Source of the DNA: Thermoanaerobaculia bacterium
GTDB taxonomy: Bacteria; Acidobacteriota; Thermoanaerobaculia; Gp7-AA8
Length of the DNA stretch: 64,000 nucleotides
Direction of reading: 5' to 3'
NCBI GenBank assembly: GCA_035525285.1
Contig: DATLFB010000033.1
Coordinates: 4,365-68,364, forward strand
In this document: positions 1-64,000 of the stretch, in pieces
Position numbering within the stretch: position 1 is the first letter of the stretch
How the letters are laid out: the number at the start of each line of letters is the position of its first letter
Translations under genes and position numbers: made by a program
Notes under the pieces: model-generated
The model's input: only the letters and a program-made list of their open reading frames with translations
What the model was told of the DNA's origin: nothing
The model's database searches: none

Positions 1-877
1 CGCTCGAGGCGGATCTGCGGGCGGTAGTCGACGCGCGCGGTGCCGACGAAGAAGCCGACCTGCTCGGGCTGCACGTTCGGGAAGCGGTGGCGCGTCGCGT
101 CGATCAGTTTCAGTCGAATATCGGCGGCGATCCGCTCCGACGCATTCTCGTCGGAGAGATCCTGCCCGCGCGTTTCGTAGAAGACGAGGAAGCTCGAGCC
201 GCCCGTGCGATGACAGGTGACGATCGCGTTGCGGAAGCGCTTCTTCGATTCGGCGGCGATGATCTGGCCGACGTTGCACAGCAGTTCGTCGAAGAACGCC
301 CAGCCGTATTCCGCTTCGATGGCCTCGATCTGTTCGATGTCGATGAAGACGATGCCGATCTCGCCCTGCTCGATGAGGATCTCTTTCACGCGGTCGAGGA
401 CGATGGGAAGCGTCGGGAGCGCTGTCGCGCGGTCGAGGAGCATCGACTCGAGTGCGGAACGCCCCGCGAGCTCCCCCTCGCCTGCTTCTTCGCGCGCTTT
501 CTTCAGCACCGCGCCGACGCGCTTGAGCACTTCGTTGCGGTCGAAGGGTTTGACGAGGTAGTCGTCTGCGCCGACCTGCAGGCCGGTGAGGCGGTCCTTC
601 ACGTCGCCGCGGCCGGTGATGAGGATGACGCCGATGTGCGCGGTACGCTGCATGGCCTTCAGCGCCTGGCAGACTTCCCACCCGCTGCGCTTGGGCATCA
701 TCACGTCGAGAAGGACGGCGTCCGGCAACCGCGCCTGCGCGACCGCGAGCGCGTCTTCGCCGTCGCGCGCGACGAGGATCTCGGCCTCGAGGGGACGAAG
801 ATACGTCCGCAACAGCGCTGCGACTTCTTCGTCGTCATCCGCGATCAGCACGACCGGCCGGGACATCTGGCGGGATG
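1..877 (-). CDS. Response regulator, REC domain fused to a degenerate GGDEF-like domain (C-terminus runs off the window)
   Basis: Minus-strand translation from ATG at 877: MSRPVVLIADDDEEVAALLRTYL...DAVLLDVMMPKRSGWEVC...GADDYLVKPF (CheY-like receiver), then ...RTGGSSFLVFYETR (GGDEF-like with a degenerate motif). Not in the ORF track because there is no in-window stop. Confidence 0.6.
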
Positions 878-895
878 ATTGCGGAAAACAGGCCA

Positions 896-1020
896 GGGGG
901 CAATGGGGGGCGGGGCCGGGGTTGCCCGGTTTCCCGGTTGCCCGGTGAGTGGATGCTCGTTCATCGCGTGCGCCTCGTCCACCGGGTAACCGGGCTACCG
1001 GGAAACCGGGCAACCGTTGT
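896..1020. repeat. Palindromic element, family I (GGTTGCCCGGTTTCCCGGT...ACCGGGAAACCGGGCAACC)
   Basis: Inverted-repeat arms built from CCCGGTT/AACCGGG units, between a divergent gene pair. The same element recurs at 2878, 9210, 26805, 38868 and 52718. Confidence 0.8.
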
Positions 1021-1060
1021 GCTAACGTTCCCTCCCCGCAGCGGAGAGGCGCAAAGCACC

Positions 1061-2467
1061 ATGATCAAATTCGGCACCTCGGGTTGGCGCGGCATCATCG
1101 GCGAGGATTTCACGTTCGAGAACGTGCGCGTCGCGACTCAGGGAATCGCGAATCACCTGAAGAAAACGAAGCAGCAGGGGTCGGGTGTGATCGTCGCGTA
1201 CGACACGCGATTCCTCTCCGAGAAGTTTGCCGCCGAGGCGGCGAAGATTTTTGCCTTCAACGACATCAAGGCGTTTCTCTGCACGCGGGACGTGCCGACG
1301 CCGTGCGTTGCGTTCGAGACGATCCGACGCAAGGCGATGGGTGCGGTCAACTTCACCGCGTCGCACAATCCGCCCGAGTACAACGGCCTGAAGTTCTCGA
1401 CCGCGAACGGCGCGCCCGCGCTGCCGGAAGTCACGAAGCAGATCGAGCGCGAGATCCACGCGGTGCAGCAGAAGAACGAGCGGCTCGACGTCTACGAGAA
1501 GACGGAGCTGATCGAGGAGATCGATCCGAAGGACCGTTACCTCACCGAGCTGCGGCAGAAGGTCGATGTCGACGTGATTCGCAAGAGCGGCCTGCGCATC
1601 GCGATCGATTCTCTCTTCGGCACGTCGCGCGACTACCTCGACTACTTCCTGCTCGAGGCGGGAGTCGAGGTGAAGATCATCCACAACTATCGCGACCCGT
1701 ACTTCGGCGGCTTCTCCCCAGAATGCAATGAGAAGAATCTCAGCGAGCTGCGCAAGGTGGTGACGGACGAGAAATTCGATCTCGGACTGGCGACCGACGG
1801 CGATGCCGACCGCTTCGGGATCATCGATGATCGCAATCGCTTCGTCGCGCCGAACACGATCCTGGCGCTGCTCTCGGTTTACCTGAAGCGCTTCCGCAAC
1901 ATCCCCGGCGGCCTGGCGCGCTCTGTGGCGACGACGCATCTGATGGACGCGATCGCGCGCAAGCTCGACGTGCCGCTGTACGAGACGCCGGTCGGTTTCA
2001 AGTACATCGGCGAGCTCATTCTCGCCGACAAGATCGCCCTCGGCGGCGAGGAGAGCGCCGGCATGTCGATGTACCGCCATCTGCCGGAGAAGGACGGCGT
2101 GCTCGCGTGCCTGCTCGTGGCGGAGATGGTCGCGCGCACCGGGAAGAAGATCGGACAGCTGGTCGAGGAGACGCACGCGGAGTTCGGCCCCTACTTCTCG
2201 AAGCGCATCGATCTGAAGCTCACCCCGCAGCTGAAGGAGTCGCTCGCGGCGAAGCTCGACGATCCGCCGAAGCAGATCGACGGCATGACCGTGCGCGACG
2301 TGAACACGACCGACGGCGTGAAGCTGATCTTCAACGATCAGACGTGGCTGCTGTTCCGGTTGTCCGGAACCGAGCCCGTCGCGCGCGTGTACGCGGAAGC
2401 GTGCAGCCCGAAGGATCTGAAGCACGTGCTCGACGCTGGCCGGAAGTTCGTAGCGCCGGGAGGATGA
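1061..2467 (+). CDS. Phosphoglucomutase/phosphomannomutase family protein (alpha-D-phosphohexomutase)
   Basis: MIKFGTSGWRG...TASHNPPEYNGLKF (active-site Ser motif)...GGEESAG. GGAGAGG ribosome-binding site upstream of ATG 1061. The ORF-track start at 875 is an upstream extension through the hairpin. Confidence 0.85.
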   Translation: MIKFGTSGWRGIIGEDFTFENVRVATQGIANHLKKTKQQGSGVIVAYDTRFLSEKFAAEAAKIFAFNDIKAFLCTRDVPTPCVAFETIRRKAMGAVNFTASHNPPEYNGLKFSTANGAPALPEVTKQIEREIHAVQQKNERLDVYEKTELIEEIDPKDRYLTELRQKVDVDVIRKSGLRIAIDSLFGTSRDYLDYFLLEAGVEVKIIHNYRDPYFGGFSPECNEKNLSELRKVVTDEKFDLGLATDGDADRFGIIDDRNRFVAPNTILALLSVYLKRFRNIPGGLARSVATTHLMDAIARKLDVPLYETPVGFKYIGELILADKIALGGEESAGMSMYRHLPEKDGVLACLLVAEMVARTGKKIGQLVEETHAEFGPYFSKRIDLKLTPQLKESLAAKLDDPPKQIDGMTVRDVNTTDGVKLIFNDQTWLLFRLSGTEPVARVYAEACSPKDLKHVLDAGRKFVAPGG

Positions 2468-2471
2468 GTCG

Positions 2472-2553
2472 GAATTGAGAATTGAAAATTGAAAATTGAA
2501 AAAACCGGAGAGTCGCTTTCATTTTTCAATTTTCAATTTTCAATTTTCAATTT
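2472..2553. repeat. Heptamer-tandem hairpin, family A: (AAATTGA)x4 - loop - (TCAATTT)x4
   Basis: gaattgagaattgaaaattgaaaattgaaaa...tttttcaattttcaattttcaattttcaattt. Sits in the gap between pgm and the ferredoxin gene. Likely an intrinsic-terminator-like hairpin. Confidence 0.85.
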
Positions 2554-2559
2554 GCACTC

Positions 2560-2877
2560 ATGAAATATCCCTTCGAAAAGCACTTCGTCATCTGCATCGG
2601 AAAGGACTGCAACCGTCTCGACCGCGGCATCGAGCGTGGCGCGTGCATCCAGGAAGAGCTGAAGGCGCACAACAAAGAGATCGGCCGGAAGCCGGCGATC
2701 CGCGTCTGCACGGTTTCGTGTCTCGACCTCTGCGACTACGGGCCGAACATGATCGTGTATCCCGAGGGGACCGTGTACGGACATCTGACCCGCGAGCTCG
2801 CGCGTAAGGTGTATGACGGGGAGACGGGGGATGGGCCGAAGCGGCCGGATCTGGAGTTGGAGTTGCCGAAGACCTAG
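2560..2877 (+). CDS. Thioredoxin-like [2Fe-2S] ferredoxin
   Basis: 105 aa; Cys pattern ICIGKDC ... CTVSCLDLCDYGP typical of the thioredoxin-like 2Fe-2S ferredoxin / NuoE-like fold. Confidence 0.65.
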   Translation: MKYPFEKHFVICIGKDCNRLDRGIERGACIQEELKAHNKEIGRKPAIRVCTVSCLDLCDYGPNMIVYPEGTVYGHLTRELARKVYDGETGDGPKRPDLELELPKT

Positions 2878-2950
2878 GTTGCCCGGTTACCCGGTTGCCC
2901 AGTTGCCCGGTGGGGTTCACTGGGAAACCGAGTGACCGGGCAACCGGGCA
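2878..2950. repeat. Palindromic element, family I
   Basis: ttgcccggttacccggttgcccagttgcccggtg...cactgggaaaccgagtgaccgggcaaccgggcaacc. Confidence 0.8.
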
Positions 2951-2998
2951 ACCCCATCGTGTACACTCCCCCGCAATCTGAAACGAAGAGGCCCCCGC

Positions 2999-3556
2999 AT
3001 GCTTCGCACCCTCGCGATTCTTCTGCTCGCAATCACCCCGCTCGCCCACGCGCAGCTCATCAACCGCGTCAACGTGTACGGCACGGCCGGGAAGAGCATG
3101 ACGAACTGGCATGGCCAGGCGGATCTCGCGACGGTGAATTTCGAATTCGATCACGCGATCTCGCCGCGGTGGGAGTTCGGCGTGGCGCTTGCGCCGATGA
3201 CGATCGAGCAGCCGCGCAGCTGGTTCGGGAATGAGTTCGGCGAGGGTAACGAGAAAGTGCAGGCGATCGGCACGGCGCTCATTGCGCGGCGCAACTTCTT
3301 TACCGATTCCGCGCGCGCGAGCATGTACGTCGAGATCTCCAGCGGTCCGATGTGGTCGGAGAAGCGCGTCCCCGCCTCGACCTCGCACTTCAACTTCCTT
3401 TCCTCGGGTGGCGTCGGCGTCGTGCTGCGTCCGCAACAGCGCTATCCGGTCATCGTCGGCGTCCGCTTCGGCCACATCTCGAACGGCGGGTACTCGGATC
3501 GCAACCCGGGGCTGAACATCTCGTCGCTGGTGATCGGCACCCGTTTCCGACGGTGA
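2999..3556 (+). CDS. PagL-like lipid A deacylase / acyloxyacyl hydrolase family outer-membrane protein
   Basis: Signal peptide MLRTLAILLLAITPLAHA. C-terminal ...VGVRFGHISNGG resembles the PagL His/Ser (HxSNG) catalytic motif. Confidence 0.5.
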   Translation: MLRTLAILLLAITPLAHAQLINRVNVYGTAGKSMTNWHGQADLATVNFEFDHAISPRWEFGVALAPMTIEQPRSWFGNEFGEGNEKVQAIGTALIARRNFFTDSARASMYVEISSGPMWSEKRVPASTSHFNFLSSGGVGVVLRPQQRYPVIVGVRFGHISNGGYSDRNPGLNISSLVIGTRFRR

Positions 3557-4125
3557 GACGACTTCTCCTTGCGCTGTTCGTCGCCGGTGCTGCGCTCGCG
3601 CAGGATCCGGAGTTCGTGCGGATGTGGGAGGAGGCGCAACAGCAGCGGCCTCGCTCGGTTGCCTCCGACGCGCGCATCGCTCCGCCGAACGAACCAGGCA
3701 CACCGCTCGTGGTTCATGGCCGCTTGTTTCAACGCAATGGCGCGACGCCGGTCGCGGGAGTGATCGTGTTCGCGTACCAGACGGATCGCACCGGCGTGTA
3801 CAACCGCAACAACGTGCGCGGATGGCGGCTGCGCGGCTGGGCGCGCACCGACGCCGAGGGACGCTTCACGTTCCGCACGATCCGTCCTGGAACATATCCG
3901 AATCGAAGCGCGCCCGCGCACATTCATCTCTCGATCCAGGGACCGGGCATGCCGCGGCGATGGACGAACGAAGTGCAGTTCGCGGATGACGCGCTGCACA
4001 CGCCGCGTGCGCGACGCGAGTCGGAAGCGGCGGGCGCGTTCGGATCGATCCGACCGGTGACGACGCGCGGGGGCGTGCAGCACGTCGAATTCCATTTGCG
4101 GCTCGAGGAAACGGGATTGTTTTGA
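3553..4125 (+). CDS. Secreted intradiol ring-cleavage dioxygenase-like protein
   Basis: GTG start overlaps the upstream stop (GTGA). Signal peptide, then ...TDAEGRFTFRTIRPGTYPNRSAPAHIHLSI, resembling the intradiol dioxygenase core (DxxGxYxFxTIxPGxYP...HIHF). Confidence 0.5.
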   Translation: MRRLLLALFVAGAALAQDPEFVRMWEEAQQQRPRSVASDARIAPPNEPGTPLVVHGRLFQRNGATPVAGVIVFAYQTDRTGVYNRNNVRGWRLRGWARTDAEGRFTFRTIRPGTYPNRSAPAHIHLSIQGPGMPRRWTNEVQFADDALHTPRARRESEAAGAFGSIRPVTTRGGVQHVEFHLRLEETGLF

Positions 4126-4177
4126 GGAGGGCGGACGTCCCGTCCGCCACTTCGGCGGACGGGACGTCCGCCCTCCT
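4126..4177. repeat. Palindrome family G (GGAGGGCGGACGTCCCGTCCGCC ... GGCGGACGGGACGTCCGCCCTCC)
   Basis: Sits between the convergent dioxygenase (+) and ftsY (-) genes. A bidirectional-terminator-like GC hairpin. Copies at 7407, 49305 and 58193. Confidence 0.8.
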
Positions 4178-5101
4178 TTACTCGAAGAGCGTGTCCACGT
4201 AGGTCTGCGGATCGAACGGGATCAGGTCATCCGCCCCCTCGCCCACCCCGACGAACTTCACCGGGATGTCGAACTGGCGCATGATCGAGAGGATCACGCC
4301 GCCTTTCGCGGTGCCGTCGAGCTTCGTGACGATCATGCCCGTCACCTTCGCCGCTTCGAGAAACGCGGCGGCCTGACTGACGCCGTTCTGGCCGGTCGTG
4401 CCGTCGAGCACGAGCAGCGTCTCGTGCGGCGCGCCGGGGAGCTCTTTGTCGATCACGCGATGGATCTTCGAAAGCTCCTGCATCAGATGCGATTTGTTGT
4501 GCAGGCGGCCGGCGGTGTCGATGAGCACGACGTCGGCATTGCGCGACTTCGCGGCGGAGACGGAGTCGTGCGCGACGGCAGCAGGATCCGAGCCGGCCTT
4601 GTGCTTCACGAGCGGTACGCCGATGCGATCTGCCCACATCTGCAGCTGCTCGATCGCGGCGGCGCGGAAGGTGTCGGCGGCGCCGAGGATCACGCTCTTC
4701 CCTTCGCTCTTCCAGCGTGAGGCGAGTTTGGCGATCGTCGTCGTCTTCCCGGTGCCGTTCACGCCGACGACGAGGATCACGAACGGCTTCGCGCGCGAGA
4801 GGTCGATCGTCTGCGCCGTGCGCTGCGGGATGAGCGCGCGCGTCTCGTGGCGGATCACTTCCGTGAGCCGCTCCATCTTCGTGATCTTCTCGTCGCGCAC
4901 GCGCTGCTCGACGCGCTCGACGAGCGAGGCCGTGAGCTCCGCGCCGACGTCGGCGCCGAGCAGGCCTTCCTCGAGGCCATCGATCGCGGATTGATCGATC
5001 GGAAGGTCGGGAGTCATCGACTCCTTCACCTTGTCGATGATCTCGGTGTGGGTCATGAAGAGCCCACGTTTGAGTTTGTCGAAGAGTGATTTTTCAGCCA
5101 T
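4178..5101 (-). CDS. ftsY: Signal recognition particle receptor FtsY
   Basis: LVVGVNGTGKTTTIAKLA...DTAGRLHNK...TKLDGTAKGG (SRP GTPase G1-G5 motifs). Confidence 0.9.
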   Translation of the reverse strand: MAEKSLFDKLKRGLFMTHTEIIDKVKESMTPDLPIDQSAIDGLEEGLLGADVGAELTASLVERVEQRVRDEKITKMERLTEVIRHETRALIPQRTAQTIDLSRAKPFVILVVGVNGTGKTTTIAKLASRWKSEGKSVILGAADTFRAAAIEQLQMWADRIGVPLVKHKAGSDPAAVAHDSVSAAKSRNADVVLIDTAGRLHNKSHLMQELSKIHRVIDKELPGAPHETLLVLDGTTGQNGVSQAAAFLEAAKVTGMIVTKLDGTAKGGVILSIMRQFDIPVKFVGVGEGADDLIPFDPQTYVDTLFE

Positions 5102-5111
5102 GCCTGTCTCG

Positions 5112-5210
5112 AGCGATGAGCGATGAACGATGAACGATGAACGATGAACGATGAACGATGAATCAGATCATCGATCATCGTTCATCGTTCATCGTTCATC
5201 GTTCATCGTT
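5112..5210. repeat. Heptamer-tandem hairpin, family D: (GATGAAC/CGATGAA)x5 - loop - (TTCATCG)x4
   Basis: gagcgatgaacgatgaacgatgaacgatgaacgatgaatcagatcatcgatcatcgttcatcgttcatcgttcatcgttcatcg. Confidence 0.85.
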
Positions 5211-6273
5211 TCGAGCTCCCGCTCTCCCTCGCCGCAATCGCCCTCTTCACCATCTCCTCATCGATCGTCAGCGCGCCGCTGCTGGTGGGCTCGAACTCCA
5301 GGTTCCGGATCACGCGCCGGTACGTCTCACGCAACGCTCGCGCGCCGAGGCGTTTCTGCCGCGAAGCGTCCCACGCGATGGCGATCAGCGCGCCGCGGGT
5401 GATCTGCAGATCGACGCCGAAGCGGCGGAAGTATTCGCGCGAGGTCCGAAAGATCGACGCCTCGGGCTCGACGAAGATGCGCGCGAGATCCGATTCGCCG
5501 AGGTCGTTGAGGACGATGATCGACTCGAAGCGCGAGATGAACTGCGGGGTCATGCCGTAGCGGAAGAGGTCGTCGTATTTGAGGTAGTCGCCGAGATGGA
5601 ACGGCAGCTCTTCGCGCACTTCCCCCGAGGCGGAGACGACGACGACCGGCTTCATCGCCACGACGTCCTGTCCGAGAGTGGCGCGGCGGAGCACGTTGTC
5701 GTAGAGCTCCTCGAACGCGCCGCCGGCGACGAAGAGGATGTGCGAGGAGTTGATGGCGAAGGTCATCCCGTCGGCTTCGAACTCGACGGTCTCGTTCTCC
5801 ATCAGCGTGAGCAGCGCTTCCTGCGCGACGATGCCGCGCACGTTCGGCGCGCCGCTGACATTCGCGCGGATCTTGTCGACTTCGTCGATGAAGACGATGC
5901 CGCGCTCGACGCCGCGGATGATCTGTTCGGGCGTCGCGCCCGCGCCGAGCATCTTCCGCGCATTCGCGTACAACCGCCCCAGGACGACTTTCCCATACCC
6001 CTGCCGCTCCTCGGCCAGCACATTCGCGTTGAGCCGCACGACGTTCGCGAACTGACGTAACGTCTCCGAGGCCACGAGATACTGCTCGACGGCGCGCATG
6101 AGCGTGGTCTTGCCGGAGCCGGAGTTCCCGATCAGCAGAATGTTCGGCGCGGGCTGGCCGACCAGATGCTTCACGAGCGCGACGGCGATCTCGCGGATCG
6201 CATCGTCCTGGCCGACGACCGAGATGCGCAACGCTTCGAAGATGTCTTTGGGTATCAGGGAAGAGTCAGACAT
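5203..6273 (-). CDS. AAA+ ATPase, ClpX/HslU-like (no N-terminal zinc-binding domain)
   Basis: VVGQDDAIREIAVAL...NILLIGNSGSGKTTLMRA (Walker A)...IVFIDEVDKI (Walker B)...ALLTLMEN. Confidence 0.6.
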   Translation of the reverse strand: MSDSSLIPKDIFEALRISVVGQDDAIREIAVALVKHLVGQPAPNILLIGNSGSGKTTLMRAVEQYLVASETLRQFANVVRLNANVLAEERQGYGKVVLGRLYANARKMLGAGATPEQIIRGVERGIVFIDEVDKIRANVSGAPNVRGIVAQEALLTLMENETVEFEADGMTFAINSSHILFVAGGAFEELYDNVLRRATLGQDVVAMKPVVVVSASGEVREELPFHLGDYLKYDDLFRYGMTPQFISRFESIIVLNDLGESDLARIFVEPEASIFRTSREYFRRFGVDLQITRGALIAIAWDASRQKRLGARALRETYRRVIRNLEFEPTSSGALTIDEEMVKRAIAARESGSSKR

Positions 6274-6299
6274 GCGCGGCGCGAATCGTAGCCGGACGG

Positions 6300-6430
6300 A
6301 GGGTAAAAGGTAAAAGGTAAAAGGTAGCCGGGGGAGGGTAAAAGGTAAAAGGTAAAAGGTAAAAGTGGCTCCGCCATTCGGCGCGCTTGCCGTTTTGCCT
6401 TTTACCTTTTTCCTTTTTCCTTTTACCTCT
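6300..6430. repeat. Heptamer-tandem hairpin, family B: (GGTAAAA)x3 + (GGTAAAA)x4 - loop - (TTTTNCC)x5
   Basis: gggtaaaaggtaaaaggtaaaaggtagccgggggagggtaaaaggtaaaaggtaaaaggtaaaag...ttttgccttttacctttttcctttttccttttacc. Confidence 0.85.
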
Positions 6431-6434
6431 CGGC

Positions 6435-7052
6435 CTAAGGCACAAAGGACGCAACGATCACGATCAACAACAACGCCGCAACGCCGGCCGCAATCCAGAG
6501 TGCCTGCACCGTCGGCTTGTGCATGTCCACCGTCTCGCGGCGTTCGCCGAGGAGGTACTGGAGATATTCGACGCGGGGCTTCATCACGCCGATTTTTTCC
6601 TCGACGTTGGGGTAGAGCACTTCGTTGATGCCGGGGACGATGACGACCGGGATCGAGGTCGCGCCGCCCTGGCGGTTGATGTAGTTGGCGAGCGGCACGT
6701 TATGCGGCGAGTCGGTGGAGACGACGAGGCAGTGATAGACGGTCGTCGGCTGCAGCACGGACAACACGGTCTGCACGATCGACTTCGCGCTGTACGTCTG
6801 CACGACCGACTCCGAGGTCTGGCGGAGGATGCGCTCGTTCAGCTCGGGGACCCGCGTGAAGATGAAGATCGTCTCGCCACGGGTCATCGGCAGCTTCTCT
6901 TCGCGGCGGTAAATCACCTCGCCGTACTCGTCCCACCACTCGGGACCCTGCTCGGTCGTGAATCCCTCTTCGCCGAGGCGGTCCATCAGACGAAGAACGG
7001 GATCGCTCCCTTCCGGCGACTCGATCGGCTTCTCAGCCTTGAGCTCTTGCAT
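6435..7052 (-). CDS. Hypothetical protein with a C-terminal transmembrane anchor, co-transcribed with a CheY-like receiver
   Basis: Start taken at MQELKAEKP (ATG 7052). C-terminal helix ALWIAAGVAALLLIVIVASFVP. No recognisable family. Confidence 0.4.
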   Translation of the reverse strand: MQELKAEKPIESPEGSDPVLRLMDRLGEEGFTTEQGPEWWDEYGEVIYRREEKLPMTRGETIFIFTRVPELNERILRQTSESVVQTYSAKSIVQTVLSVLQPTTVYHCLVVSTDSPHNVPLANYINRQGGATSIPVVIVPGINEVLYPNVEEKIGVMKPRVEYLQYLLGERRETVDMHKPTVQALWIAAGVAALLLIVIVASFVP

Positions 7053-7404
7053 ATTTATCGACGAGACGAATGAGATCCGCAAATTCAAAAGGCTTGCCCA
7101 TGTAGTCGTCCGCGCCGCAAACCCGCGCTTTCTCGGCGAGATCGAGGTCGCCGGAGAGGATGACGTACGGGATGTCGCGGGTCTCCGGCGTCGCCTTGAG
7201 CGTGCTGCAGAGCTGCTCGCCGCCCATCCCGCGAATCGTGAGGTCGGCGATGATCATCGCTGGCCTCGCCTCCTTCGCCCGCGCCAGCGCGCTGTTGCCG
7301 TCGGCGACGACGAGCGACTCGTGTCCGTGGCGCTGCAGCACGAGCGAGATCAGACGCGCGACCTGCGGATCGTCTTCGACCACGAGAATCAAAGTGCGCT
7401 CCAT
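7033..7404 (-). CDS. Single-domain response regulator (CheY-like receiver)
   Basis: MERTLILVVEDDPQVARL...MIIADLTIRGMGGEQL...GADDYMGKPF. Confidence 0.8.
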   Translation of the reverse strand: MERTLILVVEDDPQVARLISLVLQRHGHESLVVADGNSALARAKEARPAMIIADLTIRGMGGEQLCSTLKATPETRDIPYVILSGDLDLAEKARVCGADDYMGKPFEFADLIRLVDKYARAQG

Positions 7405-7406
7405 TG

Positions 7407-7463
7407 GAGGGCGGACGTCTCGTCCGCCCTGTTCACCAGGGGCGGACGGGACGTCCGCCCTCC
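7407..7463. repeat. Palindrome family G
   Basis: ggagggcggacgtctcgtccgccc...gggcggacgggacgtccgccctcc. Confidence 0.8.
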
Positions 7464-7939
7464 TAAATCGCGAATCGCACGCGAACGCTCTTGCGGGCGT
7501 GGCCGAGGGCCGCGCCGGCGAGAGCGCCGAAGGCGTTCGAGAGCGTGTCGTTGAGCGATGTGACGAGCGTCGGGAGCGACTGCTGCCAGAGATAGATCAT
7601 CGCCGCGAAGACCAGCGCGGCGAGAAATGTGATCGCGTACGTCCATTTGCGCGACCGCGAGGGCGCGTCGAGCGCGAGAAAGGCGAAGAAGCCCCACGGC
7701 ACGAACAGCAGCACGTTCGCGATCACCGGCATCAGAAACGCGAGCGCGGCGTGCCGCGAGAGAGGGCGATGGGAGCTGAGAAGGCGCGCCAGGAGCTCGC
7801 GGAACGGATGCGCGTCGGCGGCGTACGCTTTCCCGGAGAGAAAATAGATCAGCGCCGCCATCGCGGCGGTCGTCAGGAGCAGGAGCGCGATCGTGACCGG
7901 TTTGCGCACCGCCACGGTGTGAACCTGACGTTTTCCCAT
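7463..7939 (-). CDS. VanZ family membrane protein
   Basis: 158 aa, four predicted TM segments, ...LLFVPWGFFAFLAL... typical of VanZ-like proteins. Confidence 0.65.
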   Translation of the reverse strand: MGKRQVHTVAVRKPVTIALLLLTTAAMAALIYFLSGKAYAADAHPFRELLARLLSSHRPLSRHAALAFLMPVIANVLLFVPWGFFAFLALDAPSRSRKWTYAITFLAALVFAAMIYLWQQSLPTLVTSLNDTLSNAFGALAGAALGHARKSVRVRFAI

Positions 7940-8019
7940 GTCCGGTCATTATCGCGCGCATCGGCGAGGCTCAATTGCCAGTTTCATGCACAGCCGTACA
8001 CGGCTAAACTTTCAATCAC

Positions 8020-10845
8020 TTGACCCGCTCCCCCGCCGCCGTCCTCATCGCCCCCTACCGCGAGATTGCCGCCGCCGTCGCCGCCCGTCTCGCCGCCGCG
8101 CGCGAGGGCTCCGATCCGCTCGACGCGTGGGCCGAAGAGGTGATCGTACCGTCGCGGGGGATGGCGGAGGCAATCTCGAATGAGTTGCTCGTGCGGACGC
8201 CGCGCGGCGTCGCGGGGGTGCAGATCCGCTTTCTGGACGAGCTCGCGCGCGCTCTCGTGAACGATGCGGGCGCGTTTCCGCGCGCAGCGTCGGATGCGGA
8301 GCGCCGGCTGGCGATGCGGATGGCGGTGCGCACGGTGCAGCATCCGATGATGGAGGGCCGCGGCGTGGCGGCGATGCTCGAGCGCTCGTATCGTGATCTG
8401 CGCGACAGCGGTCTCACGCTCGACGGCCTCTCCACGCGCGGCCTGCGCAATCCGCAGCGCACGCAGGCGATCCTCCGCGCATTCGCGGAGTACGAGCGCC
8501 TCATCGCACAGCTCGGCGCGATCGATCCCGCGGATCTCCTCGCGCAGGCGGAGCGCGTCGCGGAACACGCTCGTCCGCAACTGCTCGCCGGCTTCTACGA
8601 CATGACCGGCGCGCAAATGCGCTTCGTTCAGTCGCTGATGCCCCGTATCGCCGCAGTCTGGATTCCCACTGACATGCCGTTCGCCCAGCCGTTCATCGAA
8701 CGTAGCGGCGGGCTTCAGCCCGCCGGAAGCCGGCCGGCTGAAGCCGGCCGCTACGTTTCAGATGCAATGTCCTACGACACGAATCACGCCGAGCTGCGCG
8801 AGGTGTGCGCGCACGTCGCGGAGCTGCTGGAAGGGGGCGAGCAAAGCATCGCCATCACCGCTCGTTCCCTCGACCCCTACGCCATCCATCTCCTCAACCG
8901 CTTCGCCGCCGAGCACGGCTTCGCGACGACGCTGCCCGACGAAATCCCGCTCGCGGCCCATCGCATCGGCCGCGGCGTGCTGACGCTGCTCCGTCTGCGC
9001 GATCGCGGCTTTCCGCGAGGCGAGGTGCTGGAACTGGTGCGCGACGGCCTGCTCGCGCGCACGCGCATCGACGTCGATCGCGCGGACTACGAGACGCGCC
9101 GCGCGCACATCGCCGGCGGCACGAGCGAGGAGCTGGCGCCGCTGCGCAATCGTTCGCGCGCGCTCGACGAGTACATCGCGCTGGTGGCCGAGCTGGAGGA
9201 GTTGACCTCAGGGCTGCCCAGCTACCCGGCTGCCCGGCTACCCAGCACTTCGCCGGGAAGCCGGGAAGCCGGGAAGCCGGGGAGCCCACCGGAGCTCAGC
9301 AGTCTGTTTCGTGTCGAGACCGAGCTCGATCTCGTCGCGGCGGCGAGGCTCGACGAGATCGCGGCGCTGTTCCGGCGGACCGGACAGGCGGGATCGCCTG
9401 TCCTCCACGACCTCATCGACGCGATCGAGCAGGTGTCGCTGACGCAACCGCCGAGCGCGGGACCGAAGGTGTGGGCGGGCGATGTGATGCGCTTTCGCGG
9501 GCGCTCGTTCGCGCACGTGTTCGTCGTGCGGATGCAGGACGATGTGTTCCCGCAGCGGCGCACCGAGGATCCGCTGTTTCCCGATTCCGACCGCCGCGTC
9601 CTCGGGATGCGCGAGATCGGCGACGGGCGGGCGGAGGAGGAGCTGCTGCTGCAGCTCGTGCGCGAGTCCGCGGCGCACGTGCACTTCTCGTTCGCAAGCG
9701 GCGACGGGTTCGGCAAGGTGCTGCGGCCGTCACGGTATCTCCGCGGGCTTGACGTAGCGACCGACTTCAGCCGGTCGAAGGGCGGGCTGAAGCCCGCCCC
9801 TACGTTGTTGCGTCCCCTACAACTGCTCGTGAGGTCGGGAACGCGGTCCGTGTTCGACAGCTACCTCCCGATGCTTGCGGAGACCTTCCGCGCGCGCGTG
9901 CAGTCGGTGACGCCGACGCAGCTCGAGGACTTCGGCGAGTGTCCGCAGAAGTTTTTCTTCAAGCATCTCCTCGGCGTGCAGGAAGTCGAGCATCCCGAGC
10001 GCGAGCTGCAGATCCATCATCGCGAGAAGGGCTCGATCGATCACAAAATCCTCGAGCGCTTCTATCGCGCGCTGTCGTCCGCCGAGCTCGCGAACGCCGC
10101 GGCCGCGCTGCCGCGACTCCCCGACGCGCTCGCCGCGCGGCTCGACACGATCATCGACGAGACCTTCGACGAGCACGAGCAGCAGTTCCCGCCGTTCAAC
10201 CGCACGGTGCGCGGGATCGAGCGGCGCGCGACGAAGCGCATCCTCCGCGAGTTCCTCGCGGGCGACATCGCGGAGCTCACCGCCAGCGAGCTCGAGCCGC
10301 GCCACTTCGAGTACCGCTTCGGCGTCTCGCGCCGCGGCGCGTCGGATCATCCGGAGCCGTTCATCGTCCACGCGGGCGGCGTGCCGGTGCGCGTCGAGGG
10401 GACGATCGATCGCATCGACTACGGCGGGGCCGGCCTGCGCATCGTCGACTACAAGTCGGGAAAAGCAATCCGGCACAACTATCTGCCCGAGAAGATCGAT
10501 CGCGGCGTGCGGCTGCAGCTCGCGCTGTATGCGATGGCCGCCGCGGAGTTCTTCGACAACGCCAACGTCAGCGGCACGATCAAGCCGATCGTGACGGGCG
10601 AGCAGAAATTCAAGTTCGCGTTCGTGCTCGAGGAAAAGCGCGCGACGCTGCTCGAGACGCTCGAGATCTTCCTGCGCGCGATCACCGGCGGCATCTTCCC
10701 CGCGTTCCCGAACGACGAAGACTTCAACTCCTGCAAGTACTGTCCGGTGAGCCACTCGTGCCGCACGCGGCACGATCAGGAGGAGCGCTACGCCGTGCAG
10801 CAGCACCGCGATCCGCGCACGCTCCTCGGCGGAGGCGCGCCGTGA
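8020..10845 (+). CDS. AddB-like PD-(D/E)XK nuclease subunit of a two-subunit helicase-nuclease
   Basis: 941 aa. C-terminal nuclease motif IDRIDYGG..RIVDYKSGKA and Cys staple FGECPQKFF...DFNSCKYCPVSHSC (AddB-type Fe-S). Carries three in-frame palindromic elements (8700-8756, 9210-9290, 9757-9810). Confidence 0.7.
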   Translation: MTRSPAAVLIAPYREIAAAVAARLAAAREGSDPLDAWAEEVIVPSRGMAEAISNELLVRTPRGVAGVQIRFLDELARALVNDAGAFPRAASDAERRLAMRMAVRTVQHPMMEGRGVAAMLERSYRDLRDSGLTLDGLSTRGLRNPQRTQAILRAFAEYERLIAQLGAIDPADLLAQAERVAEHARPQLLAGFYDMTGAQMRFVQSLMPRIAAVWIPTDMPFAQPFIERSGGLQPAGSRPAEAGRYVSDAMSYDTNHAELREVCAHVAELLEGGEQSIAITARSLDPYAIHLLNRFAAEHGFATTLPDEIPLAAHRIGRGVLTLLRLRDRGFPRGEVLELVRDGLLARTRIDVDRADYETRRAHIAGGTSEELAPLRNRSRALDEYIALVAELEELTSGLPSYPAARLPSTSPGSREAGKPGSPPELSSLFRVETELDLVAAARLDEIAALFRRTGQAGSPVLHDLIDAIEQVSLTQPPSAGPKVWAGDVMRFRGRSFAHVFVVRMQDDVFPQRRTEDPLFPDSDRRVLGMREIGDGRAEEELLLQLVRESAAHVHFSFASGDGFGKVLRPSRYLRGLDVATDFSRSKGGLKPAPTLLRPLQLLVRSGTRSVFDSYLPMLAETFRARVQSVTPTQLEDFGECPQKFFFKHLLGVQEVEHPERELQIHHREKGSIDHKILERFYRALSSAELANAAAALPRLPDALAARLDTIIDETFDEHEQQFPPFNRTVRGIERRATKRILREFLAGDIAELTASELEPRHFEYRFGVSRRGASDHPEPFIVHAGGVPVRVEGTIDRIDYGGAGLRIVDYKSGKAIRHNYLPEKIDRGVRLQLALYAMAAAEFFDNANVSGTIKPIVTGEQKFKFAFVLEEKRATLLETLEIFLRAITGGIFPAFPNDEDFNSCKYCPVSHSCRTRHDQEERYAVQQHRDPRTLLGGGAP
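8700..8756. repeat. Palindrome family J (CGTAGCGGCGGGCTTCAGCCCGCCG...CGGCCGGCTGAAGCCGGCCGCTACG), intragenic and in-frame
   Basis: Perfect inverted repeat inside the addB-like CDS (encodes RSGGLQPAGSRPAEAGRY). Copies at 9757 and 54664. Confidence 0.8.
9210..9290. repeat. Family I-like element inside the addB-like CDS, in-frame
   Basis: ctgcccagctacccggctgcccggctacccagcacttcgccgggaagccgggaagccgggaagccgggg encodes LPSYPAARLPSTSPGSREAGKPGSPP. Confidence 0.7.
9757..9810. repeat. Palindrome family J, intragenic
   Basis: gcgaccgacttcagccggtcgaagggcgggctgaagcccgcccctacg within the addB-like CDS. Confidence 0.7.
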
Positions 10846-13800
10846 TGCAGAAGGCATTCGAGTGGGGGACCGGCAAACCTGCCGGTCCGGACAGGCGAGA
10901 TCGCCTGTCCTCCACCTCGCGTCGCAACGTCGTCATCGAAGCGGGCGCGGGAACGGGAAAGACGACGGCGATCGTGGCCGAGGTGCTGAAGCTGATGCTC
11001 GAGCGCGCGGAGCTCGCGCCGGAGCGCATCGTGCTGATGACGTTCACGGAGAAGGCCGCGGGCGAGATCGCGGATCGGATCCGGACAGCGCTCGAGGAGC
11101 TCTCCCAGTCTCCGGCTCTCACCTGGCCCATCGACTCCGCGCATCCCCTCCTCACGATCGACGACCCCGACTCCGCGCGCCGCGCGATCGCGCATCATCT
11201 CGCCAACATCGACGCGCTGCGCTCGCAGACGATCCACTCGTTCTGCCAGTCGCTGCTGCGCACCTTCCCGATCGAGGCGGGGCTCGATCCGCAGTTCAAG
11301 ATCATCGAAGGCTTCGAGCGCTCGCTGCTCTACGGGCAGCTGTACGACGCGTGGATCGATCAGGAGACGCGCGTCCATCCGACGGAGGAGGGAGTGCGCG
11401 AGTGGGAGCTGCTCTTCGCGCACGCCGGCTATCTCTTCCAGATCCGCGATCTGATCCTCGGCATGATCGATCGCCGCGATCTGCTCGAGGAGACGGGCTA
11501 CGACTTCGGCACGCTCGAAGAAGTCGAAGAGAAGCTGATCGATGCACTCGTCGCGATCCGCCGCTGCGGCGATACGGTGGGCGACGAGCAGGCGCAGCGA
11601 ATCTTCGCGTACGTCCGCGAGACCGATCCGCCGGCGCCCGGCGACATCGATCGCTGGCTCGAGTATCTCCATCCGATCGCCGCTTCGATCCGCGATGCGA
11701 ATCTGCCGCGCCACGGAATCCTCAAGGAGGCGCTGAAGATCCTGCGCGGCAAGGAGTCGAAGGGGCGCTCGGTCTACGACTATCTCGTGCGCCACCGTGC
11801 GGCAATCGCGCTGCTCGCGCTGACGCGGCGTTTCCTCGCCTACCTCGACGAGGAAAAGCGCCGCCTCGGCGTCGTCGACTTCGACGATCTGCTGCTCCGC
11901 ACGCTCGCGCTGCTCGACGACGCGGGCGTGCTGGCCCGCGCGCGCGCGCAGTTCGATTTCATCTTCGTCGACGAGTTTCAGGACACCGACCGCACGCAGG
12001 CGCGAATCATCGACCGCCTCGCGCGCGACGCGTCGGGCACATACGTCGCGGGCAAGACGATCGTGGTCGGCGATCCGAAACAGTCGATCTACGGATTCCG
12101 CCGCGCCGATCCGGAGACGTATTACCGGATGACGGAAGGTCTCGTGGCCGGCGGAGCGGAGCGGCGCGTGATCGCGGATCAGTACCGCAGCGATCCGCCG
12201 CTGCTCGACGCCGTGAACGCGCTCTTCGCACGGCTTTTCCCCGACACGCTGCAACACGACCCGAACGTGTTCCGCCCGCGTTACACGCCGCTGCGCGCGG
12301 CGCGCGAGTCGTCGCGCCGCGAGCTCGATGCGCGGATCACGCTGCTGCACGCGCAGCACGACGACGCGGCGGATAAGTTCATCGTCGAGGCGGAGGCGAT
12401 CGCGAAGTGGATCAAGGCGCGCGCGGAAGGCGATCTGCGGCGCTTCGCGATCCTCTTCCGGCGCCTGACGAAGCTCGACGATTATCTCGACACGTTCGAT
12501 CGCCACGGCATCGACTACGTGCTCCCGCCGACGCGCATGTTTCTCGACCGCCGCGCGCCGGTCGATCTGCTGGCGGTACTGCGAGCGATCGCCTACCCGT
12601 TCGATCACGGCGCGCAGATCTCGGCGGCAAGGACGCCGTACTTTGCGCTGACGGATGAGGAGATCGCGGAAGGGGTGCTGCGTGCTGCGTGCAGCGTGCA
12701 GGAGGGCGACGTGACGCAGCACGCAGCACGCAGCACGCAGCACCCGTGGACGGCATTCGTCGCCGCCATCGCCCGCTTCCGCGACCACGCCCGCCATCTC
12801 ACCGCCTCCCAGCTCATCGACCTCGTCATCACCACGACCGGCATCGAGCGCGTGTACGACGCCGCGGCGGACGGCGTGCGCCATCTGCGGCATCTCGAGC
12901 ACGTGCGCGCGATCGCGTTCGAGTACGACCAGCGCACGGGCGGATCGGTCGGACAATTCGTCGGGGAGATCTCGCAGCGGCGCGGCGAGCCGGACGAGAT
13001 CGAGCCGAGCCTGATCGACGAGTCGAAGAACGCGGTGCGGATCATGTCCGTGCACGCGGCAAAGGGGCTCGAGTTCGAGACGGTCATCCTCCCCGACCTC
13101 GCCGTGCAGCCGCCGTCGAACGACACGCAACTCTTCACCGTCGAGGAGCCGCGCAGCCTCGTGCTCGCGGGGCGCGTGGAGTCGATCTCGGCGAACTTCC
13201 GCTTCGCGAACGGCGAGAAACTGAAGCGCATCAACGCGCGGCGCGAGGAGGCGGAGACGCGGCGGCTGTTCTACGTCGGCGTCACGCGCGCGAAGACGGA
13301 CGTCGTGTTCGTCTGCAATCTCGCCGAGGAGACGAAGAACGTTGGATTCCTGCGCTGCCTGTGCGAGGGGCTGGGGATCGAGAAGAACGCGCTCACGGGA
13401 ATGTTCGTCGATGGACGCACGGTCCATGCGACAGAGATTGGGGATGTTGCGTTCGAGCGGGTGTGGAGTGCGGCAACGCCAGTTGCCGCTGTCGTAGGAA
13501 AGCGGCGACTGGCGTCGCCGCACTCCACACTCGAAGCGGAGCTCGCGACAGGCGGGATCGTCCCGTGCGAGATCGCCGCGCCCTCCCCTGTCACCGCGCG
13601 TCTCGCGACGAGCGAAGTGGCCGCGCGCCGCGCCGGCTCCCGCAATCGCGCGGCGGGCATCCTCCTGCATCGCGTCCTCGAGCGCTGGGACGGACGTGCC
13701 GATACCGAGCCGCTGCTGAAGCAGCTCGCGGTCGAGACCGCGGCGGAGGAGGAGGCGGTCGCGCGCGTACGCCGGCGGCTGGCCACGGTCGCGCGCTCCG

Positions 13801-14102
13801 CGACCCTGCAGCGCATCGCGAGCGCGGAGACGATCGGCCGCGAGGTGCCGGTGCGTTTCGTCGAGGAAGGCGCACTCGTCGAGCGCCGCATCGATCGCCT
13901 GCTGCGCGAGAACGGCGCGGAGCTCGTCGTCGACTACAAGAGCGGCGCGGCCGAGGAGTCGCGCGTCGCGAAAGACCGCGAGCACGTCGAGCGGTACTGC
14001 CGCGCGATCTCCGGCATCACCGGCCGCCCGTGCAGCGGGCTCCTCTGGTACGTCGATGTGGAGAACGACGTCGTCGTGGAGGTGCTGCGTGCTGCGTGCT
14101 GA
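10845..14102 (+). CDS. AddA-like ATP-dependent helicase-nuclease (UvrD-type helicase with C-terminal PD-(D/E)XK nuclease)
   Basis: Start ATG overlaps the addB stop (TGATG). VVIEAGAGTGKTTAIV (Walker A)...FIFVDEFQDTD...VVGDPKQSIYGFRRAD...C-terminal ELVVDYKSG nuclease motif. The ORF-track start at 9939 is an antisense-style extension. Confidence 0.8.
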   Translation: MQKAFEWGTGKPAGPDRRDRLSSTSRRNVVIEAGAGTGKTTAIVAEVLKLMLERAELAPERIVLMTFTEKAAGEIADRIRTALEELSQSPALTWPIDSAHPLLTIDDPDSARRAIAHHLANIDALRSQTIHSFCQSLLRTFPIEAGLDPQFKIIEGFERSLLYGQLYDAWIDQETRVHPTEEGVREWELLFAHAGYLFQIRDLILGMIDRRDLLEETGYDFGTLEEVEEKLIDALVAIRRCGDTVGDEQAQRIFAYVRETDPPAPGDIDRWLEYLHPIAASIRDANLPRHGILKEALKILRGKESKGRSVYDYLVRHRAAIALLALTRRFLAYLDEEKRRLGVVDFDDLLLRTLALLDDAGVLARARAQFDFIFVDEFQDTDRTQARIIDRLARDASGTYVAGKTIVVGDPKQSIYGFRRADPETYYRMTEGLVAGGAERRVIADQYRSDPPLLDAVNALFARLFPDTLQHDPNVFRPRYTPLRAARESSRRELDARITLLHAQHDDAADKFIVEAEAIAKWIKARAEGDLRRFAILFRRLTKLDDYLDTFDRHGIDYVLPPTRMFLDRRAPVDLLAVLRAIAYPFDHGAQISAARTPYFALTDEEIAEGVLRAACSVQEGDVTQHAARSTQHPWTAFVAAIARFRDHARHLTASQLIDLVITTTGIERVYDAAADGVRHLRHLEHVRAIAFEYDQRTGGSVGQFVGEISQRRGEPDEIEPSLIDESKNAVRIMSVHAAKGLEFETVILPDLAVQPPSNDTQLFTVEEPRSLVLAGRVESISANFRFANGEKLKRINARREEAETRRLFYVGVTRAKTDVVFVCNLAEETKNVGFLRCLCEGLGIEKNALTGMFVDGRTVHATEIGDVAFERVWSAATPVAAVVGKRRLASPHSTLEAELATGGIVPCEIAAPSPVTARLATSEVAARRAGSRNRAAGILLHRVLERWDGRADTEPLLKQLAVETAAEEEAVARVRRRLATVARSATLQRIASAETIGREVPVRFVEEGALVERRIDRLLRENGAELVVDYKSGAAEESRVAKDREHVERYCRAISGITGRPCSGLLWYVDVENDVVVEVLRAAC
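12683..12742. repeat. Heptamer-tandem hairpin, family F: (GTGCTGC)x3 - loop - (CAGCACG)x4, inside the addA-like CDS and in-frame
   Basis: gtgctgcgtgctgcgtgcagcgtgcaggagggcgacgtgacgcagcacgcagcacgcagcacgcagcac encodes VLRAACSVQEGDVTQHAARSTQH. Confidence 0.8.
13448..13540. repeat. Unique palindromic hairpin inside the addA-like CDS
   Basis: gtggagtgcggcaacgccagttgccg...cggcgactggcgtcgccgcactccac (in-frame: VWSAATPVAAVVGKRRLASPHST). Confidence 0.6.
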
Positions 14103-14140
14103 GTGCTACGCGGCACGCGGCACGCGGCACGCAGCACTAC
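14085..14140. repeat. Heptamer-tandem hairpin, family F (GTGCTGC / GCACGCG arms)
   Basis: gtgctgcgtgctgcgtgctgagtgctacgcggcacgcggcacgcggcacgcagcac. Overlaps the addA stop, between addA and marC. Confidence 0.8.
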
Positions 14141-14150
14141 AATTCCCGCG

Positions 14151-14819
14151 ATGCCCCTCTCGGAGGTCCTGCTGCTCTCGTTCGTCACCCTCATCACGAT
14201 GGTGAATCCGCTCGCCGTGATTCCGTCGTTCGTGGCGCTGACGGACGGAGTCTCGCGCGCGGGGCGGGCGAAGGTCGCTCTCGTCGCGGCGATGGCGTGC
14301 GTGGTCGTCCTCGCGCTGTTCCTCGTCGCGGGAAACTGGGTCTTCCAGTTCTTCGGCATCACCGTGCCAGCGTTTCAGATCATGGGCGGCATCATCTTCT
14401 TCACCAACGCGCTGCGCACGCTCGTGGAACGGGACGAGCGGCGCACGCTGAACATCGGCGGCGAGAAGCGGATGGAGGACCGAGACGTGGAGCGCGCGGA
14501 GATCGATCCGTCATCGATCGCGGTGGTGCCGCTGGCCATTCCGATGCTCTCCGGCCCCGGCGCGATCACGTCGACGATGGTGCTGGTGAATCTCTATCCG
14601 CGCCTCGATCAGAAGCTGGCGGTGCTGCTCTCGATCGTCGGCGTAGGCGTCGTGTCGTACCTATTGCTGCTCGCGGCCGTCCCGCTCTCGCGCCTGATCG
14701 GCGACCGCGGCCGCGCCGTGTTCACGAAAGTCATGGCCCTCCTCCTCGGCGCGATCGGCATTCAGTTCATCATCAACGGCCTCAAGCCGGTGCTGACCGA
14801 GATCATCCGCAGTTCATGA
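14151..14819 (+). CDS. MarC family (UPF0056) integral membrane protein
   Basis: MPLSEVLLLSFVTLITMVNPLAVIPSFVALT... Multi-pass membrane protein with the MarC signature. Confidence 0.75.
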   Translation: MPLSEVLLLSFVTLITMVNPLAVIPSFVALTDGVSRAGRAKVALVAAMACVVVLALFLVAGNWVFQFFGITVPAFQIMGGIIFFTNALRTLVERDERRTLNIGGEKRMEDRDVERAEIDPSSIAVVPLAIPMLSGPGAITSTMVLVNLYPRLDQKLAVLLSIVGVGVVSYLLLLAAVPLSRLIGDRGRAVFTKVMALLLGAIGIQFIINGLKPVLTEIIRSS

Positions 14820-15694
14820 AGGCACTCTTCGTCGTCAACGAGCGCTCCGGCCCGCGTCGCGGCCGCGATGTGGCAGCCGCGATTCGACGCGCGGTTGCGT
14901 GCGAGTACGAGATCACGCCGTGTCCGCGGAAAGAGGATCTCGGCGCGATCGTCGATCGTGCGGAGCGCGAAGGCTTCGATGTCGTGTACGCGGTCGGCGG
15001 CGACGGCACGGTGCACGAGATGGCGAAACGGCTCATCGGACGCGCGCCGGCGCTCGGCGTCGTTCCGACGGGCTCCGGCAACGGCTTCGCGCGGCACATC
15101 GGGCTGCCGATGAATCCGGAGCGCGCGGTGCGGGCGTGCGCGGCGGGACGGATCGTCGCGATCGACACGGTCGAGGTGAACGGCGAGCCGTTCGTCGGCG
15201 TCATGGGCCTCGGCCTCGACGCCGCGATCGCGCATCGCTTCGCCCTGCGCAGCGAGCGCGGTGTGCGTACGTACTTTCGCGAGGGGCTCCGCGCGTTCAT
15301 GAGCTTTCGCGCCGAAGAGTACGAGATTGTCGTCGGGGAGCGAACGCTGCACAGCCGTGCGCTGGTCATCGCGGTCGCGAACTCGGCGCACTACGGCAAC
15401 AACGCGCGCATCGCGCCGCTGGCCTCTCTCCGCGATGGCTTGCTCGACATCGTGATCATCGAGGACGCATCCCTGATCCGCTCGATCCTGCTCATGAGGC
15501 GGCTCTTCTTCGGCACGATTCATCAGGCGCGCACCGTGAGGATGCTGCAAGCGCCCGAGGCGACGATCCGCCGCGCGAGCGCGGGACCGGCGCATCTCGA
15601 CGGCGAGCCGCGCGTTCTCAGCGCGGAGCTGCACATGCGCGTGAATCCGCTGTCGCTGAAGGTGCTCGTGGCCGGCGACGCGCGCGCGTTATAG
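14816..15694 (+). CDS. Lipid kinase, diacylglycerol-kinase catalytic-domain family (YegS-like)
   Basis: ATGA overlap with the marC stop. ...DVVYAVGGDGTVHEMA...GVVPTGSGNGFARH (DAGK_cat motifs). Confidence 0.75.
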   Translation: MKALFVVNERSGPRRGRDVAAAIRRAVACEYEITPCPRKEDLGAIVDRAEREGFDVVYAVGGDGTVHEMAKRLIGRAPALGVVPTGSGNGFARHIGLPMNPERAVRACAAGRIVAIDTVEVNGEPFVGVMGLGLDAAIAHRFALRSERGVRTYFREGLRAFMSFRAEEYEIVVGERTLHSRALVIAVANSAHYGNNARIAPLASLRDGLLDIVIIEDASLIRSILLMRRLFFGTIHQARTVRMLQAPEATIRRASAGPAHLDGEPRVLSAELHMRVNPLSLKVLVAGDARAL

Positions 15695-16105
15695 CGTCGC
15701 CATCAGCTCTTCGATGCGCCGCGCGAGCTCGTCGCGCGTGTGGATGAAGCGGCCGAAGCGCGTGTGCGGATCGTCGGGGCCGAACGAGGGATCCTCGATC
15801 GGCCAGTGCTCGATGCGCTTCGCGCCGGGCCACATCGGACAGTCCTGCGCCGCGGAGTCGCAGACGGTGACGACGATGTCGAAGGTCTGCTCCACGAACC
15901 TGTCGGCCGATTTCGACTCGGCATCCTGGATGTCGATGCCGAGGTCCGCGAGGGCCTGAATCGCGAGCGGATGCACCCAGCCCGCGGGGCGCGATCCGGC
16001 GGAGACGACGTCGACCCTGTCGCCATGAAACGCGCGCGCGAGGCCTTCCGCCATCTGCGAGCGCGCGGCGTTGCCGGTGCAGAGAAAAAGAATCTGCTTC
16101 TTCAT
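15689..16105 (-). CDS. arsC: Arsenate reductase, LMW-PTP family (thioredoxin-coupled ArsC)
   Basis: MKKQILFLCTGNAARSQMAEG (CX5R P-loop)...VVTVCDSAAQDCP. Confidence 0.8.
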   Translation of the reverse strand: MKKQILFLCTGNAARSQMAEGLARAFHGDRVDVVSAGSRPAGWVHPLAIQALADLGIDIQDAESKSADRFVEQTFDIVVTVCDSAAQDCPMWPGAKRIEHWPIEDPSFGPDDPHTRFGRFIHTRDELARRIEELMATL

Positions 16106-16458
16106 ACGCGCGTGGCCTCGTAGGTTCGCTCGTTGCGGACGTTGCCGGTGTTGAGCGTGCTCGCCGGCTCGAAGAGCAGCACGTGCGCCTCCTCGGCCGC
16201 GACCGGCCGATGCTCCACGCCGCGCGGGACGATGAAGAATTCGCCCTCGCCGAGGGGGATGTCGGCGTCGCGAAGCTGAATCGTCATCGCGCCTTTGAGC
16301 ACGAGAAAGAGCTCGTCTTCATGCTCGTGGTGATGCCACACGAACTCGCCCTGCAGCTTGACGACTTTGACGTGCTGGCCATTCAACTCGCCGACGACGC
16401 GCGGCTGCCACTGCTCGGTGAAGGAGGCGAGCTTTTCGGTGAGAGAGACTTTTTCCAT
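16102..16458 (-). CDS. Cupin domain protein
   Basis: ...VWHHHEHEDELFLVLKG...GEFFIVPRGVEHRP (cupin motifs G(X)5HXH(X)3-4E... and G(X)5PXG(X)2H). Confidence 0.7.
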   Translation of the reverse strand: MEKVSLTEKLASFTEQWQPRVVGELNGQHVKVVKLQGEFVWHHHEHEDELFLVLKGAMTIQLRDADIPLGEGEFFIVPRGVEHRPVAAEEAHVLLFEPASTLNTGNVRNERTYEATRV

Positions 16459-16504
16459 CGGAGAAGCGTACCGCGGAGCGGGCCATCCTGTACGCTAAGA
16501 CCGG

Positions 16505-16831
16505 ATGGACAAACCGCGAATCTTCCTGGGCTCGTCAGGAAAGCAGGAGAAACTGCTGCAGGCGCTGACACGCGGTCTCGAAGACGTCGCGCACGTAGAA
16601 GCGCCGCAACTGGACGGGACGGGAGAGATCCGAGTCGAATCCGCCGATCGCGCGGACGGGTACTTCACGACTCATTCGGACACTCACCCCAAAGTCAACA
16701 CAAGGACGTCCGGCGTCTATCTGCGCGCCGATCCGGAGGACTTGAACATCCTGGATGGACGCGGCAACCGGCAACGCGCGGAGTTGATTGCGGAGCGTCT
16801 GAGAGACTGGAAGTCGATCACGAACGTGTGA
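16505..16831 (+). CDS. Hypothetical protein
   Basis: 108-aa ORF with no recognisable motif. Lies at the edge of the lower-GC islet. Weak call. Confidence 0.25.
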   Translation: MDKPRIFLGSSGKQEKLLQALTRGLEDVAHVEAPQLDGTGEIRVESADRADGYFTTHSDTHPKVNTRTSGVYLRADPEDLNILDGRGNRQRAELIAERLRDWKSITNV

Positions 16832-16894
16832 GATCGGTTAGTGAGACGCCGCGCTTTCGGCGACGTTCTCGGCTCGTCGCGTTCGACTGCGACA

Positions 16895-17188
16895 CTAACG
16901 AGCCAGCTTGCGCCAATAACCAGGGCGCCTGCTTTCGTGCGCGACCGCGACGACGTTTACTGTGTTGCTCTCTACGAAATAGACAAGAGAGTATGGATAC
17001 GTCGGGAAAACGTACCGCTGCGTTCCGGCGATGTAGCGCGGCCACCGGTGCGGAGCCTCTACGATGAGATCAACGGCATGATCCAGCTCGCGTAGGAAGC
17101 CGGCTTCGGCCACTTCACTCTGATCCCGGTACCACTTGCGGGCCTCTTCGACTTCGTCGTCAGCCGCCTCGAAGAAATGTGGCTGCAT
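16895..17188 (-). CDS. Type II toxin, RelE/ParE family
   Basis: 97 aa; ...RWPRYIAGTQRYVFPTYPYSLVYFVESNTVNVVAVAHESRRPGYW, typical ParE/RelE C-terminus. ATGA overlap with the upstream antitoxin. Confidence 0.7.
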   Translation of the reverse strand: MQPHFFEAADDEVEEARKWYRDQSEVAEAGFLRELDHAVDLIVEAPHRWPRYIAGTQRYVFPTYPYSLVYFVESNTVNVVAVAHESRRPGYWRKLAR

Positions 17189-17418
17189 TAACGATCGAGG
17201 CGATGCAAACGAGCTCGGACTTCCGCCCAGGGAATGGTCTTTACTCTGCCCGCTCGGTAGTCTTCCATGCGTCGCTGAATTTCAGCGGCCCAAGCCTCCT
17301 CGACTCCTTCATCCCGCACCTCTTCGATGCTCTCGAGGAGGAGGCCTGCGAGCTCGGCACGCTCGCCGGGGGGTAGCTCTGCTGCCTTGGCGTAAAGTTC
17401 CTGGACGTCGCGCGTCAT
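17188..17418 (-). CDS. Antitoxin (putative addiction-module component, ParD-like)
   Basis: 76 aa acidic protein, ...ELPPGERAELAGLLLESIEE...AWAAEIQRRMEDYRAG, immediately upstream of and overlapping the ParE-like toxin. Confidence 0.6.
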   Translation of the reverse strand: MTRDVQELYAKAAELPPGERAELAGLLLESIEEVRDEGVEEAWAAEIQRRMEDYRAGRVKTIPWAEVRARLHRLDR

Positions 17419-17702
17419 GCGGCGATTCTAGCGCGAAACCGTTCGAGCGATCTCTGCGCATGCGTTGCCGAGGGTGCTCGTGGGCGCCGAGCTGCTGACA
17501 ATCAGGTCTCTGCGCTGCGGCGGGCGTCACGCGCGTGGAGCAATGCGGCGCGGCGGCTGCCGCGCCACGAATGCTTTTGACGGCGGCGCGATGTGCCGCC
17601 GACGTGCCGCCGTCCAGCTACGATGTTCCCGAGCCGGCTCGGCCGGCGGGCCGGACAGCAGCCCGCCCGTCGGCTCCTGTGTGGAGTTAAGCCGCGGCGG
17701 CC

Positions 17703-18407
17703 CTACACTGGTGATGAGAAGTGCTCGAGCAGGAAAGGCTCCAAAAAGCCGAGCAGACTCGAAACGTCCGCTTCCGCGATCCTTGACCAGTCCGCATGCA
17801 TCGCAGCATTCCTCAATTTGACGTAGGACGCAACAATTGGCCCCTGTGCGCCGCCTAAAATCCCCTTTGATTTGAGCGCGTTCATGACGGCGTCCAACGT
17901 CTTGTTGCCGACCGCCAGATCGAGTTCTAGCGCCTTGCGCTTTAGAGCGTCTTCTAGCGCCGCCGACGCTAATACCGCGGCCACATCCTTGTATCCGGCT
18001 TTCAACTGCGTCCTGGCAAGCGCCACAAGATCGCCAATAACTACACCAGCGGCTTCGGTCGCGATGCTGTTGATCAAACCCAGTTCAATTTCTTCGGCCG
18101 TATTGCGAAGCACCGCATCCAACGATTCCGCGAACGACTGTATGCGTTTGTTTGTATAACCTAAAGGTGTCGAGAGCTTATGCATCTCCATGAGTGCCTT
18201 GATCTGTGGCGACGTCGAGCCGTATAGACTAGTCGCGATATTCAGTGCCCCGGCGAAAACAGCGTCCACTTCGGTGCGCGCGTCTGCTCTCCCAAGCTCG
18301 TGCGGGTTTGCAACTCGGCTTCGCAATTTCTGGATGCGCGTGAGGTATGCCTCACGGCGCTGCGATACATTCATGGGCGGAGAATATAGCACTTCACTCC
18401 TGTCCAA
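17703..18407 (-). CDS. HEPN-like (DUF4145-type) protein
   Basis: 234 aa in a lower-GC stretch. C-terminal ...KLRNAAMHADW fits the HEPN Rx4-6H motif. Confidence 0.4.
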   Translation of the reverse strand: MDRSEVLYSPPMNVSQRREAYLTRIQKLRSRVANPHELGRADARTEVDAVFAGALNIATSLYGSTSPQIKALMEMHKLSTPLGYTNKRIQSFAESLDAVLRNTAEEIELGLINSIATEAAGVVIGDLVALARTQLKAGYKDVAAVLASAALEDALKRKALELDLAVGNKTLDAVMNALKSKGILGGAQGPIVASYVKLRNAAMHADWSRIAEADVSSLLGFLEPFLLEHFSSPV

Positions 18408-18992
18408 ATTAGCTTTTGAGAAACAGCGCTCAGATGGGCGTCGCCCGCAAGAGAACGTCGCTGAGTCTCGTTTCCGGCCACGAAACCAGCCATGGACGCC
18501 ACTTTCCGAGGCTCTATCAGGCAGGACGGACGCGGTCCAGCCGGGCTGGCAATTTGGACAGCAGCCAAGGAAGGAAGGGGTCTCATCTCGCGAACGTTAC
18601 CGGAGCGTCGTGTTTTCAATAAGTTAGGAGCGCGATTTTGTCGATTCACAGCTAATTTGGACAGCAGTGATAGCACTTACGTCGGCCGACAAGGCCATTG
18701 GAGGTATAAATGAAACAGCCGACCAGACGGCTCAAAACTCGTCGGCCCAACAGCTTTTTCGTTCCACATCCCCATCCACCCTCGTAATCGGCAGATATTT
18801 TCTGTATAGGAGGCGCATGTGCCGCGCCACCCGGCCGTGTGATCGCCGGACGTCTTCTGTGGCTTGTGTCGACAGAGTATTTACGTTCTCGACCCGTCGG
18901 ACATGCGCGTCGGATTTGCGGCCGCCGCAGCGCTTCCGCGAGCGAACGACAATCATTTTTCGGCGCCGTCTGAAGCGCAAAACCGCGCGCGC

Positions 18993-19247
18993 CTACGGCG
19001 AGAGCCGCTCGATGATCCAATCCTTCGGCTCGCGCAATCGATACACGATGCGGTCGTGCAGGCGATCGGCTCTCCCCTGCCAGAACTCGACCGGGATCAC
19101 GCGGTAGCCACCCCAGTGCGGGGGGCGTGGGATCTGGCGGTCGCGGTACGTCGCTTCGAGCTCCGCGAAGCGGAGCTCGAGATCGACGCGGCCGTGGATG
19201 ACCGCGCTCTGGTTCGAGGCCCAGGCATTATCGGAGTCGTGTTTCAA
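18993..19247 (-). pseudogene. Duplicated 3' fragment of pdxH (last ~84 codons)
   Basis: Translation [77 protein letters not shown] is ~95% identical to the C-terminus of intact pdxH (19711..19960). The DNA forms a direct repeat of about 250 bp. Confidence 0.75.
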
Positions 19248-19429
19248 GGCTCTGGAATTGAAAGTGCGCGACAGATCCTGCGAGCGAGATGGTTCGGAGT
19301 TTCCTGGTGCCGCGGTACGGCTTCGATATGACCGGTCTGCGGATTACACCACAGTTCGTGCTCTTTCCCCTGGCGCTTGAGATAGCAGCCGTGCCGCCGC
19401 AGATGACGAAGGAGCTCGCGTTGTTTCAC
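19244..19429 (-). CDS. hicA: HicA family toxin (YcfA-like mRNA interferase)
   Basis: 61 aa; [41 protein letters not shown]. Confidence 0.75.
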
Positions 19430-19641
19430 TCAACAACAACCGTCTCGCAAATCGCCGTTTCGGGAACACCACGAAGCGCGTCTTCGCGCCGGTCTTCAAG
19501 AATCAGCGCAATCGCTTCGGCAAGATTGGCGCGCGCTTCGCCGGTCGTTCGACCCTGCCCATTCGCGCCCGGGATCTCCGGGGAATAGGCGATGAACCAG
19601 TCTTCGTCGCGCTCGATGATTGCAGTGAATTCGTTGTGCAT
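19426..19641 (-). CDS. hicB: HicB family antitoxin (UPF0150)
   Basis: 71 aa; MHNEFTAIIERDEDWFIAYSPEIPGANGQGRTTGEARANLAEAIALILE. Overlaps hicA by 4 nt. Confidence 0.7.
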   Translation of the reverse strand: MHNEFTAIIERDEDWFIAYSPEIPGANGQGRTTGEARANLAEAIALILEDRREDALRGVPETAICETVVVE

Positions 19642-19710
19642 GGAGCTTCGATTCTACTCCGACTTCGAGGGTGACGATCGGCGACGGTAGCGCGGCGCGT
19701 CGCGCCGCCC

Positions 19711-20322
19711 TTACGGCGAAAGCCGCTCGATGATCCAGTCCTTCGGCTCGCGCAGGCGATACACGATGCGATCGTGCAGGCGATCGGCTCTCCCCTGCCA
19801 GAACTCGAACTCGACCGGGATCACGCGGTAGCCGCCCCAGTGCGGGGGGCGTGGGATCTGGCGGTCGCGGTACGTCGCTTCGAGCTCCGCGAAGCGGAGC
19901 TCGAGGTCGCCGCGGCCGTGGATGACCGCGCTCTGGTTCGAGGCCCAGGCGCCGAGCTGGCTGCCGCGCGGGCGGGTGGCGAAGTAGGCGTCGGATTCCT
20001 GTTCGGTCGTCTTCACCACCGCGCCTTCGATGCGCACCTGGCGGTCGAGGACCGGCCAGAAGAAACAGAGCGACAGGCGGGGGTTCTCGGTGATCTGCAC
20101 GCCCTTGGGGCTGTGATAGTTCGTGTAGAAGACGAATCCGTGCTCGTCGAAGTCCTTGAGCAGGCAGACGCGCGAGCGGACGATGCCGTCGGCGCCGCAC
20201 GTGGAGACCGTCATCGCTTCCGGCAGCTCGCGGATCTTCTGTCTGGCTTCCTCGAACCAGTGCGCGAACTGCGCGAACGGGCTTTTCTCGAGATCGCTCT
20301 CGAGCAACGCGGTTGTATTCAC
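19711..20322 (-). CDS. pdxH: Pyridoxamine 5'-phosphate oxidase
   Basis: ...VSTCGADGIVRSRVCLLKDFDEHGFVFYTNYHSPKG...RIEG...[15 protein letters not shown]... Confidence 0.85.
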   Translation of the reverse strand: MNTTALLESDLEKSPFAQFAHWFEEARQKIRELPEAMTVSTCGADGIVRSRVCLLKDFDEHGFVFYTNYHSPKGVQITENPRLSLCFFWPVLDRQVRIEGAVVKTTEQESDAYFATRPRGSQLGAWASNQSAVIHGRGDLELRFAELEATYRDRQIPRPPHWGGYRVIPVEFEFWQGRADRLHDRIVYRLREPKDWIIERLSP

Positions 20323-21002
20323 GAAACACTCCTCTCACGCAGCAGGCGCTCGATCTTGCGGAGGACACGCAGCGACTCGGCGTGCGGCATGAGCGCGGCC
20401 GCCGGGTCGAGCGCGACCCAGGCGAGCTCGTTCGACTCGCCGCGGTCGATGGTGATGGCATCGGGGCTCGACGTGCGTGCGAGATATCGCACGTCGAAGT
20501 GATCGTGGTCCGGCTCATGGCGCGCCGCGGGGATTTTGTGGATGTCGAGATCGAAGATGGCCGTGGCGCTGGCGCGGATTGAGGATTGAGGATTGAGGAT
20601 GGCGCTGGCGCGGATTGAGGATTGAGGATTGAGGATAGCGCTGGCGCGGATTGAGGATTGAGGATTGAGGATTGAGGAAGGAGGGAGCAGCTCGAGATCG
20701 GTGAGGCCCGACTCCTCGGCGCCCTCGCGGAGCGCGGCGGCATCGGGCGTTTCATCGCCTTCGACGTGCCCGCCCATCTGCAGCCAGCGATCGAGGCGGC
20801 GGTGATGATGGAGGAGCAGGCGGCCGCCGTCATCGATGATGAAGCAGCTCGCGGTGACGTGTCCCGGCGCGAAGTGCGCGCGCGAGAAGGGCTCGGCGGC
20901 GTCGCGCACGAGATCGAGCATCGCATGGCGATGCCCCGCCTCGAGCTCGTCGGCGGGCTCGTAGGCTCGGAGCTCTTCGAATAGTCGCGCGGCGCGGGAC
21001 AT
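20319..21002 (-). CDS. NUDIX hydrolase with an internal 3 x 13-aa tandem repeat
   Basis: Start at MSRAARLFEEL (ATG 21002). Nudix box GGHVEGDETPDAAALREGAEESGL. The ORF-track extension to 22256 is antisense to the kinase gene. Confidence 0.8.
   Translation of the reverse strand: MSRAARLFEELRAYEPADELEAGHRHAMLDLVRDAAEPFSRAHFAPGHVTASCFIIDDGGRLLLHHHRRLDRWLQMGGHVEGDETPDAAALREGAEESGLTDLELLPPSSILNPQSSIRASAILNPQSSIRASAILNPQSSIRASATAIFDLDIHKIPAARHEPDHDHFDVRYLARTSSPDAITIDRGESNELAWVALDPAAALMPHAESLRVLRKIERLLRERSVS
20571..20690. repeat. Direct tandem repeat, 3 x 39 bp (ggcgctggcgcggattgaggattgaggattgaggat), inside the NUDIX CDS
   Basis: In-frame. Encodes (ILNPQSSIRASA)x3 between the Nudix box and the C-terminal region. 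The unit itself contains (GATTGAG)x3. Confidence 0.85.
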
Positions 21003-21436
21003 CACTTCGATGGGAACCAATGATAGAGGAAGAAGTACACCAGCACGCCGGTGATCGAAACGTACATCCAGAGCGGGAAGGTCCAGCGCGCGACGCGGCG
21101 GTGCTGCGGGACGCGCATCTTCAGGCCGTTCCAGACGCTGAGGATGGCCAGCGGAACGATGATCACGGCGAGGATCGTGTGCGAGGTGAGGATGGTCAGG
21201 TAGAGCGTGCGCATCGCACCCGTTCCCGCGAAGCGCGTGACCACGCCGCCCTTGAGGTAGTGGTAGGTGACGTAGCACGCGAGGAACGCGAGCGATGTGA
21301 AGCAGGCCGCGAGCATGAAGCGGCGGTGTGCCTGAATGCGTTTCTTTCGAATCAACACGTACGCGGTCAGCAGCCAGACGCCGCTGAGGGCGTTGAGCGA
21401 GGCGTTGAGCGGGGGGAAGAGGTCGAGCAGGTGCAT
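21002..21436 (-). CDS. DUF420 family membrane protein
   Basis: 144 aa, 4 TM; ...HRRFMLAACFTSLAFLACYVTYHY... Stop overlaps the NUDIX start. Confidence 0.6.
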   Translation of the reverse strand: MHLLDLFPPLNASLNALSGVWLLTAYVLIRKKRIQAHRRFMLAACFTSLAFLACYVTYHYLKGGVVTRFAGTGAMRTLYLTILTSHTILAVIIVPLAILSVWNGLKMRVPQHRRVARWTFPLWMYVSITGVLVYFFLYHWFPSK

Positions 21437-21467
21437 GAAAATGACGCGCTATCATACGCGGACGCGG

Positions 21468-23129
21468 ATGAAATGCCCCGATTGCGGAGTCGAGCTCGAG
21501 GACGGCTCGCTCGTCTGCCCTCAGTGCGCCACGCAGGTCGCGACCGAGCCGCGGACGCTGCGCACGCCCTCTCCATCGAACGAGCCCTCCGCCGTTCCCT
21601 CGCTTCCCGGCTACGACATCGAGTCGGTCCTCGGCGAGGGCGGAATGGGCGTGGTCGTTCTCGCACGCGAGCGCGCGCTCGACCGGCGCGTAGCGATCAA
21701 GTTCATGGCCACACGCGAGCACGATGCCGGTGCGGTCGAGCGCTTCCTGCGCGAGGCACGCGTCGCGGCGACGATCGAGCATCCACACGTCGTGCGCATC
21801 TACAGCTACGGAGAGAGCTCGGGACGGCCGTACATCGTGATGCAGTACGTGGAGGGAGAGACGCTCGCACGGCGCATCCGGCGCCGGGGAGCGCTTCCGA
21901 TCGATCAGGCGTTGCGCATCACGCGGCAAACGGCCGAGGCGCTGCGCGCGGCCTGGGAGAAGAACGTCGTCCATCGTGACGTGAAGCCGTCGAACATCCT
22001 GCTCGACGCACGCGGACAAGCACACGTGGCCGACTTCGGACTGGCCAAGCCGCTCGAGGCCGGCGACAGCAGCCTGACCGTGAGCGGCTCCTTCGTCGGG
22101 ACGCCGTACTACATCTCGCCGGAACAGGCCGAAGGGAAGTCTCTCGATTTTCGCGCCGACCTCTACTCCCTCGGCATCATCCTGTACGAGATGCTCACCG
22201 GCGAGCGGCCGTTCGACGGGAGCACGCCCGTCGCGATCGTCGCGAAGCATCTGCACGAACCGTTTCCCGAGGTGCGGCGATTGCGGTCCGACCTTCCGCG
22301 CGAGGTCGAGATGCTACTCGCGTCGATGACCGCGAAGTCGCCCGACGCGCGTCCGTATTCGCACGGCGCGCTTCTCAAGATGCTCGACGATGCGGCGCGA
22401 GCTCGCGCGTTGCGTAGCAGGTACCGATTCCGCGCCGGAGCCGCGGCAGCGGTTGCAATCTGTGTGTTGCTCGCCGGCGCCGCGTTTGTTTTCCGCGCGA
22501 CGAGGCCCGCGCCGCCGGCCGCGGAGCCGAGGCCAACGATCGCGGCAATCCCGGCAAGCACCGTGGACGTGATCGAGGTTGCACCGACGACCACTCCTCT
22601 CCCGTCACCGCCGCGTCTTCTGTGGCCGGCGGACATCGGCATGGTCGATCCGCCGAATCTCAATCTCGACTGGGCGCTGCTTCGCGATGCCGCCGCATAC
22701 CGCGTGCAGGTTGCGGGCGACGGCGCGTTCCAGGAGATCATCGCCGATGTTCGTCCGGGAGTGCCGCCCGCCGTCATTCCGGTGAAAGGAGGGCGTGTCT
22801 ATCACTGGCGCGTCGCGTCGATCGATTCAGCGGGACGGCAGGGGGAGTATTCGCCGTCGCGCCGCGCCGTGGTCACTGCCGCGGCGCCGATTCTGCTCAC
22901 GCCGGACGGTGCCGTGTTTCGCGAGACTGTGACTCTCGAATGGGAGCCGGTGCCGGAGGCCGTGGCATACGTGGTGCGCGTCGACGACGGATTCGAGCGG
23001 CGGACGATGGATACGCGTCTGAAAGCCGCAGTGACCGGGGGCGGCGTCCACCGCTGGCAGGTCGCTTCGGTCGATCGGCGGGACATCGTCGGCACGTTCT
23101 CCAGGCGCCGCCGGTTCGAGATCAAGTGA
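21468..23129 (+). CDS. Ser/Thr protein kinase with N-terminal zinc ribbon, one TM helix and an extracytoplasmic repeat domain
   Basis: MKCPDCGVELEDGSLVCPQCAT; kinase motifs VAIKFM...HRDVKPSNILLD...DFGLAK...GTPYYISPE; TM AAAAVAICVLLAGAAFVF; C-terminal ~200 aa with repeated W..V..D-type beta-rich segments. Confidence 0.8.
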   Translation: MKCPDCGVELEDGSLVCPQCATQVATEPRTLRTPSPSNEPSAVPSLPGYDIESVLGEGGMGVVVLARERALDRRVAIKFMATREHDAGAVERFLREARVAATIEHPHVVRIYSYGESSGRPYIVMQYVEGETLARRIRRRGALPIDQALRITRQTAEALRAAWEKNVVHRDVKPSNILLDARGQAHVADFGLAKPLEAGDSSLTVSGSFVGTPYYISPEQAEGKSLDFRADLYSLGIILYEMLTGERPFDGSTPVAIVAKHLHEPFPEVRRLRSDLPREVEMLLASMTAKSPDARPYSHGALLKMLDDAARARALRSRYRFRAGAAAAVAICVLLAGAAFVFRATRPAPPAAEPRPTIAAIPASTVDVIEVAPTTTPLPSPPRLLWPADIGMVDPPNLNLDWALLRDAAAYRVQVAGDGAFQEIIADVRPGVPPAVIPVKGGRVYHWRVASIDSAGRQGEYSPSRRAVVTAAAPILLTPDGAVFRETVTLEWEPVPEAVAYVVRVDDGFERRTMDTRLKAAVTGGGVHRWQVASVDRRDIVGTFSRRRRFEIK

Positions 23130-23136
23130 AGCGCGG

Positions 23137-23772
23137 CTATTCGCGCACCAATGCCACGACGACCTTCGCGACTTCGTCCGTCACCGAGCCGTCGGTCGCG
23201 TCGTAGTATCCGCGGATCACGCCGTCCTTGTCCGCGACCGCGAATTTCGAGCTGTGCAGGAGCGGATCGCCCCCTGGGCCGGGATCGCCGGCGGAAAGCT
23301 TGAAGCCTTCGACGGAGAGTCTGACGATGTCGTCGCGGCTGCCGGTGAGGAACGTCCAGCGGTCATCGTTGCGGACGCGTTTCGCGTACGCGGCGAGGAC
23401 CGCGGGCGTGTCGCGCGACGGGTCGATGCTGATCGAGACGAAGCGCACCGCGGCGTCCTTGTCGATCTTCGCCGTGAGCGCGCGCATGTTGTTCGTCATG
23501 ATCGGACACGTGCCCTGGCAGTTCGTGAAGATGAAGTCGTAGACCGCGACGCTGCCTTTCATCGATGCGAGATCGACCGTCTTCCCGCGTTCGTCGACGA
23601 GCTTCATCTCCGGAACGGGATAGAGCCTCGGAAGATCGATCTTCGGCTGACAGGCGACCGCGACGAGGATGAGAATGAGTGTCAGCCCGAGCGTGAGCGA
23701 GGCACGCGCATGCCGCCCCGCCCGCCCAGGTCCCTCGCTGCGCTCGGGATGACAACACTTATGGACGGGCAT
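23137..23772 (-). CDS. SCO1/SenC family copper chaperone (thioredoxin fold)
   Basis: Signal/lipobox ...LILVAVAC; CxxxC motif FIFTNCQGTCP; last gene of the oxidase operon. Confidence 0.75.
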   Translation of the reverse strand: MPVHKCCHPERSEGPGRAGRHARASLTLGLTLILILVAVACQPKIDLPRLYPVPEMKLVDERGKTVDLASMKGSVAVYDFIFTNCQGTCPIMTNNMRALTAKIDKDAAVRFVSISIDPSRDTPAVLAAYAKRVRNDDRWTFLTGSRDDIVRLSVEGFKLSAGDPGPGGDPLLHSSKFAVADKDGVIRGYYDATDGSVTDEVAKVVVALVRE

Positions 23773-24688
23773 TGATCACGAGCAGCAGCATCACCGTGAG
23801 GAGATAGAGGTTCGAGACCATGAACACGGTGCGCGCGTTGCGCACGCTGCGGTCGAAGAAGAAGCGGATCGTGGTCGCGAGGAGCACGGCGCCGGCGGCG
23901 AGCGCGCCGATGAGATAGACGGCGCCGGTCATGCCGAGGAGCGAGGGAGCGGCGCTGATCGGAATCAGGGCGAGCGTGTAGAGGATCGCCTGGCGCGCCA
24001 CGGCGGTGCCGTTCGCGTCGCGCACGGCGAGCATCGCAAATCCGCCGCGCGCGTAGTCGGCGCGGTACATCCAGCTGATGGCCATAAAGTGCGGGAGCTG
24101 CCAGAGGAAGAGGATGCCGAAGATGATCCATCCTCCGATGGCCAGCTCGTTCGTCGCCGCCGTCCAGCCCATGAGCGGCGGGATCGCGCCGGGGATCGCG
24201 CCGATGAGCGTGCAGATCGTGTGCACGCGCTTGAGCGGCGTGTAGACGAAGATGTAGCTCGTGAGCGTGAACGCGCCGAGGGCGGCGGTGAGCCAGTTCA
24301 CGGCGAAGGCGAGATAGAGCGTGCCGAGGATGGCGATCGCGGTGGAGAAGACGAGCGCGGCGCGCGGGGTGATGCGGCCCGCTGGAAGGGGGCGCGTCCG
24401 CGTGCGATGCATCTTCGCGTCGAGCTCGCGCTCGACGTATTGATTGAGCGCGTTCGTGCCGGCGGCGACGAGGGCGGTGCCCACGAGCGTGTGCAGCAGG
24501 AGGAGCGGATCGACGTGCGGCGCGGCGAAGAGGTAGCCGGCGGCGGTCGTGATCAGGACCATGAGGACGATGCGGGATTTGGAGAGCTCGAGGTAGGCCC
24601 TCACCCGCCGCGGAGCCTGCCCTGAGCCGGGCCGAAGGGCGCCACCCTCTCCCGCAAGCGGGAGAGGGGACTGGAAGGCGACGCTCAT
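23759..24688 (-). CDS. ctaB: Protoheme IX farnesyltransferase (heme O synthase)
   Basis: Start at MSVAFQ (ATG 24688). ...NQYVERELDAKMHRTRTRPLPAG...YTPLKR... UbiA-family motifs. The ORF-track extension to 25762 is a fusion artefact. Confidence 0.85.
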   Translation of the reverse strand: MSVAFQSPLPLAGEGGALRPGSGQAPRRVRAYLELSKSRIVLMVLITTAAGYLFAAPHVDPLLLLHTLVGTALVAAGTNALNQYVERELDAKMHRTRTRPLPAGRITPRAALVFSTAIAILGTLYLAFAVNWLTAALGAFTLTSYIFVYTPLKRVHTICTLIGAIPGAIPPLMGWTAATNELAIGGWIIFGILFLWQLPHFMAISWMYRADYARGGFAMLAVRDANGTAVARQAILYTLALIPISAAPSLLGMTGAVYLIGALAAGAVLLATTIRFFFDRSVRNARTVFMVSNLYLLTVMLLLVINARP

Positions 24689-25659
24689 GCGGGCACCTCG
24701 ATGAGAGCGGGCGTCGGCGCCGTCTTTCGCCAGGCCAGCGTGCGCGTGGTGAGGGTCAGGATCAAAGACAGGGCGAGTGTCGACGCACCGAGCATCACGT
24801 GGAGGCTGGTGATGTGCGGCTGGCGGCCGCTCCAGATCACGTAGCCGCCGAGGAGGATCTGCGCGCTCACGACGATCACCAGCAGATGAGAGAGAAAGCG
24901 CAGCGGATGCTCGCGGTCGTAGCGAAAGAGGCGGACCGCCATCGCGATCACCGCGAGGGCGACCACGAGTCCGCCCACGCGATGCACGTACGCGGCGACG
25001 ATCTGGTGGTTCGCGAGCTCGGGGATCCAGCGGCCGAAGGAGCGCGGGAAGTCGGGAATCGCGAGTCCGGCCTCGAAGTGGCGCATCACCGCGCCGGCGA
25101 GAATCTGCGCGTACACGATGGCCGTGAGTCCCGTCGCCATCGCGACCGGCGCGTCGCCCTTTTCCATCTTCCGCAGCTCGCCGTAGCCGCGCGAGGTGAA
25201 AAACGCGATGGCGATGTTGAGGCAGAAGAAGATCTCGGCGAGCGCGGCGTGCGAGATGGAGATCGCTTTCGGCAGCAGGAAGATCACGGTCAGTCCGCCG
25301 AGAAGTCCCTGCACGACGACGGCAGCGAGGGAGAGCCAGCCGAGGATGCGCACGAAGCGCTTCGGCTCGCGGCGCTGCAGCCAGAGCGCCTGGATGATGC
25401 AGAGGAAGCCGACGGTCGAGGCGATGAGGCGATGGCCGTGCTCGTAGAAGATCCCGCCGACCATCTTGCTCAGCGGGAACGAGAACATGAACCAGCCGTA
25501 GGTGTTGGGCCAGTCGGGCACGGCGAGGCCGGAGCCGGTCGAGGTGACCATCGCGCCGGCGAAGATCAGAAAGAGCGTCGACGCAGCCACGAGTTTGGTG
25601 AAGCGGCGCAGCCAGCGCGGCGTTTGTTCGTCGTAGGGGTGGATTCGGATTTCTTTCAT
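24685..25659 (-). CDS. ctaA: Heme A synthase (COX15/CtaA)
   Basis: Start at MKEIRIHPY (ATG 25659). ...FYEHGHRLIAS...multiple TM with conserved His pairs. The N-terminal 32 aa in the ORF track come from hairpin 25678-25775. Confidence 0.8.
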   Translation of the reverse strand: MKEIRIHPYDEQTPRWLRRFTKLVAASTLFLIFAGAMVTSTGSGLAVPDWPNTYGWFMFSFPLSKMVGGIFYEHGHRLIASTVGFLCIIQALWLQRREPKRFVRILGWLSLAAVVVQGLLGGLTVIFLLPKAISISHAALAEIFFCLNIAIAFFTSRGYGELRKMEKGDAPVAMATGLTAIVYAQILAGAVMRHFEAGLAIPDFPRSFGRWIPELANHQIVAAYVHRVGGLVVALAVIAMAVRLFRYDREHPLRFLSHLLVIVVSAQILLGGYVIWSGRQPHITSLHVMLGASTLALSLILTLTTRTLAWRKTAPTPALIEVPA

Positions 25660-25677
25660 GGAGGTATGAGGTGAATC

Positions 25678-25775
25678 GAGTTGAGAAAATTGAAAATTGA
25701 AAATTGAAAATTGAAAAAAGAGCGAACGGGCCCGTGCTGCGGCCTCCTTTTTCAATTTTCAATTTTCAATTTCAC
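25678..25775. repeat. Heptamer-tandem hairpin, family A (AAATTGA)x4 ... (TCAATTT)x3
   Basis: gagaaaattgaaaattgaaaattgaaaattgaaaaaagagcgaacgggcccgtgctgcggcctcctttttcaattttcaattttcaatttcac. Between coxB and ctaA inside the operon. Confidence 0.85.
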
Positions 25776-25782
25776 ATTGGCG

Positions 25783-26553
25783 CTATCCCGAGATACTCGC
25801 AACCACCGGCGTCTGCCCCGCCATCCACTTGTCGAAGTCCGCTTTCGGCTGCACGTGATAGCGGCCCCGCATGCGGTAGTGGCCGAGGCCGCAGAGTTGC
25901 GCGCAGGCGATCTCCCAGACGTCGCTTTCGGCGCTCGCCTTGACGGGCGTGAAGTGTACCGGAACTTCCATGCCCGGTGTCGCGTCCTGCTTCACGCGCA
26001 TGTACGGGAGGCCGAAGCTGTGGATGACGTCCTTCGAGCTGATGCGCACGATGACCGGACGGTTGAGCTGGAGGCGCAGATCGTTGATCGTGGCGATGTC
26101 GTCCTTCGCGTGCGGATCGCTCGGATCGATGCCGAGCGGATTCGACGTCGTCACGAACTTCACGCTGGTCCTGCCGAAAATGTTGTCGGGGCCGGGATAG
26201 TGGACGTTCCACGCGAACTGCTCGGCCACGACGCGCACGACGAGCGGGTTCTTCGCCGGATCGGGCGGCTTGGTCCACTGGTACCACAGCGGAATCGAGA
26301 AGCCGACCAGGAGGATGACTTCGACGACCGCGATCCCCGCCTCGGCATACGTCGAGATGTGCGAGTGCGTACCGTGATAGATCGCCTTCGGATGCTTCGA
26401 CGCGCGGAAGCGGACGATCATGTAGAGGAACAGCAGCATCCAGGCGACGAACAGAAACAGCATCAGCCAGTGCACGTTGGCGTTCAGGCGATCGAGAGCC
26501 GCGCCGTGCTCGGAGTAGTCCGGAGGCATGTAGCGGGCGAGGTAATCCCTCAT
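25783..26553 (-). CDS. coxB: Cytochrome c oxidase subunit II (CuA)
   Basis: ...DVIHSFGLPYMRVKQD...EIACAQLCGLGHYRMRG (CuA Cx3CGx2Hx2M). Confidence 0.85.
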   Translation of the reverse strand: MRDYLARYMPPDYSEHGAALDRLNANVHWLMLFLFVAWMLLFLYMIVRFRASKHPKAIYHGTHSHISTYAEAGIAVVEVILLVGFSIPLWYQWTKPPDPAKNPLVVRVVAEQFAWNVHYPGPDNIFGRTSVKFVTTSNPLGIDPSDPHAKDDIATINDLRLQLNRPVIVRISSKDVIHSFGLPYMRVKQDATPGMEVPVHFTPVKASAESDVWEIACAQLCGLGHYRMRGRYHVQPKADFDKWMAGQTPVVASISG

Positions 26554-26771
26554 GAATGCGGTCCCCCTTCAATCACATGGAACTGGTCGCGAAAACGCTT
26601 CTGGTCGCGCGCGCGCCGCCAGAAGCTCCAGAACATCGCCACGAATCCGATCTGCACGAAGCCGATGATGCCGAGCAGAACCCAGACGCCGTTGTTCGTG
26701 CCCTTGACCATCGGGTCATTGGGATCGCCGTAGCAGACGGGGCAGGCCGACGCTGCTTGTGCCACGAGCAT
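26550..26771 (-). CDS. Small membrane protein with CPVCYG motif in the oxidase operon
   Basis: 73 aa from MLVAQAASACPVCYGDPNDP..., one TM. Start uncertain. Confidence 0.3.
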   Translation of the reverse strand: MLVAQAASACPVCYGDPNDPMVKGTNNGVWVLLGIIGFVQIGFVAMFWSFWRRARDQKRFRDQFHVIEGGPHS

Positions 26772-26804
26772 CGTTACGACGGCCAGACCGACGATGCGCA
26801 GGAT

Positions 26805-26935
26805 TCGATGGTTACCCGGCTGCCCGGTTGCCCGGCGGCGCAGTGCGGGTGCCTGCGCCTTTGCGTGATGTGGCGCCGCCCCCCGGACGGCGCCGCCGGG
26901 AAACCGGGAAACCGGGAAACCGCCCCCCGTCACGG
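26805..26935. repeat. Palindromic element, family I (longest copy)
   Basis: ggttacccggctgcccggttgcccgg...ccgggaaaccgggaaaccgggaaaccgcc, between two small ORFs of the oxidase operon. Confidence 0.8.
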
Positions 26936-27130
26936 CAACTCCCTCAACTTCCGAAACACCTTCTTCCCGTACACGATCAGAGCACCGGCGGTTGCGAGGA
27001 AGATCAATCCGAGGGCGAGGGCGGGCATGTCGCGGCGGAGTGCGAACTCGCGGATGCCCCACAGCGCGACGTACAGTGACAGCACGACGGTCACGATGAC
27101 GAACACGATGTGGAAGGCGCGGAGTGACAT
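26930..27130 (-). CDS. Small two-TM membrane protein (oxidase operon)
   Basis: 66 aa; MSLRAFHIVFVIVTVVLSLYVALWG...LALGLIFLATAGALIVYG. Confidence 0.4.
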   Translation of the reverse strand: MSLRAFHIVFVIVTVVLSLYVALWGIREFALRRDMPALALGLIFLATAGALIVYGKKVFRKLRELP

Positions 27131-27134
27131 GCGA

Positions 27135-27599
27135 TCAGTGTCCTGAGCCGTGCTGGCCCGCGGGCGGTGCGGGCTGGCTCGCGTTGGTGGCGTCGTAGCC
27201 GGGCCAGACGTCCCTGGCGTTGTTGCGGTGGTGCCATGGTCCCCAGATCATCAAGCCGAAGAAGAACACCGTGAGTACGAGCACGGCGTAGATCAGTCTC
27301 CGCTCGGAGATCAGATGCATGAAGAACGCCGCGACCAGCGAGCCTTTCACCAGCGCCACGACCAGCGCGAGCGTGACGCCGAGCCACGTCGGGAAATGGA
27401 ACGTGCTGATCCACACCGTGACGCCGGTGAGAAACGCGAGCGAGTAGAAAACGTACAGGTACTTCCGAATCTCTTTCTTCACCGCCTCGGGGCTGTTGTC
27501 GTGGTGATGCTCGCCGTGCGCCGCGAGCGGCTCGCTCGGCGGTCCGCCCGCGTGCTGATCGGGTCCCATGTGGGCAGGTGGATGCGTCGCTTCAGTCAT
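27135..27599 (-). CDS. Cytochrome c oxidase subunit IV family protein (prokaryotic CoxD-like) with His-rich N-terminus
   Basis: 154 aa, three TM; ...YLYVFYSLAFLTGVTVWISTF... Position between coxC and coxB. Confidence 0.55.
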   Translation of the reverse strand: MTEATHPPAHMGPDQHAGGPPSEPLAAHGEHHHDNSPEAVKKEIRKYLYVFYSLAFLTGVTVWISTFHFPTWLGVTLALVVALVKGSLVAAFFMHLISERRLIYAVLVLTVFFFGLMIWGPWHHRNNARDVWPGYDATNASQPAPPAGQHGSGH

Positions 27600-27608
27600 C
27601 TCGAGTCC

Positions 27609-28259
27609 TCACAGGAGATACAGAGTCGGGAAGAGAAAGATCCAGACCAGATCGACGAAGTGCCAGTACAGCCCCGTCACTTCGACGCGGTTCGTGTACT
27701 GATCGCGATTCTTGTCCCACAGCTTCGCGCCCGGTCCGATGAGATAGCCGAACACGATCATGCCGCCGAGCACGTGCAGTCCGTGCAGGCCGGTCATGAC
27801 GAAGTACGTCGCGTAGAAGTTGTCGGTGTGCGGGCCGATGCCGTGACTGAACTTCGAGCCGTACTCGTAGGCCTTGATGAGCATGAAGATCAGGCCGCAG
27901 AGCAGCGTCAAAAGGAGGTAGAACTTCCCCTTCTTCAGATTGCCGAGGCGCAGATGTGCCCACGCGAGGACGACGGTGACCGACGACGCGATGAGCACGA
28001 ACGTGTTCGCCGTCGCCCACCAGATCTTCAGCAGCGCCCATCCGTGCGGCCACGACGGCGCGCTCGTGCGCAGCAGAATCAGCGTCGAGAAGAGCGCGCC
28101 GAAGAGCATCACCTCGGACGCGAGAAAGAGCCAGATGCCGAGTTTTCCGTTGTAGAGGCCCGTGTCGGGGCGCGCGTGAACGGTGTACGGGATCTCGATC
28201 TCGTGATCGCCGTGCGCGTCGTGGCCGGGCAGTGCGTGCAGGTCAGCGTGCGCGGTCAT
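27609..28259 (-). CDS. coxC: Cytochrome c oxidase subunit III
   Basis: ...KLGIWLFLASEVMLFGALF...GLYWHFVDLVWIFLFPTLYL. Confidence 0.85.
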   Translation of the reverse strand: MTAHADLHALPGHDAHGDHEIEIPYTVHARPDTGLYNGKLGIWLFLASEVMLFGALFSTLILLRTSAPSWPHGWALLKIWWATANTFVLIASSVTVVLAWAHLRLGNLKKGKFYLLLTLLCGLIFMLIKAYEYGSKFSHGIGPHTDNFYATYFVMTGLHGLHVLGGMIVFGYLIGPGAKLWDKNRDQYTNRVEVTGLYWHFVDLVWIFLFPTLYLL

Positions 28260-28260
28260 G

Positions 28261-30162
28261 TCAGCTCTCCCTCTGCGCGACGGCGCCGGCGGGCAGCATG
28301 CCTCCGCCCGTCACGGGCGGCGGCGCGGCTTCATCGGGCTCGTTCTGCGGAACGTAATCGGACGCCTCATGTCCCGGCACGCTGTACTCGTACGGTCCGC
28401 GATACACGACCGGCGCGACGGCGAAGTTGCCGTGCGCGAGCGGAGGAGCGGTCGCGGCGGCCCATTCGAGAGTCGTGGCCTGCCAGTGATTCGCCCCCAC
28501 GCGCTTTCCTTTGAACATGCTGTAGAAGAAGTTCCAGATGAACGGCACCTGCGACAGCATCAGCAGCCACGCCGAGTACGAGATCCACACGTTCGTGTGC
28601 AGGACCGGCTTCGCGTGCGCGTACTGCGCGCCGCCGTCGTACAGGCGGCGCGACACGCCCATCAGTCCCTGCAGGAACATCGGGGCGAAGACGCCGTTGA
28701 TGAAGATCAGCGAGAGCCAGAAGTGGATCCTGCCGAGCTTCTCGTTCATCTGCCGGCCGGTCGCTTTCGGGAACCAGTAGTAGATGCCGGCGAACATCGC
28801 GAAGATCGTTCCGGGCGCGACGACGTAGTGGAAGTGCCCGATGACGTAGTACGTGTCGTGCAGGTGAATGTCCGCCGCGGCGAGGCCGAGAGGGAGTCCG
28901 GTGAGCCCGCCGATGCCGAACATCGGGAGGAACGCGAGGGCGAACAGCATCGGCACGGTGAAGCGGATCGATGCGCCCCACAACGAGATGATCAGAGCGG
29001 TCAGGATGATGACCGACGGAATCGAGATGATCATCGTCGTGGTCTGGAAGAAGGCGCTGATGACCGTGCCCATGCCGGTCATGAACATGTGATGCGCCCA
29101 GACCACGAAGGACATGAATCCGAGGAACACGCCGGCGCCGACGAGCGACTTGTAGCCCCACAGCGGCTTGCGCGTGTTGTTCGCGATGACTTCCGCGATG
29201 ATGCCCATCCCGGGCAGGATCAGCACGTACACCTCGGGATGCGCAAGGAACCAGAAGAGGTGCTGCCACAGCAGCGGATTGCCGCCGCCCGCGATCTCCA
29301 GCGGCGTGCCGCTGATCACGAGACCGCTCGGCATGAAGAAGCTCGTGCCGGCGACGCGATCCATCAGCTGCAGAATCGCCGCGGCCTCGAGCGGCGGGAA
29401 CGCGAGGAGCAGCAGGAACGAGGTGACCAGCTGCGCCCAGACGAAGAACGGCAGGCGCATGAACGTCAGCCCCTTCGCGCGCAGCTGGAAGATGGTGACG
29501 ATGAAGTTCACGGATCCCAGGAGCGATGAGGTGATCAGCAGCACCATGCCCAGGATCCAGATCGTTTGTCCGTGTGTGGCGATGATCGACAAGGGCGGAT
29601 ACGAGGTCCAGCCGGAGTTCGCCGCGCCGCCGGGGATGAAGAAGCTCGAGAGCATGAGCAGGCCGCCCGGCAGGTAGCACCAGTAGCTCGCCATGTTGAG
29701 CTTGGGGAAGGCCATGTCGGGCGCGCCGATCTGCAGCGGCACGACGTAGTTGCCGAAGGCGCCGACGGCGAGCGGGACGATGGCGAGGAAGACCATGACC
29801 GTGCCGTGCATCGCGCCGAGCTGGTTGTAGAACTCGGGGAGCATCACGCCGCCGGGGGCGTTCGCCTGTCCGAGAAACTTCGCGATGAGCTCATGGAACG
29901 GCCTGCCGGGGTACGCGAGCTGCCAGCGCATGAGCAGCATCATCGAGAAGCCGATGAAGAGGAACGTCAGCGCGGTGATCGCGTACTGGATGCCGATCCA
30001 CTTGTGATCGGTGGAGAACACGTACTTGCGGAGGAACGGGACGTGATGCCCATGCTCGCGCTGCTCGGTTTCGGCGACGCGCATCGCCTCCTCGAGCGCA
30101 CGCTGCGCATCGCGCGCGTACATCCATTGCGAGCCCACGCGGATCTGTCGTTTTGGTGGCAT
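28261..30162 (-). CDS. coxA: Cytochrome c oxidase subunit I (heme-copper oxidase catalytic subunit)
   Basis: ...WLFSTDHKWIGIQY...FWFLAHPEVYVLILPGMG...HHMF... Canonical HCO subunit I motifs. Confidence 0.9.
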   Translation of the reverse strand: MPPKRQIRVGSQWMYARDAQRALEEAMRVAETEQREHGHHVPFLRKYVFSTDHKWIGIQYAITALTFLFIGFSMMLLMRWQLAYPGRPFHELIAKFLGQANAPGGVMLPEFYNQLGAMHGTVMVFLAIVPLAVGAFGNYVVPLQIGAPDMAFPKLNMASYWCYLPGGLLMLSSFFIPGGAANSGWTSYPPLSIIATHGQTIWILGMVLLITSSLLGSVNFIVTIFQLRAKGLTFMRLPFFVWAQLVTSFLLLLAFPPLEAAAILQLMDRVAGTSFFMPSGLVISGTPLEIAGGGNPLLWQHLFWFLAHPEVYVLILPGMGIIAEVIANNTRKPLWGYKSLVGAGVFLGFMSFVVWAHHMFMTGMGTVISAFFQTTTMIISIPSVIILTALIISLWGASIRFTVPMLFALAFLPMFGIGGLTGLPLGLAAADIHLHDTYYVIGHFHYVVAPGTIFAMFAGIYYWFPKATGRQMNEKLGRIHFWLSLIFINGVFAPMFLQGLMGVSRRLYDGGAQYAHAKPVLHTNVWISYSAWLLMLSQVPFIWNFFYSMFKGKRVGANHWQATTLEWAAATAPPLAHGNFAVAPVVYRGPYEYSVPGHEASDYVPQNEPDEAAPPPVTGGGMLPAGAVAQRES

Positions 30163-30271
30163 CCATCCTCCTCAGTCCCCTCTCCCCCCGGGAGAGGGTT
30201 AGGGTGAGGGGCGTCCCCTCATCCGGCCTCCGGCCACCTTCTCCCCGCAAGCGGGGAGAAGGGACTGCTTG

Positions 30272-31087
30272 TTACCCCTTGAACGTAAAGCTCACCTGCT
30301 TCGACTCTTTCGGTCCCACCGTCACGGCCTGCTCCTGCTGGCCGTACTTCTCGTGCCATGCGACGAGCGTGTAGTTGCCCGGCGGGAGGTTGGCGATCGA
30401 GAACGTGCCGTTCATCTGCGAGACGCTGTGATACGAGTGCGGCAGCACGACCATGTAGGACTTCATCCAGCCGTGCACGTCGCACTTGATGCGGAACGGC
30501 GTCATCTCGACCTTGTCGAACTTCTGATCCGACACCATTCCCTGCACCGGCTGTCCCACGTTGAACGCGCGGTTGACCTCCGGCATCGCGTGGACGTTGT
30601 GCAGCGTGGCGTCGCTGTTCCTGATCTGGATCTTCTGGCCCGCCTGCACCGCGCTGACGTGCGGGATGTACTTGCAGCCTTGCTGATCGAGCAGAGCGGG
30701 CGTCGACGGCGCCGGCGTCGCGGGCGCGTTTTTCACGTAGACGATGACGTTCGCGAGCTCGCCTGCGGGACCGACGACGACTTCTTCGTCGAGCGCGGGC
30801 GTCGGATGCTGCGAGGCGCAATACGGATCGGCGCCCATCTGCAGCGCCGGCATCTTCGGCGGCGCTGCGGCTTCGAACTTCACGAGACCGTTGAGCGTCG
30901 CGGCATCGGCAACGACCGCGGTTGCGGCGGCGGCGGGTGCTGCGGTATCGCCCGCGGCGGTTTCGGTGGCCTTCGGCGCGCCGTCATCTTCGCCGAGGTC
31001 GGCTTCGTCGACGACTTCCTTGCCGCCGCCGCAGGCGACTGCGAGGAGGAGCGCGAAGAGCAGAGCGAGATACTTCCTGTGGGGCAT
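30272..31087 (-). CDS. Cupredoxin-like (type-1 copper) lipoprotein between the bc-type complex and the oxidase
   Basis: Start at MPHRKYLALLFALLLAVAC (lipobox). Candidate copper ligands ...ATLHNVHAMPE... and ...KCDVHGWMKSYM (Cx2Hx2M). The N-terminal 25 aa of the ORF-track call come from palindrome H. Confidence 0.45.
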   Translation of the reverse strand: MPHRKYLALLFALLLAVACGGGKEVVDEADLGEDDGAPKATETAAGDTAAPAAAATAVVADAATLNGLVKFEAAAPPKMPALQMGADPYCASQHPTPALDEEVVVGPAGELANVIVYVKNAPATPAPSTPALLDQQGCKYIPHVSAVQAGQKIQIRNSDATLHNVHAMPEVNRAFNVGQPVQGMVSDQKFDKVEMTPFRIKCDVHGWMKSYMVVLPHSYHSVSQMNGTFSIANLPPGNYTLVAWHEKYGQQEQAVTVGPKESKQVSFTFKG

Positions 31088-31097
31088 TGAATCTCCT

Positions 31098-34000
31098 TTA
31101 TTTGTGGAGGACAGGCAATCCTGCCTGTCGCGCTGGGACAGGCAGGATTGCCTGTCCTCCACGGTCGCCGGTTTGCACCGCCGGCGCGGGTGGTTGTCGA
31201 GGTGCGGGAACGGGCGCTGGACCCTCGGAGCCCGGACGCGCGGCGCGCATCTGATCGAGTCCGATGCTCCAGATGTAATCGCGGAGATAGTTCGTGAGCG
31301 CGACGGCGTCGGCCATCGTCTTGCGCAGCGCTTCGTCGCTCTCGAAGTACGGCCGCAGCACGGCGCGGTGGCCGGCGAACTGCGGCGTGTCGATCGCGTT
31401 CGCCAGCGGCGACTGGAAGCCGCCCGTCTGCGGATCGCGCGGGAAGTTCGCGGGCATGCGCGTGTCCGGGACCATCTCGCCCGGACGTCGGATCCAGTCG
31501 GCGATCCAGTCGTGGCGCAGGCGCAGTTTCGAGAGCGTGAGGTTCGGCGCGAGCGACGTGGTGTCGGCGACGTTGGGCACGGGCGGATTCGCGGGATCGA
31601 CCGGCGCCGTGGAGTGGCACTGCGCGCAGCGCAGCATCGTGTAGACCTCGCGGCCGATGGCGACGTTCTGCTGCGAGGGCGTCGCGAAGCGATGCGTGTC
31701 GAACTGCGGCTCGTCGCCTTCCGCGGCGAATCCGGCCACGAGCGTGGCCGCTTCCTGGTCGGTGAAGCCGAACGTCGGCATGCGCACGCTCAGCCACGGG
31801 CGGATCTTCATCACCGTCGGATCCTTCAGGAAGTTGAAGAGCCACGGCGACTGCGAGCGCTCGCCCTGCGGCGTCAGATCGGGCGGGAGAAAGTTCGTGT
31901 CGGTGATGAGGGCCGCGATCGCGCGGCCGTTGCGATTGACGACGTGGCATCCGCGGCAGTTGCGCTGCGAAATGATCTTGCGTCCTTCCTCCACCGCGCG
32001 CATGCCCGGATCGCGCGCGGCGAGACGGTTCTCCGCGACCTTCTCCTTCGTCAACCCGAGGATGACCGAGGAGACGAGCTGCGCTTCATCGGGCGACAGG
32101 TTGAAGTTCGGCATCTTCAGCTTGTCGTTGTAGGGCTTGGTACGGCGGTCGTCGTACACGCGCGGGCTGCGGACCTTGTTGTAGATCCACGACGGGACGT
32201 TGTGGAGGACGTACTCCTTCTTCCCGTCCTCGTGCTTGTAGTCGTGCGTGTGTGTGGATGTGCCGAAGAAGCCGAAGTCGAAGAGGTGCAGCGTCTTCGA
32301 GCCTTCGGTGGTGAGCTCGGTGCCGATCGGCTTGAGGCCGTCGAAGCCTTTGATGTCGTGGCAGGAGTAGCAGCCGTACTTTTCGATGGACCGCTGCCCG
32401 AGGTAGACGAGCTGCTCGCGATCGCTCATCGCTTTCAGCTTCGCGTCCGCGTCCACATCGGACATCGTGTTGATGAGGTAGCCCTTCGCCAGATCGTGCA
32501 CGGCCTTCCGCAAGGGCGGACGAATCGGCTCCTGCATGAAGCGCTGCTTCTGCAGCGACATCAGGTAGGCGGTGATGTCGGATGCCTCCTGATCGCTGAG
32601 GCGGAGGCTCGGCATCGGCGCGAACGGATCGTAGGCCTTCGGATTCTTCACCCAGTTGAAGATCCAGTTCGGATTCGTCTTCGAGCCGACGCCGGTGAGG
32701 TTGAATCCGAAGTGGCGCTCGAGCGGGAAGTCGTCGCGCTTCGCGACACGCACGGCGCCGGTCTTCGCGTCTTTGATCGTGTCCTGCGCAATGTGGCAGC
32801 CCATGCAGCCGATCGTATCGACGAGCTGCTTGCCGCGCGCCGCGTCACCGCCCGACGCCGGGGCGGACCAGTTGCGATGCGTGGATTTGTCAAAGAGGTA
32901 CGCGACGATCGAGTGGACCTCGGCATCCTGATACCGGACGTTCTGCGCGCGCTCGGCCTCCGGTACCGCCGGTCCGGTCATGTTGCGCTGGTAGAAGAAC
33001 GACGGCATGCGCGTGGTCGGACGGAAGTGCGTGGGGTTCGCGATCCAGCGGAAGGTCCAGGCGGGATTCGTTTTCTCGGCGATGCCTTCGAGCGAGGGGC
33101 CGGGCTTCTGCAGGTCGGTGAAGCGCCAGTTGTCGATCTTGTGGCAGGCATGGCAGCCGTACAACTCGACCATGTGCGCGGCTTTGTTGATCCGCTCGCC
33201 GTCGCGCACTTCCATCTGCGTCGCATGGCACTTCAGACATCCCGCCTCGAAATGCTGCCGCGGATACATCGGCGTCTCGAGGAACGGATTGACCTGATAG
33301 CCCCAGTTGCGCTTTTCGTAGTCGCCTTTCGTCGGGAAGAACGGCGAGGTCTTCTCCCAGCGCATCTCCATGCGCCGGCTCATCGGCGTGTGGCCCGCGC
33401 GTCCGAACTCGGTCGCGCGATCCTGCCCGCGGTGGCAAACCGTGCAGCCGTACTCGAGCAGCGGATGCGGCGAGGAGGAGCCGACGAAGACGTCGAGCTT
33501 CGGATGGGTACGGAAGGGATTCATCAATTCCGTCTTCGCGTCGACGATGCGCCTGAGCTCCGCGACGCGCTCCTCGGTCTCCGCCCGCCGCGCGGGAAGG
33601 ACGAGATTCCTGTCGAGCTGCGTCTGCAGTTGCTCCGCGAGCCGCTCCGCTTCCCGCTTCGACTCGAAGCCGGGGCGATCGATCGCGCGATGACAGGTCA
33701 TGCAGCGGTCGACGCGGGGCACCGACATGTAGTTCATGTCGATGAAGAGATCGCTGAGGACGACCTGATCGATTTTCAGGGTCGGGTTGATGAAGTCGAG
33801 CATCGGCGCGTTGAGCAGCAGGTTCGGCACGGATGCGACGGCGACGTTGCGCAGCTGCTTGTTCAGCAGATCGCTGCCGGCGGTGAGCTCTTTCCTGCGG
33901 TTCTCCAGTTCCTTGATGCGGGTGAGGAACTCGTCGACGCGCGCGCGGGCGGCGTCGCGACTGCGCGTGACGTCCTGCAGGACGAGATTGAGGCGGCCCA

Positions 34001-34463
34001 CCTTCGCGGTGTGCTCGTTGTACTCGTGCTCCTTTTCACGCAGGTCGCGGCGATGCTGCACCATCGCGGCCTCGAACTCGTAGCGCTTCGCATCGAGCAC
34101 CGCTTTCGCGAAGCGATAGTCCTGGTCCGCCGCGTAGTGTCTCCCCTCCCACTTGTCGAGGTCCCTCTGCGCTTCGATGTAGGCCTCGCGGTTGCGCGCG
34201 ATCTCGACCTGTCCTTCGCGCATTTCCCTGTCGAGCTCGGCGAGGCGCTTGCGCATCTCGGCGTCGTTCTTCGCCGTCAGCTCCTGCTCGATGCGCTCCT
34301 GCTGGATGCGATTGAACTCGCGCTGGAACCACTTCCATCCGCGCACGTAGTCGTACATCACCATCACGAGCGTGCCGGCGAGCAGACCGACACTCGTCCA
34401 GAGGAAGATGCCGTTCAGCGTCTTCATCGAGTAGTTGTGCGGAATGGGCTCCTGGGGTTTCAC
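31098..34463 (-). CDS. Octahaem c-type cytochrome with N-terminal TM helix and ~220-aa coiled coil (cytochrome c subunit of the Rieske/cyt b complex)
   Basis: Eight CxxCH motifs: CMTCH, CTVCH, CLKCH, CHACH, CMGCH, CYSCH, CRGCH, CAQCH. N-terminal TM LNGIFLWTSVGLLAGTLVMVMY, followed by a charged heptad-rich segment (QREFNRIQQERIEQELTAKNDAEMRKRLAELDREMREGQVEIARNREAYIEAQRDL...). Confidence 0.8.
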   Translation of the reverse strand: MKPQEPIPHNYSMKTLNGIFLWTSVGLLAGTLVMVMYDYVRGWKWFQREFNRIQQERIEQELTAKNDAEMRKRLAELDREMREGQVEIARNREAYIEAQRDLDKWEGRHYAADQDYRFAKAVLDAKRYEFEAAMVQHRRDLREKEHEYNEHTAKVGRLNLVLQDVTRSRDAARARVDEFLTRIKELENRRKELTAGSDLLNKQLRNVAVASVPNLLLNAPMLDFINPTLKIDQVVLSDLFIDMNYMSVPRVDRCMTCHRAIDRPGFESKREAERLAEQLQTQLDRNLVLPARRAETEERVAELRRIVDAKTELMNPFRTHPKLDVFVGSSSPHPLLEYGCTVCHRGQDRATEFGRAGHTPMSRRMEMRWEKTSPFFPTKGDYEKRNWGYQVNPFLETPMYPRQHFEAGCLKCHATQMEVRDGERINKAAHMVELYGCHACHKIDNWRFTDLQKPGPSLEGIAEKTNPAWTFRWIANPTHFRPTTRMPSFFYQRNMTGPAVPEAERAQNVRYQDAEVHSIVAYLFDKSTHRNWSAPASGGDAARGKQLVDTIGCMGCHIAQDTIKDAKTGAVRVAKRDDFPLERHFGFNLTGVGSKTNPNWIFNWVKNPKAYDPFAPMPSLRLSDQEASDITAYLMSLQKQRFMQEPIRPPLRKAVHDLAKGYLINTMSDVDADAKLKAMSDREQLVYLGQRSIEKYGCYSCHDIKGFDGLKPIGTELTTEGSKTLHLFDFGFFGTSTHTHDYKHEDGKKEYVLHNVPSWIYNKVRSPRVYDDRRTKPYNDKLKMPNFNLSPDEAQLVSSVILGLTKEKVAENRLAARDPGMRAVEEGRKIISQRNCRGCHVVNRNGRAIAALITDTNFLPPDLTPQGERSQSPWLFNFLKDPTVMKIRPWLSVRMPTFGFTDQEAATLVAGFAAEGDEPQFDTHRFATPSQQNVAIGREVYTMLRCAQCHSTAPVDPANPPVPNVADTTSLAPNLTLSKLRLRHDWIADWIRRPGEMVPDTRMPANFPRDPQTGGFQSPLANAIDTPQFAGHRAVLRPYFESDEALRKTMADAVALTNYLRDYIWSIGLDQMRAARPGSEGPAPVPAPRQPPAPAVQTGDRGGQAILPVPARQAGLPVLHK
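31104..31162. repeat. Palindrome family H (GTGGAGGACAGGCAATCCTGCCTGTC ... GACAGGCAGGATTGCCTGTCCTCCAC)
   Basis: Perfect 26-nt inverted repeat. Forms the last 20 codons of the octahaem cytochrome gene. Copies at 40206, 50886 and 55963; half-copies at 9378 and 10880. Confidence 0.85.
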
Positions 34464-34487
34464 TCTGCGGTAGCCTCACGGGTGGTG

Positions 34488-34593
34488 ATAAAGGCAGAAG
34501 GCAGAAGGCAGAAGGCAGAAGTGAGAACCGTGACACGGCGCGTGACGCGTGCCTTTCTTACTTCTGCCTTCTGCCTTCTGCCTTCTGCCTTCA
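34488..34593. repeat. Heptamer-tandem hairpin, family C: (GAAGGCA)x4 - loop - (TGCCTTC)x4
   Basis: aaaggcagaaggcagaaggcagaaggcagaagtgagaaccgtgacacggcgcgtgacgcgtgcctttcttacttctgccttctgccttctgccttca. Confidence 0.85.
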
Positions 34594-35814
34594 TATGTTG
34601 AAGAAAATCTCCTGGATGTGAACGATGTACTTCAGATTGAACAACCACCGCAGCACCATCTTGATCGGCAGCGAAAGCATGGTCAGGAACAGGTAGGCGC
34701 CGACGTAGTAACGCGGCGCGCCCATCTTCAGATAGAAGCGGCGGAACGGGCCTTTCGTGAGAACGAGTGGCAGGCCGAGGTACAGGAGCACGAGCACGAT
34801 GCCGAATGCCTCGCGGATGATCCAGAGTTTCGGCAGCGGCATCGCCAGGCCCTTGACCCAGATCAGTTCCGAGAGATCGATGTTGACGAGCGGCTCGAGC
34901 TTGTTCGGATCCCAGTACTCGTAGGGTCCGAAGAAGTTCCAGTTCGGACCGCGCAGGAAGGTTCCGGTGATGATCAGGAACGACCAGAGCACGAGGAAGC
35001 CGTAGAGGAAAACGCCGATCTCCCACTTGCGCTCTCTGAACGAGTAGTAGCCGCTGCCGCGTGGATTCGTGTCGATGTAGGGAATGGCCATGAGGCCGAC
35101 GATGATCAGCGTCGGCAGCACGACTCCGGCGAGCCAGGGATCGAAGTAGACGAGCATCTCCTGGAGGCCGAGGAAGTACCACGGCGCTTTCGCGGGATTC
35201 GGCGACGACGTCGGATTCGCCGCTTCTTCCAGCGGCGCGCGCAGTCCGACCGACCAGACGATCATCACGATCGTCAGCGCGATCATGCAGAGCATCTCGG
35301 TGTAGACGAGGTCGGGCCAGGTGAAGAGCTTCTCGTCCGATTCCGTTTTCTCGAACGGGATACCTCCCCTGTCCATCTGCTTGTCGTTGAGGTACGCCTT
35401 CCGGAGCGCGATCCAGGTGAAGATGCCGAGGAGGAAGATCATCGCCGCGATGGGCACGTTGTCCGGCTTCGCTGCGATCTTGAAGAAGTTCTCATCGAGC
35501 AGCGAAGCGCCGAAGGCGATCCCGCCGATGATCAGACCCCAGAGGCCGACCTTCGCATCCCACAGTCGCGGACCGAGGGTCGCCAGTCCCCACAGCGAGA
35601 TGAAGTAGGCGACGGCGCAATAGAGCAGCGGCGTGATGAAGAGTCCCGCCACCGCGAGCACAAAGCCGAAGACGATGAAGCCGATGCCGGCCTTCGACTT
35701 CACGCGGCCGTCCAGCAGGTTGAAGTAGACGATGAAGGCGAAGATCGCCGAAAGGAGAATGAACGAGATCGATGCGACGGACAGTACGTTGATGAAATTC
35801 TTGATGAACGTCAT
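34591..35814 (-). CDS. Cytochrome b C-terminal domain protein (subunit IV-like, extended)
   Basis: 407 aa multi-TM; ...PAKAPWYFLGLQEMLVYFDPWLAGVVLPTLIIVGLMAIPYID, matching the PEWY-region of cytochrome b / PetD. Confidence 0.7.
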   Translation of the reverse strand: MTFIKNFINVLSVASISFILLSAIFAFIVYFNLLDGRVKSKAGIGFIVFGFVLAVAGLFITPLLYCAVAYFISLWGLATLGPRLWDAKVGLWGLIIGGIAFGASLLDENFFKIAAKPDNVPIAAMIFLLGIFTWIALRKAYLNDKQMDRGGIPFEKTESDEKLFTWPDLVYTEMLCMIALTIVMIVWSVGLRAPLEEAANPTSSPNPAKAPWYFLGLQEMLVYFDPWLAGVVLPTLIIVGLMAIPYIDTNPRGSGYYSFRERKWEIGVFLYGFLVLWSFLIITGTFLRGPNWNFFGPYEYWDPNKLEPLVNIDLSELIWVKGLAMPLPKLWIIREAFGIVLVLLYLGLPLVLTKGPFRRFYLKMGAPRYYVGAYLFLTMLSLPIKMVLRWLFNLKYIVHIQEIFFNI

Positions 35815-35835
35815 CGCCTGTTCCTCGCCTCGGCC

Positions 35836-36618
35836 CTACAGCGGGCCGGAGATCCCTCCGTCCTTGCGGACGCGCCAGAAGTGAATGGCCATCAGGAATC
35901 CGGCGGCCAGCGGAATCACCATGCAGTGCAGCACGTAGAAGCGCAGCAGCGTGGCCGCGCCGATCGAGCGGCCCGCGATCAACCCAAAGCGTGCGTCATC
36001 GCCCGCATGGATCAGCGGGACATCACCCAATGTGATGAGACTACTCATGGGCCCTTCAGTGCCCGCGCCCGGTGTCGCCCGGGCCATGTTCGATCCGACC
36101 GTGATGGCCCAGATCGCGAGCTGATCCCACGGCAGGAGATAGCCGGTGAACGAGAGCAGCAGCGTGAGCACGAGCAGAATCACGCCGACGTTCCAGTTGA
36201 ACTCGCGGGGCGGCTTGTACGAGCCGGTCATGAAGACGCGGAACATGTGCAGCCAGACCGCGATGACCATCGCGTGCGCACCCCAGCGGTGCATCTCGCG
36301 CATGATCCCGAAGGGCGCCTGCTCGCGCAGATCCATGATGTCGGTAAAGGCGTACTCGATCGTCGGGCGGTAGTAGAACATCAGCAGCAAGCCGGTCACC
36401 GTCTCGACGAGAAAGAGAAAGAACGAGGTGCCGCCCATGCACCACGTGTAGCTCATGCGCACACCCGAGCGGCGCACTTTGACCGGGTGGAGATGGAGGA
36501 TGAGGGAGCCGAGAACCGCCAGGACACGCTTGCGGTTGGTGTTGGGGACGCCGACCCGGAAGACCGACTTCCAGACCTGCGAGTTGACGATGCCTTCCTG
36601 AACTTGCTTCAGCGTCAT
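35836..36618 (-). CDS. Cytochrome b6-like (N-terminal cytochrome b domain, haem bL/bH ligands)
   Basis: ...MREMHRWGAHAMVIAVWLHMFRVFMTGSYKPPREFNWNVGVILLVLTLLLSFTGYLLPWDQ... Confidence 0.8.
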   Translation of the reverse strand: MTLKQVQEGIVNSQVWKSVFRVGVPNTNRKRVLAVLGSLILHLHPVKVRRSGVRMSYTWCMGGTSFFLFLVETVTGLLLMFYYRPTIEYAFTDIMDLREQAPFGIMREMHRWGAHAMVIAVWLHMFRVFMTGSYKPPREFNWNVGVILLVLTLLLSFTGYLLPWDQLAIWAITVGSNMARATPGAGTEGPMSSLITLGDVPLIHAGDDARFGLIAGRSIGAATLLRFYVLHCMVIPLAAGFLMAIHFWRVRKDGGISGPL

Positions 36619-36643
36619 CCAGCCCCCAACGAGTTGTCACGAA

Positions 36644-36726
36644 GCTCTTAGCTCTTAGCTGTTAGCTCTTAGGACATCGCCGTCGCCGGCCTTTCCTAAG
36701 AGCTAAGAGCTAAGAGCTAAGAGCTC
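36644..36726. repeat. Heptamer-tandem hairpin, family E: (GCTCTTA)x4 - loop - (TAAGAGC)x4
   Basis: aagctcttagctcttagctgttagctcttaggacatcgccgtcgccggcctttcctaagagctaagagctaagagctaagagctc. Confidence 0.85.
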
Positions 36727-37318
36727 ATACCTTCAAAAACGACTCGGGATTCACCCACTCACCGCGTTCCTGGTGGAACTGCACCGACTTGTCGACGACG
36801 ATCTGGCCGTCGGCGGTGTCGATGAAAACCCTGGCGCGTTCCAGAGGGCGCGGGGCCGGGCCTTCGAAGTTGATGCCGGTCCGGTAGAAACCGCTGCCGT
36901 GGCACGGGCACTTGAACTTGTTCTGCGAAGGAAGCCAGTTCGGCTGGCAGCCGAGATGCGTGCAGGTGGTGATGAGGGCGTACATCATCTCCTCGTTGCG
37001 CACGACCCAGATGCCGTACTTCTCTTTCCACCGCTCGTCGACTTCGCCGACGGTGTAGTCCGACGGAAAGCCGGCCTTGAACTTCTGCACCGGCTCGAAG
37101 AGAACGTTGGGAAACATGAAGCGGCCGAGGACGCTGGCGAGACCGCCGAGCGCGGCCGCGAGGGCGCCCCAGGCGAGCGTGAGAACGACGGGGAACCTGC
37201 GGCGGGTGATCTCCCCCTGCTCGCGGATGTCGGCCGCGGCACTCCCCGCGAGGGGTGTCTTCGGATTCACCTGATATGGCGTGATTTGTTCAGACATGGA
37301 TGCGTCGAAACGCGGCAA
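36725..37318 (-). CDS. Rieske [2Fe-2S] iron-sulfur protein
   Basis: ...ITTCTHLGCQP...KFKCPCHGSGFY (Rieske boxes CxH...CxCH). Confidence 0.85.
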   Translation of the reverse strand: MPRFDASMSEQITPYQVNPKTPLAGSAAADIREQGEITRRRFPVVLTLAWGALAAALGGLASVLGRFMFPNVLFEPVQKFKAGFPSDYTVGEVDERWKEKYGIWVVRNEEMMYALITTCTHLGCQPNWLPSQNKFKCPCHGSGFYRTGINFEGPAPRPLERARVFIDTADGQIVVDKSVQFHQERGEWVNPESFLKV

Positions 37319-37349
37319 CTATCGGTGAAAACGGGAAGGTAGTCAAGCC

Positions 37350-37436
37350 GAACGATGAACGATGAACGATGAGCGATGAACGATGGTTCAACGCTCTGTT
37401 TCATCGCTCATCGTTCATCGTTCATCGTTCATCGTT
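37350..37436. repeat. Heptamer-tandem hairpin, family D (GATGAAC)
   Basis: gaacgatgaacgatgaacgatgagcgatgaacgatggttcaacgctctgtttcatcgctcatcgttcatcgttcatcgttcatcg. Confidence 0.85.
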
Positions 37437-38262
37437 TGAGCGCTTCTTTCGCAGCCGATCGCACCTGCAATGAGGGATCAGACTGCGAGATCGGCGTGAG
37501 GATCTTTCCCGCTTCCTCGGGCGCAATCTTCATCAGCGCGGGGATCGCGGCGAGCATCGTCGCGTCCTTCTGGTCGGGGCGCATGCCGGGGACGCGGTCG
37601 AGGCGCGAGCGGTCGAGCATCTCGCGGACCACGCCGATGGCGCCGGTGTCACCGAAGCGCGCGAGGGCGATCGCGGCGTTGTAGCGGACGTCGGGAGTCT
37701 CGTCGCTCAGCGCCTGCACGAGCGCGGGAACGGCGCGCGGGTCGCCGATCTCGCCGAGAGCGTACGCGGCGGCTTTCCGGACATCGCGCTCATCCTTCGC
37801 GAAGGACGAGAGCAGCGGCGGAACGGCGGCGGGATCGCGGAGGCGTCCGAGGGCCAGGGCTGCGTAGATGCGCGTCTCGGGCGAGCGGTCCTGCAGCGCG
37901 TCGATGAGCAGTGGCGTCGCCCGGCGGTCGCCGAGATTGCCGAGGACCATGCTCAGGTACTGGCGGATGCGGGGATCGTCGTTCTTCGCGTCGCGAAAGA
38001 CGCGCGCCACGTCGTCGACGAGATTCGGATACTTCTTCGCCTCCCCCGCGTTGATCAGCTGCGAGAGCTGATACGCGGCCTGCCACCGCTCGCGCCGCCC
38101 GCCGGAGCGGACTTCGTTCAGATAGTCGGGAACGGTCTGCTCGTCACTCGCCAGTTTTCCGAAGAGAAAGAAGATGCCGACGGCAACGGCGACGACGCCG
38201 AGGGGGAAGAGCACGAATTGGAAGAGGATCGTGCGGGGGGACTCTTTGGGGACGTCGCTCAT
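37429..38262 (-). CDS. HEAT-repeat (PBS-lyase-like) protein with N-terminal membrane anchor
   Basis: Start at MSDVPKESP (ATG 38262). Repeated ...PLLIDALQDRSPETRIYAALALGRL / PALVQALSDETPDVRYNAAIALARFGD units. Confidence 0.65.
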   Translation of the reverse strand: MSDVPKESPRTILFQFVLFPLGVVAVAVGIFFLFGKLASDEQTVPDYLNEVRSGGRRERWQAAYQLSQLINAGEAKKYPNLVDDVARVFRDAKNDDPRIRQYLSMVLGNLGDRRATPLLIDALQDRSPETRIYAALALGRLRDPAAVPPLLSSFAKDERDVRKAAAYALGEIGDPRAVPALVQALSDETPDVRYNAAIALARFGDTGAIGVVREMLDRSRLDRVPGMRPDQKDATMLAAIPALMKIAPEEAGKILTPISQSDPSLQVRSAAKEALKR

Positions 38263-38268
38263 GCGTTG

Positions 38269-38348
38269 GAATTGAAAATTGAAAATTGAAAATTGAAAAA
38301 CACGGAAGCACGATCCTTTTTCAATTTTCAATTTTCAATTTTCAATTT
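38269..38348. repeat. Heptamer-tandem hairpin, family A (AAATTGA)
   Basis: ggaattgaaaattgaaaattgaaaattgaaaaacacggaagcacgatcctttttcaattttcaattttcaattttcaattt. Confidence 0.85.
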
Positions 38349-38358
38349 GCCTCCGCAC

Positions 38359-38832
38359 TCACCGTCCCGTCCCTGCCACAACAAAATCCGGCAGATACGT
38401 CTTCAGCTGCGTCGGCGCATCCGGCACCACGATCGCGTCCTTGTCGCACACGCTCTCGCACAGGCGGCACGCGACGCATTTGTTCTTCTCGACGAAGGCG
38501 ATCTTGTAGTGGTTGGCGATCGTCTCGTCCTCGGCATCGATCATCCTGATGCACTCGAACGGACAGATGTCGACGCAGAACTCGCAGCCGGTGCAGAGAT
38601 CCTTGATGACCTCGGCTTTCGGGATGTCCTTCGGCTTGATGCGGGGGATGAAGTCGCCGTGCTGGTTCTGGATCGCGTCGACCGGGCAGTAGATGCCGCA
38701 GACCGAGCAGTCGATGCAGCGCTCGGGGTGGATGTAGTACTGGCCCTTGGCTTCGCCCCAGATCGTGTTCGTCGGACACTTGATCTCGCAGACCGAGCAG
38801 CCGATGCACTTGTCGGTGATGAAGTGGGGCAT
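38359..38832 (-). CDS. 4Fe-4S ferredoxin-type protein with four Cx2Cx2Cx3C(P) clusters
   Basis: CIGCSVCEIKCP, CIDCSVCGIYCP, CTGCEFCVDICP, CVACRLCESVCD. Confidence 0.75.
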   Translation of the reverse strand: MPHFITDKCIGCSVCEIKCPTNTIWGEAKGQYYIHPERCIDCSVCGIYCPVDAIQNQHGDFIPRIKPKDIPKAEVIKDLCTGCEFCVDICPFECIRMIDAEDETIANHYKIAFVEKNKCVACRLCESVCDKDAIVVPDAPTQLKTYLPDFVVAGTGR

Positions 38833-38867
38833 GGTTGGCGGTCAGTTTAACGTGGGCGTCAAGAGGG

Positions 38868-38962
38868 GAATTGCGGTTGCCCGGTTGCCCTGTTTCCCGG
38901 TTGCCCGGTGCTGTGGGTGGGCGGGACCGGGAAACCGGGCAACTGGGAAACCGGGCAACCCT
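38868..38962. repeat. Palindromic element, family I
   Basis: gcggttgcccggttgccctgtttcccggttgcccggtg...gggaccgggaaaccgggcaactgggaaaccgggcaacc. Confidence 0.8.
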
Positions 38963-39344
38963 AAACCGACAACAACTCCGAAATCGTCTTGATCAGATGC
39001 GAGCTCTGAATCGGCTTCGAGATGTACGCATTCGCCCCCAGCGCCAGCCCGCGCTCCCGATCCTCTTCCGCACCTTCGGTGGTGATGATGATGATCGGGA
39101 TGCTCCTGAGCTGGGCGTTCTGGCGGACGAGCGAGACGAGCTTGAGTCCGTCCATGACCGGCATGTTGATGTCGGTGAGGATCAGGTCGATCTTGTCCGG
39201 ACCGGAGAGTTTCTTGAGCGCGTCGACGCCGTCGACCGCTTCGATGATCTTCGCGTTCTTGAATCGCTTCAGCGAAAACGAGATCAGTTGTCGCATGGTC
39301 GGCGAGTCTTCGACGACCAGAAAGTTCGCGTTCTCCATCCCCAC
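38961..39344 (-). CDS. CheY-like single-domain response regulator
   Basis: ...NFLVVEDSPTMRQL...LILTDINMPVMDGL...GANAYISKPI. Confidence 0.8.
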   Translation of the reverse strand: MGMENANFLVVEDSPTMRQLISFSLKRFKNAKIIEAVDGVDALKKLSGPDKIDLILTDINMPVMDGLKLVSLVRQNAQLRSIPIIIITTEGAEEDRERGLALGANAYISKPIQSSHLIKTISELLSV

Positions 39345-39361
39345 GAGTTCTGCCTCTCCCC

Positions 39362-40168
39362 CTAACTGGTGGTGGTGAGCAGGTCGAGGAAGCTCTGGAT
39401 CGTGTTCAGCTTCCGCTCGGACTGCGAGTAGAGTTTCGATGAGAAGATCGCCGTCGCGGCGTGCGCGGCGAGCAATGAGAAGAGCTCGTAATCGACGGCC
39501 GAAAACGCGTCCTTCTGCTGCAGGAGCTTGTAGATCACGATCAGCCCGATCACATGCTCCTTGATCTTGAGCGGCACGGCGGCGAGCGGCTTCTCGATGC
39601 TGATCGCGCTGCCCTCGATGTCCTGATTGATGTAGTAGCTCTCCCCCGTTCTTGCCACGTTGCCGAGCACGCCCTCGCCGAGGCGCGTGGAGATCTGGTC
39701 GACGCCGGGCATCACGTCGTCGCCCTCGTAGGCGATCGTCTTCAGCTCGTTGGTCTTCTCGTCCAGCAGCAGGATCGCGAACGCCTCGGCGCCGACGAGA
39801 TTGATGATGATCTCCTGGACGATCTGGATGACCTCGCGGAAGTCCAGCGTCGAGTGGAGCTGGTAGCTCGCGACGTAGAGATTCGCGAGATTGTTGTTCT
39901 GCTCTTCGATCTCGATGTAGCGAACGGCGAAGTCCTTGTTCTCTTCCTCGACTTCGCGGAAGCGCTGCTGGATGCGCCGGTTCTCTTCGGCGAGCTGGTT
40001 CACCTGATCGCGCAGGCGCTGGATCTCGTCCGGCGTGCGACCCTCGGTCTCGAGCGCCGCCATGCGGAAGCGCAGCCGCTGGTTCTCGCGCAGGAGCTCT
40101 TCGGTGAACTCCTTGCCCTTGTTGAACAGTTCGAGGAACTTCTCAGCTCTCTGGTGTTCGTCACTCAT
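39362..40168 (-). CDS. Coiled-coil plus GAF domain protein
   Basis: N-terminal heptad-rich 100 aa (ELLRENQRLRFRMAALETE...QLAEENRRIQQRFREVEEEN), then a GAF-like region ...GEGVLGNVARTGESYYIN... Confidence 0.55.
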   Translation of the reverse strand: MSDEHQRAEKFLELFNKGKEFTEELLRENQRLRFRMAALETEGRTPDEIQRLRDQVNQLAEENRRIQQRFREVEEENKDFAVRYIEIEEQNNNLANLYVASYQLHSTLDFREVIQIVQEIIINLVGAEAFAILLLDEKTNELKTIAYEGDDVMPGVDQISTRLGEGVLGNVARTGESYYINQDIEGSAISIEKPLAAVPLKIKEHVIGLIVIYKLLQQKDAFSAVDYELFSLLAAHAATAIFSSKLYSQSERKLNTIQSFLDLLTTTS

Positions 40169-40205
40169 GGTTGCGGACCCGGAAGATGCCGTGAATGTAG
40201 CACAA

Positions 40206-40270
40206 GTGGAGGACAGGCAATCCTGCCTGTCTCATGAAACGCGGACAGGCAGGATTGCCTGTCCTCCACT
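40206..40270. repeat. Palindrome family H
   Basis: gtggaggacaggcaatcctgcctgtctcatgaaacgcggacaggcaggattgcctgtcctccac. Confidence 0.85.
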
Positions 40271-40271
40271 T

Positions 40272-41342
40272 TCACGTGCCGATGCAAAGCTTGCGGATGG
40301 CATTCGGGATCAGCGGCAGCGCCAGCACTTCTTCGATCGCGCCGGTCTTGATCGCCTCGGCGGGCATGCCGAAGATGATCGCGGTCTCCGACGACTCGGC
40401 GATCGTTTTCCCGCCGCGCTCGCGCACCTCGCGAATGGCCTCGGAACCGTCGTCGCCCATGCCCGTCATGATCACCGCAACCATCCGCTCCCTGCACGCA
40501 TCGCTCGCGGTCCTGAACAGACGATCGACGGACGGCGCGTACAGATCGCTCGATCCCGCGGGGAACACGCGCACCTGCAACCCCTCGGCAATCCGGCGCA
40601 CTTCGCTCTGCATCCCGCCGGGCGCGATGTAGACATAGCCGGGGACAAGGATCTCGCCGTCGCGCGCTTCCTTCACCTCGTACGCGCTGAGCTTGTTCAC
40701 GCGATCGGCGAAGAGACGCGTGAACGTCGGCGGCATGTGCTGCGCGACGACGAACGGAACGGGCAGCAGCGGCAGCGACTGAAAGAGATGCTGCAGCGCG
40801 GGCGGACCGCCGGTGGAGCAGCCGATGGCCACGAGCTCGATGCCCTGCGGACACGACTCCGGTACGGGAGTGCCCTCGTCCGCGGGCTCGGCTTCCTCCT
40901 GCACGCGGCGGCGGAGGTTCTCCATCCGCAGCTCGCCGATCTGCAGCACTTTCCCGACGAGATCTTTCTGGATCTCTTCGAGCCGCGGCGAGACGCGCCC
41001 GCCGGGCTTCGCGATGAAGTCGAGCGCGCCGAGCTCGAGGGCCTTGAAGACACTCTTGTCGCTCGAGCGCGAAGAGACGGCGATGACGGCGGTCGGCAGA
41101 TTGACCATCACCCAGCGCAGGAACGCGAAGCCGTCCATGATCGGCATTTCGAGATCGAGCGTGATGACGTCCGGACGATGCTTCATCACCTGCTTGATCC
41201 CGTCCTCGCCGTTGACCGCGGTGCCGACGACTTTGATGCGCGGATCGGTCTCGAGCATGCGCGTGAGCGTCACGCGGTTGTACGCGGAGTCGTCGATGAC
41301 GAGCGCGCGGATGGCGGGAGTTGCGGACGACACCGCGCGCAA
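40272..41342 (-). CDS. cheB: Chemotaxis response regulator protein-glutamate methylesterase
   Basis: N-terminal REC (ALVIDDSAYNR...VITLDLEMPIMDG), C-terminal CheB methylesterase (...IGCSTGGPPAL...HMPPTFT...MTGMGDDG). Confidence 0.85.
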   Translation of the reverse strand: MRAVSSATPAIRALVIDDSAYNRVTLTRMLETDPRIKVVGTAVNGEDGIKQVMKHRPDVITLDLEMPIMDGFAFLRWVMVNLPTAVIAVSSRSSDKSVFKALELGALDFIAKPGGRVSPRLEEIQKDLVGKVLQIGELRMENLRRRVQEEAEPADEGTPVPESCPQGIELVAIGCSTGGPPALQHLFQSLPLLPVPFVVAQHMPPTFTRLFADRVNKLSAYEVKEARDGEILVPGYVYIAPGGMQSEVRRIAEGLQVRVFPAGSSDLYAPSVDRLFRTASDACRERMVAVIMTGMGDDGSEAIREVRERGGKTIAESSETAIIFGMPAEAIKTGAIEEVLALPLIPNAIRKLCIGT

Positions 41343-41414
41343 TTCTACTTCCGACAGTCAGGGATGCCCCTCACCCTGCCCCTCTCCCCGCTCGCGGGGA
41401 GAGGGGACTGATGC

Positions 41415-42266
41415 CTACTTCTGATACACCATGTCGTGCTTCAGATGCCGCAGCTTGAACTGCGTCGAGAGCGAGATCAGCGACTCGGAGTGGCCGAGGA
41501 GGAGGTAGCCGCCGTCGATGAGGCGGTTGTAGAAGTTGTTCACCACGACCTTCTTCGACGAGTCGTCGAAGTAGATGATCACGTTGCGGCAGAAGACGAC
41601 GTCGAGATGGCCGAGGAGCGAGACGCGGGCCTCGTCGTAGAGATTGAGGCGGCCGAAGGAGATCCGGTTGCGGATCTCGTCGATCACGCGCCACGAGCCG
41701 TCGGCTTCGCGCGTGAAGTAGGTGTCGCGCAGGCGCGCGTCCGTCGCGCGGAATGCATTCTCGCGATACGTGCCCTTGCGCGCTTTCGACAGGACCTGCT
41801 GATTGATATCGCTGGCGAAGATCTCGAACGCCGCGCGCTGGTACCACCCCGCGTCCTGCAGCAGCATCGCGAGCGAGTACGGCTCCTCGCCCGATGAGCA
41901 TCCCGCCGACCAGATGCGGATCTTCTTGATCGGCTTCCGCCCCAGCAGCTCCGGCACGATCTCGTCGGTGAAGGCCTGGAGCTGCGCGGGCTCGCGGAAG
42001 AAGTAGGTCTCGTTCGTCGTGACGAGATCGAAGATCTGATCGAACTCCGCGTCCGCGCGCGGATCGTACTGAAGGAAGTAGAAGTATTTCTGGAACGAGT
42101 CGAAACTCAGCTCGCGCGCGCGGGGCGAGAGGCGCTTCTGCAGGAGGTACTTCGACGAGTCGGCGAACCACATGCCGGAGCGTTTGTAGATCTGGTCCCG
42201 CAGCAGCCTGAAGACGTCGTCAGGCAGCTCCATGTGATGGTTCAACGAAAACCCGAACGTGGTCAT
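41415..42266 (-). CDS. cheR: Chemotaxis protein methyltransferase
   Basis: ...ETYFFREP...IRIWSAGCSSGEEPYSLAMLL...VFCRNVIIYFD (SAM-dependent CheR motifs). Start ATG 42266; the ORF-track N-terminal 19 aa derive from hairpin D. Confidence 0.85.
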   Translation of the reverse strand: MTTFGFSLNHHMELPDDVFRLLRDQIYKRSGMWFADSSKYLLQKRLSPRARELSFDSFQKYFYFLQYDPRADAEFDQIFDLVTTNETYFFREPAQLQAFTDEIVPELLGRKPIKKIRIWSAGCSSGEEPYSLAMLLQDAGWYQRAAFEIFASDINQQVLSKARKGTYRENAFRATDARLRDTYFTREADGSWRVIDEIRNRISFGRLNLYDEARVSLLGHLDVVFCRNVIIYFDDSSKKVVVNNFYNRLIDGGYLLLGHSESLISLSTQFKLRHLKHDMVYQK

Positions 42267-42278
42267 AGAACAAAGCCA

Positions 42279-42367
42279 GCGATGAACGATGAACGATGAC
42301 GATGAACGATGAACGGCCGCCACGCCTGCTCATCGTTCATCGTTCATCGATCATCGTTCATCGTTCG
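42279..42367. repeat. Heptamer-tandem hairpin, family D (GATGAAC)
   Basis: gatgaacgatgaacgatgacgatgaacgatgaacggccgccacgcctgctcatcgttcatcgttcatcgatcatcgttcatcgttcg. Confidence 0.85.
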
Positions 42368-44595
42368 GTCCCACTCTTCTCTCGCATTGCCGCCAGAATC
42401 GCGGCAATCACCACCTCGCGCCGGCTGTCCGCCGTCCGCCACGCCTCTTCCAGCTGGTCGCGATACAGCTCCTTGTGTCGAACGAAGGTTTCCGAGACAT
42501 CGTCGAGAATGGCCGCGTTCTCGAGCGCTTTGAACAGAAACGGGAACGACGAGGGGTCGGCGACTTTGTCGAGCGCCTGCACCGCGGACTGCTGCACGTA
42601 CGTATCGGGATCGTCGAGCGCGCGGTGCAGCGCGGAGAGCGCGGTGCGGTCGCCGCGCACGCCGAGGGCGGTCGCCGCGGCGGCACGGATGCGCCAGTCG
42701 TCGTGCGAGAGCGCCGCGAGGAGGCGATCGAATACGTCGCGGCCCGGAATGCGCGCGAGCGCGAGCATCGCCGCGCGCTGGATCTCCGGATCGGCCTCGT
42801 CGAGACACTGGAAGAGCACGTCTTTCACGCTCGCGTTTTCCGACTTGCCGAGCGCTTCGATGACCGCGATGCGCACCGGCGGCGGGTCGTGCGTGAGATG
42901 GCGCATCAGCGGCTCGATCGAATCGGGATGGCGATACTCGCCGAGCGCCTGCGCGGCCGCGGTGCGGATCCAGATGTCGTTGTCGTCGAGTGAGCTGATC
43001 AGCGGCTCGAGCCCGGTCTCCGGACGCAACCGCACGATCGCGTTGATCGCCGCGAGCCGCACCGAGGTCGCTTCATCGGCGAGCGAGAGCACCAGCTGAT
43101 CGGCGAAGCGTTCTTCGCCGAACTTGCCCATGAGCGAGACCGCTTTCTGCCGGATCGTCGGATCGCTGTCCTTCGACGCGAGCAGCAGCTCGTCGTGATA
43201 GCCCTCGCCCTGAATGTTCACGAAAACCGAGAGAGAGTTGAGCTTGATCGGGACCGAGGAGGACTGAAGGAGCCTGCGGATTTTCGTCATCACCTCGCCC
43301 TCGAACTCCGGGAAGGCGGTGACGAGCGCGGAGATCGAGTTGACCGCGGCCTGCTGCGAGGCGACGTCGTAGTCGTCGAGCTTCGCGAGGAGATAGTCGA
43401 TCGACGCGGGATCCGGAATCTCGCCGATGGTCTCGATGGCCAGGCGCCGGATCATCGGATTGTCGTGATCGAGGAAGGGCAGGATGCTCGGGATGCTCTC
43501 CCGGCCGCCGACGACATTCACGACGCGCAGGAGCAGTCCGACGATCTCGTCCTCCTCGGCGTTGCGCAGCGCCTCGAGAATGCTCGGCACGGCGGCGGCA
43601 CCGAAGTCGATGAGCGCTTGCGCGACGATCTCGGCGGTGTCGGGATGTTCGAGATACGCGATCAGGACCGGCAGCGCGCTCGCGTCCGAGGACCAGCCGA
43701 GAAACTTGAGGATGAACGCCTTCACCTCGCGCTTCGGCGTGCTGTGCAGATGCTCGACGAGCGGGACGATCTTTTCGCGCGGGAACGACTCGCGGAAGCG
43801 GTTCTGGATCAGTTGCCGCTCCGCCTGTTCGACGATGCGCGGCTTGCTCGCCTCGGCGATGCGCACGAGTGCGCGCAGCGCGGTGAGGTTGAGCTTTTCT
43901 TCGTCGGCGATGACTCGCAGCAGGAAGTTGACCGTGCCGACGTCGGCGATCTTGCCGATCGCCTCGAGCACCGGCTTGCGCAGCGACTTCTCCGCGAAGA
44001 GCGGAAGGATCGCGGGGAGCGCGGCGCGGTCGCCGATCTCGCCGACCGCTTCGATGACGTGAAACTTCAGCCAGAGATCCTCACGCTCGTGAAGGACGCG
44101 CATGAGATGCGGCAGCGCAGCGGCGTCGCGATATTTTCCGAGCGAAGAGACGACCGAGGAGGCGACGTTGATGTCGTGGTCCTTTGCCAGCAATTCGAGG
44201 AGGATGTCGAATCCGTCGCGGCTGCGGAGATCGCCGAGGAGATTGACCAGCGAGAGGCGGACGTCGACGTCCTGCTCGCGCCGCAGCCGCGCGACGATCG
44301 GCTCGATCGCCGGCGTCCCGATGCGCATCAGCGCCTCGGTCGAGGAGTTGCGCTTGCCGGCGTTCTCCGCGTCGGAGAGCGCGTCGAGGAGGCCATCGAC
44401 GATCTCCGGCCGCGCGTCACGCACGAGCCCGTCGACGATGGTCTTGCGCACGCGCCAGTCCTTGTCGCCGAGGAGCTCGAACATGAGCGGCAGATTGCGG
44501 TCGTCCGCCGAATGGGCGACGAGGTAGGCCGCTTTCTGGCGCGCGTCGGGGTCGGACGAGCGCGCTTGTTCGATGATTTGAGGGTCGGCTGTCAT
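42358..44595 (-). CDS. Large HEAT-repeat (PBS-lyase-like) protein, ~745 aa
   Basis: Around 20 tandem HEAT-like units (e.g. ...DALSDAENAGKRNSSTEALMRIG..., ...LISSLDDNDIWIRTAAAQALGEY...). Start at MTADPQ (ATG 44595), outside hairpin F. Confidence 0.7.
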   Translation of the reverse strand: MTADPQIIEQARSSDPDARQKAAYLVAHSADDRNLPLMFELLGDKDWRVRKTIVDGLVRDARPEIVDGLLDALSDAENAGKRNSSTEALMRIGTPAIEPIVARLRREQDVDVRLSLVNLLGDLRSRDGFDILLELLAKDHDINVASSVVSSLGKYRDAAALPHLMRVLHEREDLWLKFHVIEAVGEIGDRAALPAILPLFAEKSLRKPVLEAIGKIADVGTVNFLLRVIADEEKLNLTALRALVRIAEASKPRIVEQAERQLIQNRFRESFPREKIVPLVEHLHSTPKREVKAFILKFLGWSSDASALPVLIAYLEHPDTAEIVAQALIDFGAAAVPSILEALRNAEEDEIVGLLLRVVNVVGGRESIPSILPFLDHDNPMIRRLAIETIGEIPDPASIDYLLAKLDDYDVASQQAAVNSISALVTAFPEFEGEVMTKIRRLLQSSSVPIKLNSLSVFVNIQGEGYHDELLLASKDSDPTIRQKAVSLMGKFGEERFADQLVLSLADEATSVRLAAINAIVRLRPETGLEPLISSLDDNDIWIRTAAAQALGEYRHPDSIEPLMRHLTHDPPPVRIAVIEALGKSENASVKDVLFQCLDEADPEIQRAAMLALARIPGRDVFDRLLAALSHDDWRIRAAAATALGVRGDRTALSALHRALDDPDTYVQQSAVQALDKVADPSSFPFLFKALENAAILDDVSETFVRHKELYRDQLEEAWRTADSRREVVIAAILAAMREKSGTER

Positions 44596-44597
44596 AC

Positions 44598-44672
44598 GTG
44601 CCACGTGCTGCGTGCTGGGTGCTGCGTGCCGCCGCTGCCTTTACGCAGCACGCAGCACGTAGCACGCAGCAC
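44598..44672. repeat. Heptamer-tandem hairpin, family F (GTGCTGC)
   Basis: gtgccacgtgctgcgtgctgggtgctgcgtgccgccgctgcctttacgcagcacgcagcacgtagcacgcagcac. Confidence 0.85.
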
Positions 44673-44674
44673 CT

Positions 44675-45535
44675 CTATCGCGTCCCCGTCCTCACCTTCT
44701 CGATCTCTTCCCTCTTCATCTGCACGAACTGCTGCAGGGTCTCCGTGTAGATCTCCGTGTCGCGGCGCACGCGCAGCGGGACGCGTGAGTCGTAATACTG
44801 GCGGCCTTCCTCGACCTCGTCGTGGAGGATCTCGAAGAAGTTGTTGTTGCGGATCCCCTGCTCCACTTTCCCCGCGTGATAAATGATGATGTCAGAGAGG
44901 ATCAGACGCGCGAGGCGTCGTGCTTCATCGTACTCGCGCGGCTCGATCGGCACTTCCCTGGTGTCGCCCAATTCGGGAAACAGCTTGCGCAGGATCTGCC
45001 GGAACTCCTTCTCGGGGATCAGCTCCTCGATGTACTCGTCGGCGCCGTACAGGTTCGTCGGATTCGCGCGGAAGCGGTTCGCGCGGAAGAGTGCGCCGAT
45101 GAGGATGACGCGCGTGTGCTCGAGTCCGGGATCGGCCTTGATGTCCTCGGAGACTTCGACGCCGAGCTTACCCTTCAGATAGACGTTGACGATGACGAGA
45201 TCGGCGCGCGCGCGGCGCACGTACTCGAGCGTCGGATCGCCGGTCTCGAAGTACTGCACCTCGAAGCCGAGGCGGCGGAGATGCTCGCCGAGGAAGCGGC
45301 GGAACGGGCGGGGCTCGTCGGCGATGGCGGCGGTGCGGCGGCGCGGCATCGGAGTCGGAGGCGGCGGCTCGTCGTCGAGATCGGGATGTGCGACGGGATG
45401 CATGCCGCTCGCGCTGCGCGGCTTGAGCACCATCTGATACTCGCAGCGCGGACAGGCCACGCGCACCGGTGAGCTCAGCGGCAGGTTCACGACGGCCCGA
45501 AAGGTCGAGCCGCATTTTTTGCACGTCAGTTCCAT
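44675..45535 (-). CDS. Zinc-ribbon (MJ0042-type) plus receiver-like domain protein
   Basis: MELTCKKCGSTFRA...VACPRCEY, then ...ADLVIVNVYLKGKLG...RVILIGALF (REC-like). Confidence 0.5.
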   Translation of the reverse strand: MELTCKKCGSTFRAVVNLPLSSPVRVACPRCEYQMVLKPRSASGMHPVAHPDLDDEPPPPTPMPRRRTAAIADEPRPFRRFLGEHLRRLGFEVQYFETGDPTLEYVRRARADLVIVNVYLKGKLGVEVSEDIKADPGLEHTRVILIGALFRANRFRANPTNLYGADEYIEELIPEKEFRQILRKLFPELGDTREVPIEPREYDEARRLARLILSDIIIYHAGKVEQGIRNNNFFEILHDEVEEGRQYYDSRVPLRVRRDTEIYTETLQQFVQMKREEIEKVRTGTR

Positions 45536-45557
45536 CGATGAAGTCCGGTGGCCGGGA

Positions 45558-46280
45558 TCACGCCGTGCTTGCCGCGAGTGCCCTGCTGTCCAACAGCTTG
45601 TCCAAATCGAGGAGGATCGTCAACGCGTCCGAGACGCGGAAGACGCCGCGAATCGACTCGTCGAGCTCCGTCGAGTGCACCACGGGGGGCGGCTCGATCG
45701 TTTCCGCCCCCGTTTTCACGACGCGCAGGACGCGGTCGACGACGAAGCCGATCATCTCGTTGCGCTGGTCGATGACGACGATCCGCGTGTCGGCCGTGTC
45801 CTCCCCCGCCGGCGGATGGCCGAGTTTTTTGCGCACGTCGACGAGGGTCACGATCGTGCCGCGGAGGGAGATGATGCCGACGACCGACGCGTCGGCGTTG
45901 GGGATGCGCGTGAGCGGCCGCGGCGTGACGATCTCCACGATGCGCTCGATGTCGACCGCGTACTGCTCGCGCGCGATGACGAAGGTGAGGAGCTCGAGCT
46001 GCGACTCGGGCGCCGTTTCCTCCTCGGCGATCTTTCCCGCCTCGGCCTCGCGACGCTTGCCGGCTTGTTCCTTGAAGCGATCGAGCTTGGAGGACGTCGG
46101 CATGTCATCCCGAGCGGAGCCAGGGACCTGGGGCTCGGGTGGCGGCGCGATCTGCGATGTTTCGGGCGCGGATGGCGCCGCCTCCCGCCCGGGTCCCTCG
46201 CTCTCGCTCGGGATGACATCAGAACGCGCCTCTTCTTTACCTTTCTTTGCCTTCTTGCGGATCTTGACCAGATCAACCAT
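45558..46280 (-). CDS. cheW: Chemotaxis coupling protein CheW (with low-complexity N-terminal extension)
   Basis: ...LLTFVIAREQYAVDIERIVEIV...VGIISLRGTIVTLVDVRKKLG...IVVIDQRNEMIGFVVDRV. Confidence 0.8.
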   Translation of the reverse strand: MVDLVKIRKKAKKGKEEARSDVIPSESEGPGREAAPSAPETSQIAPPPEPQVPGSARDDMPTSSKLDRFKEQAGKRREAEAGKIAEEETAPESQLELLTFVIAREQYAVDIERIVEIVTPRPLTRIPNADASVVGIISLRGTIVTLVDVRKKLGHPPAGEDTADTRIVVIDQRNEMIGFVVDRVLRVVKTGAETIEPPPVVHSTELDESIRGVFRVSDALTILLDLDKLLDSRALAASTA

Positions 46281-47085
46281 GCGCGCTCTCCATGTGGTGC
46301 TCGCGGGCGGCGGCGGCGACGCGCGACGGGTCGATCGTCTCCGCGTCTTCGCCGAACGCGTCGAGGAGCGCGGTCGTGGCGAGGGTGTTGATCAGGCGGG
46401 GGATGCCGCCGCTGACGGCGTGGATCTCTTCCATGGCTCTTCGGTCGAACGGATTGCGCGTGCCGCCGGCGACGCGAATGCGATGTTCGATGTAGGCAAT
46501 CGTCTCGTCGAGCGACAGCGGACCGAGAGAGTACCGCATGCCGATGCGCTGCCGAAGCGGCGCGTACGCATCGCGCTCGAGGCGCCGCTCGAGCTCGGGC
46601 TGGCCGATGAGAATCACCGAGAGGAGGTTCTGATCGTCGAGCTGAAAGTTCGTCAGCAGGCGGATCTCGTCGAAGGTCGCCTTCGTCGGAATCAGCTGCG
46701 CCTCGTCGATCATCAGCACCGGCTCGCGCTTCTCTTCGTACAGCTCGTAGAGGCGCGTGTGGATCTGATCGAGGATGTCGTTCCGAAACCGCGCCGGCTC
46801 GACGCCCATCCCGCGCGCGATCTGCTTCAAAAGCTGCGTCGGCGTGAGCCGCGGATTGATCAGCAGAACCACCGGCCGCTCCTCGCCGATGCGATCGATC
46901 AGCGCGCGGCTGAGCGTCGTCTTCCCCGACCCGATGTCGCCCACGAGCAGCGCGAGCTCCTTTTCCTCGACCGCGTATTCGAGGCGGGCGAGTGCCTCTT
47001 TGTGCTGAGGGGACTCGTAGAGGAATCCTGGATCCGGCGTCCTGCCGAAGGGTTTGGTGGCGAGGCCGAAGAATTCTTCGAACAT
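46273..47085 (-). CDS. ExeA-like AAA ATPase
   Basis: ...LALLVGDIGSGKTTLSRALI (Walker A)...VLMIDEAQLI (Walker B)... Confidence 0.65.
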   Translation of the reverse strand: MFEEFFGLATKPFGRTPDPGFLYESPQHKEALARLEYAVEEKELALLVGDIGSGKTTLSRALIDRIGEERPVVLLINPRLTPTQLLKQIARGMGVEPARFRNDILDQIHTRLYELYEEKREPVLMIDEAQLIPTKATFDEIRLLTNFQLDDQNLLSVILIGQPELERRLERDAYAPLRQRIGMRYSLGPLSLDETIAYIEHRIRVAGGTRNPFDRRAMEEIHAVSGGIPRLINTLATTALLDAFGEDAETIDPSRVAAAAREHHMESAHG

Positions 47086-47094
47086 GGATCAAAT

Positions 47095-47180
47095 GAAGGC
47101 AGAAGGCAGAAGGCAGAAGGCAGAACTGAGAAGTTCCACGTTTCTGCCTTCTGCCTTCTGCCTTCTGCCTTCTGCCTTCA
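47095..47180. repeat. Heptamer-tandem hairpin, family C (GAAGGCA)
   Basis: tgaaggcagaaggcagaaggcagaaggcagaactgagaagttccacgtttctgccttctgccttctgccttctgccttca. Confidence 0.85.
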
Positions 47181-49232
47181 TCAATGCACCAGCGCCCCCG
47201 CCCTCACATCGCGGGCACGCCCCCCAAAATGATCGATCAGCGATCCCACATCGACGACGAGAATGATGTCGCTCTCCCCGATTTCCGTCGCCCCCGCGAT
47301 CCCGGGAATCGTCTTCAGCCTCTCGCCGATCGACTTGATCACTACTTCCTGCTGGCGCACGAGCGCGTCGACGAGAATGCCGATCGTCTTTTCGCCGGCG
47401 CGCGTGACGACGATGAACCACTTCGTGTCGGGGCCGTGGTCGTGGTTGTCCTCGAGGCTGAACGCATCGGCGAGCCGCAACAGCGGCAGCGTGAAGTCGC
47501 GCAGCGTGAAGACTTCCTTCCGCTCGACTGTGCGGATGTCGCGCGAGTAGATGCGCAGCGACTCTTCGACGGACGTGAGCGGAATGGCGAACTTCTCGCC
47601 GCTGGCCTCGACGATCAATGCCTGGATGATCGCCAGCGTGATCGGCAGGGAGATGCGGAACGTCGTTCCTTCGCCGAGGCGCGTGACGACGTCGATCGTG
47701 CCCTTGAGCTCCTGGATGTTCTTCTTGACCACGTCGAGGCCGACGCCGCGCCCGGAGATCTCGCTCACGGCGGCAGCGGTGGAGAAGCCGGGCGTGAACA
47801 TCAGCTCGTATGCGCGCTGCTGATCGACCGCGTCCTTCTCGCCGATCAGTCCGCGGTGCACCGCGACGCGGCGGATGTTCTCCGGATCGATCCCGCGCCC
47901 GTCGTCGGTCACATCGAGCACGACCGAGTTCCCCTGCTGATACGCGTTCAGCGTCACGCGTCCCACGGGATTCTTTCCCGCCGCTCGCCGCTCCTCCGAG
48001 GGCTCGATGCCGTGATCGATGGCGTTGCGGATGATGTGCATCAGGGGATCGGTCAGCTCCTCGACCATCATCTTGTCGAGCTCCGTGTCCTCGCCGCGCA
48101 GGATGAGCTCGATCTCTTTGGTCAGCTCGCGCGCGACCTTGCGAACGGTTCGCGATAGTTTCGAGTAGATCTGTCCGACCGGGACCATGCGGATCTCGAT
48201 GACCGACTTCTGCAGCTCGTTGAGCTTGCGGTCGAGATTGCGCGAGATCTTTCCCAGCTCGTGCGAGGCCATGCGCGCCTGCTGCGCGTGCGTGCCCTGG
48301 CCGAGGGCTCTCGCCAGGGTTTCGAGCTGCGTCTTCTCGATGATCAGCTCGCCAACGATGTTCATCACGTGATCGAGCTTCGCGATGTCGACGCGCACGG
48401 TCTGCGAGAGCGATCGCAGCGACAGCTCTTCTTCCGCCGCCGCCTCGATCGGCGCGACGGTGACGCCGGCCGGACCGGCCACGGCCGGCGAGACCGCTTT
48501 TCGCAGCGAGGTCACCACCGCTTCCGGCGCGATCGCCTGCACGGCCGCGTCGTTGAGCATCGATCCGTACAGCAGGCGGAAGGCGATGCCGTTCACGTTG
48601 CCCGTCGGAATCGCGGGCAGCGTCGAGATCACTTCGCCCGCCTCGCTGAGGTTCGCGGTGATCGCGCGCAGCCGCTCGTCGAAGTCGGCGAAATCGAACG
48701 TCACTTCGAGCGAGAGGATGTGCTTGCCGGAGCGCACGTTCTCCATCAGGCGATGCTCTTCGTATTCGGTGAGCGACTTCTTCGTCTGCTCGTCGAGGGT
48801 CAGCGCCGCGAACGGATCTTCATGTTTCTGCTGCGGCTGGCTGGTGACGATCTGGTGGATGCGGCGCGTGAGGCCGGTCATGTCGACGAGACCGCCGACG
48901 GACGAGTCGTTGATGGCGATGACGAGGCGATTGAGGCTGTCGACGGAGTCGTAGAGCAGATCGATCAGCTCGCGCGAGAACTCGATCTTCCCCATGCGCA
49001 GGCGGTCGAGCATGTCCTCGAGGCTGTGCGAGAGCTCGGAGATCTCGGTGAAGCCGAGCATGCCCGCGAGGCCCTTGAGCGAGTGCACCTCGCGGAAGAT
49101 CTTGTTGACCAGCTCGGGGCGGACATTCTTTCCCTGCTGTTCGAAGTCGACGAGATCGCGCGAGAGTGTGTCGAGAAGCTCTTCCGCCTCGCTGGTGAAC
49201 TCTTCCCGTGCGCGATCGTCTTCGCGTGCCAT
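47181..49232 (-). CDS. cheA: Chemotaxis histidine kinase CheA
   Basis: Hpt (...FREVHSLKGLAGMLGF), dimerisation, HATPase (...HIIRNAIDHGIE...DDGRGID...GRGVGLDVV), C-terminal CheW-like domain. Confidence 0.9.
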   Translation of the reverse strand: MAREDDRAREEFTSEAEELLDTLSRDLVDFEQQGKNVRPELVNKIFREVHSLKGLAGMLGFTEISELSHSLEDMLDRLRMGKIEFSRELIDLLYDSVDSLNRLVIAINDSSVGGLVDMTGLTRRIHQIVTSQPQQKHEDPFAALTLDEQTKKSLTEYEEHRLMENVRSGKHILSLEVTFDFADFDERLRAITANLSEAGEVISTLPAIPTGNVNGIAFRLLYGSMLNDAAVQAIAPEAVVTSLRKAVSPAVAGPAGVTVAPIEAAAEEELSLRSLSQTVRVDIAKLDHVMNIVGELIIEKTQLETLARALGQGTHAQQARMASHELGKISRNLDRKLNELQKSVIEIRMVPVGQIYSKLSRTVRKVARELTKEIELILRGEDTELDKMMVEELTDPLMHIIRNAIDHGIEPSEERRAAGKNPVGRVTLNAYQQGNSVVLDVTDDGRGIDPENIRRVAVHRGLIGEKDAVDQQRAYELMFTPGFSTAAAVSEISGRGVGLDVVKKNIQELKGTIDVVTRLGEGTTFRISLPITLAIIQALIVEASGEKFAIPLTSVEESLRIYSRDIRTVERKEVFTLRDFTLPLLRLADAFSLEDNHDHGPDTKWFIVVTRAGEKTIGILVDALVRQQEVVIKSIGERLKTIPGIAGATEIGESDIILVVDVGSLIDHFGGRARDVRAGALVH

Positions 49233-49304
49233 GGACCGCGCTCATGGTAGCGCATCGCCAGTCCCCTCTCCCGGCCAGGAGTCTGCGCGGCAGGAAGCGA
49301 TCGT

Positions 49305-49362
49305 GGAGGGCGGACGTCTCGTCCGCCCAGCGGACGGGAGGCGGACGAGACGTCCGCCCTCC
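49305..49362. repeat. Palindrome family G
   Basis: ggagggcggacgtctcgtccgcccagcggacgggaggcggacgagacgtccgccctcc. Confidence 0.8.
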
Positions 49363-49427
49363 ATGCCACGCGGGAGAGGATTCTCCAGGCCGGCCGTGAG
49401 TGCCAGGGTGTGGGGCCCTTCATCCGG

Positions 49428-49805
49428 CTACGCGACTTTCAAAAGTCTGCGTAGTTTCTCGACGAGCTCCCCCGCCTGGAACGGCTTGACCAGGTACTCC
49501 TCCGCGCCGAGCGCCGCGGCGCGGCGGCGGTCCTCTTCGGTCGACTCGGTGGAGATGACCATGATCGGGATGGCGCGGTAGACGGGATGGTTCTTGAGGA
49601 AGCTCACCAGCTCGAGGCCGTTGATGTCGGGCATGTTGATGTCGGTGAGGATGGCGTCGAACTTGTGATGAGGAAGCGTCTTCAGCGCTTCGAAGCCGCT
49701 CGCGGCCTCGACGATCTCGAGGTCGTAGCTCTCGGTGCCGCTTTCGATGATCGTCGTCAGGTAGGCGCGCATCGACGACGAGTCTTCCACTACCAGAATC
49801 TTCAT
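49428..49805 (-). CDS. cheY: Chemotaxis response regulator CheY
   Basis: MKILVVEDSSSMRAYL...AILTDINMPDINGLEL...GAEEYLVKPF. Start at MKILVV. Confidence 0.85.
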   Translation of the reverse strand: MKILVVEDSSSMRAYLTTIIESGTESYDLEIVEAASGFEALKTLPHHKFDAILTDINMPDINGLELVSFLKNHPVYRAIPIMVISTESTEEDRRRAAALGAEEYLVKPFQAGELVEKLRRLLKVA

Positions 49806-49809
49806 ACCC

Positions 49810-51675
49810 TCACCGCCGCCCCGCCCTCTCGGAAGCAAACACCGCGTTGCCGAATGCGTATCCGGCCTGCGACAGGAAAATCTCGAGACCCGTCATGCTG
49901 TCGATCGGCGCACGATGCTCGGCGTTGTCGCCGTACAGAATACCAATCGCGCGATGCTCGTGCATGATCGGAAGGGCAACGACTTCCGTCGGCAGCAATC
50001 CGCCGAGGCCGTCGATGAGCTCGACATTCGCAGGCGTGCGCCGCATTTTCCCGTGATGGGCCTGCCCGCTTTGCGCGACGTCGGCGAGTACTGACGTCTG
50101 ATCGCGCGCGATGCGAAGCCTGCGCACGCGCGCGTCCGCCTCATCGCCCGCGGCGCCGGTGACGCCGAATCCGCCCAGGCCGACGAACTCTTTTTCGTTC
50201 GCCATGAAGAGCGCGCCGCGGTCGAGGTATTCGGCGGACAACCGGAGAATCGTCGCGGAAACCTGTCCGATGTCGTTCGGATTCGAGAGCTCGTTGATGA
50301 GCTGCCGCAGCAGATGGAACGAGCGATCGATGGTGTCCTTCGTGGCCATCTCGTAGAACTTCCTGCCGGCGTCGGGGCCGAGGCCGCGCGTGGTCTGCTC
50401 CCAATGCTCGAAGGCTCGCTCGGCGAAGAGCACGAGCTCGTCGGCGAAGAGCGAGAGCTCTTCTTCGGCGAGCCCCGGCTGCAGTCGCGCGGGAGACGGC
50501 TTGGTGAGATAGAGATCGGCGCCCGCGCGCAGGAGGTTGTGGCGGCGGCGCAGATCGGCTTCGATGTCGATGAGGACGATCGGCAGCCGCGGGTTCTTGC
50601 GCTTGACCTGCTGCATCAACCGGACGGAGGCCTCGTCTTCGGTCAGCTCGAGGAAGGTGACGAAGAAACTGTTCGCGCGGAAGAGCTCCGTCATCGCGGC
50701 GCGTACGTCTTCGAGTGTGCCGTACTGGAAAATCTTCGCGCCTTCGCGTGTGAACGCGCGCCGCGCGGCGACACGCACGAGCGGGTTGCGCTCGAACAAC
50801 ACGACATTCCGAAACGCCGCCTCCGGGGACTCGACTTCGAACAACCCGCCGGCGACTTTGAACTGGCCGCTGCCCGCGGGCGGCTGGCGCGTGGAGGACA
50901 GGCGATCCCGCCTGTCGTCTTCCGGGACAGGCAGGATTGCCTGTCCTCCACTGACGGTGTCCGGCAACTCTTCCACGGGTGTGAACGGCTTCTCGGCCGG
51001 CGCAGGGAACGTCAGGATGTTGTCGGTCGCCGTTTCCGCGGTGCCGGGAAGTTTCGGCACGGGCGGAGGACCGAGCGGCTGTCCGAGTCCGAGGTTGAGC
51101 GATGCGGGCGTGGCCTCGGCGGGAGCGGATCCGCGCAGCAATGCTTTCCCCACTTTCAGCGACTCCTCGAGTCCTTTCAGCGGCTTGATCTTCTCGCCGT
51201 CCGCGGCGCCGACGATCCTGTTCGGCGCGAACCCGCCTTCCTTGAAGAGTTGATCGGGCTCGTACTCGACGTCGAGCGGCGTCATCGTCTCGCTGAGGAT
51301 GAAGTTGAACTCCCCTTCCTTGCTCTGCAGCAGTGGCGTGACGACGGTCTGCACGCGCTCGCGAATCGCGTTCGCCAGATCGTCTTGCGAGAGGAGATTG
51401 AGCTCGAGGACGGCGGTGCCGTTCGGAATCCCCTGCTCCTCCATCTTCCGCACGACCTTCGCGCTCTCCTCGGGAATCAGCCCCGCGTTGAGGAGGTACG
51501 CGACGAGGTCATGATCCTCGGGGGATGAGGCATTGACCACGAGCCCGCCGCGAAACATCACCGTGTGCCGTCCGCTCGAGTTGATGATCTCGAGCACTCC
51601 CGTGCGACGGGAGAGATAGACGATCTGGACGATGTCGGTGAGGGAGAGATCCTCTAAACGCCCAAGGAGGCTCAT
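49810..51675 (-). CDS. DUF4388 + receiver-like + GAF domain protein, carrying an in-frame palindrome H insertion
   Basis: Start at MSLLGRLEDLSLTDIVQIVYLSRRTGVLEI (DUF4388-like). ...LPIVLIDIEADL... (REC-like). C-terminal GAF-like ...RGALFMANEKEFVGLGG.... Segment ...DTVSGGQAILPVPEDDRRDRLSSTRQPPAG is encoded by palindrome 50886-50951. Confidence 0.55.
   Translation of the reverse strand: MSLLGRLEDLSLTDIVQIVYLSRRTGVLEIINSSGRHTVMFRGGLVVNASSPEDHDLVAYLLNAGLIPEESAKVVRKMEEQGIPNGTAVLELNLLSQDDLANAIRERVQTVVTPLLQSKEGEFNFILSETMTPLDVEYEPDQLFKEGGFAPNRIVGAADGEKIKPLKGLEESLKVGKALLRGSAPAEATPASLNLGLGQPLGPPPVPKLPGTAETATDNILTFPAPAEKPFTPVEELPDTVSGGQAILPVPEDDRRDRLSSTRQPPAGSGQFKVAGGLFEVESPEAAFRNVVLFERNPLVRVAARRAFTREGAKIFQYGTLEDVRAAMTELFRANSFFVTFLELTEDEASVRLMQQVKRKNPRLPIVLIDIEADLRRRHNLLRAGADLYLTKPSPARLQPGLAEEELSLFADELVLFAERAFEHWEQTTRGLGPDAGRKFYEMATKDTIDRSFHLLRQLINELSNPNDIGQVSATILRLSAEYLDRGALFMANEKEFVGLGGFGVTGAAGDEADARVRRLRIARDQTSVLADVAQSGQAHHGKMRRTPANVELIDGLGGLLPTEVVALPIMHEHRAIGILYGDNAEHRAPIDSMTGLEIFLSQAGYAFGNAVFASERAGRR
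50886..50951. repeat. Palindrome family H, intragenic and in-frame
   Basis: gtggaggacaggcgatcccgcctgtcgtcttccgggacaggcaggattgcctgtcctccac. Confidence 0.85.
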
Positions 51676-51694
51676 CGCGGCACGCGTGTCCGGC

Positions 51695-51788
51695 GAAGGC
51701 AGAAGGCAGAAGGCAGAAGGCAGAAGTGAGAAAACGACGTGGCGTTGTTTCTTCCTTCTGCCTTCTGCCTTCTGCCTTCTGCCTTCAT
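51695..51788. repeat. Heptamer-tandem hairpin, family C (GAAGGCA)
   Basis: gaaggcagaaggcagaaggcagaaggcagaagtgagaaaacgacgtggcgttgtttcttccttctgccttctgccttctgccttctgccttca. Confidence 0.85.
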
Positions 51789-52204
51789 CCGGTTCCCGCG
51801 AGATTGTACCGTTTGAGTATCCCGTCAAGTATCCCGTTGATGAATTGACTCGACTTCTGGGTTCCGAACTTCTTCGCGATCTCGATCGCTTCATCGATGA
51901 TGACGAGCTTCGGCGTGTCGCTTTCGTGCATGAATTCGTAGATGGACATGCGGATGATGTTGCGGTCGACGGCGGCCATGCGCGAGAGGCGCCAGTTCTC
52001 GGCCTGGTTCTGGATCATCTCGTCGATCTCGGCGATGTGATCGACCGTGCCCCGGAAGATCCGGGTCGCGAACTCGCGCGTGTTCGGCTTCGACTTCTGC
52101 AGTTCCTCGAACGTCTCGATGATCTGATCCGGCGGATTGCCGGCCAGGTCGTGCTGAAAGAGCATCTGCAGTGCGAGCTCGCGTGCTTTGCGGCGGGCGC
52201 CCAT
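51785..52204 (-). CDS. nusB: Transcription antitermination factor NusB
   Basis: MGARRKARELALQMLFQHDL...RNIIRMSIYEF... Confidence 0.85.
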   Translation of the reverse strand: MGARRKARELALQMLFQHDLAGNPPDQIIETFEELQKSKPNTREFATRIFRGTVDHIAEIDEMIQNQAENWRLSRMAAVDRNIIRMSIYEFMHESDTPKLVIIDEAIEIAKKFGTQKSSQFINGILDGILKRYNLAGTG

Positions 52205-52699
52205 CTAGATCCCTCCGGTGCGAAGCGCGCGCCATAGGTTCGCCATCTCGATCGCGGCGAGCGCCGCCTCCCATCCCTTGTTCGATGTGCCTTCCGAGGA
52301 GCGCTCGACCGCCTGCTCACGCGTGTTGCAGGTGATCACGCCGAAGGCGATCGGAAAGCGCGCCTCGCAGGAGACGCGCGAGAGCTCGCTCGTCACCTGC
52401 GCGGAGATGAAATCGAAGTGCGGCGTGTCGCCGCGCAGGAGGCATCCGAGCGCGATGATCGCGTCGCGCGGCGCATCGCCGCTGATTGCGTCACCGGCGA
52501 GCTTCGCGGCGAGCGTGGGGATCTCGAACGCACCGGGAACGCGGTAGAGCGCGATGTCCTCGTCGTCCGCGCCGTGGCGCGCGAGACACATGAGCGCGCC
52601 GTCGAGCAGGCCGGAGACGATGTCATCGTTGAAGCGCGCGGCGACGATCGCGAATCTCGAGCCTTGCGCGGCGAGGTCGCCTTCGAAAGAGCGGGGCAT
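52205..52699 (-). CDS. ribH: 6,7-dimethyl-8-ribityllumazine synthase
   Basis: ...FAIVAARFNDDIVSGLLDGA...YRVPGAFEIP...IIALGCLLRGDTPHFDFI... Confidence 0.9.
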   Translation of the reverse strand: MPRSFEGDLAAQGSRFAIVAARFNDDIVSGLLDGALMCLARHGADDEDIALYRVPGAFEIPTLAAKLAGDAISGDAPRDAIIALGCLLRGDTPHFDFISAQVTSELSRVSCEARFPIAFGVITCNTREQAVERSSEGTSNKGWEAALAAIEMANLWRALRTGGI

Positions 52700-52717
52700 T
52701 CGGGGCGGATTATAGGT

Positions 52718-52812
52718 TGCCCGGTTGCCCGGTTTCCCAGTTGCCCGGTGTCAAGGCGCCGGCACCCGCACGGCGCCACCGGGCGACCGGGAAGCCGGGA
52801 AACCGTTCATCG
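52718..52812. repeat. Palindromic element, family I
   Basis: ggttgcccggttgcccggtttcccagttgcccggtg...caccgggcgaccgggaagccgggaaaccg. Confidence 0.8.
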
Positions 52813-54699
52813 CGCCCCACTCGCCACCACAGCGGGCCTCGTCTCCTGCGTCTCGTAAAAGTCAACGAGCCCCTGGTAGATCGCCTCCGCGAGCTGCTGC
52901 CGGTACTTCTTCGTCGTCAGCAGCTGGCGGTCCTTCCGGTTGCCGAGGTTGCAGACCTCGAGGAGCATGCGCGTGGGGACCTGGTTGTGACGGATCACGG
53001 CGGGGACCCATTCGCGGCCGCTGCGCACCACGTTGTCGCGCACGGGCGCGAACGGATGCACTTTCAGGCCGGTGCGGCGGAACGAGGCGATCACCGACTC
53101 CGCGAAATCGCGCGAGAGGCCTTCGGCGGCGAGGGCATCGTCGCGCGACTGCGTCACCGCCGGCTGCTCGCGCACTTCCGCGCGCGCGAGATAGATGTCG
53201 CCCTTCTTCCGATACGTGCCGGTCACGAGTCCTGCGCCGGGGATGTAGGCCATCGCGCCGCGCAGCGACGGATGCAGCGAGTCGGCATGAATGGAGAGGA
53301 AGACCACCTTCTCGCGCGGCACGCCGCTCTTCATCGTTCGGCGGAACATCGAGTTCGCCAGATACCAGCGGAGGTTCACGCCGACGATGGCGTCGTCGAG
53401 CAGATACGTCGGCGTGGTCTGGACGAAGTGATCCTTCGGCGCCTCGAGCACGTTCTTCTCCGGAATGCGGAAGCCGTTGCTCTTCGACTTCGTGGTCATC
53501 GACACCTTCGCCGCGCTCTGCTTTTCGAGGATGCGCTTGAGACGGCAGGCGACGTCGTAGACGTACGTCGACTCCCACACGTCGTCGTGCTCGGTGCCGA
53601 CGTCGCGGCCGCCGTGTCCCGCATCGAGAATCACGTGCACGCCGGCGAGACCGGCAGCGCGCGTGCGGCGTTTCGCCTGCACGCTCGCGCGCCGCGTCGC
53701 CTCGGCGGCGACGCGCGTCGGATCGTCCTGCGGCAGCCACTCCGGCAGCAGCAGATCCATCGGGATCTTCACCGCATAGCCGACCGGCAGCTTCGCGACG
53801 TCCTCGATCTCGTTGAACTTCACGACGCGATCGAGCACGTCGTAGACGTCCTTCGCGTAGACGCGGCCCGTGAAGCGGATCGCGACCGAGGAATAGAGCG
53901 CCTCCCCTTTTTGCAGCTTGTAGACGGCAAACGGTTCGGCAGGCCCGCGCTCGTAGCTCAGTGCGGCAGGTCCCGTTGAGACCACATCCGCAGACGCCTC
54001 CGGAACGTCTTCATCCGCTGAAATGCGTTGAGCCGGACCGTCCTGTGGCTTCCGAACCTCCGCTGCCGTCTTCGGTGCATTCTCTTCCTCCGAGCTCCCG
54101 CCGAAAGCGGCGGAGAGCAACCGTTTGGGAATGAGGATCACGTCACCTTTGCGCGTCGAGAGACCCTGAGTCGGATTAGCTTTGCGAATGAGGCTGTAGT
54201 TGGCGCCGTGGCCGGTGAACCACTCGGCGAGCTTCCAGAGCGACTCCCCTTCGACGCCGCGCGAGCCGACGACCACGTGCCGCCAGCCGTCGGGCTTTGC
54301 GCGATCGAGGGGGAAGAGCGTGGCGATGATGTCGCGCTGCAGACTGGGACGCAGCAGCGCGAACGGAACGCGCACCTGCTGTTCGTTTTTCAGGTTCTCA
54401 TCGGCCTGATTGAGCGCGGCGATCTCTTCCCACGCCGCGGCGTCGCCGGTGACGCGCCTGGCGAGACGCGTCCAGGCGTCGCCGCGATGCGCGGTCACCG
54501 TCACCTCGATCTCGTATTCGCGCGTGAGAACGGCACGCATCGCGGGCGAGATCTGGGCGAGGGCGATGGGAGTCTGCGTCGCGGAGGAGGCGGCGGAGAG
54601 AGGAATAGCCGCGAGGTTGAGGAACAACCACACCCACCACTTACGCACGGCGAAATTGTACACCCTGATTGACGTAGGGACCGGCTTCAGCCGGTCCAC
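52807..54699 (-). CDS. N-acetylmuramoyl-L-alanine amidase (Amidase_3, AmiC-like) with long N-terminal region
   Basis: Signal peptide WWVWLFLNLAAIPLSAA; catalytic domain ...VHVILDAGHGGRDVG...VVFLSIHADS... The N-terminal ~300 aa are presumably a peptidoglycan-binding or targeting region. Confidence 0.75.
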   Translation of the reverse strand: MDRLKPVPTSIRVYNFAVRKWWVWLFLNLAAIPLSAASSATQTPIALAQISPAMRAVLTREYEIEVTVTAHRGDAWTRLARRVTGDAAAWEEIAALNQADENLKNEQQVRVPFALLRPSLQRDIIATLFPLDRAKPDGWRHVVVGSRGVEGESLWKLAEWFTGHGANYSLIRKANPTQGLSTRKGDVILIPKRLLSAAFGGSSEEENAPKTAAEVRKPQDGPAQRISADEDVPEASADVVSTGPAALSYERGPAEPFAVYKLQKGEALYSSVAIRFTGRVYAKDVYDVLDRVVKFNEIEDVAKLPVGYAVKIPMDLLLPEWLPQDDPTRVAAEATRRASVQAKRRTRAAGLAGVHVILDAGHGGRDVGTEHDDVWESTYVYDVACRLKRILEKQSAAKVSMTTKSKSNGFRIPEKNVLEAPKDHFVQTTPTYLLDDAIVGVNLRWYLANSMFRRTMKSGVPREKVVFLSIHADSLHPSLRGAMAYIPGAGLVTGTYRKKGDIYLARAEVREQPAVTQSRDDALAAEGLSRDFAESVIASFRRTGLKVHPFAPVRDNVVRSGREWVPAVIRHNQVPTRMLLEVCNLGNRKDRQLLTTKKYRQQLAEAIYQGLVDFYETQETRPAVVASGAR

Positions 54700-54721
54700 G
54701 CCCGGCTGTAGCCGGGCGCTA
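54664..54721. repeat. Palindrome family J
   Basis: cgtagggaccggcttcagccggtccacgcccggctgtagccgggcgctacg, between the gatA stop and the amidase start. Confidence 0.7.
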
Positions 54722-56146
54722 CGTCACCAACAGCGGCTTGCGCTTCCAGTATCCCGTCTCGCTCTCGAAGAACTCCGCCGCGCGGAAGAGAGCGCGCTCC
54801 GCAAAGTGCGGCGCCATCAGCTGCAGCGAGAGCGGCAATCCATCCGCGCTGAATCCGGACGGCACGGCGATGCCGGGCACGCCGACGAGATTCGCGGGAG
54901 CGGTGAAGATATCGCTCAGATACATCGATAGCGGATCATCGGTCTTCGCGCCGAGCGTGAACGCCGGCTCGGGAGTGGTCGGCGTGATGAGGTAGTCGAA
55001 CGCGCGGAACGCCTCCGCGAACTCGTGGCGCAGCTTGGCGCGCACGCGCTGCGCGCGGCCGTAGTACGCATCGTAGTAGCCGGCGGAGAGCGCGAAGGTG
55101 CCGAGCATGATGCGGCGCTTCACTTCCTCGCCGAACCCTTCGCCCCGCGAGTCGAAGTACACATCCTCGAGCGTGCGCGCGCGCGCACTGCGATGGCCGT
55201 AGCGGATCCCGTCGAAGCGCGACAGATTCGCGCTCGCCTCCGCGTTCGCGACGATGTAGTAGATCGCGATCGCGTACCCGATCGTCGGAATGCTCGCCTC
55301 TTCGACGATCGCTCCGCCACGGCGAAGCACCTCCGCCGCCGCTTCGAAATTCGCGCGCACTTCGCCGGTCAGCTGTTCGACCGCTTCGCGCACGATTCCG
55401 AAGCGAAGACCGTTCACGCCCGCGCCGAGCTCCGAGGTGTAGTCGTCGACGGGCTGCGTGCTCGACGTGGAGTCGAGCGGATCGTGACCGGCGATCACGC
55501 GCAGCACTTCCGCGCAGTCGCGCACCGTCTTCGTCACGATGCCGATCTGATCGAGTCCCGATGCAAAGGCGACGAGTCCGGAGCGGCTCACGCGTCCGTA
55601 GGTCGGCTTCAATCCGACGACGCCGCAGAACGCGGCCGGCTGCCGCACCGAGCCGCCGGTTTCCGATCCGAGAGCCGCGGGCACCATGCGCGCGGCCACC
55701 GCCGCGGCGGAGCCGCCGGACGAGCCTCCCGGCACGCGCGTGAGATCCCACGGATTGCGCACCGGGCCGAACGCGGAGTGCTCGGTCGACGAGCCCATCG
55801 CGAACTCGTCGAGATTCGTCTTGCCGATGATCGATGCGCCGGACGCGCGCAGCCTCGCGACCGCGGTGGCGTCGAACGGCGAGACGAAGTCGCGCAGGAT
55901 CCGCGATCCGCAGGTCGTGGGCATGTCCGTCGTGACGATGTTGTCTTTGATCGCGATCGGCAGCGTACTGTGGAGGACAGGCAATCCTGCCTGTCCGGAC
56001 AGGCAGGATTGCCTGTCCCCCACGTGCAGGAAGGCGTGCACGTCTTTGTCATGCGCATCGATCGCACGAAGGCACGCGTCGACGTACTCGCGCGGCGAGA
56101 CGCGATCGCGTGCCTCCGTCCACGGCAGCGAAAGCAGTTCACTCAC
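54719..56146 (-). CDS. gatA: Glutamyl-tRNA(Gln) amidotransferase subunit A, with an in-frame palindrome H insertion near the N-terminus
   Basis: GTG start 56146 overlapping the gatC stop. Amidase signature ...GGSSGGSAAAVAA...; segment ...HVGDRQSCLSGQAGLPVLHS... is encoded by palindrome 55963-56026. Confidence 0.9.
   Translation of the reverse strand: MSELLSLPWTEARDRVSPREYVDACLRAIDAHDKDVHAFLHVGDRQSCLSGQAGLPVLHSTLPIAIKDNIVTTDMPTTCGSRILRDFVSPFDATAVARLRASGASIIGKTNLDEFAMGSSTEHSAFGPVRNPWDLTRVPGGSSGGSAAAVAARMVPAALGSETGGSVRQPAAFCGVVGLKPTYGRVSRSGLVAFASGLDQIGIVTKTVRDCAEVLRVIAGHDPLDSTSSTQPVDDYTSELGAGVNGLRFGIVREAVEQLTGEVRANFEAAAEVLRRGGAIVEEASIPTIGYAIAIYYIVANAEASANLSRFDGIRYGHRSARARTLEDVYFDSRGEGFGEEVKRRIMLGTFALSAGYYDAYYGRAQRVRAKLRHEFAEAFRAFDYLITPTTPEPAFTLGAKTDDPLSMYLSDIFTAPANLVGVPGIAVPSGFSADGLPLSLQLMAPHFAERALFRAAEFFESETGYWKRKPLLVT
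55963..56026. repeat. Palindrome family H inside gatA, in-frame
   Basis: gtggaggacaggcaatcctgcctgtccggacaggcaggattgcctgtcccccac. Confidence 0.85.
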
Positions 56147-56423
56147 CGCCGATGACCTTCGGGACGACGAAGAATCCGTCGCGCCACGCCGGCGCGTTCT
56201 GCGCGACGAGCTCGCGGTCGAGTGACGCCCGATGCTCGTCGGCGCGCAACGGCGTGACAGTCGCGTCGCGCTCTTCGAATCCCTCGACATCGACCTCGCG
56301 CAGCTGATCGATGTAGGTCAGGATCTTCGTCATCTCCAACGCCATGCGCTCGAGGCCGGCGTCATCGAATTCCAGATGCGCCAGATCCGCGACCCGGCGG
56401 GCCTCCACGGCATCGATCTTCAT
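56139..56423 (-). CDS. gatC: Glutamyl-tRNA(Gln) amidotransferase subunit C
   Basis: 94 aa; MKIDAVEARRVADLAHLEFDDAGLERMALEMTKILTYIDQL... Confidence 0.85.
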   Translation of the reverse strand: MKIDAVEARRVADLAHLEFDDAGLERMALEMTKILTYIDQLREVDVEGFEERDATVTPLRADEHRASLDRELVAQNAPAWRDGFFVVPKVIGGE

Positions 56424-56445
56424 CGGCCGCGGAGTGTATCAAGGC

Positions 56446-58173
56446 TCACGCGTTCATCGACGCGTTGACGAAATCCGCGAAGCGGCTCGCCATCTCGGCG
56501 TCGAACTGCGTGCCCGCGGCCCGCGCGATCGTCGCCAGCGCGTTGGTCGGCGACTCGGCGGGCTGGTAGCTGTCGGGATCCGTCATGGCCTGATACGCGT
56601 CGCAGATCGCCACCAGCCGCGAGAGCGCGGGGATCTCTTCGCCGTGCAGCTCGTTCGGATAGCCGCGGCCGTCCGGTCGTTCGTGATGACAGAGCACCGC
56701 CCGCGCGAGCTCGGGGCCGAGGAGCGGCTCGACGATCGCGGCGCTGACGGCGGGATGCTCGCGCAGAAATCCGAGCTCCTCCTGCGTCAGATCCTTTTTC
56801 CGAAAGAGGCGCTCGTACTCGAGCAGGCGCATGCCCGCGTCGTGCACGAGTCCGACGATGCGCGCGTTCTCGACTTCCGCGGGCGGGAGCGCGAGGAAGC
56901 GCGCGAAGCTCTCGGCGAGCTTCGAGGTCCGTTCCGAATGACGCTTCAGCTCCGGATACTTCGTGAAGTCGGGCTCGACGAGCTTCTCCGCGACGCGCTG
57001 GCGCATCGCCGACATCGCGCCGCGTTGCATCGACTGCTCGATGACGAGCTGCAGATGCGTGTGCAGCGCGGCGAGCAGTTCGTGCGCGCCGCGATCGGGC
57101 GTGCCGCTGAACGCGACGGTGAGATAGAGGCCGCGCATCGAGCCCGCGATGATCGGCGCGGTGAAGACCTTCTGCAGCTCGTTCGCACCGATCGCCGGAC
57201 CGGAGGTCCCGAACGGCGTCGACACGGACGCGCGTGCATAGCCGCCCCCGCTGCCACGCTTCGCGAGCCAGAGGTTCAGCTTCGACTGCAGAAAGTTCTT
57301 CGCCTCCTCGGAAAGCGTGTTGCGCGCGACGATCTCCTGCACGCCGCCGAGGTGGCCGTAGGCGGAGAGCGAGACGGCGACGGCGCCGGGAATGAGGAGC
57401 ATGTTGCGCAACGCGTCGCGCGCGGCGGCGAGATCGGCTTCCGAGAGCGACTCCGGCGGCGGTGCGACGATGCGCCCGGCGGCGGTGCGCGCTTCGAGGA
57501 CGAGCGTCGCCAGTCGCGGCACGTGCACGCGCGCGGCCTCGCCGGAGGCAGCGGGCTGCGGTGCGGCAGCGGCGGGTTTCGGCGGAGCGGGCGGCGGAGG
57601 CGGAGGCGGAGGCGTCGCATACGGCTTCTCGCGCACGGGCGCCTCGCCGCTGATGGCCGGCTCCTTCGCGGTTTCATCTTTCGGAACCGCGGAGTGCTCG
57701 CCGCTCATGTTCGAGAGGGCGATGTAGCGGAGGCCGAACACGTTCGTGTTCGCGAAGAGCGCAACGATGCGCTCGGCGATCTCCTGGGCGCGCTCGGCAT
57801 CCGCTTTCTCGAACGGCAGGCGTCCGGCCTTGTCGCGCATGTCGATGACGCCCACCAGTTTCCCGCGCGTGTAGAGCGGCGCGGCGAGGAGGCGGTCGGT
57901 CGACGACTCGAACAGCAGCTCGGAGAAGCGCGGCTCGACGGCGACTCCATTGACGTAGAAAGCCGTGCGGCCGCGGCCGCAGCGGTCGATCAGCGGATCG
58001 TTCGTGTCCGCCGACGTGCGGGCCGTGCCGCGGAAGCCGTACTCGGTGACGAGCTCGAACCGGTTGCTGCCGTCGAAGAGGTAGAGCGCGGCCTTGGTCG
58101 CGCGGATCTCCACCGCGCAGTCGTAGAGAATCTCCTTCAGTTTCGGCCGAAGCTCCTCGACCTCAGGATGCAC
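56446..58173 (-). CDS. GAF domain plus HD-GYP domain protein (putative c-di-GMP phosphodiesterase/signal transducer)
   Basis: N-terminal GAF-like (LKEILYDCAVEIRATKAALYLFD...), Pro-rich linker (PPPPPPPPAPPKP), C-terminal HD-GYP (...IVGLVHDAGM...AVLCHHERPDGRGYP...). Start uncertain (candidate GTG 58173). The ORF-track start 58251 lies in palindrome G and overlaps the selW-like gene. Confidence 0.7.
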   Translation of the reverse strand: MHPEVEELRPKLKEILYDCAVEIRATKAALYLFDGSNRFELVTEYGFRGTARTSADTNDPLIDRCGRGRTAFYVNGVAVEPRFSELLFESSTDRLLAAPLYTRGKLVGVIDMRDKAGRLPFEKADAERAQEIAERIVALFANTNVFGLRYIALSNMSGEHSAVPKDETAKEPAISGEAPVREKPYATPPPPPPPPAPPKPAAAAPQPAASGEAARVHVPRLATLVLEARTAAGRIVAPPPESLSEADLAAARDALRNMLLIPGAVAVSLSAYGHLGGVQEIVARNTLSEEAKNFLQSKLNLWLAKRGSGGGYARASVSTPFGTSGPAIGANELQKVFTAPIIAGSMRGLYLTVAFSGTPDRGAHELLAALHTHLQLVIEQSMQRGAMSAMRQRVAEKLVEPDFTKYPELKRHSERTSKLAESFARFLALPPAEVENARIVGLVHDAGMRLLEYERLFRKKDLTQEELGFLREHPAVSAAIVEPLLGPELARAVLCHHERPDGRGYPNELHGEEIPALSRLVAICDAYQAMTDPDSYQPAESPTNALATIARAAGTQFDAEMASRFADFVNASMNA

Positions 58174-58192
58174 GGGCGAGATTGTAAGCGAG

Positions 58193-58247
58193 GAGGGCGG
58201 ACCTCCCGTCCGCCGGTCGGAATGGCGGACGAGACGTCCGCCCTCCT
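58193..58247. repeat. Palindrome family G, immediately downstream of the selW-like stop
   Basis: ggagggcggacctcccgtccgccggtcggaatggcggacgagacgtccgccctcc. Confidence 0.8.
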
Positions 58248-58475
58248 TCAACTGCTCAGCGAGCGCAGCTTCTCGACGATCTCGCTCTCGGTCGGGAAGC
58301 GCCCTTCGCTGCGCTTCGAGAAGATCACGCGATTGTCGACGGAGACGTCGAAGATGCCGCCGCTGCCGCGCACGAGCTCACTCTCGATGCCGAGGCTCTT
58401 CCGGATCTCGGCCGCCAGACTGGAGGCCCGGGGAAGGTAGTTTCAAACGCCGCAGTAGTCGATTCGAACGCTCAC
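58248..58475 (-). CDS. SelW/Rdx-family selenoprotein (75 aa) with selenocysteine encoded by in-frame TGA (CxxU)
   Basis: Minus-strand translation from GTG 58475 (GTGA overlap with the PP2C stop): MSVRIDYCGV-U-NYLPRASSLAAEIRKSLGIESELVRGSGGIFDVSVDNRVIFSKRSEGRFPTESEIVEKLRSLSS. TGA at 58443-58445 falls exactly at the CxxU redox position. Downstream ...GGIFDV.V....I.SK...GRFP... matches SelW-like proteins (compare human SelW YCGAU...[21 protein letters not shown]). Missed by ORF calling because of the internal TGA. Confidence 0.6.
58405..58442 (-). promoter_or_regulatory. Candidate SECIS-like stem-loop downstream of the UGA (Sec) codon
   Basis: mRNA after UGA: AACUACCUUCCCCGG-GCCUCCA[GUC]UGGCGGC-CGAG. 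Imperfect GC stem with a G/U-containing apical loop beginning ~15 nt after UGA. Not folded computationally. Confidence 0.25.
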
Positions 58476-59242
58476 GTCGACACGGTCCTCACGAGCACGG
58501 CAGTGACGTTATCGAGTCCGCCGCGCTCGTTCGCGGCATCGATGAGCTGCTGACACGCCTTCTGCAGGTTCTGGTCGTTCTCCGTCACCACGCGCAGGAT
58601 CTCGTTCTCCGGAACCATGCCCGTCAGTCCATCGGAACAGAGCAGATAGACATCGCCCGCCTGGGCGGCGATCTCCGAGGCGTCGGGCGTGACCTGCAGC
58701 GCGCCGCCGAGGGCGCGCGTGATCACGTTGCGCAACGGATGCTTCTCCGCCTCCGCCTCGGTGAGCATGCCCGCCTGCACCTGCTCGAAGACCCACGAGT
58801 GATCGTTCGTGATGCGCGAGAGCTGCCCTTCGCGGACGAGATACGCGCGCGAGTCTCCCACGTGCGCGACGGAGACCTTTTCCTCGTCGGCCATGCAGGC
58901 AACGATCGTCGTGCCCATGCCGCGCAGGCGGGCGTCTTTGCGCATGGCCTCGAGCACGCGCGTGTTGGCGAGGCGCACCGCGGCCATGAGGCGGTTCGTC
59001 GTGCGCGAGTAGTGCTCGTCGTACGCGTGTGGCCAGGTGCCGTCGTCTTCTTTGGTGTGGAGGATGAACTCGGAGATCGAGTCGACGGCGATGCGTGAGG
59101 CGATCTCGCCCGCGGCGTGCCCGCCCATTCCGTCCGCCACCAGGAAGAGCTTCGCGTCGCTCTCGACGAGGAACGCGTCCTCGTTGTGCTGCCGCTGGCG
59201 GCCGACATGGGTGAGACCGTAGGCGCTGATTTCCATCTGCAT
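58472..59242 (-). CDS. PP2C-family Ser/Thr protein phosphatase
   Basis: Start ATG 59242 (ATGA overlap with upstream stop). ...HVGRQRQHNEDAF...LVADGMGGHAAGEIAS...GTTIVAC...VGDSRAY...CSDGLT...GGLDNVT. Confidence 0.85.
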   Translation of the reverse strand: MQMEISAYGLTHVGRQRQHNEDAFLVESDAKLFLVADGMGGHAAGEIASRIAVDSISEFILHTKEDDGTWPHAYDEHYSRTTNRLMAAVRLANTRVLEAMRKDARLRGMGTTIVACMADEEKVSVAHVGDSRAYLVREGQLSRITNDHSWVFEQVQAGMLTEAEAEKHPLRNVITRALGGALQVTPDASEIAAQAGDVYLLCSDGLTGMVPENEILRVVTENDQNLQKACQQLIDAANERGGLDNVTAVLVRTVST

Positions 59243-59886
59243 CAGCGTTTCCCGAAGATCGAGAAGCCGCCCTTCGCCTCCCTGGTCTGCCGCAGCTCGG
59301 CCAGCGCTGCCTGGATGTCGGCGTTGGAGGCGTCCCACTTCAGGGCCTCCTCGAGGTACCGCTCCGCTTTTGCCACCAGTCCTGCCTGACGGCAGATCAG
59401 ACCGGCGTCCTTCAGGAACAACGGATTCAGCGGCTCGCGCTGCAGGGCGCCTTCGATGGCCTGCACCGCCTGGCGGGTGTACGAAGGAATGCGGGCGGCC
59501 GCGAGGGCGAGGTAGTGAAACGCCTTCGCGTCCTGAGGATTGTGCTTCACGGCCATGTCGAAGTTTTCGTACGCCGCGCTCGCGTCGTTTTCCTTGAACG
59601 CCTTCACGCCCTTGGCCAGATACGCCTTCGCGACCTGCGCGAAATCGGCAGGCCCCCGCCCGCCGCCGCTCACGAGCTCGGAATCGTGCTGCTTGCGCCT
59701 GGCCGCGTTCGTCAGCACGTTGACCGCCTCGGTGAGGGTCTGGAACTTCCGCTCCGCCTCGGCCTTGTCCGAGCCGCGATAGCGGTCAGGATGGTTCTCC
59801 CGCGCGAGCTTGCGAAAGCGATCGCGGATCTCCTCATCGCTGGCTGACCGATCGACCCCGAGGATCTCGTAGTAGTTGACCTTCAT
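59242..59886 (-). CDS. DnaJ (J-domain) plus TPR-repeat protein
   Basis: MKVNYYEILGVDRSASDEEIRDRFRKLARENHPD (J domain with HPD), followed by TPR-like helices. Confidence 0.7.
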   Translation of the reverse strand: MKVNYYEILGVDRSASDEEIRDRFRKLARENHPDRYRGSDKAEAERKFQTLTEAVNVLTNAARRKQHDSELVSGGGRGPADFAQVAKAYLAKGVKAFKENDASAAYENFDMAVKHNPQDAKAFHYLALAAARIPSYTRQAVQAIEGALQREPLNPLFLKDAGLICRQAGLVAKAERYLEEALKWDASNADIQAALAELRQTREAKGGFSIFGKR

Positions 59887-60986
59887 CCGGTTTTCTGGGT
59901 ACGGGACAGATAGAGTTTCTTGGCCATCTCGCGGACGACCTGCTGGACGCCCTTGTCGTCCTTCAACCCTTTCAGATCTCGTAAGATTAGTCGATTGATG
60001 AATGGCAGGACAACCCCCACAGGCGTCTTCGGATTCTTGCAGAGGATGAGCATGATGTTGTACTTGCCCGACCAGTCCTTCTTCGCTCCGATGAGGCGGA
60101 GGACTTCCGGCTCCACGTTGCGCATGCCGGCGATGCTCTCGATCTCCGTTTCGGTGATGCGGGGGTTGCGCATGACCGCGGTGCAGATCAACCTGTTGCG
60201 GTCGCGGACGAGAAGCATGCGCAGCATGCGGTCCCCTTTGAACGAGAGCTGCACTTTCTCGGACACGGAGAGGTACTGCAGCTTCGCCCAGATCGCGAAC
60301 TTCCGGGTGTCCTTCTTTTCGCCTTCGAGGAGCGAGAGCGTCTGCTCCGCCGCTTCGGGCGGAGGCTCGGCCGCGGCGCGCTCGAGCAGATCGGCGATCG
60401 GTTCGAGAGGGATGTCGGCGAGCTCCTCTTCGAGCTCCGCGACCACGGCTTCCATCGGCTGCATGCGCGCGCGCTTGTCGAAGAATTCTTCGCGCGTCTC
60501 GAGCGCGCGGCGCTTTGCATCGGCTGAGAGCGCTGGATTCTCGAGCAACGCATCGAGGATCTGCGGCGCGCGAAGAATGCGCGCCTGATTGATGACGATG
60601 ACTTCCTGCAGCCTCCCTTCCGCGCGCCGGGCGAGCTCGGTGACCGCGGAGTCGGGAACGGTGCGATTGCGAATCAGGAGCTCGAGCACGGGACTGTCGC
60701 TGGTCGCGTTCATCAGATCGACGAGGCGCTCGACGGGAATGCCTTCGTTCGCCGCGTAGTCCAGCACGACGCGCGTCGGGATCTCGCCGAGTGCCGTGCG
60801 CGCGAGCGCGCCCACTTCGCGGTCGTTCGACGCGCTGAGATACGCGAGCACGCTGATCAGCTCCTCCTGCGGCAGCGGGAGATATCCCTGAGCGATCGTC
60901 ATCACCACGTCGCGCGGGTACGTGCCCGCCTCGATCAGCGGAATCACCGCCGCGGCGGTCGGCTCCGTGAAAGGTGCGGTGCTCAT
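59883..60986 (-). CDS. Hypothetical alpha-helical protein
   Basis: 367-aa ORF translationally coupled (ATGA) with flanking genes. No clear motif. Confidence 0.4.
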   Translation of the reverse strand: MSTAPFTEPTAAAVIPLIEAGTYPRDVVMTIAQGYLPLPQEELISVLAYLSASNDREVGALARTALGEIPTRVVLDYAANEGIPVERLVDLMNATSDSPVLELLIRNRTVPDSAVTELARRAEGRLQEVIVINQARILRAPQILDALLENPALSADAKRRALETREEFFDKRARMQPMEAVVAELEEELADIPLEPIADLLERAAAEPPPEAAEQTLSLLEGEKKDTRKFAIWAKLQYLSVSEKVQLSFKGDRMLRMLLVRDRNRLICTAVMRNPRITETEIESIAGMRNVEPEVLRLIGAKKDWSGKYNIMLILCKNPKTPVGVVLPFINRLILRDLKGLKDDKGVQQVVREMAKKLYLSRTQKTG

Positions 60987-61855
60987 GGCTGAGGTTCCTT
61001 GTACTCCTCGACGCGCAGGCTTTCCAGTGACTGGCGATCGAACACTCGATTCTTCACCACTTCGCCCTCCCCGCCGAGAGGAGGGATTTCGATGTCGTTG
61101 AGCCGCAGCGCGATGCCCGCGGCGTTGCCGATCGTGCGGAAGCGAAACTGCTCGGCCGCCTCGACGCTTCGCCGCTCGCCGCGCACCATCTCCGTGTTGA
61201 TCACGGTCTTCCCGTCCGCTTCGAGCGTGACCCAGGAGTTGTCCGTGACCTCGACGGTGAGCCGCAGCATCGAGTCATCCGCCGGCTGTTTCGGCGCGGG
61301 GACGGTCACCGCCCCCGGCACGGCAGTTGCCGCGACGGCGATCGACGTGTCCGCCGCGGCATCGTGCTCGCGGCGCTTCTGCTGAATCGCCCACCACGCC
61401 ACGGCAGCGAGCGCGCCCGCGATGAGCGCGAGCACGACGAGATTGCGATCGATGCGCGCGTAGACCGGAGGGATGCCCCGCTTCGGTTTCGGCTTCGGGG
61501 CGATGTCGCGCACGGGCGTCTGCGGATACTTCTCGATCTGGGGCGGCTTCTCGATGCGGTCATCGAGCGACGAGGCGTAGTTGTAGCGATTGACCATCTC
61601 CTCGGCGTTCAAGCCGACGTAGCGCGCGTACTCGCGCACGAATCCGCGCGTGAAGACGGGAGCGGGAAGGGTCTTGTGATCGTTGCGCTCGAGGGCCTCG
61701 AGAAACCGCCTGCTGATCTTGGTCGCGTCGGAGATCTCCTTGAGGGAGATGCCGCGGATCTCGCGCTCGCGCCGGAGGTCCTCGCCGAAGGCGGCGAGCT
61801 CCGTGGGGCGGCCGCCCAGCGGCTGCGGGTCCTGATCAGGCATCCGGCCGGCCAT
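60983..61855 (-). CDS. RodZ-like cytoskeleton protein (XRE-type HTH, TM helix, C-terminal DUF4115-like domain)
   Basis: ...LRREREIRGISLKEISDATKISRRFLEALE (HTH)...TM VVLALIAGALAAVAWWAI...C-terminal ...LTVEVTDNSWVTLEADGKTVINTEM... Confidence 0.6.
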   Translation of the reverse strand: MAGRMPDQDPQPLGGRPTELAAFGEDLRREREIRGISLKEISDATKISRRFLEALERNDHKTLPAPVFTRGFVREYARYVGLNAEEMVNRYNYASSLDDRIEKPPQIEKYPQTPVRDIAPKPKPKRGIPPVYARIDRNLVVLALIAGALAAVAWWAIQQKRREHDAAADTSIAVAATAVPGAVTVPAPKQPADDSMLRLTVEVTDNSWVTLEADGKTVINTEMVRGERRSVEAAEQFRFRTIGNAAGIALRLNDIEIPPLGGEGEVVKNRVFDRQSLESLRVEEYKEPQP

Positions 61856-61861
61856 TGTAGG

Positions 61862-62611
61862 TCAATCGGCGGTTGCCGAAGAATCGTCGCGGCGCAGGCG
61901 CTCGATGCATCGGCGAAGGTAGACCGAGGTGTGCGGACTGGCGTGAATCTGGACGAGATCGCGGCGCGAGAGATAGCGCAACTGCGAGGCCGCTGCGGCA
62001 CGCGGCGTGAGCGGATTCATGACCAGCGCCTTGCGGATCTCGTATCGATACGACCACTTCGCGTCCCCCGCGATCATGCGCAGCTGATCGACGGTCGCCC
62101 GGCCGGAGTTGACGAGCGCGACGAGGTCTTCCTGGCGCAGGCGCTTGTTCACGAGCAGCGCCTCGAAGATCTTCGGATGCGGATCGGAGAGGAAGACGGT
62201 GATGAGCGCGGGACTGCAGCGCCGTGCGGAAACGACGCGCTCGCCGATGGTGAGCTTCCCGAGGCGCTGCAGAAGCTGGGTGTCGATGGCCCGGCGGATC
62301 GGCGCGGGAACGGTGACGTCGACCGAGAGCCGCAGCAGGTCGAACCAGTAGAGATAGTGAACGAGCCTCGCCGCGTGGGCCTGGGGCGTCTGCCGGTGGG
62401 CGACGAGCTCGAGCCGCACCGAATAGAAGGCCGCGAGCCGCTGCGTCTGGGCGATCTTCGCGAGGATCTGCGGCGTGACGAAGGGGTTGTCGAGAATCGC
62501 CAGCGCTTCCCCTTCGAGAAGGGACGGACCGTGCTCGCCGACGACCAGCGCCAACTGCTCCGCGCTGAATTGCTTCAGCGCACGTTCTTGTATACTCCGA
62601 CCTCTGTCCAT
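61862..62611 (-). CDS. Hypothetical protein
   Basis: 249-aa ORF with plausible coding bias. No recognisable motif. Confidence 0.35.
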   Translation of the reverse strand: MDRGRSIQERALKQFSAEQLALVVGEHGPSLLEGEALAILDNPFVTPQILAKIAQTQRLAAFYSVRLELVAHRQTPQAHAARLVHYLYWFDLLRLSVDVTVPAPIRRAIDTQLLQRLGKLTIGERVVSARRCSPALITVFLSDPHPKIFEALLVNKRLRQEDLVALVNSGRATVDQLRMIAGDAKWSYRYEIRKALVMNPLTPRAAAASQLRYLSRRDLVQIHASPHTSVYLRRCIERLRRDDSSATAD

Positions 62612-62739
62612 CGCTCCGGAGGTAATCGCTGCCCGTGCCCCCTAGCCGTGCGTCCCTCAGCGCCGAGAACAGGATCGTACCCCCCGCGAATCCCACGGAG
62701 CGTCAAAGCGCGGCGCTGGAATCCGTCAATGATCCGGTC

Positions 62740-64000
62740 GTGACCCGCGGCGAGCGCGCGCTCGCGATCCTGACGGTGGCCGGGCTCGTGATCGTACCGA
62801 TGATCTTCCTCACGGGCGTCTACGACTACTTCCGTGTGATCAAGGAGGTGGCGTTCCGCGCGGAGGCGATTCTCGCGGTCTTCCTCCTCGGCGTCGCGGT
62901 CGCGGCCGGCGGTACGGGTCGGCTGCGCGAGCTGCTGCGCGATCGCGCGGTCATGGCCGTCGTGGCTGGCGCATTCCTCTGGAGCGTGATCACGGCGACG
63001 CTCTCGACGAACAAGGTCCAGAGCGCTGAGAGCATGATCACGGTGGCCTGTTCCATCGCGCTGTTCATCGGCGTCTGGTTCGCGTCGAGGAGTATGCCGG
63101 TCGCGGTGCTGCTCGTCCTCGCGCCGGTCGCTCTGGTGAACGCGGTGCTCGTCGCGCTGCAGGAGTACGGAGTGTGGAACCCGTTCCACTTCACGCTCAA
63201 CGAGGCCTCGCGGCACCTGACGGCGACCGGATTCCTCGGCAACCCGAACGACGTCGGCGCGTACTTCGCGCTCAGCATGGTGATGCTGCTGGCCGTCGCG
63301 CCGCATCTCGGCGGATGGCAGCGGTGGGTTGCGTTCGCCGGATCGGCTGCTGCGCTCGCGGGCGTGCTCGTGTCCCAGTCCCGAACCGCAGTGATCGCCG
63401 CCGGCGTGGCGCTCTTCATCTTCGCCATGCGTAAGTCGCTCAAGGCAGGCCTGGCGATTCTCGTTCTCATTTTCGCCGGGCTGATCGCGGCCTCGTTCTT
63501 CCATATCCCGGCGATCACGCGTTTCATCGAGCTGCCGCAGCATGCGGCGCGCGGGGACTGGAATCGCCTGACTTCGCACCGTCTCGTGCCGTTCATCGTG
63601 GCCGTCGAGATGTTTCGCGAGCGTCCGCTCGCCGGATGGGGGCCGGGCACGTTCAAAACGCACTACATGCATCAGCGCCTGGCCGTGGCGGAGAAGTATC
63701 CCGCCGCGTTCCAGCAAGGCGCGACGACGATGTTCGGCGAAACACACAATGATCATCTGCAGCTGCTGGCGGAAGCGGGCATTCCTGCCTGCGCACTGTT
63801 TCTCGCCGCGCTCATCGTGATCGGACACACGCGGCGAAGCGCACGATCGGACGGCGTTCGTGCGATCGCCGGAAATGCTCTCGGCCTGCCGCTCGCGGCG
63901 GCAGTCTTCGTGATTGCCCTGGCGTTTTTCCCTCTTCAGATCGCGTTGACGAGACACCTCCTGCTGACCGCCGCGGCACTGATCGTCGGATGGAGAGCAT
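62740..64000 (+). CDS. O-antigen ligase (Wzy_C) family membrane protein (3' end beyond window)
   Basis: Frame-1 translation: ...LVSQSRTAVIAAGVALFIF...GWGPGTFKTHYMHQR...MFGETHNDHLQLLAEAGIPACALFLAALIV (O-antigen ligase signature H-N-x-Y/H-L-Q...E-x-G). Alternative GTG start at 62635. Not in the ORF track because there is no in-window stop. Confidence 0.6.
   Translation, partial: MTRGERALAILTVAGLVIVPMIFLTGVYDYFRVIKEVAFRAEAILAVFLLGVAVAAGGTGRLRELLRDRAVMAVVAGAFLWSVITATLSTNKVQSAESMITVACSIALFIGVWFASRSMPVAVLLVLAPVALVNAVLVALQEYGVWNPFHFTLNEASRHLTATGFLGNPNDVGAYFALSMVMLLAVAPHLGGWQRWVAFAGSAAALAGVLVSQSRTAVIAAGVALFIFAMRKSLKAGLAILVLIFAGLIAASFFHIPAITRFIELPQHAARGDWNRLTSHRLVPFIVAVEMFRERPLAGWGPGTFKTHYMHQRLAVAEKYPAAFQQGATTMFGETHNDHLQLLAEAGIPACALFLAALIVIGHTRRSARSDGVRAIAGNALGLPLAAAVFVIALAFFPLQIALTRHLLLTAAALIVGWRA

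What the first reader, a model, noticed from the sequence alone, without database searches (positions are those of the whole stretch)
2472..2553. Pervasive heptamer-tandem palindromic hairpins: same architecture, different 7-mer units, in nearly every intergenic gap
Six distinct sequence families share one blueprint: 3-5 tandem copies of a 7-mer, a 15-35-nt loop, then 3-5 copies of the reverse-complement 7-mer. Family A is AAATTGA (2472, 25678, 38269). Family B is GGTAAAA (6300). Family C is GAAGGCA (34488, 47095, 51695). Family D is GATGAAC (5112, 37350, 42279). Family E is GCTCTTA (36644). Family F is GTGCTGC (12683, 14085, 44598). They sit in almost every gap between genes, including tiny gaps between co-directional operon genes (coxB/ctaA, cytochrome b/Rieske, cheR/HEAT). 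Several are AT-rich (AAATTGA, GGTAAAA) in a ~68% GC genome. Shared architecture with unrelated sequence does not fit simple REP duplication. It suggests a process that builds the hairpin in place (a templated repeat-expansion or insertion mechanism), or strong selection for a structural element such as a terminator, RNA-stability hairpin or protein-binding site. Many hairpins run into start or stop codons and artificially extend the ORF-track N-termini (ctaA, cheR, HEAT, DUF4388, cupredoxin, HD-GYP).
Basis: seen in the sequence. Interest (0 to 1): 0.85.

Follow-up and report, generated by a model that had tools for sequence, protein, structure and literature searches.

The report
Heptamer-array palindromic repeats between genes
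This soil acidobacterial genome, like its relatives, is peppered with about 90-base DNA hairpins whose two arms are runs of a repeated 7-letter word; they behave like a fast-turning-over family of harmless inserted repeats, not like proven regulatory signals, and resemble a little-studied repeat class known from Xanthomonas.

Summary
The window holds 20 hairpins built as 4-7 tandem copies of a short unit, a loop, then the reverse-complement copies. It missed an 8-mer family (GGTTGCCC, 6 copies) and an unpaired in-gene array. Shuffles give none. The source is an uncultured Thermoanaerobaculia (Acidobacteriota) bacterium. In 2.2 Mb from about 160 relatives I found 208 such hairpins, period 7 (191) or 8 (17) only, with dozens of different units.

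They start at the upstream stop codon, end about 10 nt before the next start, and avoid divergent gaps. Some lie in frame inside AddA, AddB and NUDIX genes. Each family keeps a fixed polarity and end phase, but loops are unrelated and no target duplication is seen. Orthologous junctions are empty, or hold related or unrelated units. Stem length is bimodal, with a mode near 28 bp. Loop inversions show the arms recombine as DNA. I found no sign of RNA-level selection and no terminator features.

Best reading: a lineage-wide population of DNA-level palindromic microsatellite repeats, tolerated only where a fold-back insertion does no harm. How they are copied is unknown. The closest precedent is the inverted GGGAATC heptamer pairs of Xanthomonas. 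This is a new variant of a known kind.

The parts
920..1016 (.). 8-mer hairpin (GGTTGCCC/GGTTTCCC x3.4, 34-nt loop, ACCGGGNA x4.5). It sits in the divergent gap between an RR-GGDEF gene (3-866, -) and phosphoglucomutase (1061-2467, +).
   Evidence: (-69.2 kcal/mol, z -7.5)
2469..2553 (.). The flagged element: (AATTGAA)x4.5, 14-nt loop, (TTTCAAT)x5.3. It lies between the phosphoglucomutase stop (2467) and the start of a 2Fe-2S ferredoxin-like gene (2560).
   Evidence: z -8.5
2877..2953 (.). 8-mer hairpin (GGTTGCCC family) between the ferredoxin-like gene stop (2877) and a PagL-like gene (2999).
   Evidence: z -6.8
5111..5210 (.). (CGATGAA)x7, 3-nt loop, (TCATCGT)x6. It lies between an AAA ATPase (5203-6231, -) and FtsY (4178-5101, -), and overlaps the upstream stop.
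   Evidence: (-70.9 kcal/mol, z -11.7)
6288..6428 (.). GGTAAAA hairpin with a 35-bp duplication that gives two 5' arms (6300-6326 and 6335-6365) for one 3' arm (6391-6428).
   Evidence: z -4.7
9212..9286 (.). 8-mer hairpin (GGCTGCCC / GCCGGGAA), 75 nt, in frame inside the AddB-like nuclease gene 8020-10845 (+).
   Evidence: -63.9 kcal/mol, z -7.5
12673..12743 (.). (GTGCTGC)x4, 12-nt loop, (ACGCAGC)x4.3, in frame inside the UvrD_C domain of the AddA-like helicase-nuclease 10842-14102 (+). The same protein site is an insertion hotspot in homologues.
14082..14137 (.). (GTGCTGC)x3.7 directly abutting (ACGCGGC)x4.3. It contains the AddA stop codon (14100-14102) and ends 13 nt before the MarC start (14151).
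   Evidence: z -7.8
20564..20684 (-). Unpaired array: [(GGATTGA)x3 + 15 nt] x3, a 36-nt super-period. It is in frame inside the NUDIX gene 20319-21005 (-), splits the NUDIX domain, and encodes SSILNPQSSIRA x3.
25685..25772 (.). (GAAAATT)x4.7, 27-nt loop, (TTTTCAA)x4, between coxB (25783-26553, -) and ctaA (24685-25659, -).
   Evidence: (z -6.6)
26810..26922 (.). 8-mer hairpin (GGTTNCCC x3.2, 60-nt loop, CCGGGAAA x3.4) upstream of coxB. It pairs as 7-bp helices separated by regular 1x1 mismatches.
   Evidence: -84.2 kcal/mol, z -6.8
34487..34592 (.). (GAAGGCA)x5, 33-nt loop, (TTCTGCC)x5.4, between a cytochrome b C-terminal-like gene (34591-35814, -) and a multihaem cytochrome c (31098-34463, -).
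   Evidence: (-81.7 kcal/mol, z -13.7)
36638..36725 (.). (AGCTCTT)x5, 23-nt loop, (CTAAGAG)x4.3, between Rieske (36725-37270, -) and cytochrome b (35836-36618, -).
   Evidence: z -9.6
37345..37436 (.). (GAACGAT)x5.5, about 12-nt loop, (TTCATCG)x5.5, between a HEAT-repeat gene (37429-38262, -; its stop is inside the arm) and Rieske.
   Evidence: z -10.5
38266..38348 (.). (AATTGAA)x4.5, 14-nt loop, (TTTTCAA)x5, between a 4Fe-4S ferredoxin (38359-38832, -) and the HEAT gene. This junction is occupied in 28 of 67 relatives by 11 different units.
38874..38968 (.). 8-mer hairpin (CGGTTGCC x4.5 / ACCGGGAA x4.4) between a response regulator (38961-39344, -) and the ferredoxin.
   Evidence: z -5.2
42278..42366 (.). 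(CGATGAA)x5.3, 12-nt loop, (TCATCGT)x5.3, between the HEAT protein (42358-44595, -; its stop is inside the arm) and CheR (41415-42266, -). This junction is occupied in 39 of 141 relatives by 17 different units.
   Evidence: (z -10.4)
44591..44672 (.). (CGTGCTG)x5, about 10-nt loop, (ACGCAGC)x4.3, between a receiver-domain gene (44675-45535, -) and the HEAT gene.
   Evidence: z -4.7
47095..47179 (.). (GAAGGCA)x4.4, 16-nt loop, (TTCTGCC)x5.4, between CheA (47181-49232, -) and an AAA_22 ATPase (46273-47085, -).
   Evidence: (-68.3 kcal/mol, z -10.9)
51692..51786 (.). (GAAGGCA)x5, about 20-nt loop, (TTCTGCC)x5.4, between NusB (51785-52204, -) and a DUF4388 receiver protein (49810-51675, -).
   Evidence: (-75.4 kcal/mol, z -12.6)
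52715..52805 (.). 8-mer hairpin (GGTTGCCC x4.4 / ACCGGGAA x3.5) between an N-acetylmuramoyl-L-alanine amidase (52807-54699, -) and lumazine synthase (52205-52699, -).
   Evidence: (z -5.4)

Best explanation
These are members of a lineage-wide population of DNA-level palindromic repeats whose arms are heptamer (sometimes octamer) microsatellites. I call them SSR-palindromes.

Shown by the data:
- They are abundant throughout one clade of soil Thermoanaerobaculia.
- Each genome re-uses a small set of exact units at several unrelated junctions. Across species, each family keeps a constant polarity (U^n-loop-rcU^n, usually with a purine-rich, stop-containing 5' arm) and a constant terminal phase.
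- Elements are either absent or present at a characteristic stem length of about 28-35 bp.
- Once present they change by unit gain and loss, by substitutions that spread along arrays, by recombination between the two arms (which flips the loop), and by loss or replacement of the whole element.
- They survive almost only where a fold-back insertion does little harm. That means from the stop codon of the upstream gene to about 10 nt before the next start in co-directional junctions, or in frame in permissive loops of proteins.

Inferred:
- New copies arise by an unidentified copying step that transfers arm sequence but leaves no target duplication and no conserved loop. Candidates are a hairpin-specific single-strand (HUH/RAYT-like) transposition followed by rapid loop scrambling, recombination or template switching between arrays, or templated repeat addition.
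- Purifying selection, not a regulatory role, explains where the elements sit.
- The stop-containing 5' arm closes all three reading frames, because 7 is not a multiple of 3. This limits read-through.
- A perfect palindrome can loop out of the mRNA, so the stop and the next start stay close together.
- The transcribed 28-35-bp hairpins may incidentally affect mRNA processing or stability. Nothing in the sequence record requires this.
For: - Reality and abundance: 14-15 strict hits in the window against 0 in 30 shuffles. All 20 elements fold, z = -4.7 to -13.7. There are 208 hairpins in 98 of 161 sequences, period 7 (191) or 8 (17) only. At least 84% of period-7/8 arrays are in inverted pairs. 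Independent near-identical assemblies carry identical copies.
- Spread within genomes: identical units at non-orthologous sites of one genome in 16.2% of pairs, against 2.2% between genomes. Polarity is fixed within families (9/9, 8/8, 8/8, 8/8, 5/5 and so on) and the outer ends keep a constant phase.
- All-or-none presence: stem length is bimodal, with a trough at 15-20 bp and a mode at 24-32 bp. Arms hold 4-6 units.
- DNA-level dynamics: loop inversions in L027/L121 and L094/L095. Unit similarity at orthologous sites is graded (d<=2 in 49% against 19%). Whole elements are replaced at about 94% background identity. One junction holds up to 17 unit families.
- Selection filter: occupancy is 11.0% in co-directional, 5.9% in convergent and 2.3% in divergent gaps. 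The element starts a median of -1 nt from the upstream stop and ends 10.5 nt before the next start. Tightly coupled junctions are never occupied (0/85, 0/54, 0/59). Where a stop occurs in only one orientation of the unit, it is the 5' arm in 80 elements and the 3' arm in 13. In-frame copies occur in AddB, AddA and NUDIX, and different units occupy the same AddA site in four species.
- No RNA signature: G-U pairs number 155 on the sense strand against 242 on the antisense, with no energy difference (p = 0.44). There is no terminator excess and no Rfam family.
- Precedent: about 70-75 convergent GGGAATC heptamer pairs per Xanthomonas genome, with a mode of 4 units, lying between aligned ORFs near the upstream stop (PMC4692102).
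Against: - No copying enzyme or master copy was found. There is no IS200/IS605-like hit in the 2.3 Mb held, though this is a weak test that used a query recalled from memory.
- Loops of copies within one genome share nothing. A simple transposon would keep them, at least in recent copies.
- There is no target-site duplication. This fits HUH-type transposition but is also what a non-mobile origin predicts.
- Some junctions are occupied in 28-42% of species by many different units. This could reflect selection for a hairpin rather than mere permissiveness.
- At the AddA and HEAT-CheR sites the unit resembles the adjacent native codons, which hints at local seeding.
- The fixed polarity and the 7-nt quantum are not explained mechanistically.
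- Everything rests on metagenome-assembled genomes of uncultured organisms. There are no expression data.
Confidence: 0.55

Rival explanations
1. Selected RNA structure ('operon punctuation'). The hairpins are kept because a long perfect stem between cistrons is useful, for example as an RNase III processing site, a 3'-end stabiliser, a U-tract-independent terminator or attenuator, or a device that sets translational coupling. Only the structure matters, so the unit sequence is free to drift and be replaced.
For: - They lie strictly after stop codons in co-directional junctions and are depleted in divergent gaps.
- The characteristic stem of about 28 bp is longer than the roughly 20-22 bp that RNase III needs (established knowledge).
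- The same junctions are occupied again and again by different units: HEAT-CheR 39/141 with 17 units, ferredoxin-HEAT 28/67 with 11 units.
- Both arms keep complementarity while the unit changes.
- The Xanthomonas repeats are mostly transcribed.
Against: - There is no G-U over A-C bias on the sense strand, and the trend is the opposite.
- Copies sit in frame inside conserved domains of AddA, AddB and NUDIX, where a processing site or terminator would be harmful.
- Many close relatives have a bare spacer of 0-15 nt at the same junction.
- There is no U-tract and no excess of terminators.
- The 8-mer family carries regular mismatches.
- A structural requirement alone does not explain tandem-repeat arms, fixed polarity, or exact units shared within a genome.
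Confidence: 0.2
2. Purely local origin. Any short palindrome or heptamer in a junction expands by 7-nt polymerase slippage. The second arm is made or corrected by intrastrand template switching. No sequence moves between loci.
For: - Loops are unrelated between copies and there is no target-site duplication.
- Orthologous sites carry units one or two substitutions apart.
- One-unit hairpins sit at 'empty' orthologous sites, such as L031 AAGGATGA-gtag-TCATCCTT against the L057 array.
- Units at the AddA hotspot begin at the native G-V-L or M-L codons in four species.
- HEAT C-terminal GCGATGAA resembles the unit CGATGAA.
- Mrazek 2007 proposed that 7 nt is a preferred slippage length (as cited in PMC4679880).
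Against: - Exact units recur at unrelated sites of one genome (16% against 2%), and the same units recur across species with fixed polarity and phase.
- Stem length is bimodal, not a continuum.
- An element's own unit matches empty orthologous sites no better than unrelated units do (1.95 against 1.88 +/- 0.06).
- Unrelated units, and even a switch from 7-mer to 8-mer, replace each other at one site between genomes about 94% identical.
Confidence: 0.14
3. Templated repeat writing. An enzyme (reverse-transcriptase- or telomerase-like, or a primase-polymerase) extends both 3' ends of a break with copies of a short template, and end joining then seals them. This yields U^n-filler-rcU^n, and each unit family would be one template.
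For: In one step it would explain several features:
- the fixed polarity
- loops that are unrelated filler
- the narrow range of 4-6 units per arm with weak correlation between arms (r = 0.23)
- variant units only weakly mirrored between arms
- the same units at many sites
- the absence of a target-site duplication
- recurrent events at the same fragile sites

LigD ligase and Prim-Pol genes are present in the clade.
Against: - There is no precedent in bacteria, and no candidate enzyme or template was found.
- Graded unit similarity at orthologous sites and mixed units within single arrays fit later drift at the site equally well.
- The idea is entirely inferential.
Confidence: 0.07
4. A sequence-specific DNA or RNA motif. 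The arrays would be G-quadruplex formers, as proposed for Xanthomonas and Nostoc, or iterated binding sites for a protein.
For: - The arrays are periodic, as iterons are.
- The preference for about 4 units was read as a G4 requirement in Xanthomonas (PMC4692102).
Against: - Dozens of unrelated units exist, and most have no G-tracts (AATTGAA, CGATGAA, GGTAAAA, AGCTCTT).
- They show the same preference for 4-5 units, so G4 cannot be the cause here.
- One junction tolerates up to 17 different units, which does not fit a specific binding protein.
Confidence: 0.03
5. An assembly or synthetic artefact.
For: Repeats and palindromes can be mis-assembled, and most of the related sequences are short-read MAGs.
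Against: - Copies are identical in independent assemblies from different samples (L025/L108, L003/L084, L156/L157).
- They are present in long-read chromosomes (L029 from OY970284.1, L042 from OY970380.1).
- In-gene copies keep the reading frame open.
- Their position relative to stop and start codons is consistent.
Confidence: 0.01

Closest known systems
Inverted GGGAATC heptamer repeat pairs of Xanthomonas campestris and X. axonopodis (Rehm et al. 2015, PMC4692102)
   Same: - Arms are tandem heptamers.
- Two arrays lie close together, always in convergent orientation, so they can form a stem-loop or cruciform (70-75 pairs per genome).
- About 4 units per array are preferred.
- They lie mostly between co-oriented ORFs, near the upstream ORF's stop, and are under-represented between divergent ORFs.
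- Length and sequence vary between related species.
- No function has been established.
   Different: - Xanthomonas has essentially one G-rich unit (GGGNATC), read as a G-quadruplex former. Here one genome holds at least 7 unit families, the clade holds dozens, and most are not G-rich.
- There is also an 8-nt class here.
- Xanthomonas has many unpaired arrays. Here at least 84% are paired.
- The phylum is different (Acidobacteriota).
- Unit turnover at orthologous sites, loop inversion and in-frame copies inside genes were not described there.
REP / BIME / REPIN elements mobilised by RAYT transposases
   Same: - They are short extragenic palindromes present in many copies and in several families per genome.
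- They lie after stop codons in co-directional or convergent gaps.
- They occasionally lie inside genes, often replication and repair genes (PMC3733652).
- There is no target-site duplication, as expected for HUH/Y1 enzymes.
- They are inherited vertically, and the families persist.
   Different: - REPs are single imperfect palindromes of 20-40 nt with a conserved GTAG or CGTC head, and their arms are not tandem repeats.
- REPIN spacers are homologous within a family, whereas the loops here are unrelated.
- No RAYT was found, although this was barely testable here.
Heptanucleotide long simple-sequence repeats: cyanobacterial STRR, TAACTGA repeats of Beggiatoaceae, Cyanobacteria and Bacteroidetes, and the LSSRs of Mrazek 2007
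   Same: - The period of 7 nt is the dominant class of long tandem repeat.
- They are intergenic and often lie next to start codons.
- Their phylogenetic distribution is patchy.
- Polymerase slippage over about 7 nt has been proposed as the cause (PMC4679880).
   Different: - Those are direct arrays. The BOGUAY genome has 169 direct sets and a single indirect one.
- Each genome is dominated by one unit or a few.
- They have no obligatory inverted partner.
Rickettsia palindromic elements (RPE) and other MITE-like repeats inserted in frame in genes
   Same: Palindromic repeats can be tolerated inside protein-coding genes when the reading frame is kept, adding a peptide segment. The same protein site can be hit in different lineages.
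   Different: - RPEs are elements of 100-150 bp with sequence conserved along their whole length, and their arms are not microsatellites.
- Here only 2-3 of 21 copies are inside genes.
Rho-independent terminators
   Same: A stable hairpin lies directly downstream of a stop codon.
   Different: - There is no U-tract.
- Stems of 28-35 bp and loops up to 60 nt are far outside the canonical range.
- They sit inside operons, about 10 nt before the next start codon.
- The region shows no excess of terminator-like sites.

Membership tests
Xanthomonas-type inverted heptamer SSR pairs | Arms are head-to-tail heptamer arrays of at least 2 units. | tested here: met
   TRF and my own detector: period 7 in 191 of 208 hairpins, with 4-6 units per arm.
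Xanthomonas-type inverted heptamer SSR pairs | Two arrays lie close together in convergent (inverted) orientation with constant polarity. | tested here: met
   At least 84% of period-7/8 arrays are paired. Polarity is fixed within families.
Xanthomonas-type inverted heptamer SSR pairs | Located between co-oriented ORFs near the upstream stop, and rare between divergent ORFs. | tested here: met
   Occupancy is 11.0% against 2.3% (p = 0.006). The median distance to the upstream stop is -1 nt.
Xanthomonas-type inverted heptamer SSR pairs | G-rich unit GGGNATC able to form a G-quadruplex. | tested here: not met
   Units include AATTGAA, CGATGAA, GGTAAAA, AGCTCTT, GAAGGCA, GTGCTGC and dozens more.
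REP / REPIN (RAYT-associated) | A conserved GTAG or CGTC tetranucleotide at one end of a 20-40-nt imperfect palindrome. | tested here: not met
   Termini differ by family (AAATTG.., AACGATG.., GAAGGCAG.., GGTTGCCC..), and the arms are tandem arrays.
REP / REPIN (RAYT-associated) | A cognate RAYT (HUH/Y1) gene flanked by the repeats. | tested here: inconclusive
   tblastn with an IS608 TnpA sequence recalled from memory found nothing below E = 0.39 in 2.3 Mb. Less than 1% of each genome was sampled.
REP / REPIN (RAYT-associated) | The whole element, including the spacer between inverted REPs, is homologous within a family. | tested here: not met
   Loops of one family are unrelated in sequence and length, from 0 to over 100 nt.
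MITE | Terminal inverted repeats plus a target-site duplication. | tested here: not met
   The longest shared word between 12-nt flanks is 3.16 against a null of 2.98 +/- 0.08, and no consistent duplication is seen.
Intrinsic (Rho-independent) terminator | A short GC-rich stem with a 3-8-nt loop, followed by a U-tract. | tested here: not met
   12 terminator-like sites against 11.9 expected in 34-53 kb, and none corresponds to a full array hairpin.
Any curated RNA family (Rfam 15) | A match at the gathering score. | tested here: not met
   0 matches in the whole window.
Structured RNA under selection for pairing | Mismatches biased towards G-U on the transcribed strand, with the sense fold more stable than the antisense fold. 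| tested here: not met
   G-U pairs: 155 sense against 242 antisense. Energy difference p = 0.44.
Rickettsia-type in-frame palindromic elements | Palindromic repeats inserted in ORFs with the reading frame preserved. | tested here: met
   9212-9286 in AddB, 12673-12743 in AddA UvrD_C, and 20564-20684 in NUDIX. Different units occupy the same AddA site in L161-L164.
Rickettsia-type in-frame palindromic elements | Sequence of 100-150 bp conserved along the whole element. | tested here: not met
   Only the arm unit is shared between copies.

The most novel reading that the evidence does not exclude
A dedicated and still unknown activity writes short (7-8 nt) repeats symmetrically on both sides of a site. 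Two candidate forms are templated extension of both 3' ends of a break followed by end joining, and a hairpin-specific enzyme that copies arm sequence but not the loop. Each unit family would then be one template allele of that machine. The Xanthomonas GGGAATC pairs, and perhaps other bacterial heptamer repeats, would be products of the same kind of process. That would be a new mechanism for creating DNA elements in bacteria.
Probability: 0.12. Interest if true: 0.85.

Novelty: new variant of a known kind. Interest (0 to 1): 0.6.

Why it matters
Heptanucleotide repeats have been recognised since 2007 as the dominant long simple repeat in many bacteria, yet their origin and role remain unexplained. 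The one detailed study of inverted heptamer pairs, in Xanthomonas, attributed the preferred four units to G-quadruplex formation.

This clade provides a natural experiment. It has the same architecture, the same 4-5-unit preference and the same placement after stop codons, but dozens of mostly non-G-rich units. So the blueprint does not depend on the sequence, and the G4 rationale cannot be general.

The data also show unusual dynamics:
- fixed polarity
- exact units shared within a genome while loops are not conserved
- up to 17 unit families at a single junction
- loop flipping
- in-frame copies in DNA-repair genes

There are practical consequences too. These hairpins break short-read assemblies, inflate ORF calls and shift start and stop annotation in a large group of abundant, uncultured soil bacteria.

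If a dedicated copying or writing mechanism exists, it would be a new kind of bacterial repeat biogenesis. If the hairpins are RNase III or stability sites, they would reveal how these bacteria punctuate operons.

Tried and rejected
- tRNA and Rfam scans of the window found nothing.
- An exact-protein look-up of a window gene to find the source contig found no record.
- Sense-strand G-U enrichment and sense-versus-antisense stability, as a test for selected RNA, were negative.
- The target-site-duplication test was negative.
- The local-seed test asked whether an element's own unit matches empty orthologous sites better than unrelated units do. It was negative, despite suggestive cases at AddA and HEAT-CheR.
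- The mirror-order test of variant units between arms gave only a weak effect: 0.66 against 0.74 mismatches per unit, p = 3e-4. So the arms are not simple mirror copies.
- The canonical terminator scan showed no excess.
- Viral contigs were scanned for three families and gave no matches, so there is no sign of phage carriage.
- tblastn for IS200/IS605-type transposases in the 2.3 Mb held gave no significant hit. This is a weak test.
- The metagenome scan for strain-level relatives of the window found nothing closer than about 90% CheR identity, so no recent insertion in this particular genome could be caught. Close pairs among the other loci were used instead.
- Integron attC sites were considered, since they also share architecture but not sequence and follow ORFs. 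I set them aside because the flanking genes are syntenic housekeeping operons and the termini are family-specific instead of the attC core sites. This is read from the sequence and was not tested formally.
- Literature searches found no description of these elements in Acidobacteria or Thermoanaerobaculia.
Full report
**1. The observation**

At 2469-2553 the + strand reads about 4.5 copies of AATTGAA, a 14-nt loop, then 5.3 copies of TTTCAAT.

I wrote a detector for 'tandem array of period 5-12, a loop of at most 120 nt, then the reverse-complement array'. Under strict settings it finds 14-15 hairpins in the window and none in 30 third-order Markov shuffles. All 20 elements fold into long hairpins of -36 to -84 kcal/mol, with z-scores from -4.7 to -13.7 and 0 of 200 shuffles folding as well.

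- There are at least seven families, not six.
- Arms hold 4-7 units.
- About 18 of about 58 junctions are occupied, not nearly all.
- Window GC is about 65%.
- Three features lie inside genes.

**2. Source and distribution**

A CheR-based search of reference genomes returned 80 loci. All the close ones come from uncultured soil Acidobacteriota of class Thermoanaerobaculia, at 75-89% identity. A metagenome search added 80 more.

These 2.24 Mb hold 208 hairpins of the same design in 98 of 161 sequences. The period is 7 in 191 and 8 in 17, and never 5, 6 or 9-12. Dozens of different units occur. Holophagales and Nitrospiraceae outgroup loci have none. At least 84% of all period-7/8 arrays belong to an inverted pair.

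Independent assemblies that are at least 99.9% identical carry identical hairpins. Long-read chromosomes carry them too. So they are not assembly artefacts. Three families were absent from viral contigs.

**3. Anatomy**

- Arms hold 4-6 units (means 4.9 and 5.0). Copy numbers in the two arms correlate only weakly (r = 0.23). The median loop is 15 nt, with a 10-90% range of 3-58 nt.
- Polarity is constant across species within a family (9/9, 8/8, 8/8, 8/8, 5/5 and so on), with one family mixed. The 5' arm is purine-rich in 80 elements and pyrimidine-rich in 31. The outer ends keep a constant phase, for example AAATTG...CAATTT and AACGATG...CATCGTT.
- Loops of one family are unrelated in sequence and length.
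- No target-site duplication is detectable.
- Many units differ by only one or two substitutions (GAAGGCA, GAATGCA, GAACGCA, GAATGTT), and single arrays can mix them.
- The 8-mer family pairs as 7-bp helices separated by regular 1x1 mismatches.
- The order of variant units is only weakly mirrored between arms (0.66 against 0.74 mismatches per unit, p = 3e-4).
- Over all co-directional gaps, stem length is bimodal. There is a chance-like mode at 3-8 bp, a trough at 15-20 bp and a second mode at 24-32 bp. An element is thus either absent or present at a characteristic size of about four heptamers.

**4. Position**

Occupancy is 11.0% of co-directional gaps (184/1666), 5.9% of convergent gaps (6/102) and 2.3% of divergent gaps (2/87). 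The co-directional versus divergent comparison gives an odds ratio of 5.3, p = 0.006. The element starts a median of -1 nt from the end of the upstream stop codon (IQR -5 to +4). It ends a median of 10.5 nt before the next predicted start.

In the window the hairpins separate these gene pairs, among others:
- coxB and ctaA
- cytochrome b and Rieske
- HEAT and CheR
- CheA and an ATPase
- NusB and a DUF4388 protein

One 8-mer copy (920-1016) lies in a divergent gap.

Where a unit contains a stop codon in only one orientation, that orientation is the 5' arm in 80 elements and the 3' arm in 13. Because 7 is not a multiple of 3, such an arm closes all three reading frames within 21 nt.

**5. Copies inside genes**

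Three features lie inside genes with the reading frame preserved:
- 9212-9286 is inside an AddB-like nuclease.
- 12673-12743 is inside the UvrD_C domain of an AddA-like helicase-nuclease.
- The unpaired GGATTGA array with a 36-nt super-period (20564-20684) splits a NUDIX domain.

An alignment of 120 AddA homologues shows that the window's insert sits in a hypervariable hotspot. Some homologues have nothing there, and others have different inserts. At the DNA level the hotspot carries in-frame heptamer hairpins with different units in four species: GTGCTGC, GGTGCTG, GAGTCCT/GCTGAGT and a GTTGCG type.

Di Nocera et al. reported that intragenic REPs often lie in replication and repair genes (PMC3733652).

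**6. Evolution**

The junction between the HEAT gene and CheR takes one of three forms across species. It can be a bare spacer of about 10-15 nt, a short simple hairpin, or a full array hairpin.

Across all loci, orthologous sites in different genomes carry identical units in 11% of pairs and units within two substitutions in 49%. The background is 2% and 19%. Different sites within one genome carry identical units in 16% of pairs but are otherwise unrelated. So there are two effects. A graded site effect indicates descent at a fixed site with concerted change of the unit. An all-or-none genome effect indicates that exact arm sequence spreads within a genome.

Occupancy differs sharply between junctions (chi-square 120, p = 2e-18):
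- HEAT-CheR: 39/141, with 17 unit families.
- Ferredoxin-HEAT: 28/67, with 11 unit families.
- Three tightly coupled junctions: 0/85, 0/54 and 0/59.

Between genomes about 94% identical, whole elements are replaced by unrelated ones, including a switch from a 7-mer to an 8-mer. Loops of orthologous elements that share a unit are mostly unalignable (59 of 66 pairs). In two pairs the loop is the exact reverse complement (L027/L121 and L094/L095). That is the signature of recombination between the two arms at the DNA level.

An element's own unit matches empty orthologous sites no better than unrelated units do (1.95 against 1.88 +/- 0.06). Local seeding is therefore not general, despite suggestive cases at AddA and HEAT-CheR.

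**7. Tests for an RNA role**

- There is no Rfam family.
- Terminator-like sites are not in excess, and there are no U-tracts.
- In 105 co-directional hairpins, the sense fold is no more stable than the antisense fold (p = 0.44). G-U pairs are fewer on the sense strand (155 against 242).

This does not exclude a generic effect of a 28-35-bp RNA stem, such as RNase III cleavage, 3'-end protection or an influence on translational coupling. But nothing in the sequence record calls for one, and the in-gene copies and many empty junctions argue against a required role.

**8. Explanation**

The best-supported reading is a lineage-wide population of DNA-level palindromic microsatellite repeats. Arm sequence is copied to new sites within a genome. 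The elements then change at the site by slippage, arm-to-arm recombination, loss and replacement. Purifying selection leaves them only where a fold-back insertion does little harm. That means after a stop codon and before the next ribosome-binding region in co-directional junctions, or in frame in permissive protein loops.

The copying step is unknown. The lack of a target duplication fits hairpin-specific HUH-type enzymes, but no such gene was found in the small sample available (a weak test). Loops that are not conserved would then require rapid scrambling of the hairpin tip.

Rivals are:
- a selected RNA structure (0.20)
- a purely local origin (0.14)
- templated repeat addition at both ends of a break (0.07)
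- a sequence-specific motif or G-quadruplex (0.03)
- an artefact (0.01)

**9. Comparison with what is known**

The closest precedent is the set of GGGAATC repeats of Xanthomonas. Each genome has 70-75 convergent pairs, a mode of four units, a position between aligned ORFs near the upstream stop, and rarity between divergent ORFs. Their function is unknown, and they were read as G-quadruplex formers (PMC4692102).

Heptamers are the dominant long simple repeat in many bacteria, and slippage over about 7 nt has been proposed as the cause (Mrazek 2007, as cited in PMC4679880).

The elements here share the architecture and the placement. They fail the G-rich criterion, and they also fail the defining features of REP/REPIN, MITEs and terminators.

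I found no description of them in Acidobacteria. I class them as a new variant of a known kind. Because the same 4-5-unit preference holds for units that are not G-rich, the G-quadruplex explanation cannot be general.

Noticed in passing
window 20564-20684 (- strand gene 20319-21005): [(GGATTGA)x3 + 15 nt] is repeated three times, giving a 36-nt super-period. It is in frame inside a NUDIX hydrolase gene, splits the domain and encodes SSILNPQSSIRA x3. It has no inverted partner, so it is a tandem duplication of a heptamer array within coding sequence.
   Followed up: partly
window 6288-6428: The GGTAAAA hairpin has a 35-bp duplication, which gives two 5' arms for a single 3' arm. This is a higher-order duplication of half an element.
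   Followed up: no
window ~16400-19300: A stretch with lower GC (0.60-0.62) and no GC3-type coding signal. Its ORFs have no Pfam hit apart from a weak DUF4145 match. It may be a foreign or degenerate island between the Cupin-like genes and the PNPOx gene.
   Followed up: partly
L039, L064, L069 (HEAT-CheR junction); L009, L016; AddA homologues P0028, P0029, P0046, P0072, P0079: Relatives also carry other GC-rich palindromes without tandem arrays at the same junctions. The same kind of palindrome occurs in frame in AddA, giving peptides such as HPPAAPSPLTRGEG. The permissive sites are therefore shared by more than one repeat class.
   Followed up: no
L161 13141-15643; L162 13032-15534: An ATP-dependent DNA ligase gene and a LigD primase-polymerase gene lie a few kb from AddAB in relatives. 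Non-homologous end joining is therefore present in the clade, which bears on how broken palindromes might be repaired.
   Followed up: no
L031, orthologue of the window 38262-38359 junction: A hairpin whose arms repeat a 14-nt composite unit (GAATGAAGAGGTTC), that is, two different heptamers alternating.
   Followed up: no
L123/L124, L135/L136, L114/L117, just downstream of CheR: Indels of 0.5-1 kb separate genomes that are about 94% identical, immediately after the CheR stop. This is a second hotspot of structural variation.
   Followed up: no
All co-directional hairpins (window and L001-L080): G-U pairs are more frequent in the antisense fold than in the sense fold (242 against 155). This is the opposite of what selection on the RNA would give, and it may reflect a strand-specific mutation bias.
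   Followed up: no
window 26808-26924, 9210-9288: Copies of the 8-mer family pair as exact 7-bp helices separated by a 1x1 mismatch in every unit. The 8-nt class may therefore be a 7-bp pairing unit plus one unpaired position.
   Followed up: partly

Follow-up and report, generated by a model that had tools for sequence, protein, structure and literature searches.

Palindromic hairpin families of an uncultured soil Thermoanaerobaculia bacterium: probable REP doublets of the GTAG superfamily and a separate class with tandem-repeat arms

Results

The DNA analysed here (the window, 64 kb in its whole length) belongs to a MAG of an uncultured soil Thermoanaerobaculia bacterium (Acidobacteriota), and its genes, among them ftsY, addAB, gatA, cheA, cheB and ribH, are accompanied and in part interrupted by four families of palindromes, G, H, I and J. 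FtsY and GatA encoded in the window are 100% identical to proteins of a Thermoanaerobaculia MAG. The families lie where a sequence-only reading had placed them, with offsets of 0-10 nt, and in numbers far above chance. Pattern matching (up to 3 mismatches allowed in the search for family G) recovered 8 arms of G against 0.01 expected, 10 of H against 0, 6 of J against 0.13 and 24 octamer-repeat arms of I against 0. Hairpins with stems of at least 16 bp number 29, compared with 0-2 per shuffle in 15 dinucleotide shuffles, and those with stems of at least 20 bp number 26, compared with none. Once heterodimers are added, about 34 elements are present, which comes close to the more than 35 that had been claimed. 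An assembly artefact is ruled out by the presence of the same elements in independent assemblies (NCBI, ENA, JGI). Rfam at gathering thresholds returned no matches over the whole window, and ARAGORN found no tRNA in it, so the elements are not tRNA-derived.

Family G comprises four doublets of REP plan. The first (G1, 4126-4176; arms GGAG-GGCGGACG-TCC-CGTCCGCC, heads outward, 5-nt spacer) occupies the entire gap between two convergent stop codons, a TGA at 4123-4125 and the stop of ftsY at 4178-4180, and its RNA folds at -60.3 kcal/mol (z -12.6). G2 (7406-7463) fits exactly between the stop of vanZ and the start of a response-regulator gene, sharing 1 nt with the vanZ TAG, and the start codon follows 1 nt past it. 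G3 (49305-49362), which has a full GTGGAG head on its left arm, lies in the intergenic space between a cheY-like gene and cheA, and G4 (58192-58246) separates a PP2C gene from a GAF-HD gene, whose likely start lies shortly downstream of it. No G element was found at the position of G1 in any of 78 ftsY loci of relatives, and the dioxygenase-like convergent neighbour of ftsY has no ortholog beside ftsY among the relatives fetched. Native junctions that are free of an element read as a stop codon followed by GGAG.

Family H comprises five doublets and one single unit. H1 (31104-31162; GTGGAG-GACAGGCA-ATCC-TGCCTGTC) and H2 (40206-40269) are perfect doublets, of which the former codes for the final ~19 residues of a multihaem cytochrome c ORF and is followed 3 nt on by the stop TAA and then by the Shine-Dalgarno sequence of the next gene, while the latter begins 2 nt past the stop of cheB and lies 37 nt ahead of the next start. 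H3 (50891-50951), a heterodimer, is read in frame as part of a PatA_N/receiver protein, in whose linker it supplies ORF residues 315-335, and H4 (55970-56023), a doublet of 54 nt, contributes VGDRQSCLSGQAGLPVLH to the product of gatA, again in frame. Another in-frame heterodimer, H5 (10862-10915), spans residues 6-24 of an AddA-like protein and joins a left arm GTGGGG-GACCGGCA-AACC-TGCCGGTC to a right arm GTGGAG-GACAGGCG-ATCT-CGCCTGTC; both arms form small hairpins without mismatch yet are unmatched to one another, and the element folds as two small hairpins. The single unit (9383-9408, minus strand; GTGGAG-GACAGGCG-ATCC-CGCCTGTC) is in frame in addB. Of two H sites that had been taken for half-sites, the one at 9383-9408 does look single, but that at 10890 belongs to a complete doublet (10862-10915) with a diverged left arm.

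Two J elements and one further doublet lie in addAB, which contains at least seven elements. J1 (8701-8755; CGTAG-CGGCGGGC-TTCA-GCCCGCCG) is translated in frame as RSGGLQPAGSRPAEAGRYV within a variable addB linker, and J2 (9753-9804), a heterodimer with a Y-shaped fold, is in frame in a second addB linker. J3 (54673-54723) is a heterodimer between gatA and an amidase gene, and the stop codon of gatA is the TAG of its right-hand GTAG head. The further doublet, which is built like the others and which the sequence-only reading did not contain, is in frame in addA at 13463-13528 (GTGGAG-T-GCGGCAAC-GCCA-GTTGCCGC). The census of the 64 kb therefore stands at four G doublets, five H doublets with one single H unit, three J doublets and one other, that is, 13 head-outward doublets. 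The palindromes had been described as perfect, which holds for G1, H1 and H2 but not for the remaining copies, which carry 1-3 arm mismatches; the two arms of J2, as of J3, differ substantially.

G, H and J share a common plan, in which each arm of the doublet is itself a small hairpin. The unit measures 23-26 nt and consists of an unpaired head of 5-6 nt, a G+C-rich 8-bp stem and a loop of 3-4 nt with a conserved C. Heads read GTG[G/T]AG in general, GTAG in J, and GTGGAG or GTGGGG in H, while G retains just GGAG throughout, one of its arms having GTGGAG. A set of 27 distinct variants of the unit, drawn from the window and its relatives, gives a consensus head of G-T-G-[G/T]-A-G, the last G being invariant. 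Among the same variants 99% of stem cells pair, all eight stem positions display 2-4 Watson-Crick pair types each, and pairing falls to 30-47% when the partner is shifted, figures that are descriptive and not a test since the units were partly selected for being palindromic. Pairs were counted on a manual ungapped alignment, as MAFFT misplaced gaps in the 25-26-nt units. Paired units point their heads outward around a variable spacer, and the observation that stems are kept while loops vary is borne out by spacers of 2-14 nt that are unrelated in sequence. Homodimers fold into one long hairpin (-52 to -60 kcal/mol, z -7.5 to -13), and heterodimers (J2, J3 and the addA doublet) fold into two small hairpins, so that in these each arm folds independently. 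The short stem-loop palindromic unit of REPs is thus present in all three families, as is a conserved unpaired tag, weakest in G, and all 13 doublets have the inverted arrangement, able to form a larger hairpin, that characterises REPINs. CsrA sites (GGA/TCC loops, GGAG heads), or a ribosome-binding role for a GGAGG head, were considered and set aside, as J is without a GGA loop.

In one respect the placement departs from that of classical REPs, in that the elements are not confined to the spaces between genes: rather than being extragenic, 8 of the 14 G/H/J-type sites are in frame within ORFs, namely addB, addA, gatA, the PatA-like gene and the cytochrome c tail. The intergenic copies lie 0-2 nt from stop codons and often occupy the whole intercistronic gap.

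The four families had been presented as one kind, which is true of G, H and J but not of I, whose arms are tandem octamers with no REP head and no internal palindrome. Coordinates of its six tandem-octamer hairpins are approximate and derive from an octamer arm search, save for I3, which was found by a hairpin scan: I1 (920-1015), with arms of 3-4 tandem octamers GGTTNCCC, upstream of the phosphoglucomutase start; I2 (2877-2953), the first base of which is the G of the upstream TAG stop; I3 (9221-9277), in frame in addB, where it adds 19 residues compared with the L017 ortholog; I4 (26810-26921), in a gap between cytochrome oxidase genes; I5 (38875-38960), ending directly before the stop of the upstream response-regulator gene (38961-38963); and I6 (52715-52804), 2 nt past the stop of an amidase_3 gene, with ribH starting 15 nt further on. 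Family I is a class separate from the REPs and is grouped here with the heptamer-armed hairpins of the window. The I hairpins occupy the same hot spots as the REP doublets, and throughout the tandem-armed class (I and heptamers) both arms have equal unit numbers. These numbers vary between orthologous sites, the heptamer CGATGAA being present in about 7 units per arm in the window, about 4 in L090 and about 1.5 in L084, and the corresponding site in L017 having about 5 units of mixed CGATGAA/GGATGAA. Our search of the literature found no description of such a class. The tandem octamers of I had been missed in the sequence-only reading, as had the palindromic arms of G, H and J and the position of many copies within ORFs.

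Comparison of filled and empty sites reveals insertion polymorphisms for two of the doublets. H4 is missing in 118 of 120 gatA orthologs, and alignment of filled and empty gatA DNA displays no target duplication; the comparison resembles a replacement of about 25 nt by about 58 nt and not a clean insertion, and the net gain in GatA is 11 residues. At the junction between vanZ and the response-regulator gene, the G doublet is absent in all 23 relatives compared, 21 of which have only 1-25 nt there, typically ‘TGAGGAG’, and no target duplication is seen. Insertion without target-site duplication, as in REPs, is therefore found at both loci. In the closest relative, L098 (92% identical), the site of J3 holds an H doublet instead, a 54-mer identical to the gatA copy of the window. 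Copies of G, H and J occur in other relatives too, so the families extend beyond the window, and copies are not all identical but differ in their loops, which argues against a recent segmental duplication. The exact G unit is present in at least five bacterial phyla and also in Caulobacterales; over this last occurrence the CGTC-tagged REP family was considered for G and excluded by the definition of that family.

RAYTs, the REP-associated tyrosine transposases, are Y1 HUH enzymes of the IS200/IS605 type. None is encoded in the 64-kb window, as assessed by Pfam on 52 ORFs and by tblastn; the initial query was an approximate E. coli RayT sequence used as a probe only, and matches were confirmed with Pfam Y1_Tnp. 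In relatives, Y1_Tnp genes have units of REP plan on both sides. Those of L031 and L077 are flanked by GTGTGG-CGCCGGCG-CCCT-CGCCGGCG and a close variant, and those of L103 and L104-L113 by GTGGGG-CGCCGGCG-CCCT-CGCCGGCG. The flanks in L101, GTGGAG-GACAGACA-CTCT-TGTCTGTC, depart from H in the loop and in a single compensated pair of the stem, and those in L102, GTGTAG-GACAGGCG-CCCY-CGCCTGTC, have the stem of the H variants of the window. No RAYT gene flanked by an exact G or J unit was found among the relatives. JGI annotates homologs of these genes as ‘REP element-mobilizing transposase RayT’, and such homologs are frequent in MAGs of Thermoanaerobaculia.

Discussion

The earlier suggestion that the palindromes are REP-like and mobile is supported for G, H and J by the unit plan, the doublets, the copies in relatives, the filled and empty sites and the units flanking RAYT genes. 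We consider it likely that these three families are REPs of the GTAG superfamily, arranged as head-outward inverted doublets (REPINs) and copied by RAYT without target duplication. The units would be non-autonomous: RAYT would recognise the head and small hairpin on single-stranded DNA, and would copy units or whole doublets to new sites with no duplication of the target. Spacers vary among copies of one family, which would be unexpected were whole doublets always copied as one piece. Copies may persist where harm is low, either beside stop codons or, in frame, in disordered linkers and surface loops.

One alternative is that the palindromes were made or homogenised in place, by replication slippage and intrastrand template switching and with no transposase involved. 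Such a process would account for every copy having its own spacer, and it fits the tandem-armed hairpins, both in the equal unit numbers of their two arms and in the variation of the CGATGAA array between orthologous sites. However, it does not account for the recurrence of one 23-26-nt arm at numerous unrelated places, for a 54-mer shared without change by two loci of two genomes or for the association with RAYT, and as a general explanation we regard it as unlikely. As a secondary process, and in the case of family I, it is plausible. The description of the hairpins as repeatedly regenerated could accordingly apply to the tandem-armed class only, and not to G, H and J.

A functional role at the RNA level was also weighed, namely that the hairpins evolved locally, as terminators, attenuators or stem-loops that stabilise mRNA, and came to resemble each other by convergent selection. 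The position of intergenic copies 0-2 nt from the stops of co-directional or convergent genes, the very stable folds, and the presence of different hairpins at the same junctions in other relatives are all consistent with this. Yet identical or near-identical 23-26-nt arms, and an identical 54-mer, occur at unrelated loci in different genomes, in-frame copies lie in gatA and addAB, and the same units flank RAYT genes. Intrinsic termination in particular is rejected, as no copy is followed on either strand by a T-run longer than 3 and a terminator scan over 1-20 kb called none. Convergent origin is thus quite improbable as an explanation of the families. Nevertheless, modelling predicts that transcripts of the elements would form very stable hairpins (-35 to -60 kcal/mol) devoid of U-tracts, and these hairpins probably hinder 3' exonucleases or insulate translation instead of terminating transcription intrinsically.

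The elements had also been called MITE-like, and as small dispersed inverted repeats with variable centres they do recall MITEs, deletion derivatives of DDE-type insertion sequences that move by cut-and-paste with target-site duplication. Neither filled/empty comparison displays such a duplication, however, and there are no DDE-transposon terminal inverted repeats. Transposase-binding terminal repeats are built differently from these arms, each of which forms a small hairpin autonomously behind a GTAG-type head and can exist as a single unit (9383-9408). Furthermore, Y1/RAYT is the sole transposase found beside such units and Pfam detects no DDE transposase among the window ORFs, which together make a MITE origin very doubtful. 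Selection at the protein level, with the repeats being recurrent peptide modules of linkers, is hardly credible, even though translation runs in frame through eight sites and AddA and the PatA-like protein have the peptide DRRDRLSST in common, given that H is read in a different frame, GDRQSC...LPVLH, in gatA and the cytochrome tail, as expected of a nucleic-acid-level element, that both orientations and non-coding gaps are occupied, and that conservation tracks base pairing and not codons.

A more speculative proposal concerns the tandem-armed hairpins and the reach of the G unit. The former could represent an undescribed, dispersed and self-expanding palindromic element that shares and competes for the stop-adjacent and intragenic hot spots of the REP doublets across Thermoanaerobaculia and may depend on RAYT, while the occurrence of the G unit in at least five phyla could reflect horizontal spread of REP/RAYT systems, which are usually held to be vertically inherited. 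We put this forward as a possibility that is more doubtful than probable, although the tandem-armed hairpins at REP sites merit separate study.

To our knowledge, studies of REP-RAYT systems have been almost confined to Proteobacteria. The present elements point to a rich and diversified system in an abundant uncultured soil lineage, in which multiple unit families coexist in a genome and multiple RAYT loci have their own units at their flanks. They also have practical consequences, in that they break metagenome assemblies (many RAYT contigs are ~1 kb), mislead gene callers into extending ORFs through palindromes, and create lineage-specific peptide inserts. The stable hairpins (about -53 kcal/mol) carried in frame by the essential gatA, together with the elements inside addAB, represent a natural experiment in coding sequence.

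The closest known systems are the GTAG REPs and REPINs (Di Nocera, De Gregorio & Rocco 2013, PMC3733652; Bertels & Rainey 2011, PMC3116915), which like G, H and J have a GTAG-like unpaired tag, in their case with a 6-13-bp stem and a 2-4-nt loop, and form inverted homo- and heterodimers that fold into one long or two small hairpins. Both sets lie after coding regions, between convergent and co-directional genes, both use the TAG as a stop codon, and both include in-frame copies, notably in recombination and repair genes; as in the relatives of the window, RAYT genes are flanked by their own units. Head-to-head dimers and the use of the tag TAG as a stop were described by Di Nocera et al. (2013, PMC3733652), as were GTGG tag variants in Opitutus terrae, RAYT-type genes in Acidobacteria and a concentration of in-frame intragenic REPs in recBCD/uvr repair genes. 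This last observation, of intragenic REPs concentrated in recombination and repair genes, had been left unexplained and is backed by the present elements. The differences are that G, H and J reside in a class, Thermoanaerobaculia, not surveyed before, that their heads are mostly GTGGAG or GGAG, that their spacers are very short (2-14 nt) and different in each copy, and that over half of the sites in the window are intragenic, one of them in the essential gatA.

Rickettsia palindromic elements resemble G, H and J in being palindromes carried in frame in genes and tolerated as extra peptide. RPE-4 and RPE-6, which are CGTC-type REPs according to Di Nocera et al. (2013, PMC3733652), have a CGTC tag, stems starting with A-T, a CCA tail and no associated transposase, whereas the stems of G, H and J begin with G-C or C-G and lack a CGTC end, which places them outside that group. 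For the tandem-armed hairpins the nearest comparison is with the heptanucleotide repeats of cyanobacteria and Beggiatoaceae (TAACTGA; MacGregor 2015, PMC4679880), which likewise consist of tandem units of 7-8 nt, are mostly intergenic, lie close to start and stop codons and have lineage-specific units. The arrays of the window differ in that they are always inverted pairs forming a long hairpin, belong to multi-copy families and have conserved inner ends; in the Orange Guaymas “Maribeggiatoa” genome one indirect repeat was found in 170 sets (MacGregor 2015, PMC4679880). The REP features of G, H and J are thus all known from other phyla (Di Nocera et al. 2013, PMC3733652), and it is the lineage that is new.

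Repeat families and their host context

Pattern searches of the window found the four hairpin families essentially where the sequence-only reading had placed them. Family G forms doublets (G1-G4) at 4126-4176, 7406-7463, 49305-49362 and 58192-58246, each with both arms matched (eight arm matches against 0.01 expected, at no more than three mismatches). H doublets (H1-H4) lie at 31104-31162, 40206-40269, 50891-50951 and 55970-56023, with further arms at 9383-9408 and 10890-10915 (ten matches, 0 expected), and J doublets (J1-J3) at 8701-8755, 9753-9804 and 54673-54723 (six, 0.13 expected). The octamer-repeat arms of family I matched 24 times at six sites, with 0 expected; the coordinates of copy I3 (9221-9277) come from a separate hairpin scan. 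An unlisted doublet of the G/H/J type occurs in addA (13463-13528). The families had been described as perfect palindromes with varying loops; perfection holds in only three copies, the remainder being imperfect, but spacers of 2-14 nt do differ in every copy. The hairpin scan returned 29 stems of at least 16 bp, 26 of them at least 20 bp, where 15 dinucleotide-preserving shuffles gave 0-2 and 0, respectively; the density is about 34 elements per 64 kb once heterodimers are counted. A further small palindromic family, CCCTCTCCCCGC...GCGGGGAGAGGG / GGGTGAGGGG, absent from the earlier list, occurs at ~30200-30275 and 41379-41406, and elsewhere in three relatives (L022 4523-4614, L024 5930-5986, L038 12221-12295).

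The window has a G+C content of 60-69% and, by Pfam, carries ordinary chromosomal genes: phosphoglucomutase, ftsY, addAB-like helicase-nuclease genes, cytochrome oxidase and bc-complex genes, a chemotaxis operon and gatCA. Neither tRNAs nor matches to Rfam families were found in it. The segment 16100-20900 is lower in G+C (0.60-0.62), the ORFs at 16183-17067, 17703-18407, 18190-18627 and 19496-20926 have no Pfam match, and the segment may be acquired or fast-evolving.

Architecture of the repeat units

In G, H, J and the 13463-13528 doublet, each arm is itself a small hairpin with a short head in front: GGAG-GGCGGACG-TCY-CGTCCGCC in G, GTGGAG-GACAGGCA-ATCC-TGCCTGTC in H and CGTAG-CGGCGGGC-TTCA-GCCCGCCG in J. 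A doublet consists of two such units flanking a spacer, heads outward. Homodimers fold as a single long stem (-52 to -60 kcal/mol, z -7.5 to -13). J2, J3 and the H heterodimer in addA (10862-10915) have unlike arms, each still a perfect hairpin through compensatory changes, and fold as two small hairpins closed by paired heads. The conserved feature is the small hairpin and not just the long one. In a set of 27 different variants of the unit, drawn from relatives as well as the window and chosen partly for palindromicity so that its counts describe the units and are no test, 99% of stem cells pair, two to four pair types occur at every stem position and pairing with shifted partners falls to 30-47%. 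The head consensus is G-T-G-[G/T]-A-G, and loop position 3 is C in 26 of the 27 variants.

Positions within genes and at operon junctions

Many copies lie in frame within ORFs. The AddB-like ORF (8020-10845) reads through J1, I3, a single H unit and J2, and the AddA-like ORF (10845-14102) likewise contains the H heterodimer, a hairpin of GTGCTGC heptamers (12671-12747) and the 13463 doublet. The two proteins are colinear with their L017 orthologs, the elements falling in variable linkers. The linker of a PatA_N/receiver protein contains H3, and a multihaem cytochrome c ends in ~19 residues encoded by H1. H4, 54 nt long, falls in the amidase domain match of gatA, at a place that aligns with a variable loop of solved GatA structures. 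H is translated in two frames, as GDRQSC...LPVLH in some genes and as ...DRRDRLSST in others, which makes it a nucleic-acid element and not a peptide module. Together, addB and addA of the window (8020-14102) contain seven or more hairpin elements in frame, and in most relatives (L017-L097) three to four AddAB linker sites hold some hairpin, be it a REP (repetitive extragenic palindrome) doublet, a tandem-7 or a tandem-8. The density of in-frame copies in gatA and addAB is worth following.

The intergenic copies adjoin stop codons. G1 takes up all the sequence between two convergent stops; G2 shares 1 base with the vanZ TAG and stops 1 base short of the next ATG; H2 begins 2 nt past the cheB stop; the gatA stop is a TAG within the J3 head; and I2, I5 and I6 lie 0-2 nt from stops. 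No T-run follows the element copies, and of the copies in 1-20 kb none received a terminator-like call. Native operon junctions of the clade consist of a stop codon plus GGAG, for example TGAGGAG or TAAAGGAG (vanZ/response-regulator junctions of 23 relatives; window 31085-31103). GGAG-headed REP units sit at exactly such junctions (window 7400-7470), with the ribosome-binding site pushed beyond a hairpin of about -56 kcal/mol.

Turnover of sites among relatives

FtsY and GatA match proteins of a Thermoanaerobaculia MAG at 100% identity, and soil relatives number in the hundreds, at 77-92% identity in these proteins. We compared the syntenic locus on a 5.08-Mb contig (L017, L099), 80 metagenome ftsY loci (L018-L097), the relative closest at gatA, L098 (92% identity), and L100. 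In 118 of 120 GatA orthologs (77-100% identity) the loop is short, of the 'HVNRDAPAGT' type; the insert encoded by H, which adds 11 residues net, is confined to the window protein and one 92%-identical relative. When filled and empty gatA sites were aligned as DNA, no target duplication was seen. The vanZ/response-regulator gap measures 1-25 nt in 21 of 23 relatives, typically TGAGGAG (stop and ribosome-binding site); in the window the junction holds a 58-nt G doublet, and in the two other relatives a tandem-octamer and a tandem-heptamer hairpin.

Past the gatA stop, where the window has J3, L098 carries a 54-mer identical to the intragenic H4, spacer included. Copying can therefore involve an entire doublet, and the occupants of sites change. 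The addB linkers of most relatives hold other elements: L038 has an H-derived peptide at the J1 site, J-derived peptides occupy the two J sites of L083, and several others have heptamer-derived 'NRQPTT' peptides. A long hairpin lies upstream of ftsY in ~17 of 78 relatives, built from at least ten different repeat units. Beyond the window, units of H, J and G are sporadic in other relatives.

Among the matches listed, exact copies of the 23-nt G arm are also present in genomes and MAGs (L001-L016) of Caulobacterales, Akkermansiaceae, Verrucomicrobiae, Labrys okinawensis, Anaerolineales and Obscuribacterales, mostly as a single unit, often right after a TAA stop, and elsewhere paired with a variant unit, GGAG-CGCGGGCG-TCC-CGCCCGC. 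Such systems have been described as vertically inherited, and one REP unit common to several phyla is unusual for them; this occurrence deserves to be followed.

RAYT genes flanked by like units

Pfam on ORFs and a similarity search detected no Y1 transposase gene in the window. Genes for a REP-associated tyrosine transposase (RAYT), flanked by like units, do occur in relatives. In L031 and L077 a Y1_Tnp gene (PF01797; 10943-11640 and 1063-1855) lies directly 3' of ftsY, with REP doublets of GTGTGG-CGCCGGCG-CCCT-CGCCGGCG or a close variant on both sides; at this place the window has the G1 doublet alone. Homologs are common among Thermoanaerobaculia MAGs, under the JGI name 'REP element-mobilizing transposase RayT'. 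The RAYT of L101 is flanked by seven GTGGAG-GACAGACA-CTCT-TGTCTGTC units, which depart from H in the loop and in a single compensated stem pair, and that of L102 by GTGTAG-GACAGGCG-CCCY-CGCCTGTC, with a stem identical to the H variants at 9383, 10890 and 50891; units of a different stem flank that of L103. In L104-L113 inverted GTGGGG-CGCCGGCG-CCCT-CGCCGGCG units flank a single RAYT whose position is conserved; this gene adjoins the same β-lactamase-family gene in the eight loci whose contigs reach upstream. Such an arrangement, the REPtron, is the defining mark of REP-RAYT systems. Many RAYT homologs of the clade lie on contigs of ~0.5-2 kb, which suggests that flanking repeats break short-read metagenome assemblies.

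Discussion

We consider it probable that G, H and J are REP/REPIN elements of a RAYT system. They are multi-copy families whose units have compensated stems, their insertions are polymorphic and leave no target duplication, a whole doublet has been copied, linkers and loops tolerate in-frame copies, and RAYT genes of the clade are flanked by units of like kind. The feature is real, and its earlier description as REP-like was correct. G, H and J do not match MITEs, intrinsic terminators or CGTC-type REPs.

We tentatively propose that a RAYT of this genome recognises head and hairpin on single-stranded DNA and copies units, and that purifying selection would spare copies only in disordered stretches of protein or immediately behind stop codons. 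Units headed by GGAG may be inserted or retained preferentially at native 'stop+GGAG' junctions, and transcribed hairpins could act as 3' barriers or insulators.

Family I is built differently, its arms being three to four tandem octamers GGTTNCCC and their complement, with neither head nor internal palindrome. The same construction is seen in the heptamer hairpins (units CGATGAA, GAAGGCA, AATTGAA, GGTAAAA, AGCTCTT and GTGCTGC; three to seven per arm) at 2464-2561, 5111-5218, 6337-6427, 12671-12747, 14082-14137, 25688-25778, 34488-34594, 36643-36725, 37349-37438, 38270-38347, 42278-42351, 44603-44674, 47093-47181 and 51690-51791. Most span minus-strand intercistronic gaps from the stop codon to a few nucleotides short of the next start, and copies of one family have common inner-arm ends and unrelated loops. 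In relatives other units occupy these sites, the multi-copy families being genome-specific (for example CGCGGAGA in L099). Slippage with fold-back copying is a possible means of spread for family I, as is transposase-mediated copying. We found no description of such tandem-armed hairpins in the literature, the nearest being the tandem heptamer direct repeats of cyanobacteria and Beggiatoaceae (PMC4679880); they are a separate class using the hot spots of REP doublets and are worth following.

GTAG-tagged REPs in eight phyla have 6-13-bp stems and 2-4-nt loops, form homodimers and heterodimers, head-to-head and tail-to-tail, that fold jointly or separately, and lie after ORFs, between convergent or co-directional genes; the TAG of the tag serves as stop codon, GTGG tag variants occur in Opitutus terrae, and Acidobacteria have RAYT-type genes (Di Nocera et al. 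2013, PMC3733652). The inverted doublet, or REPIN, was defined by Bertels & Rainey 2011 (PMC3116915). The in-frame hairpins of AddAB resemble the published intragenic REP enrichment in recBCD/uvr genes. Except for strict extragenicity, and for a cognate RAYT, of which the 64-kb window yielded none, G, H and J match the REPs of Di Nocera 2013 and Bertels & Rainey 2011 in every respect tested; the assignment, of moderate interest, is to a known kind of element in a new lineage.
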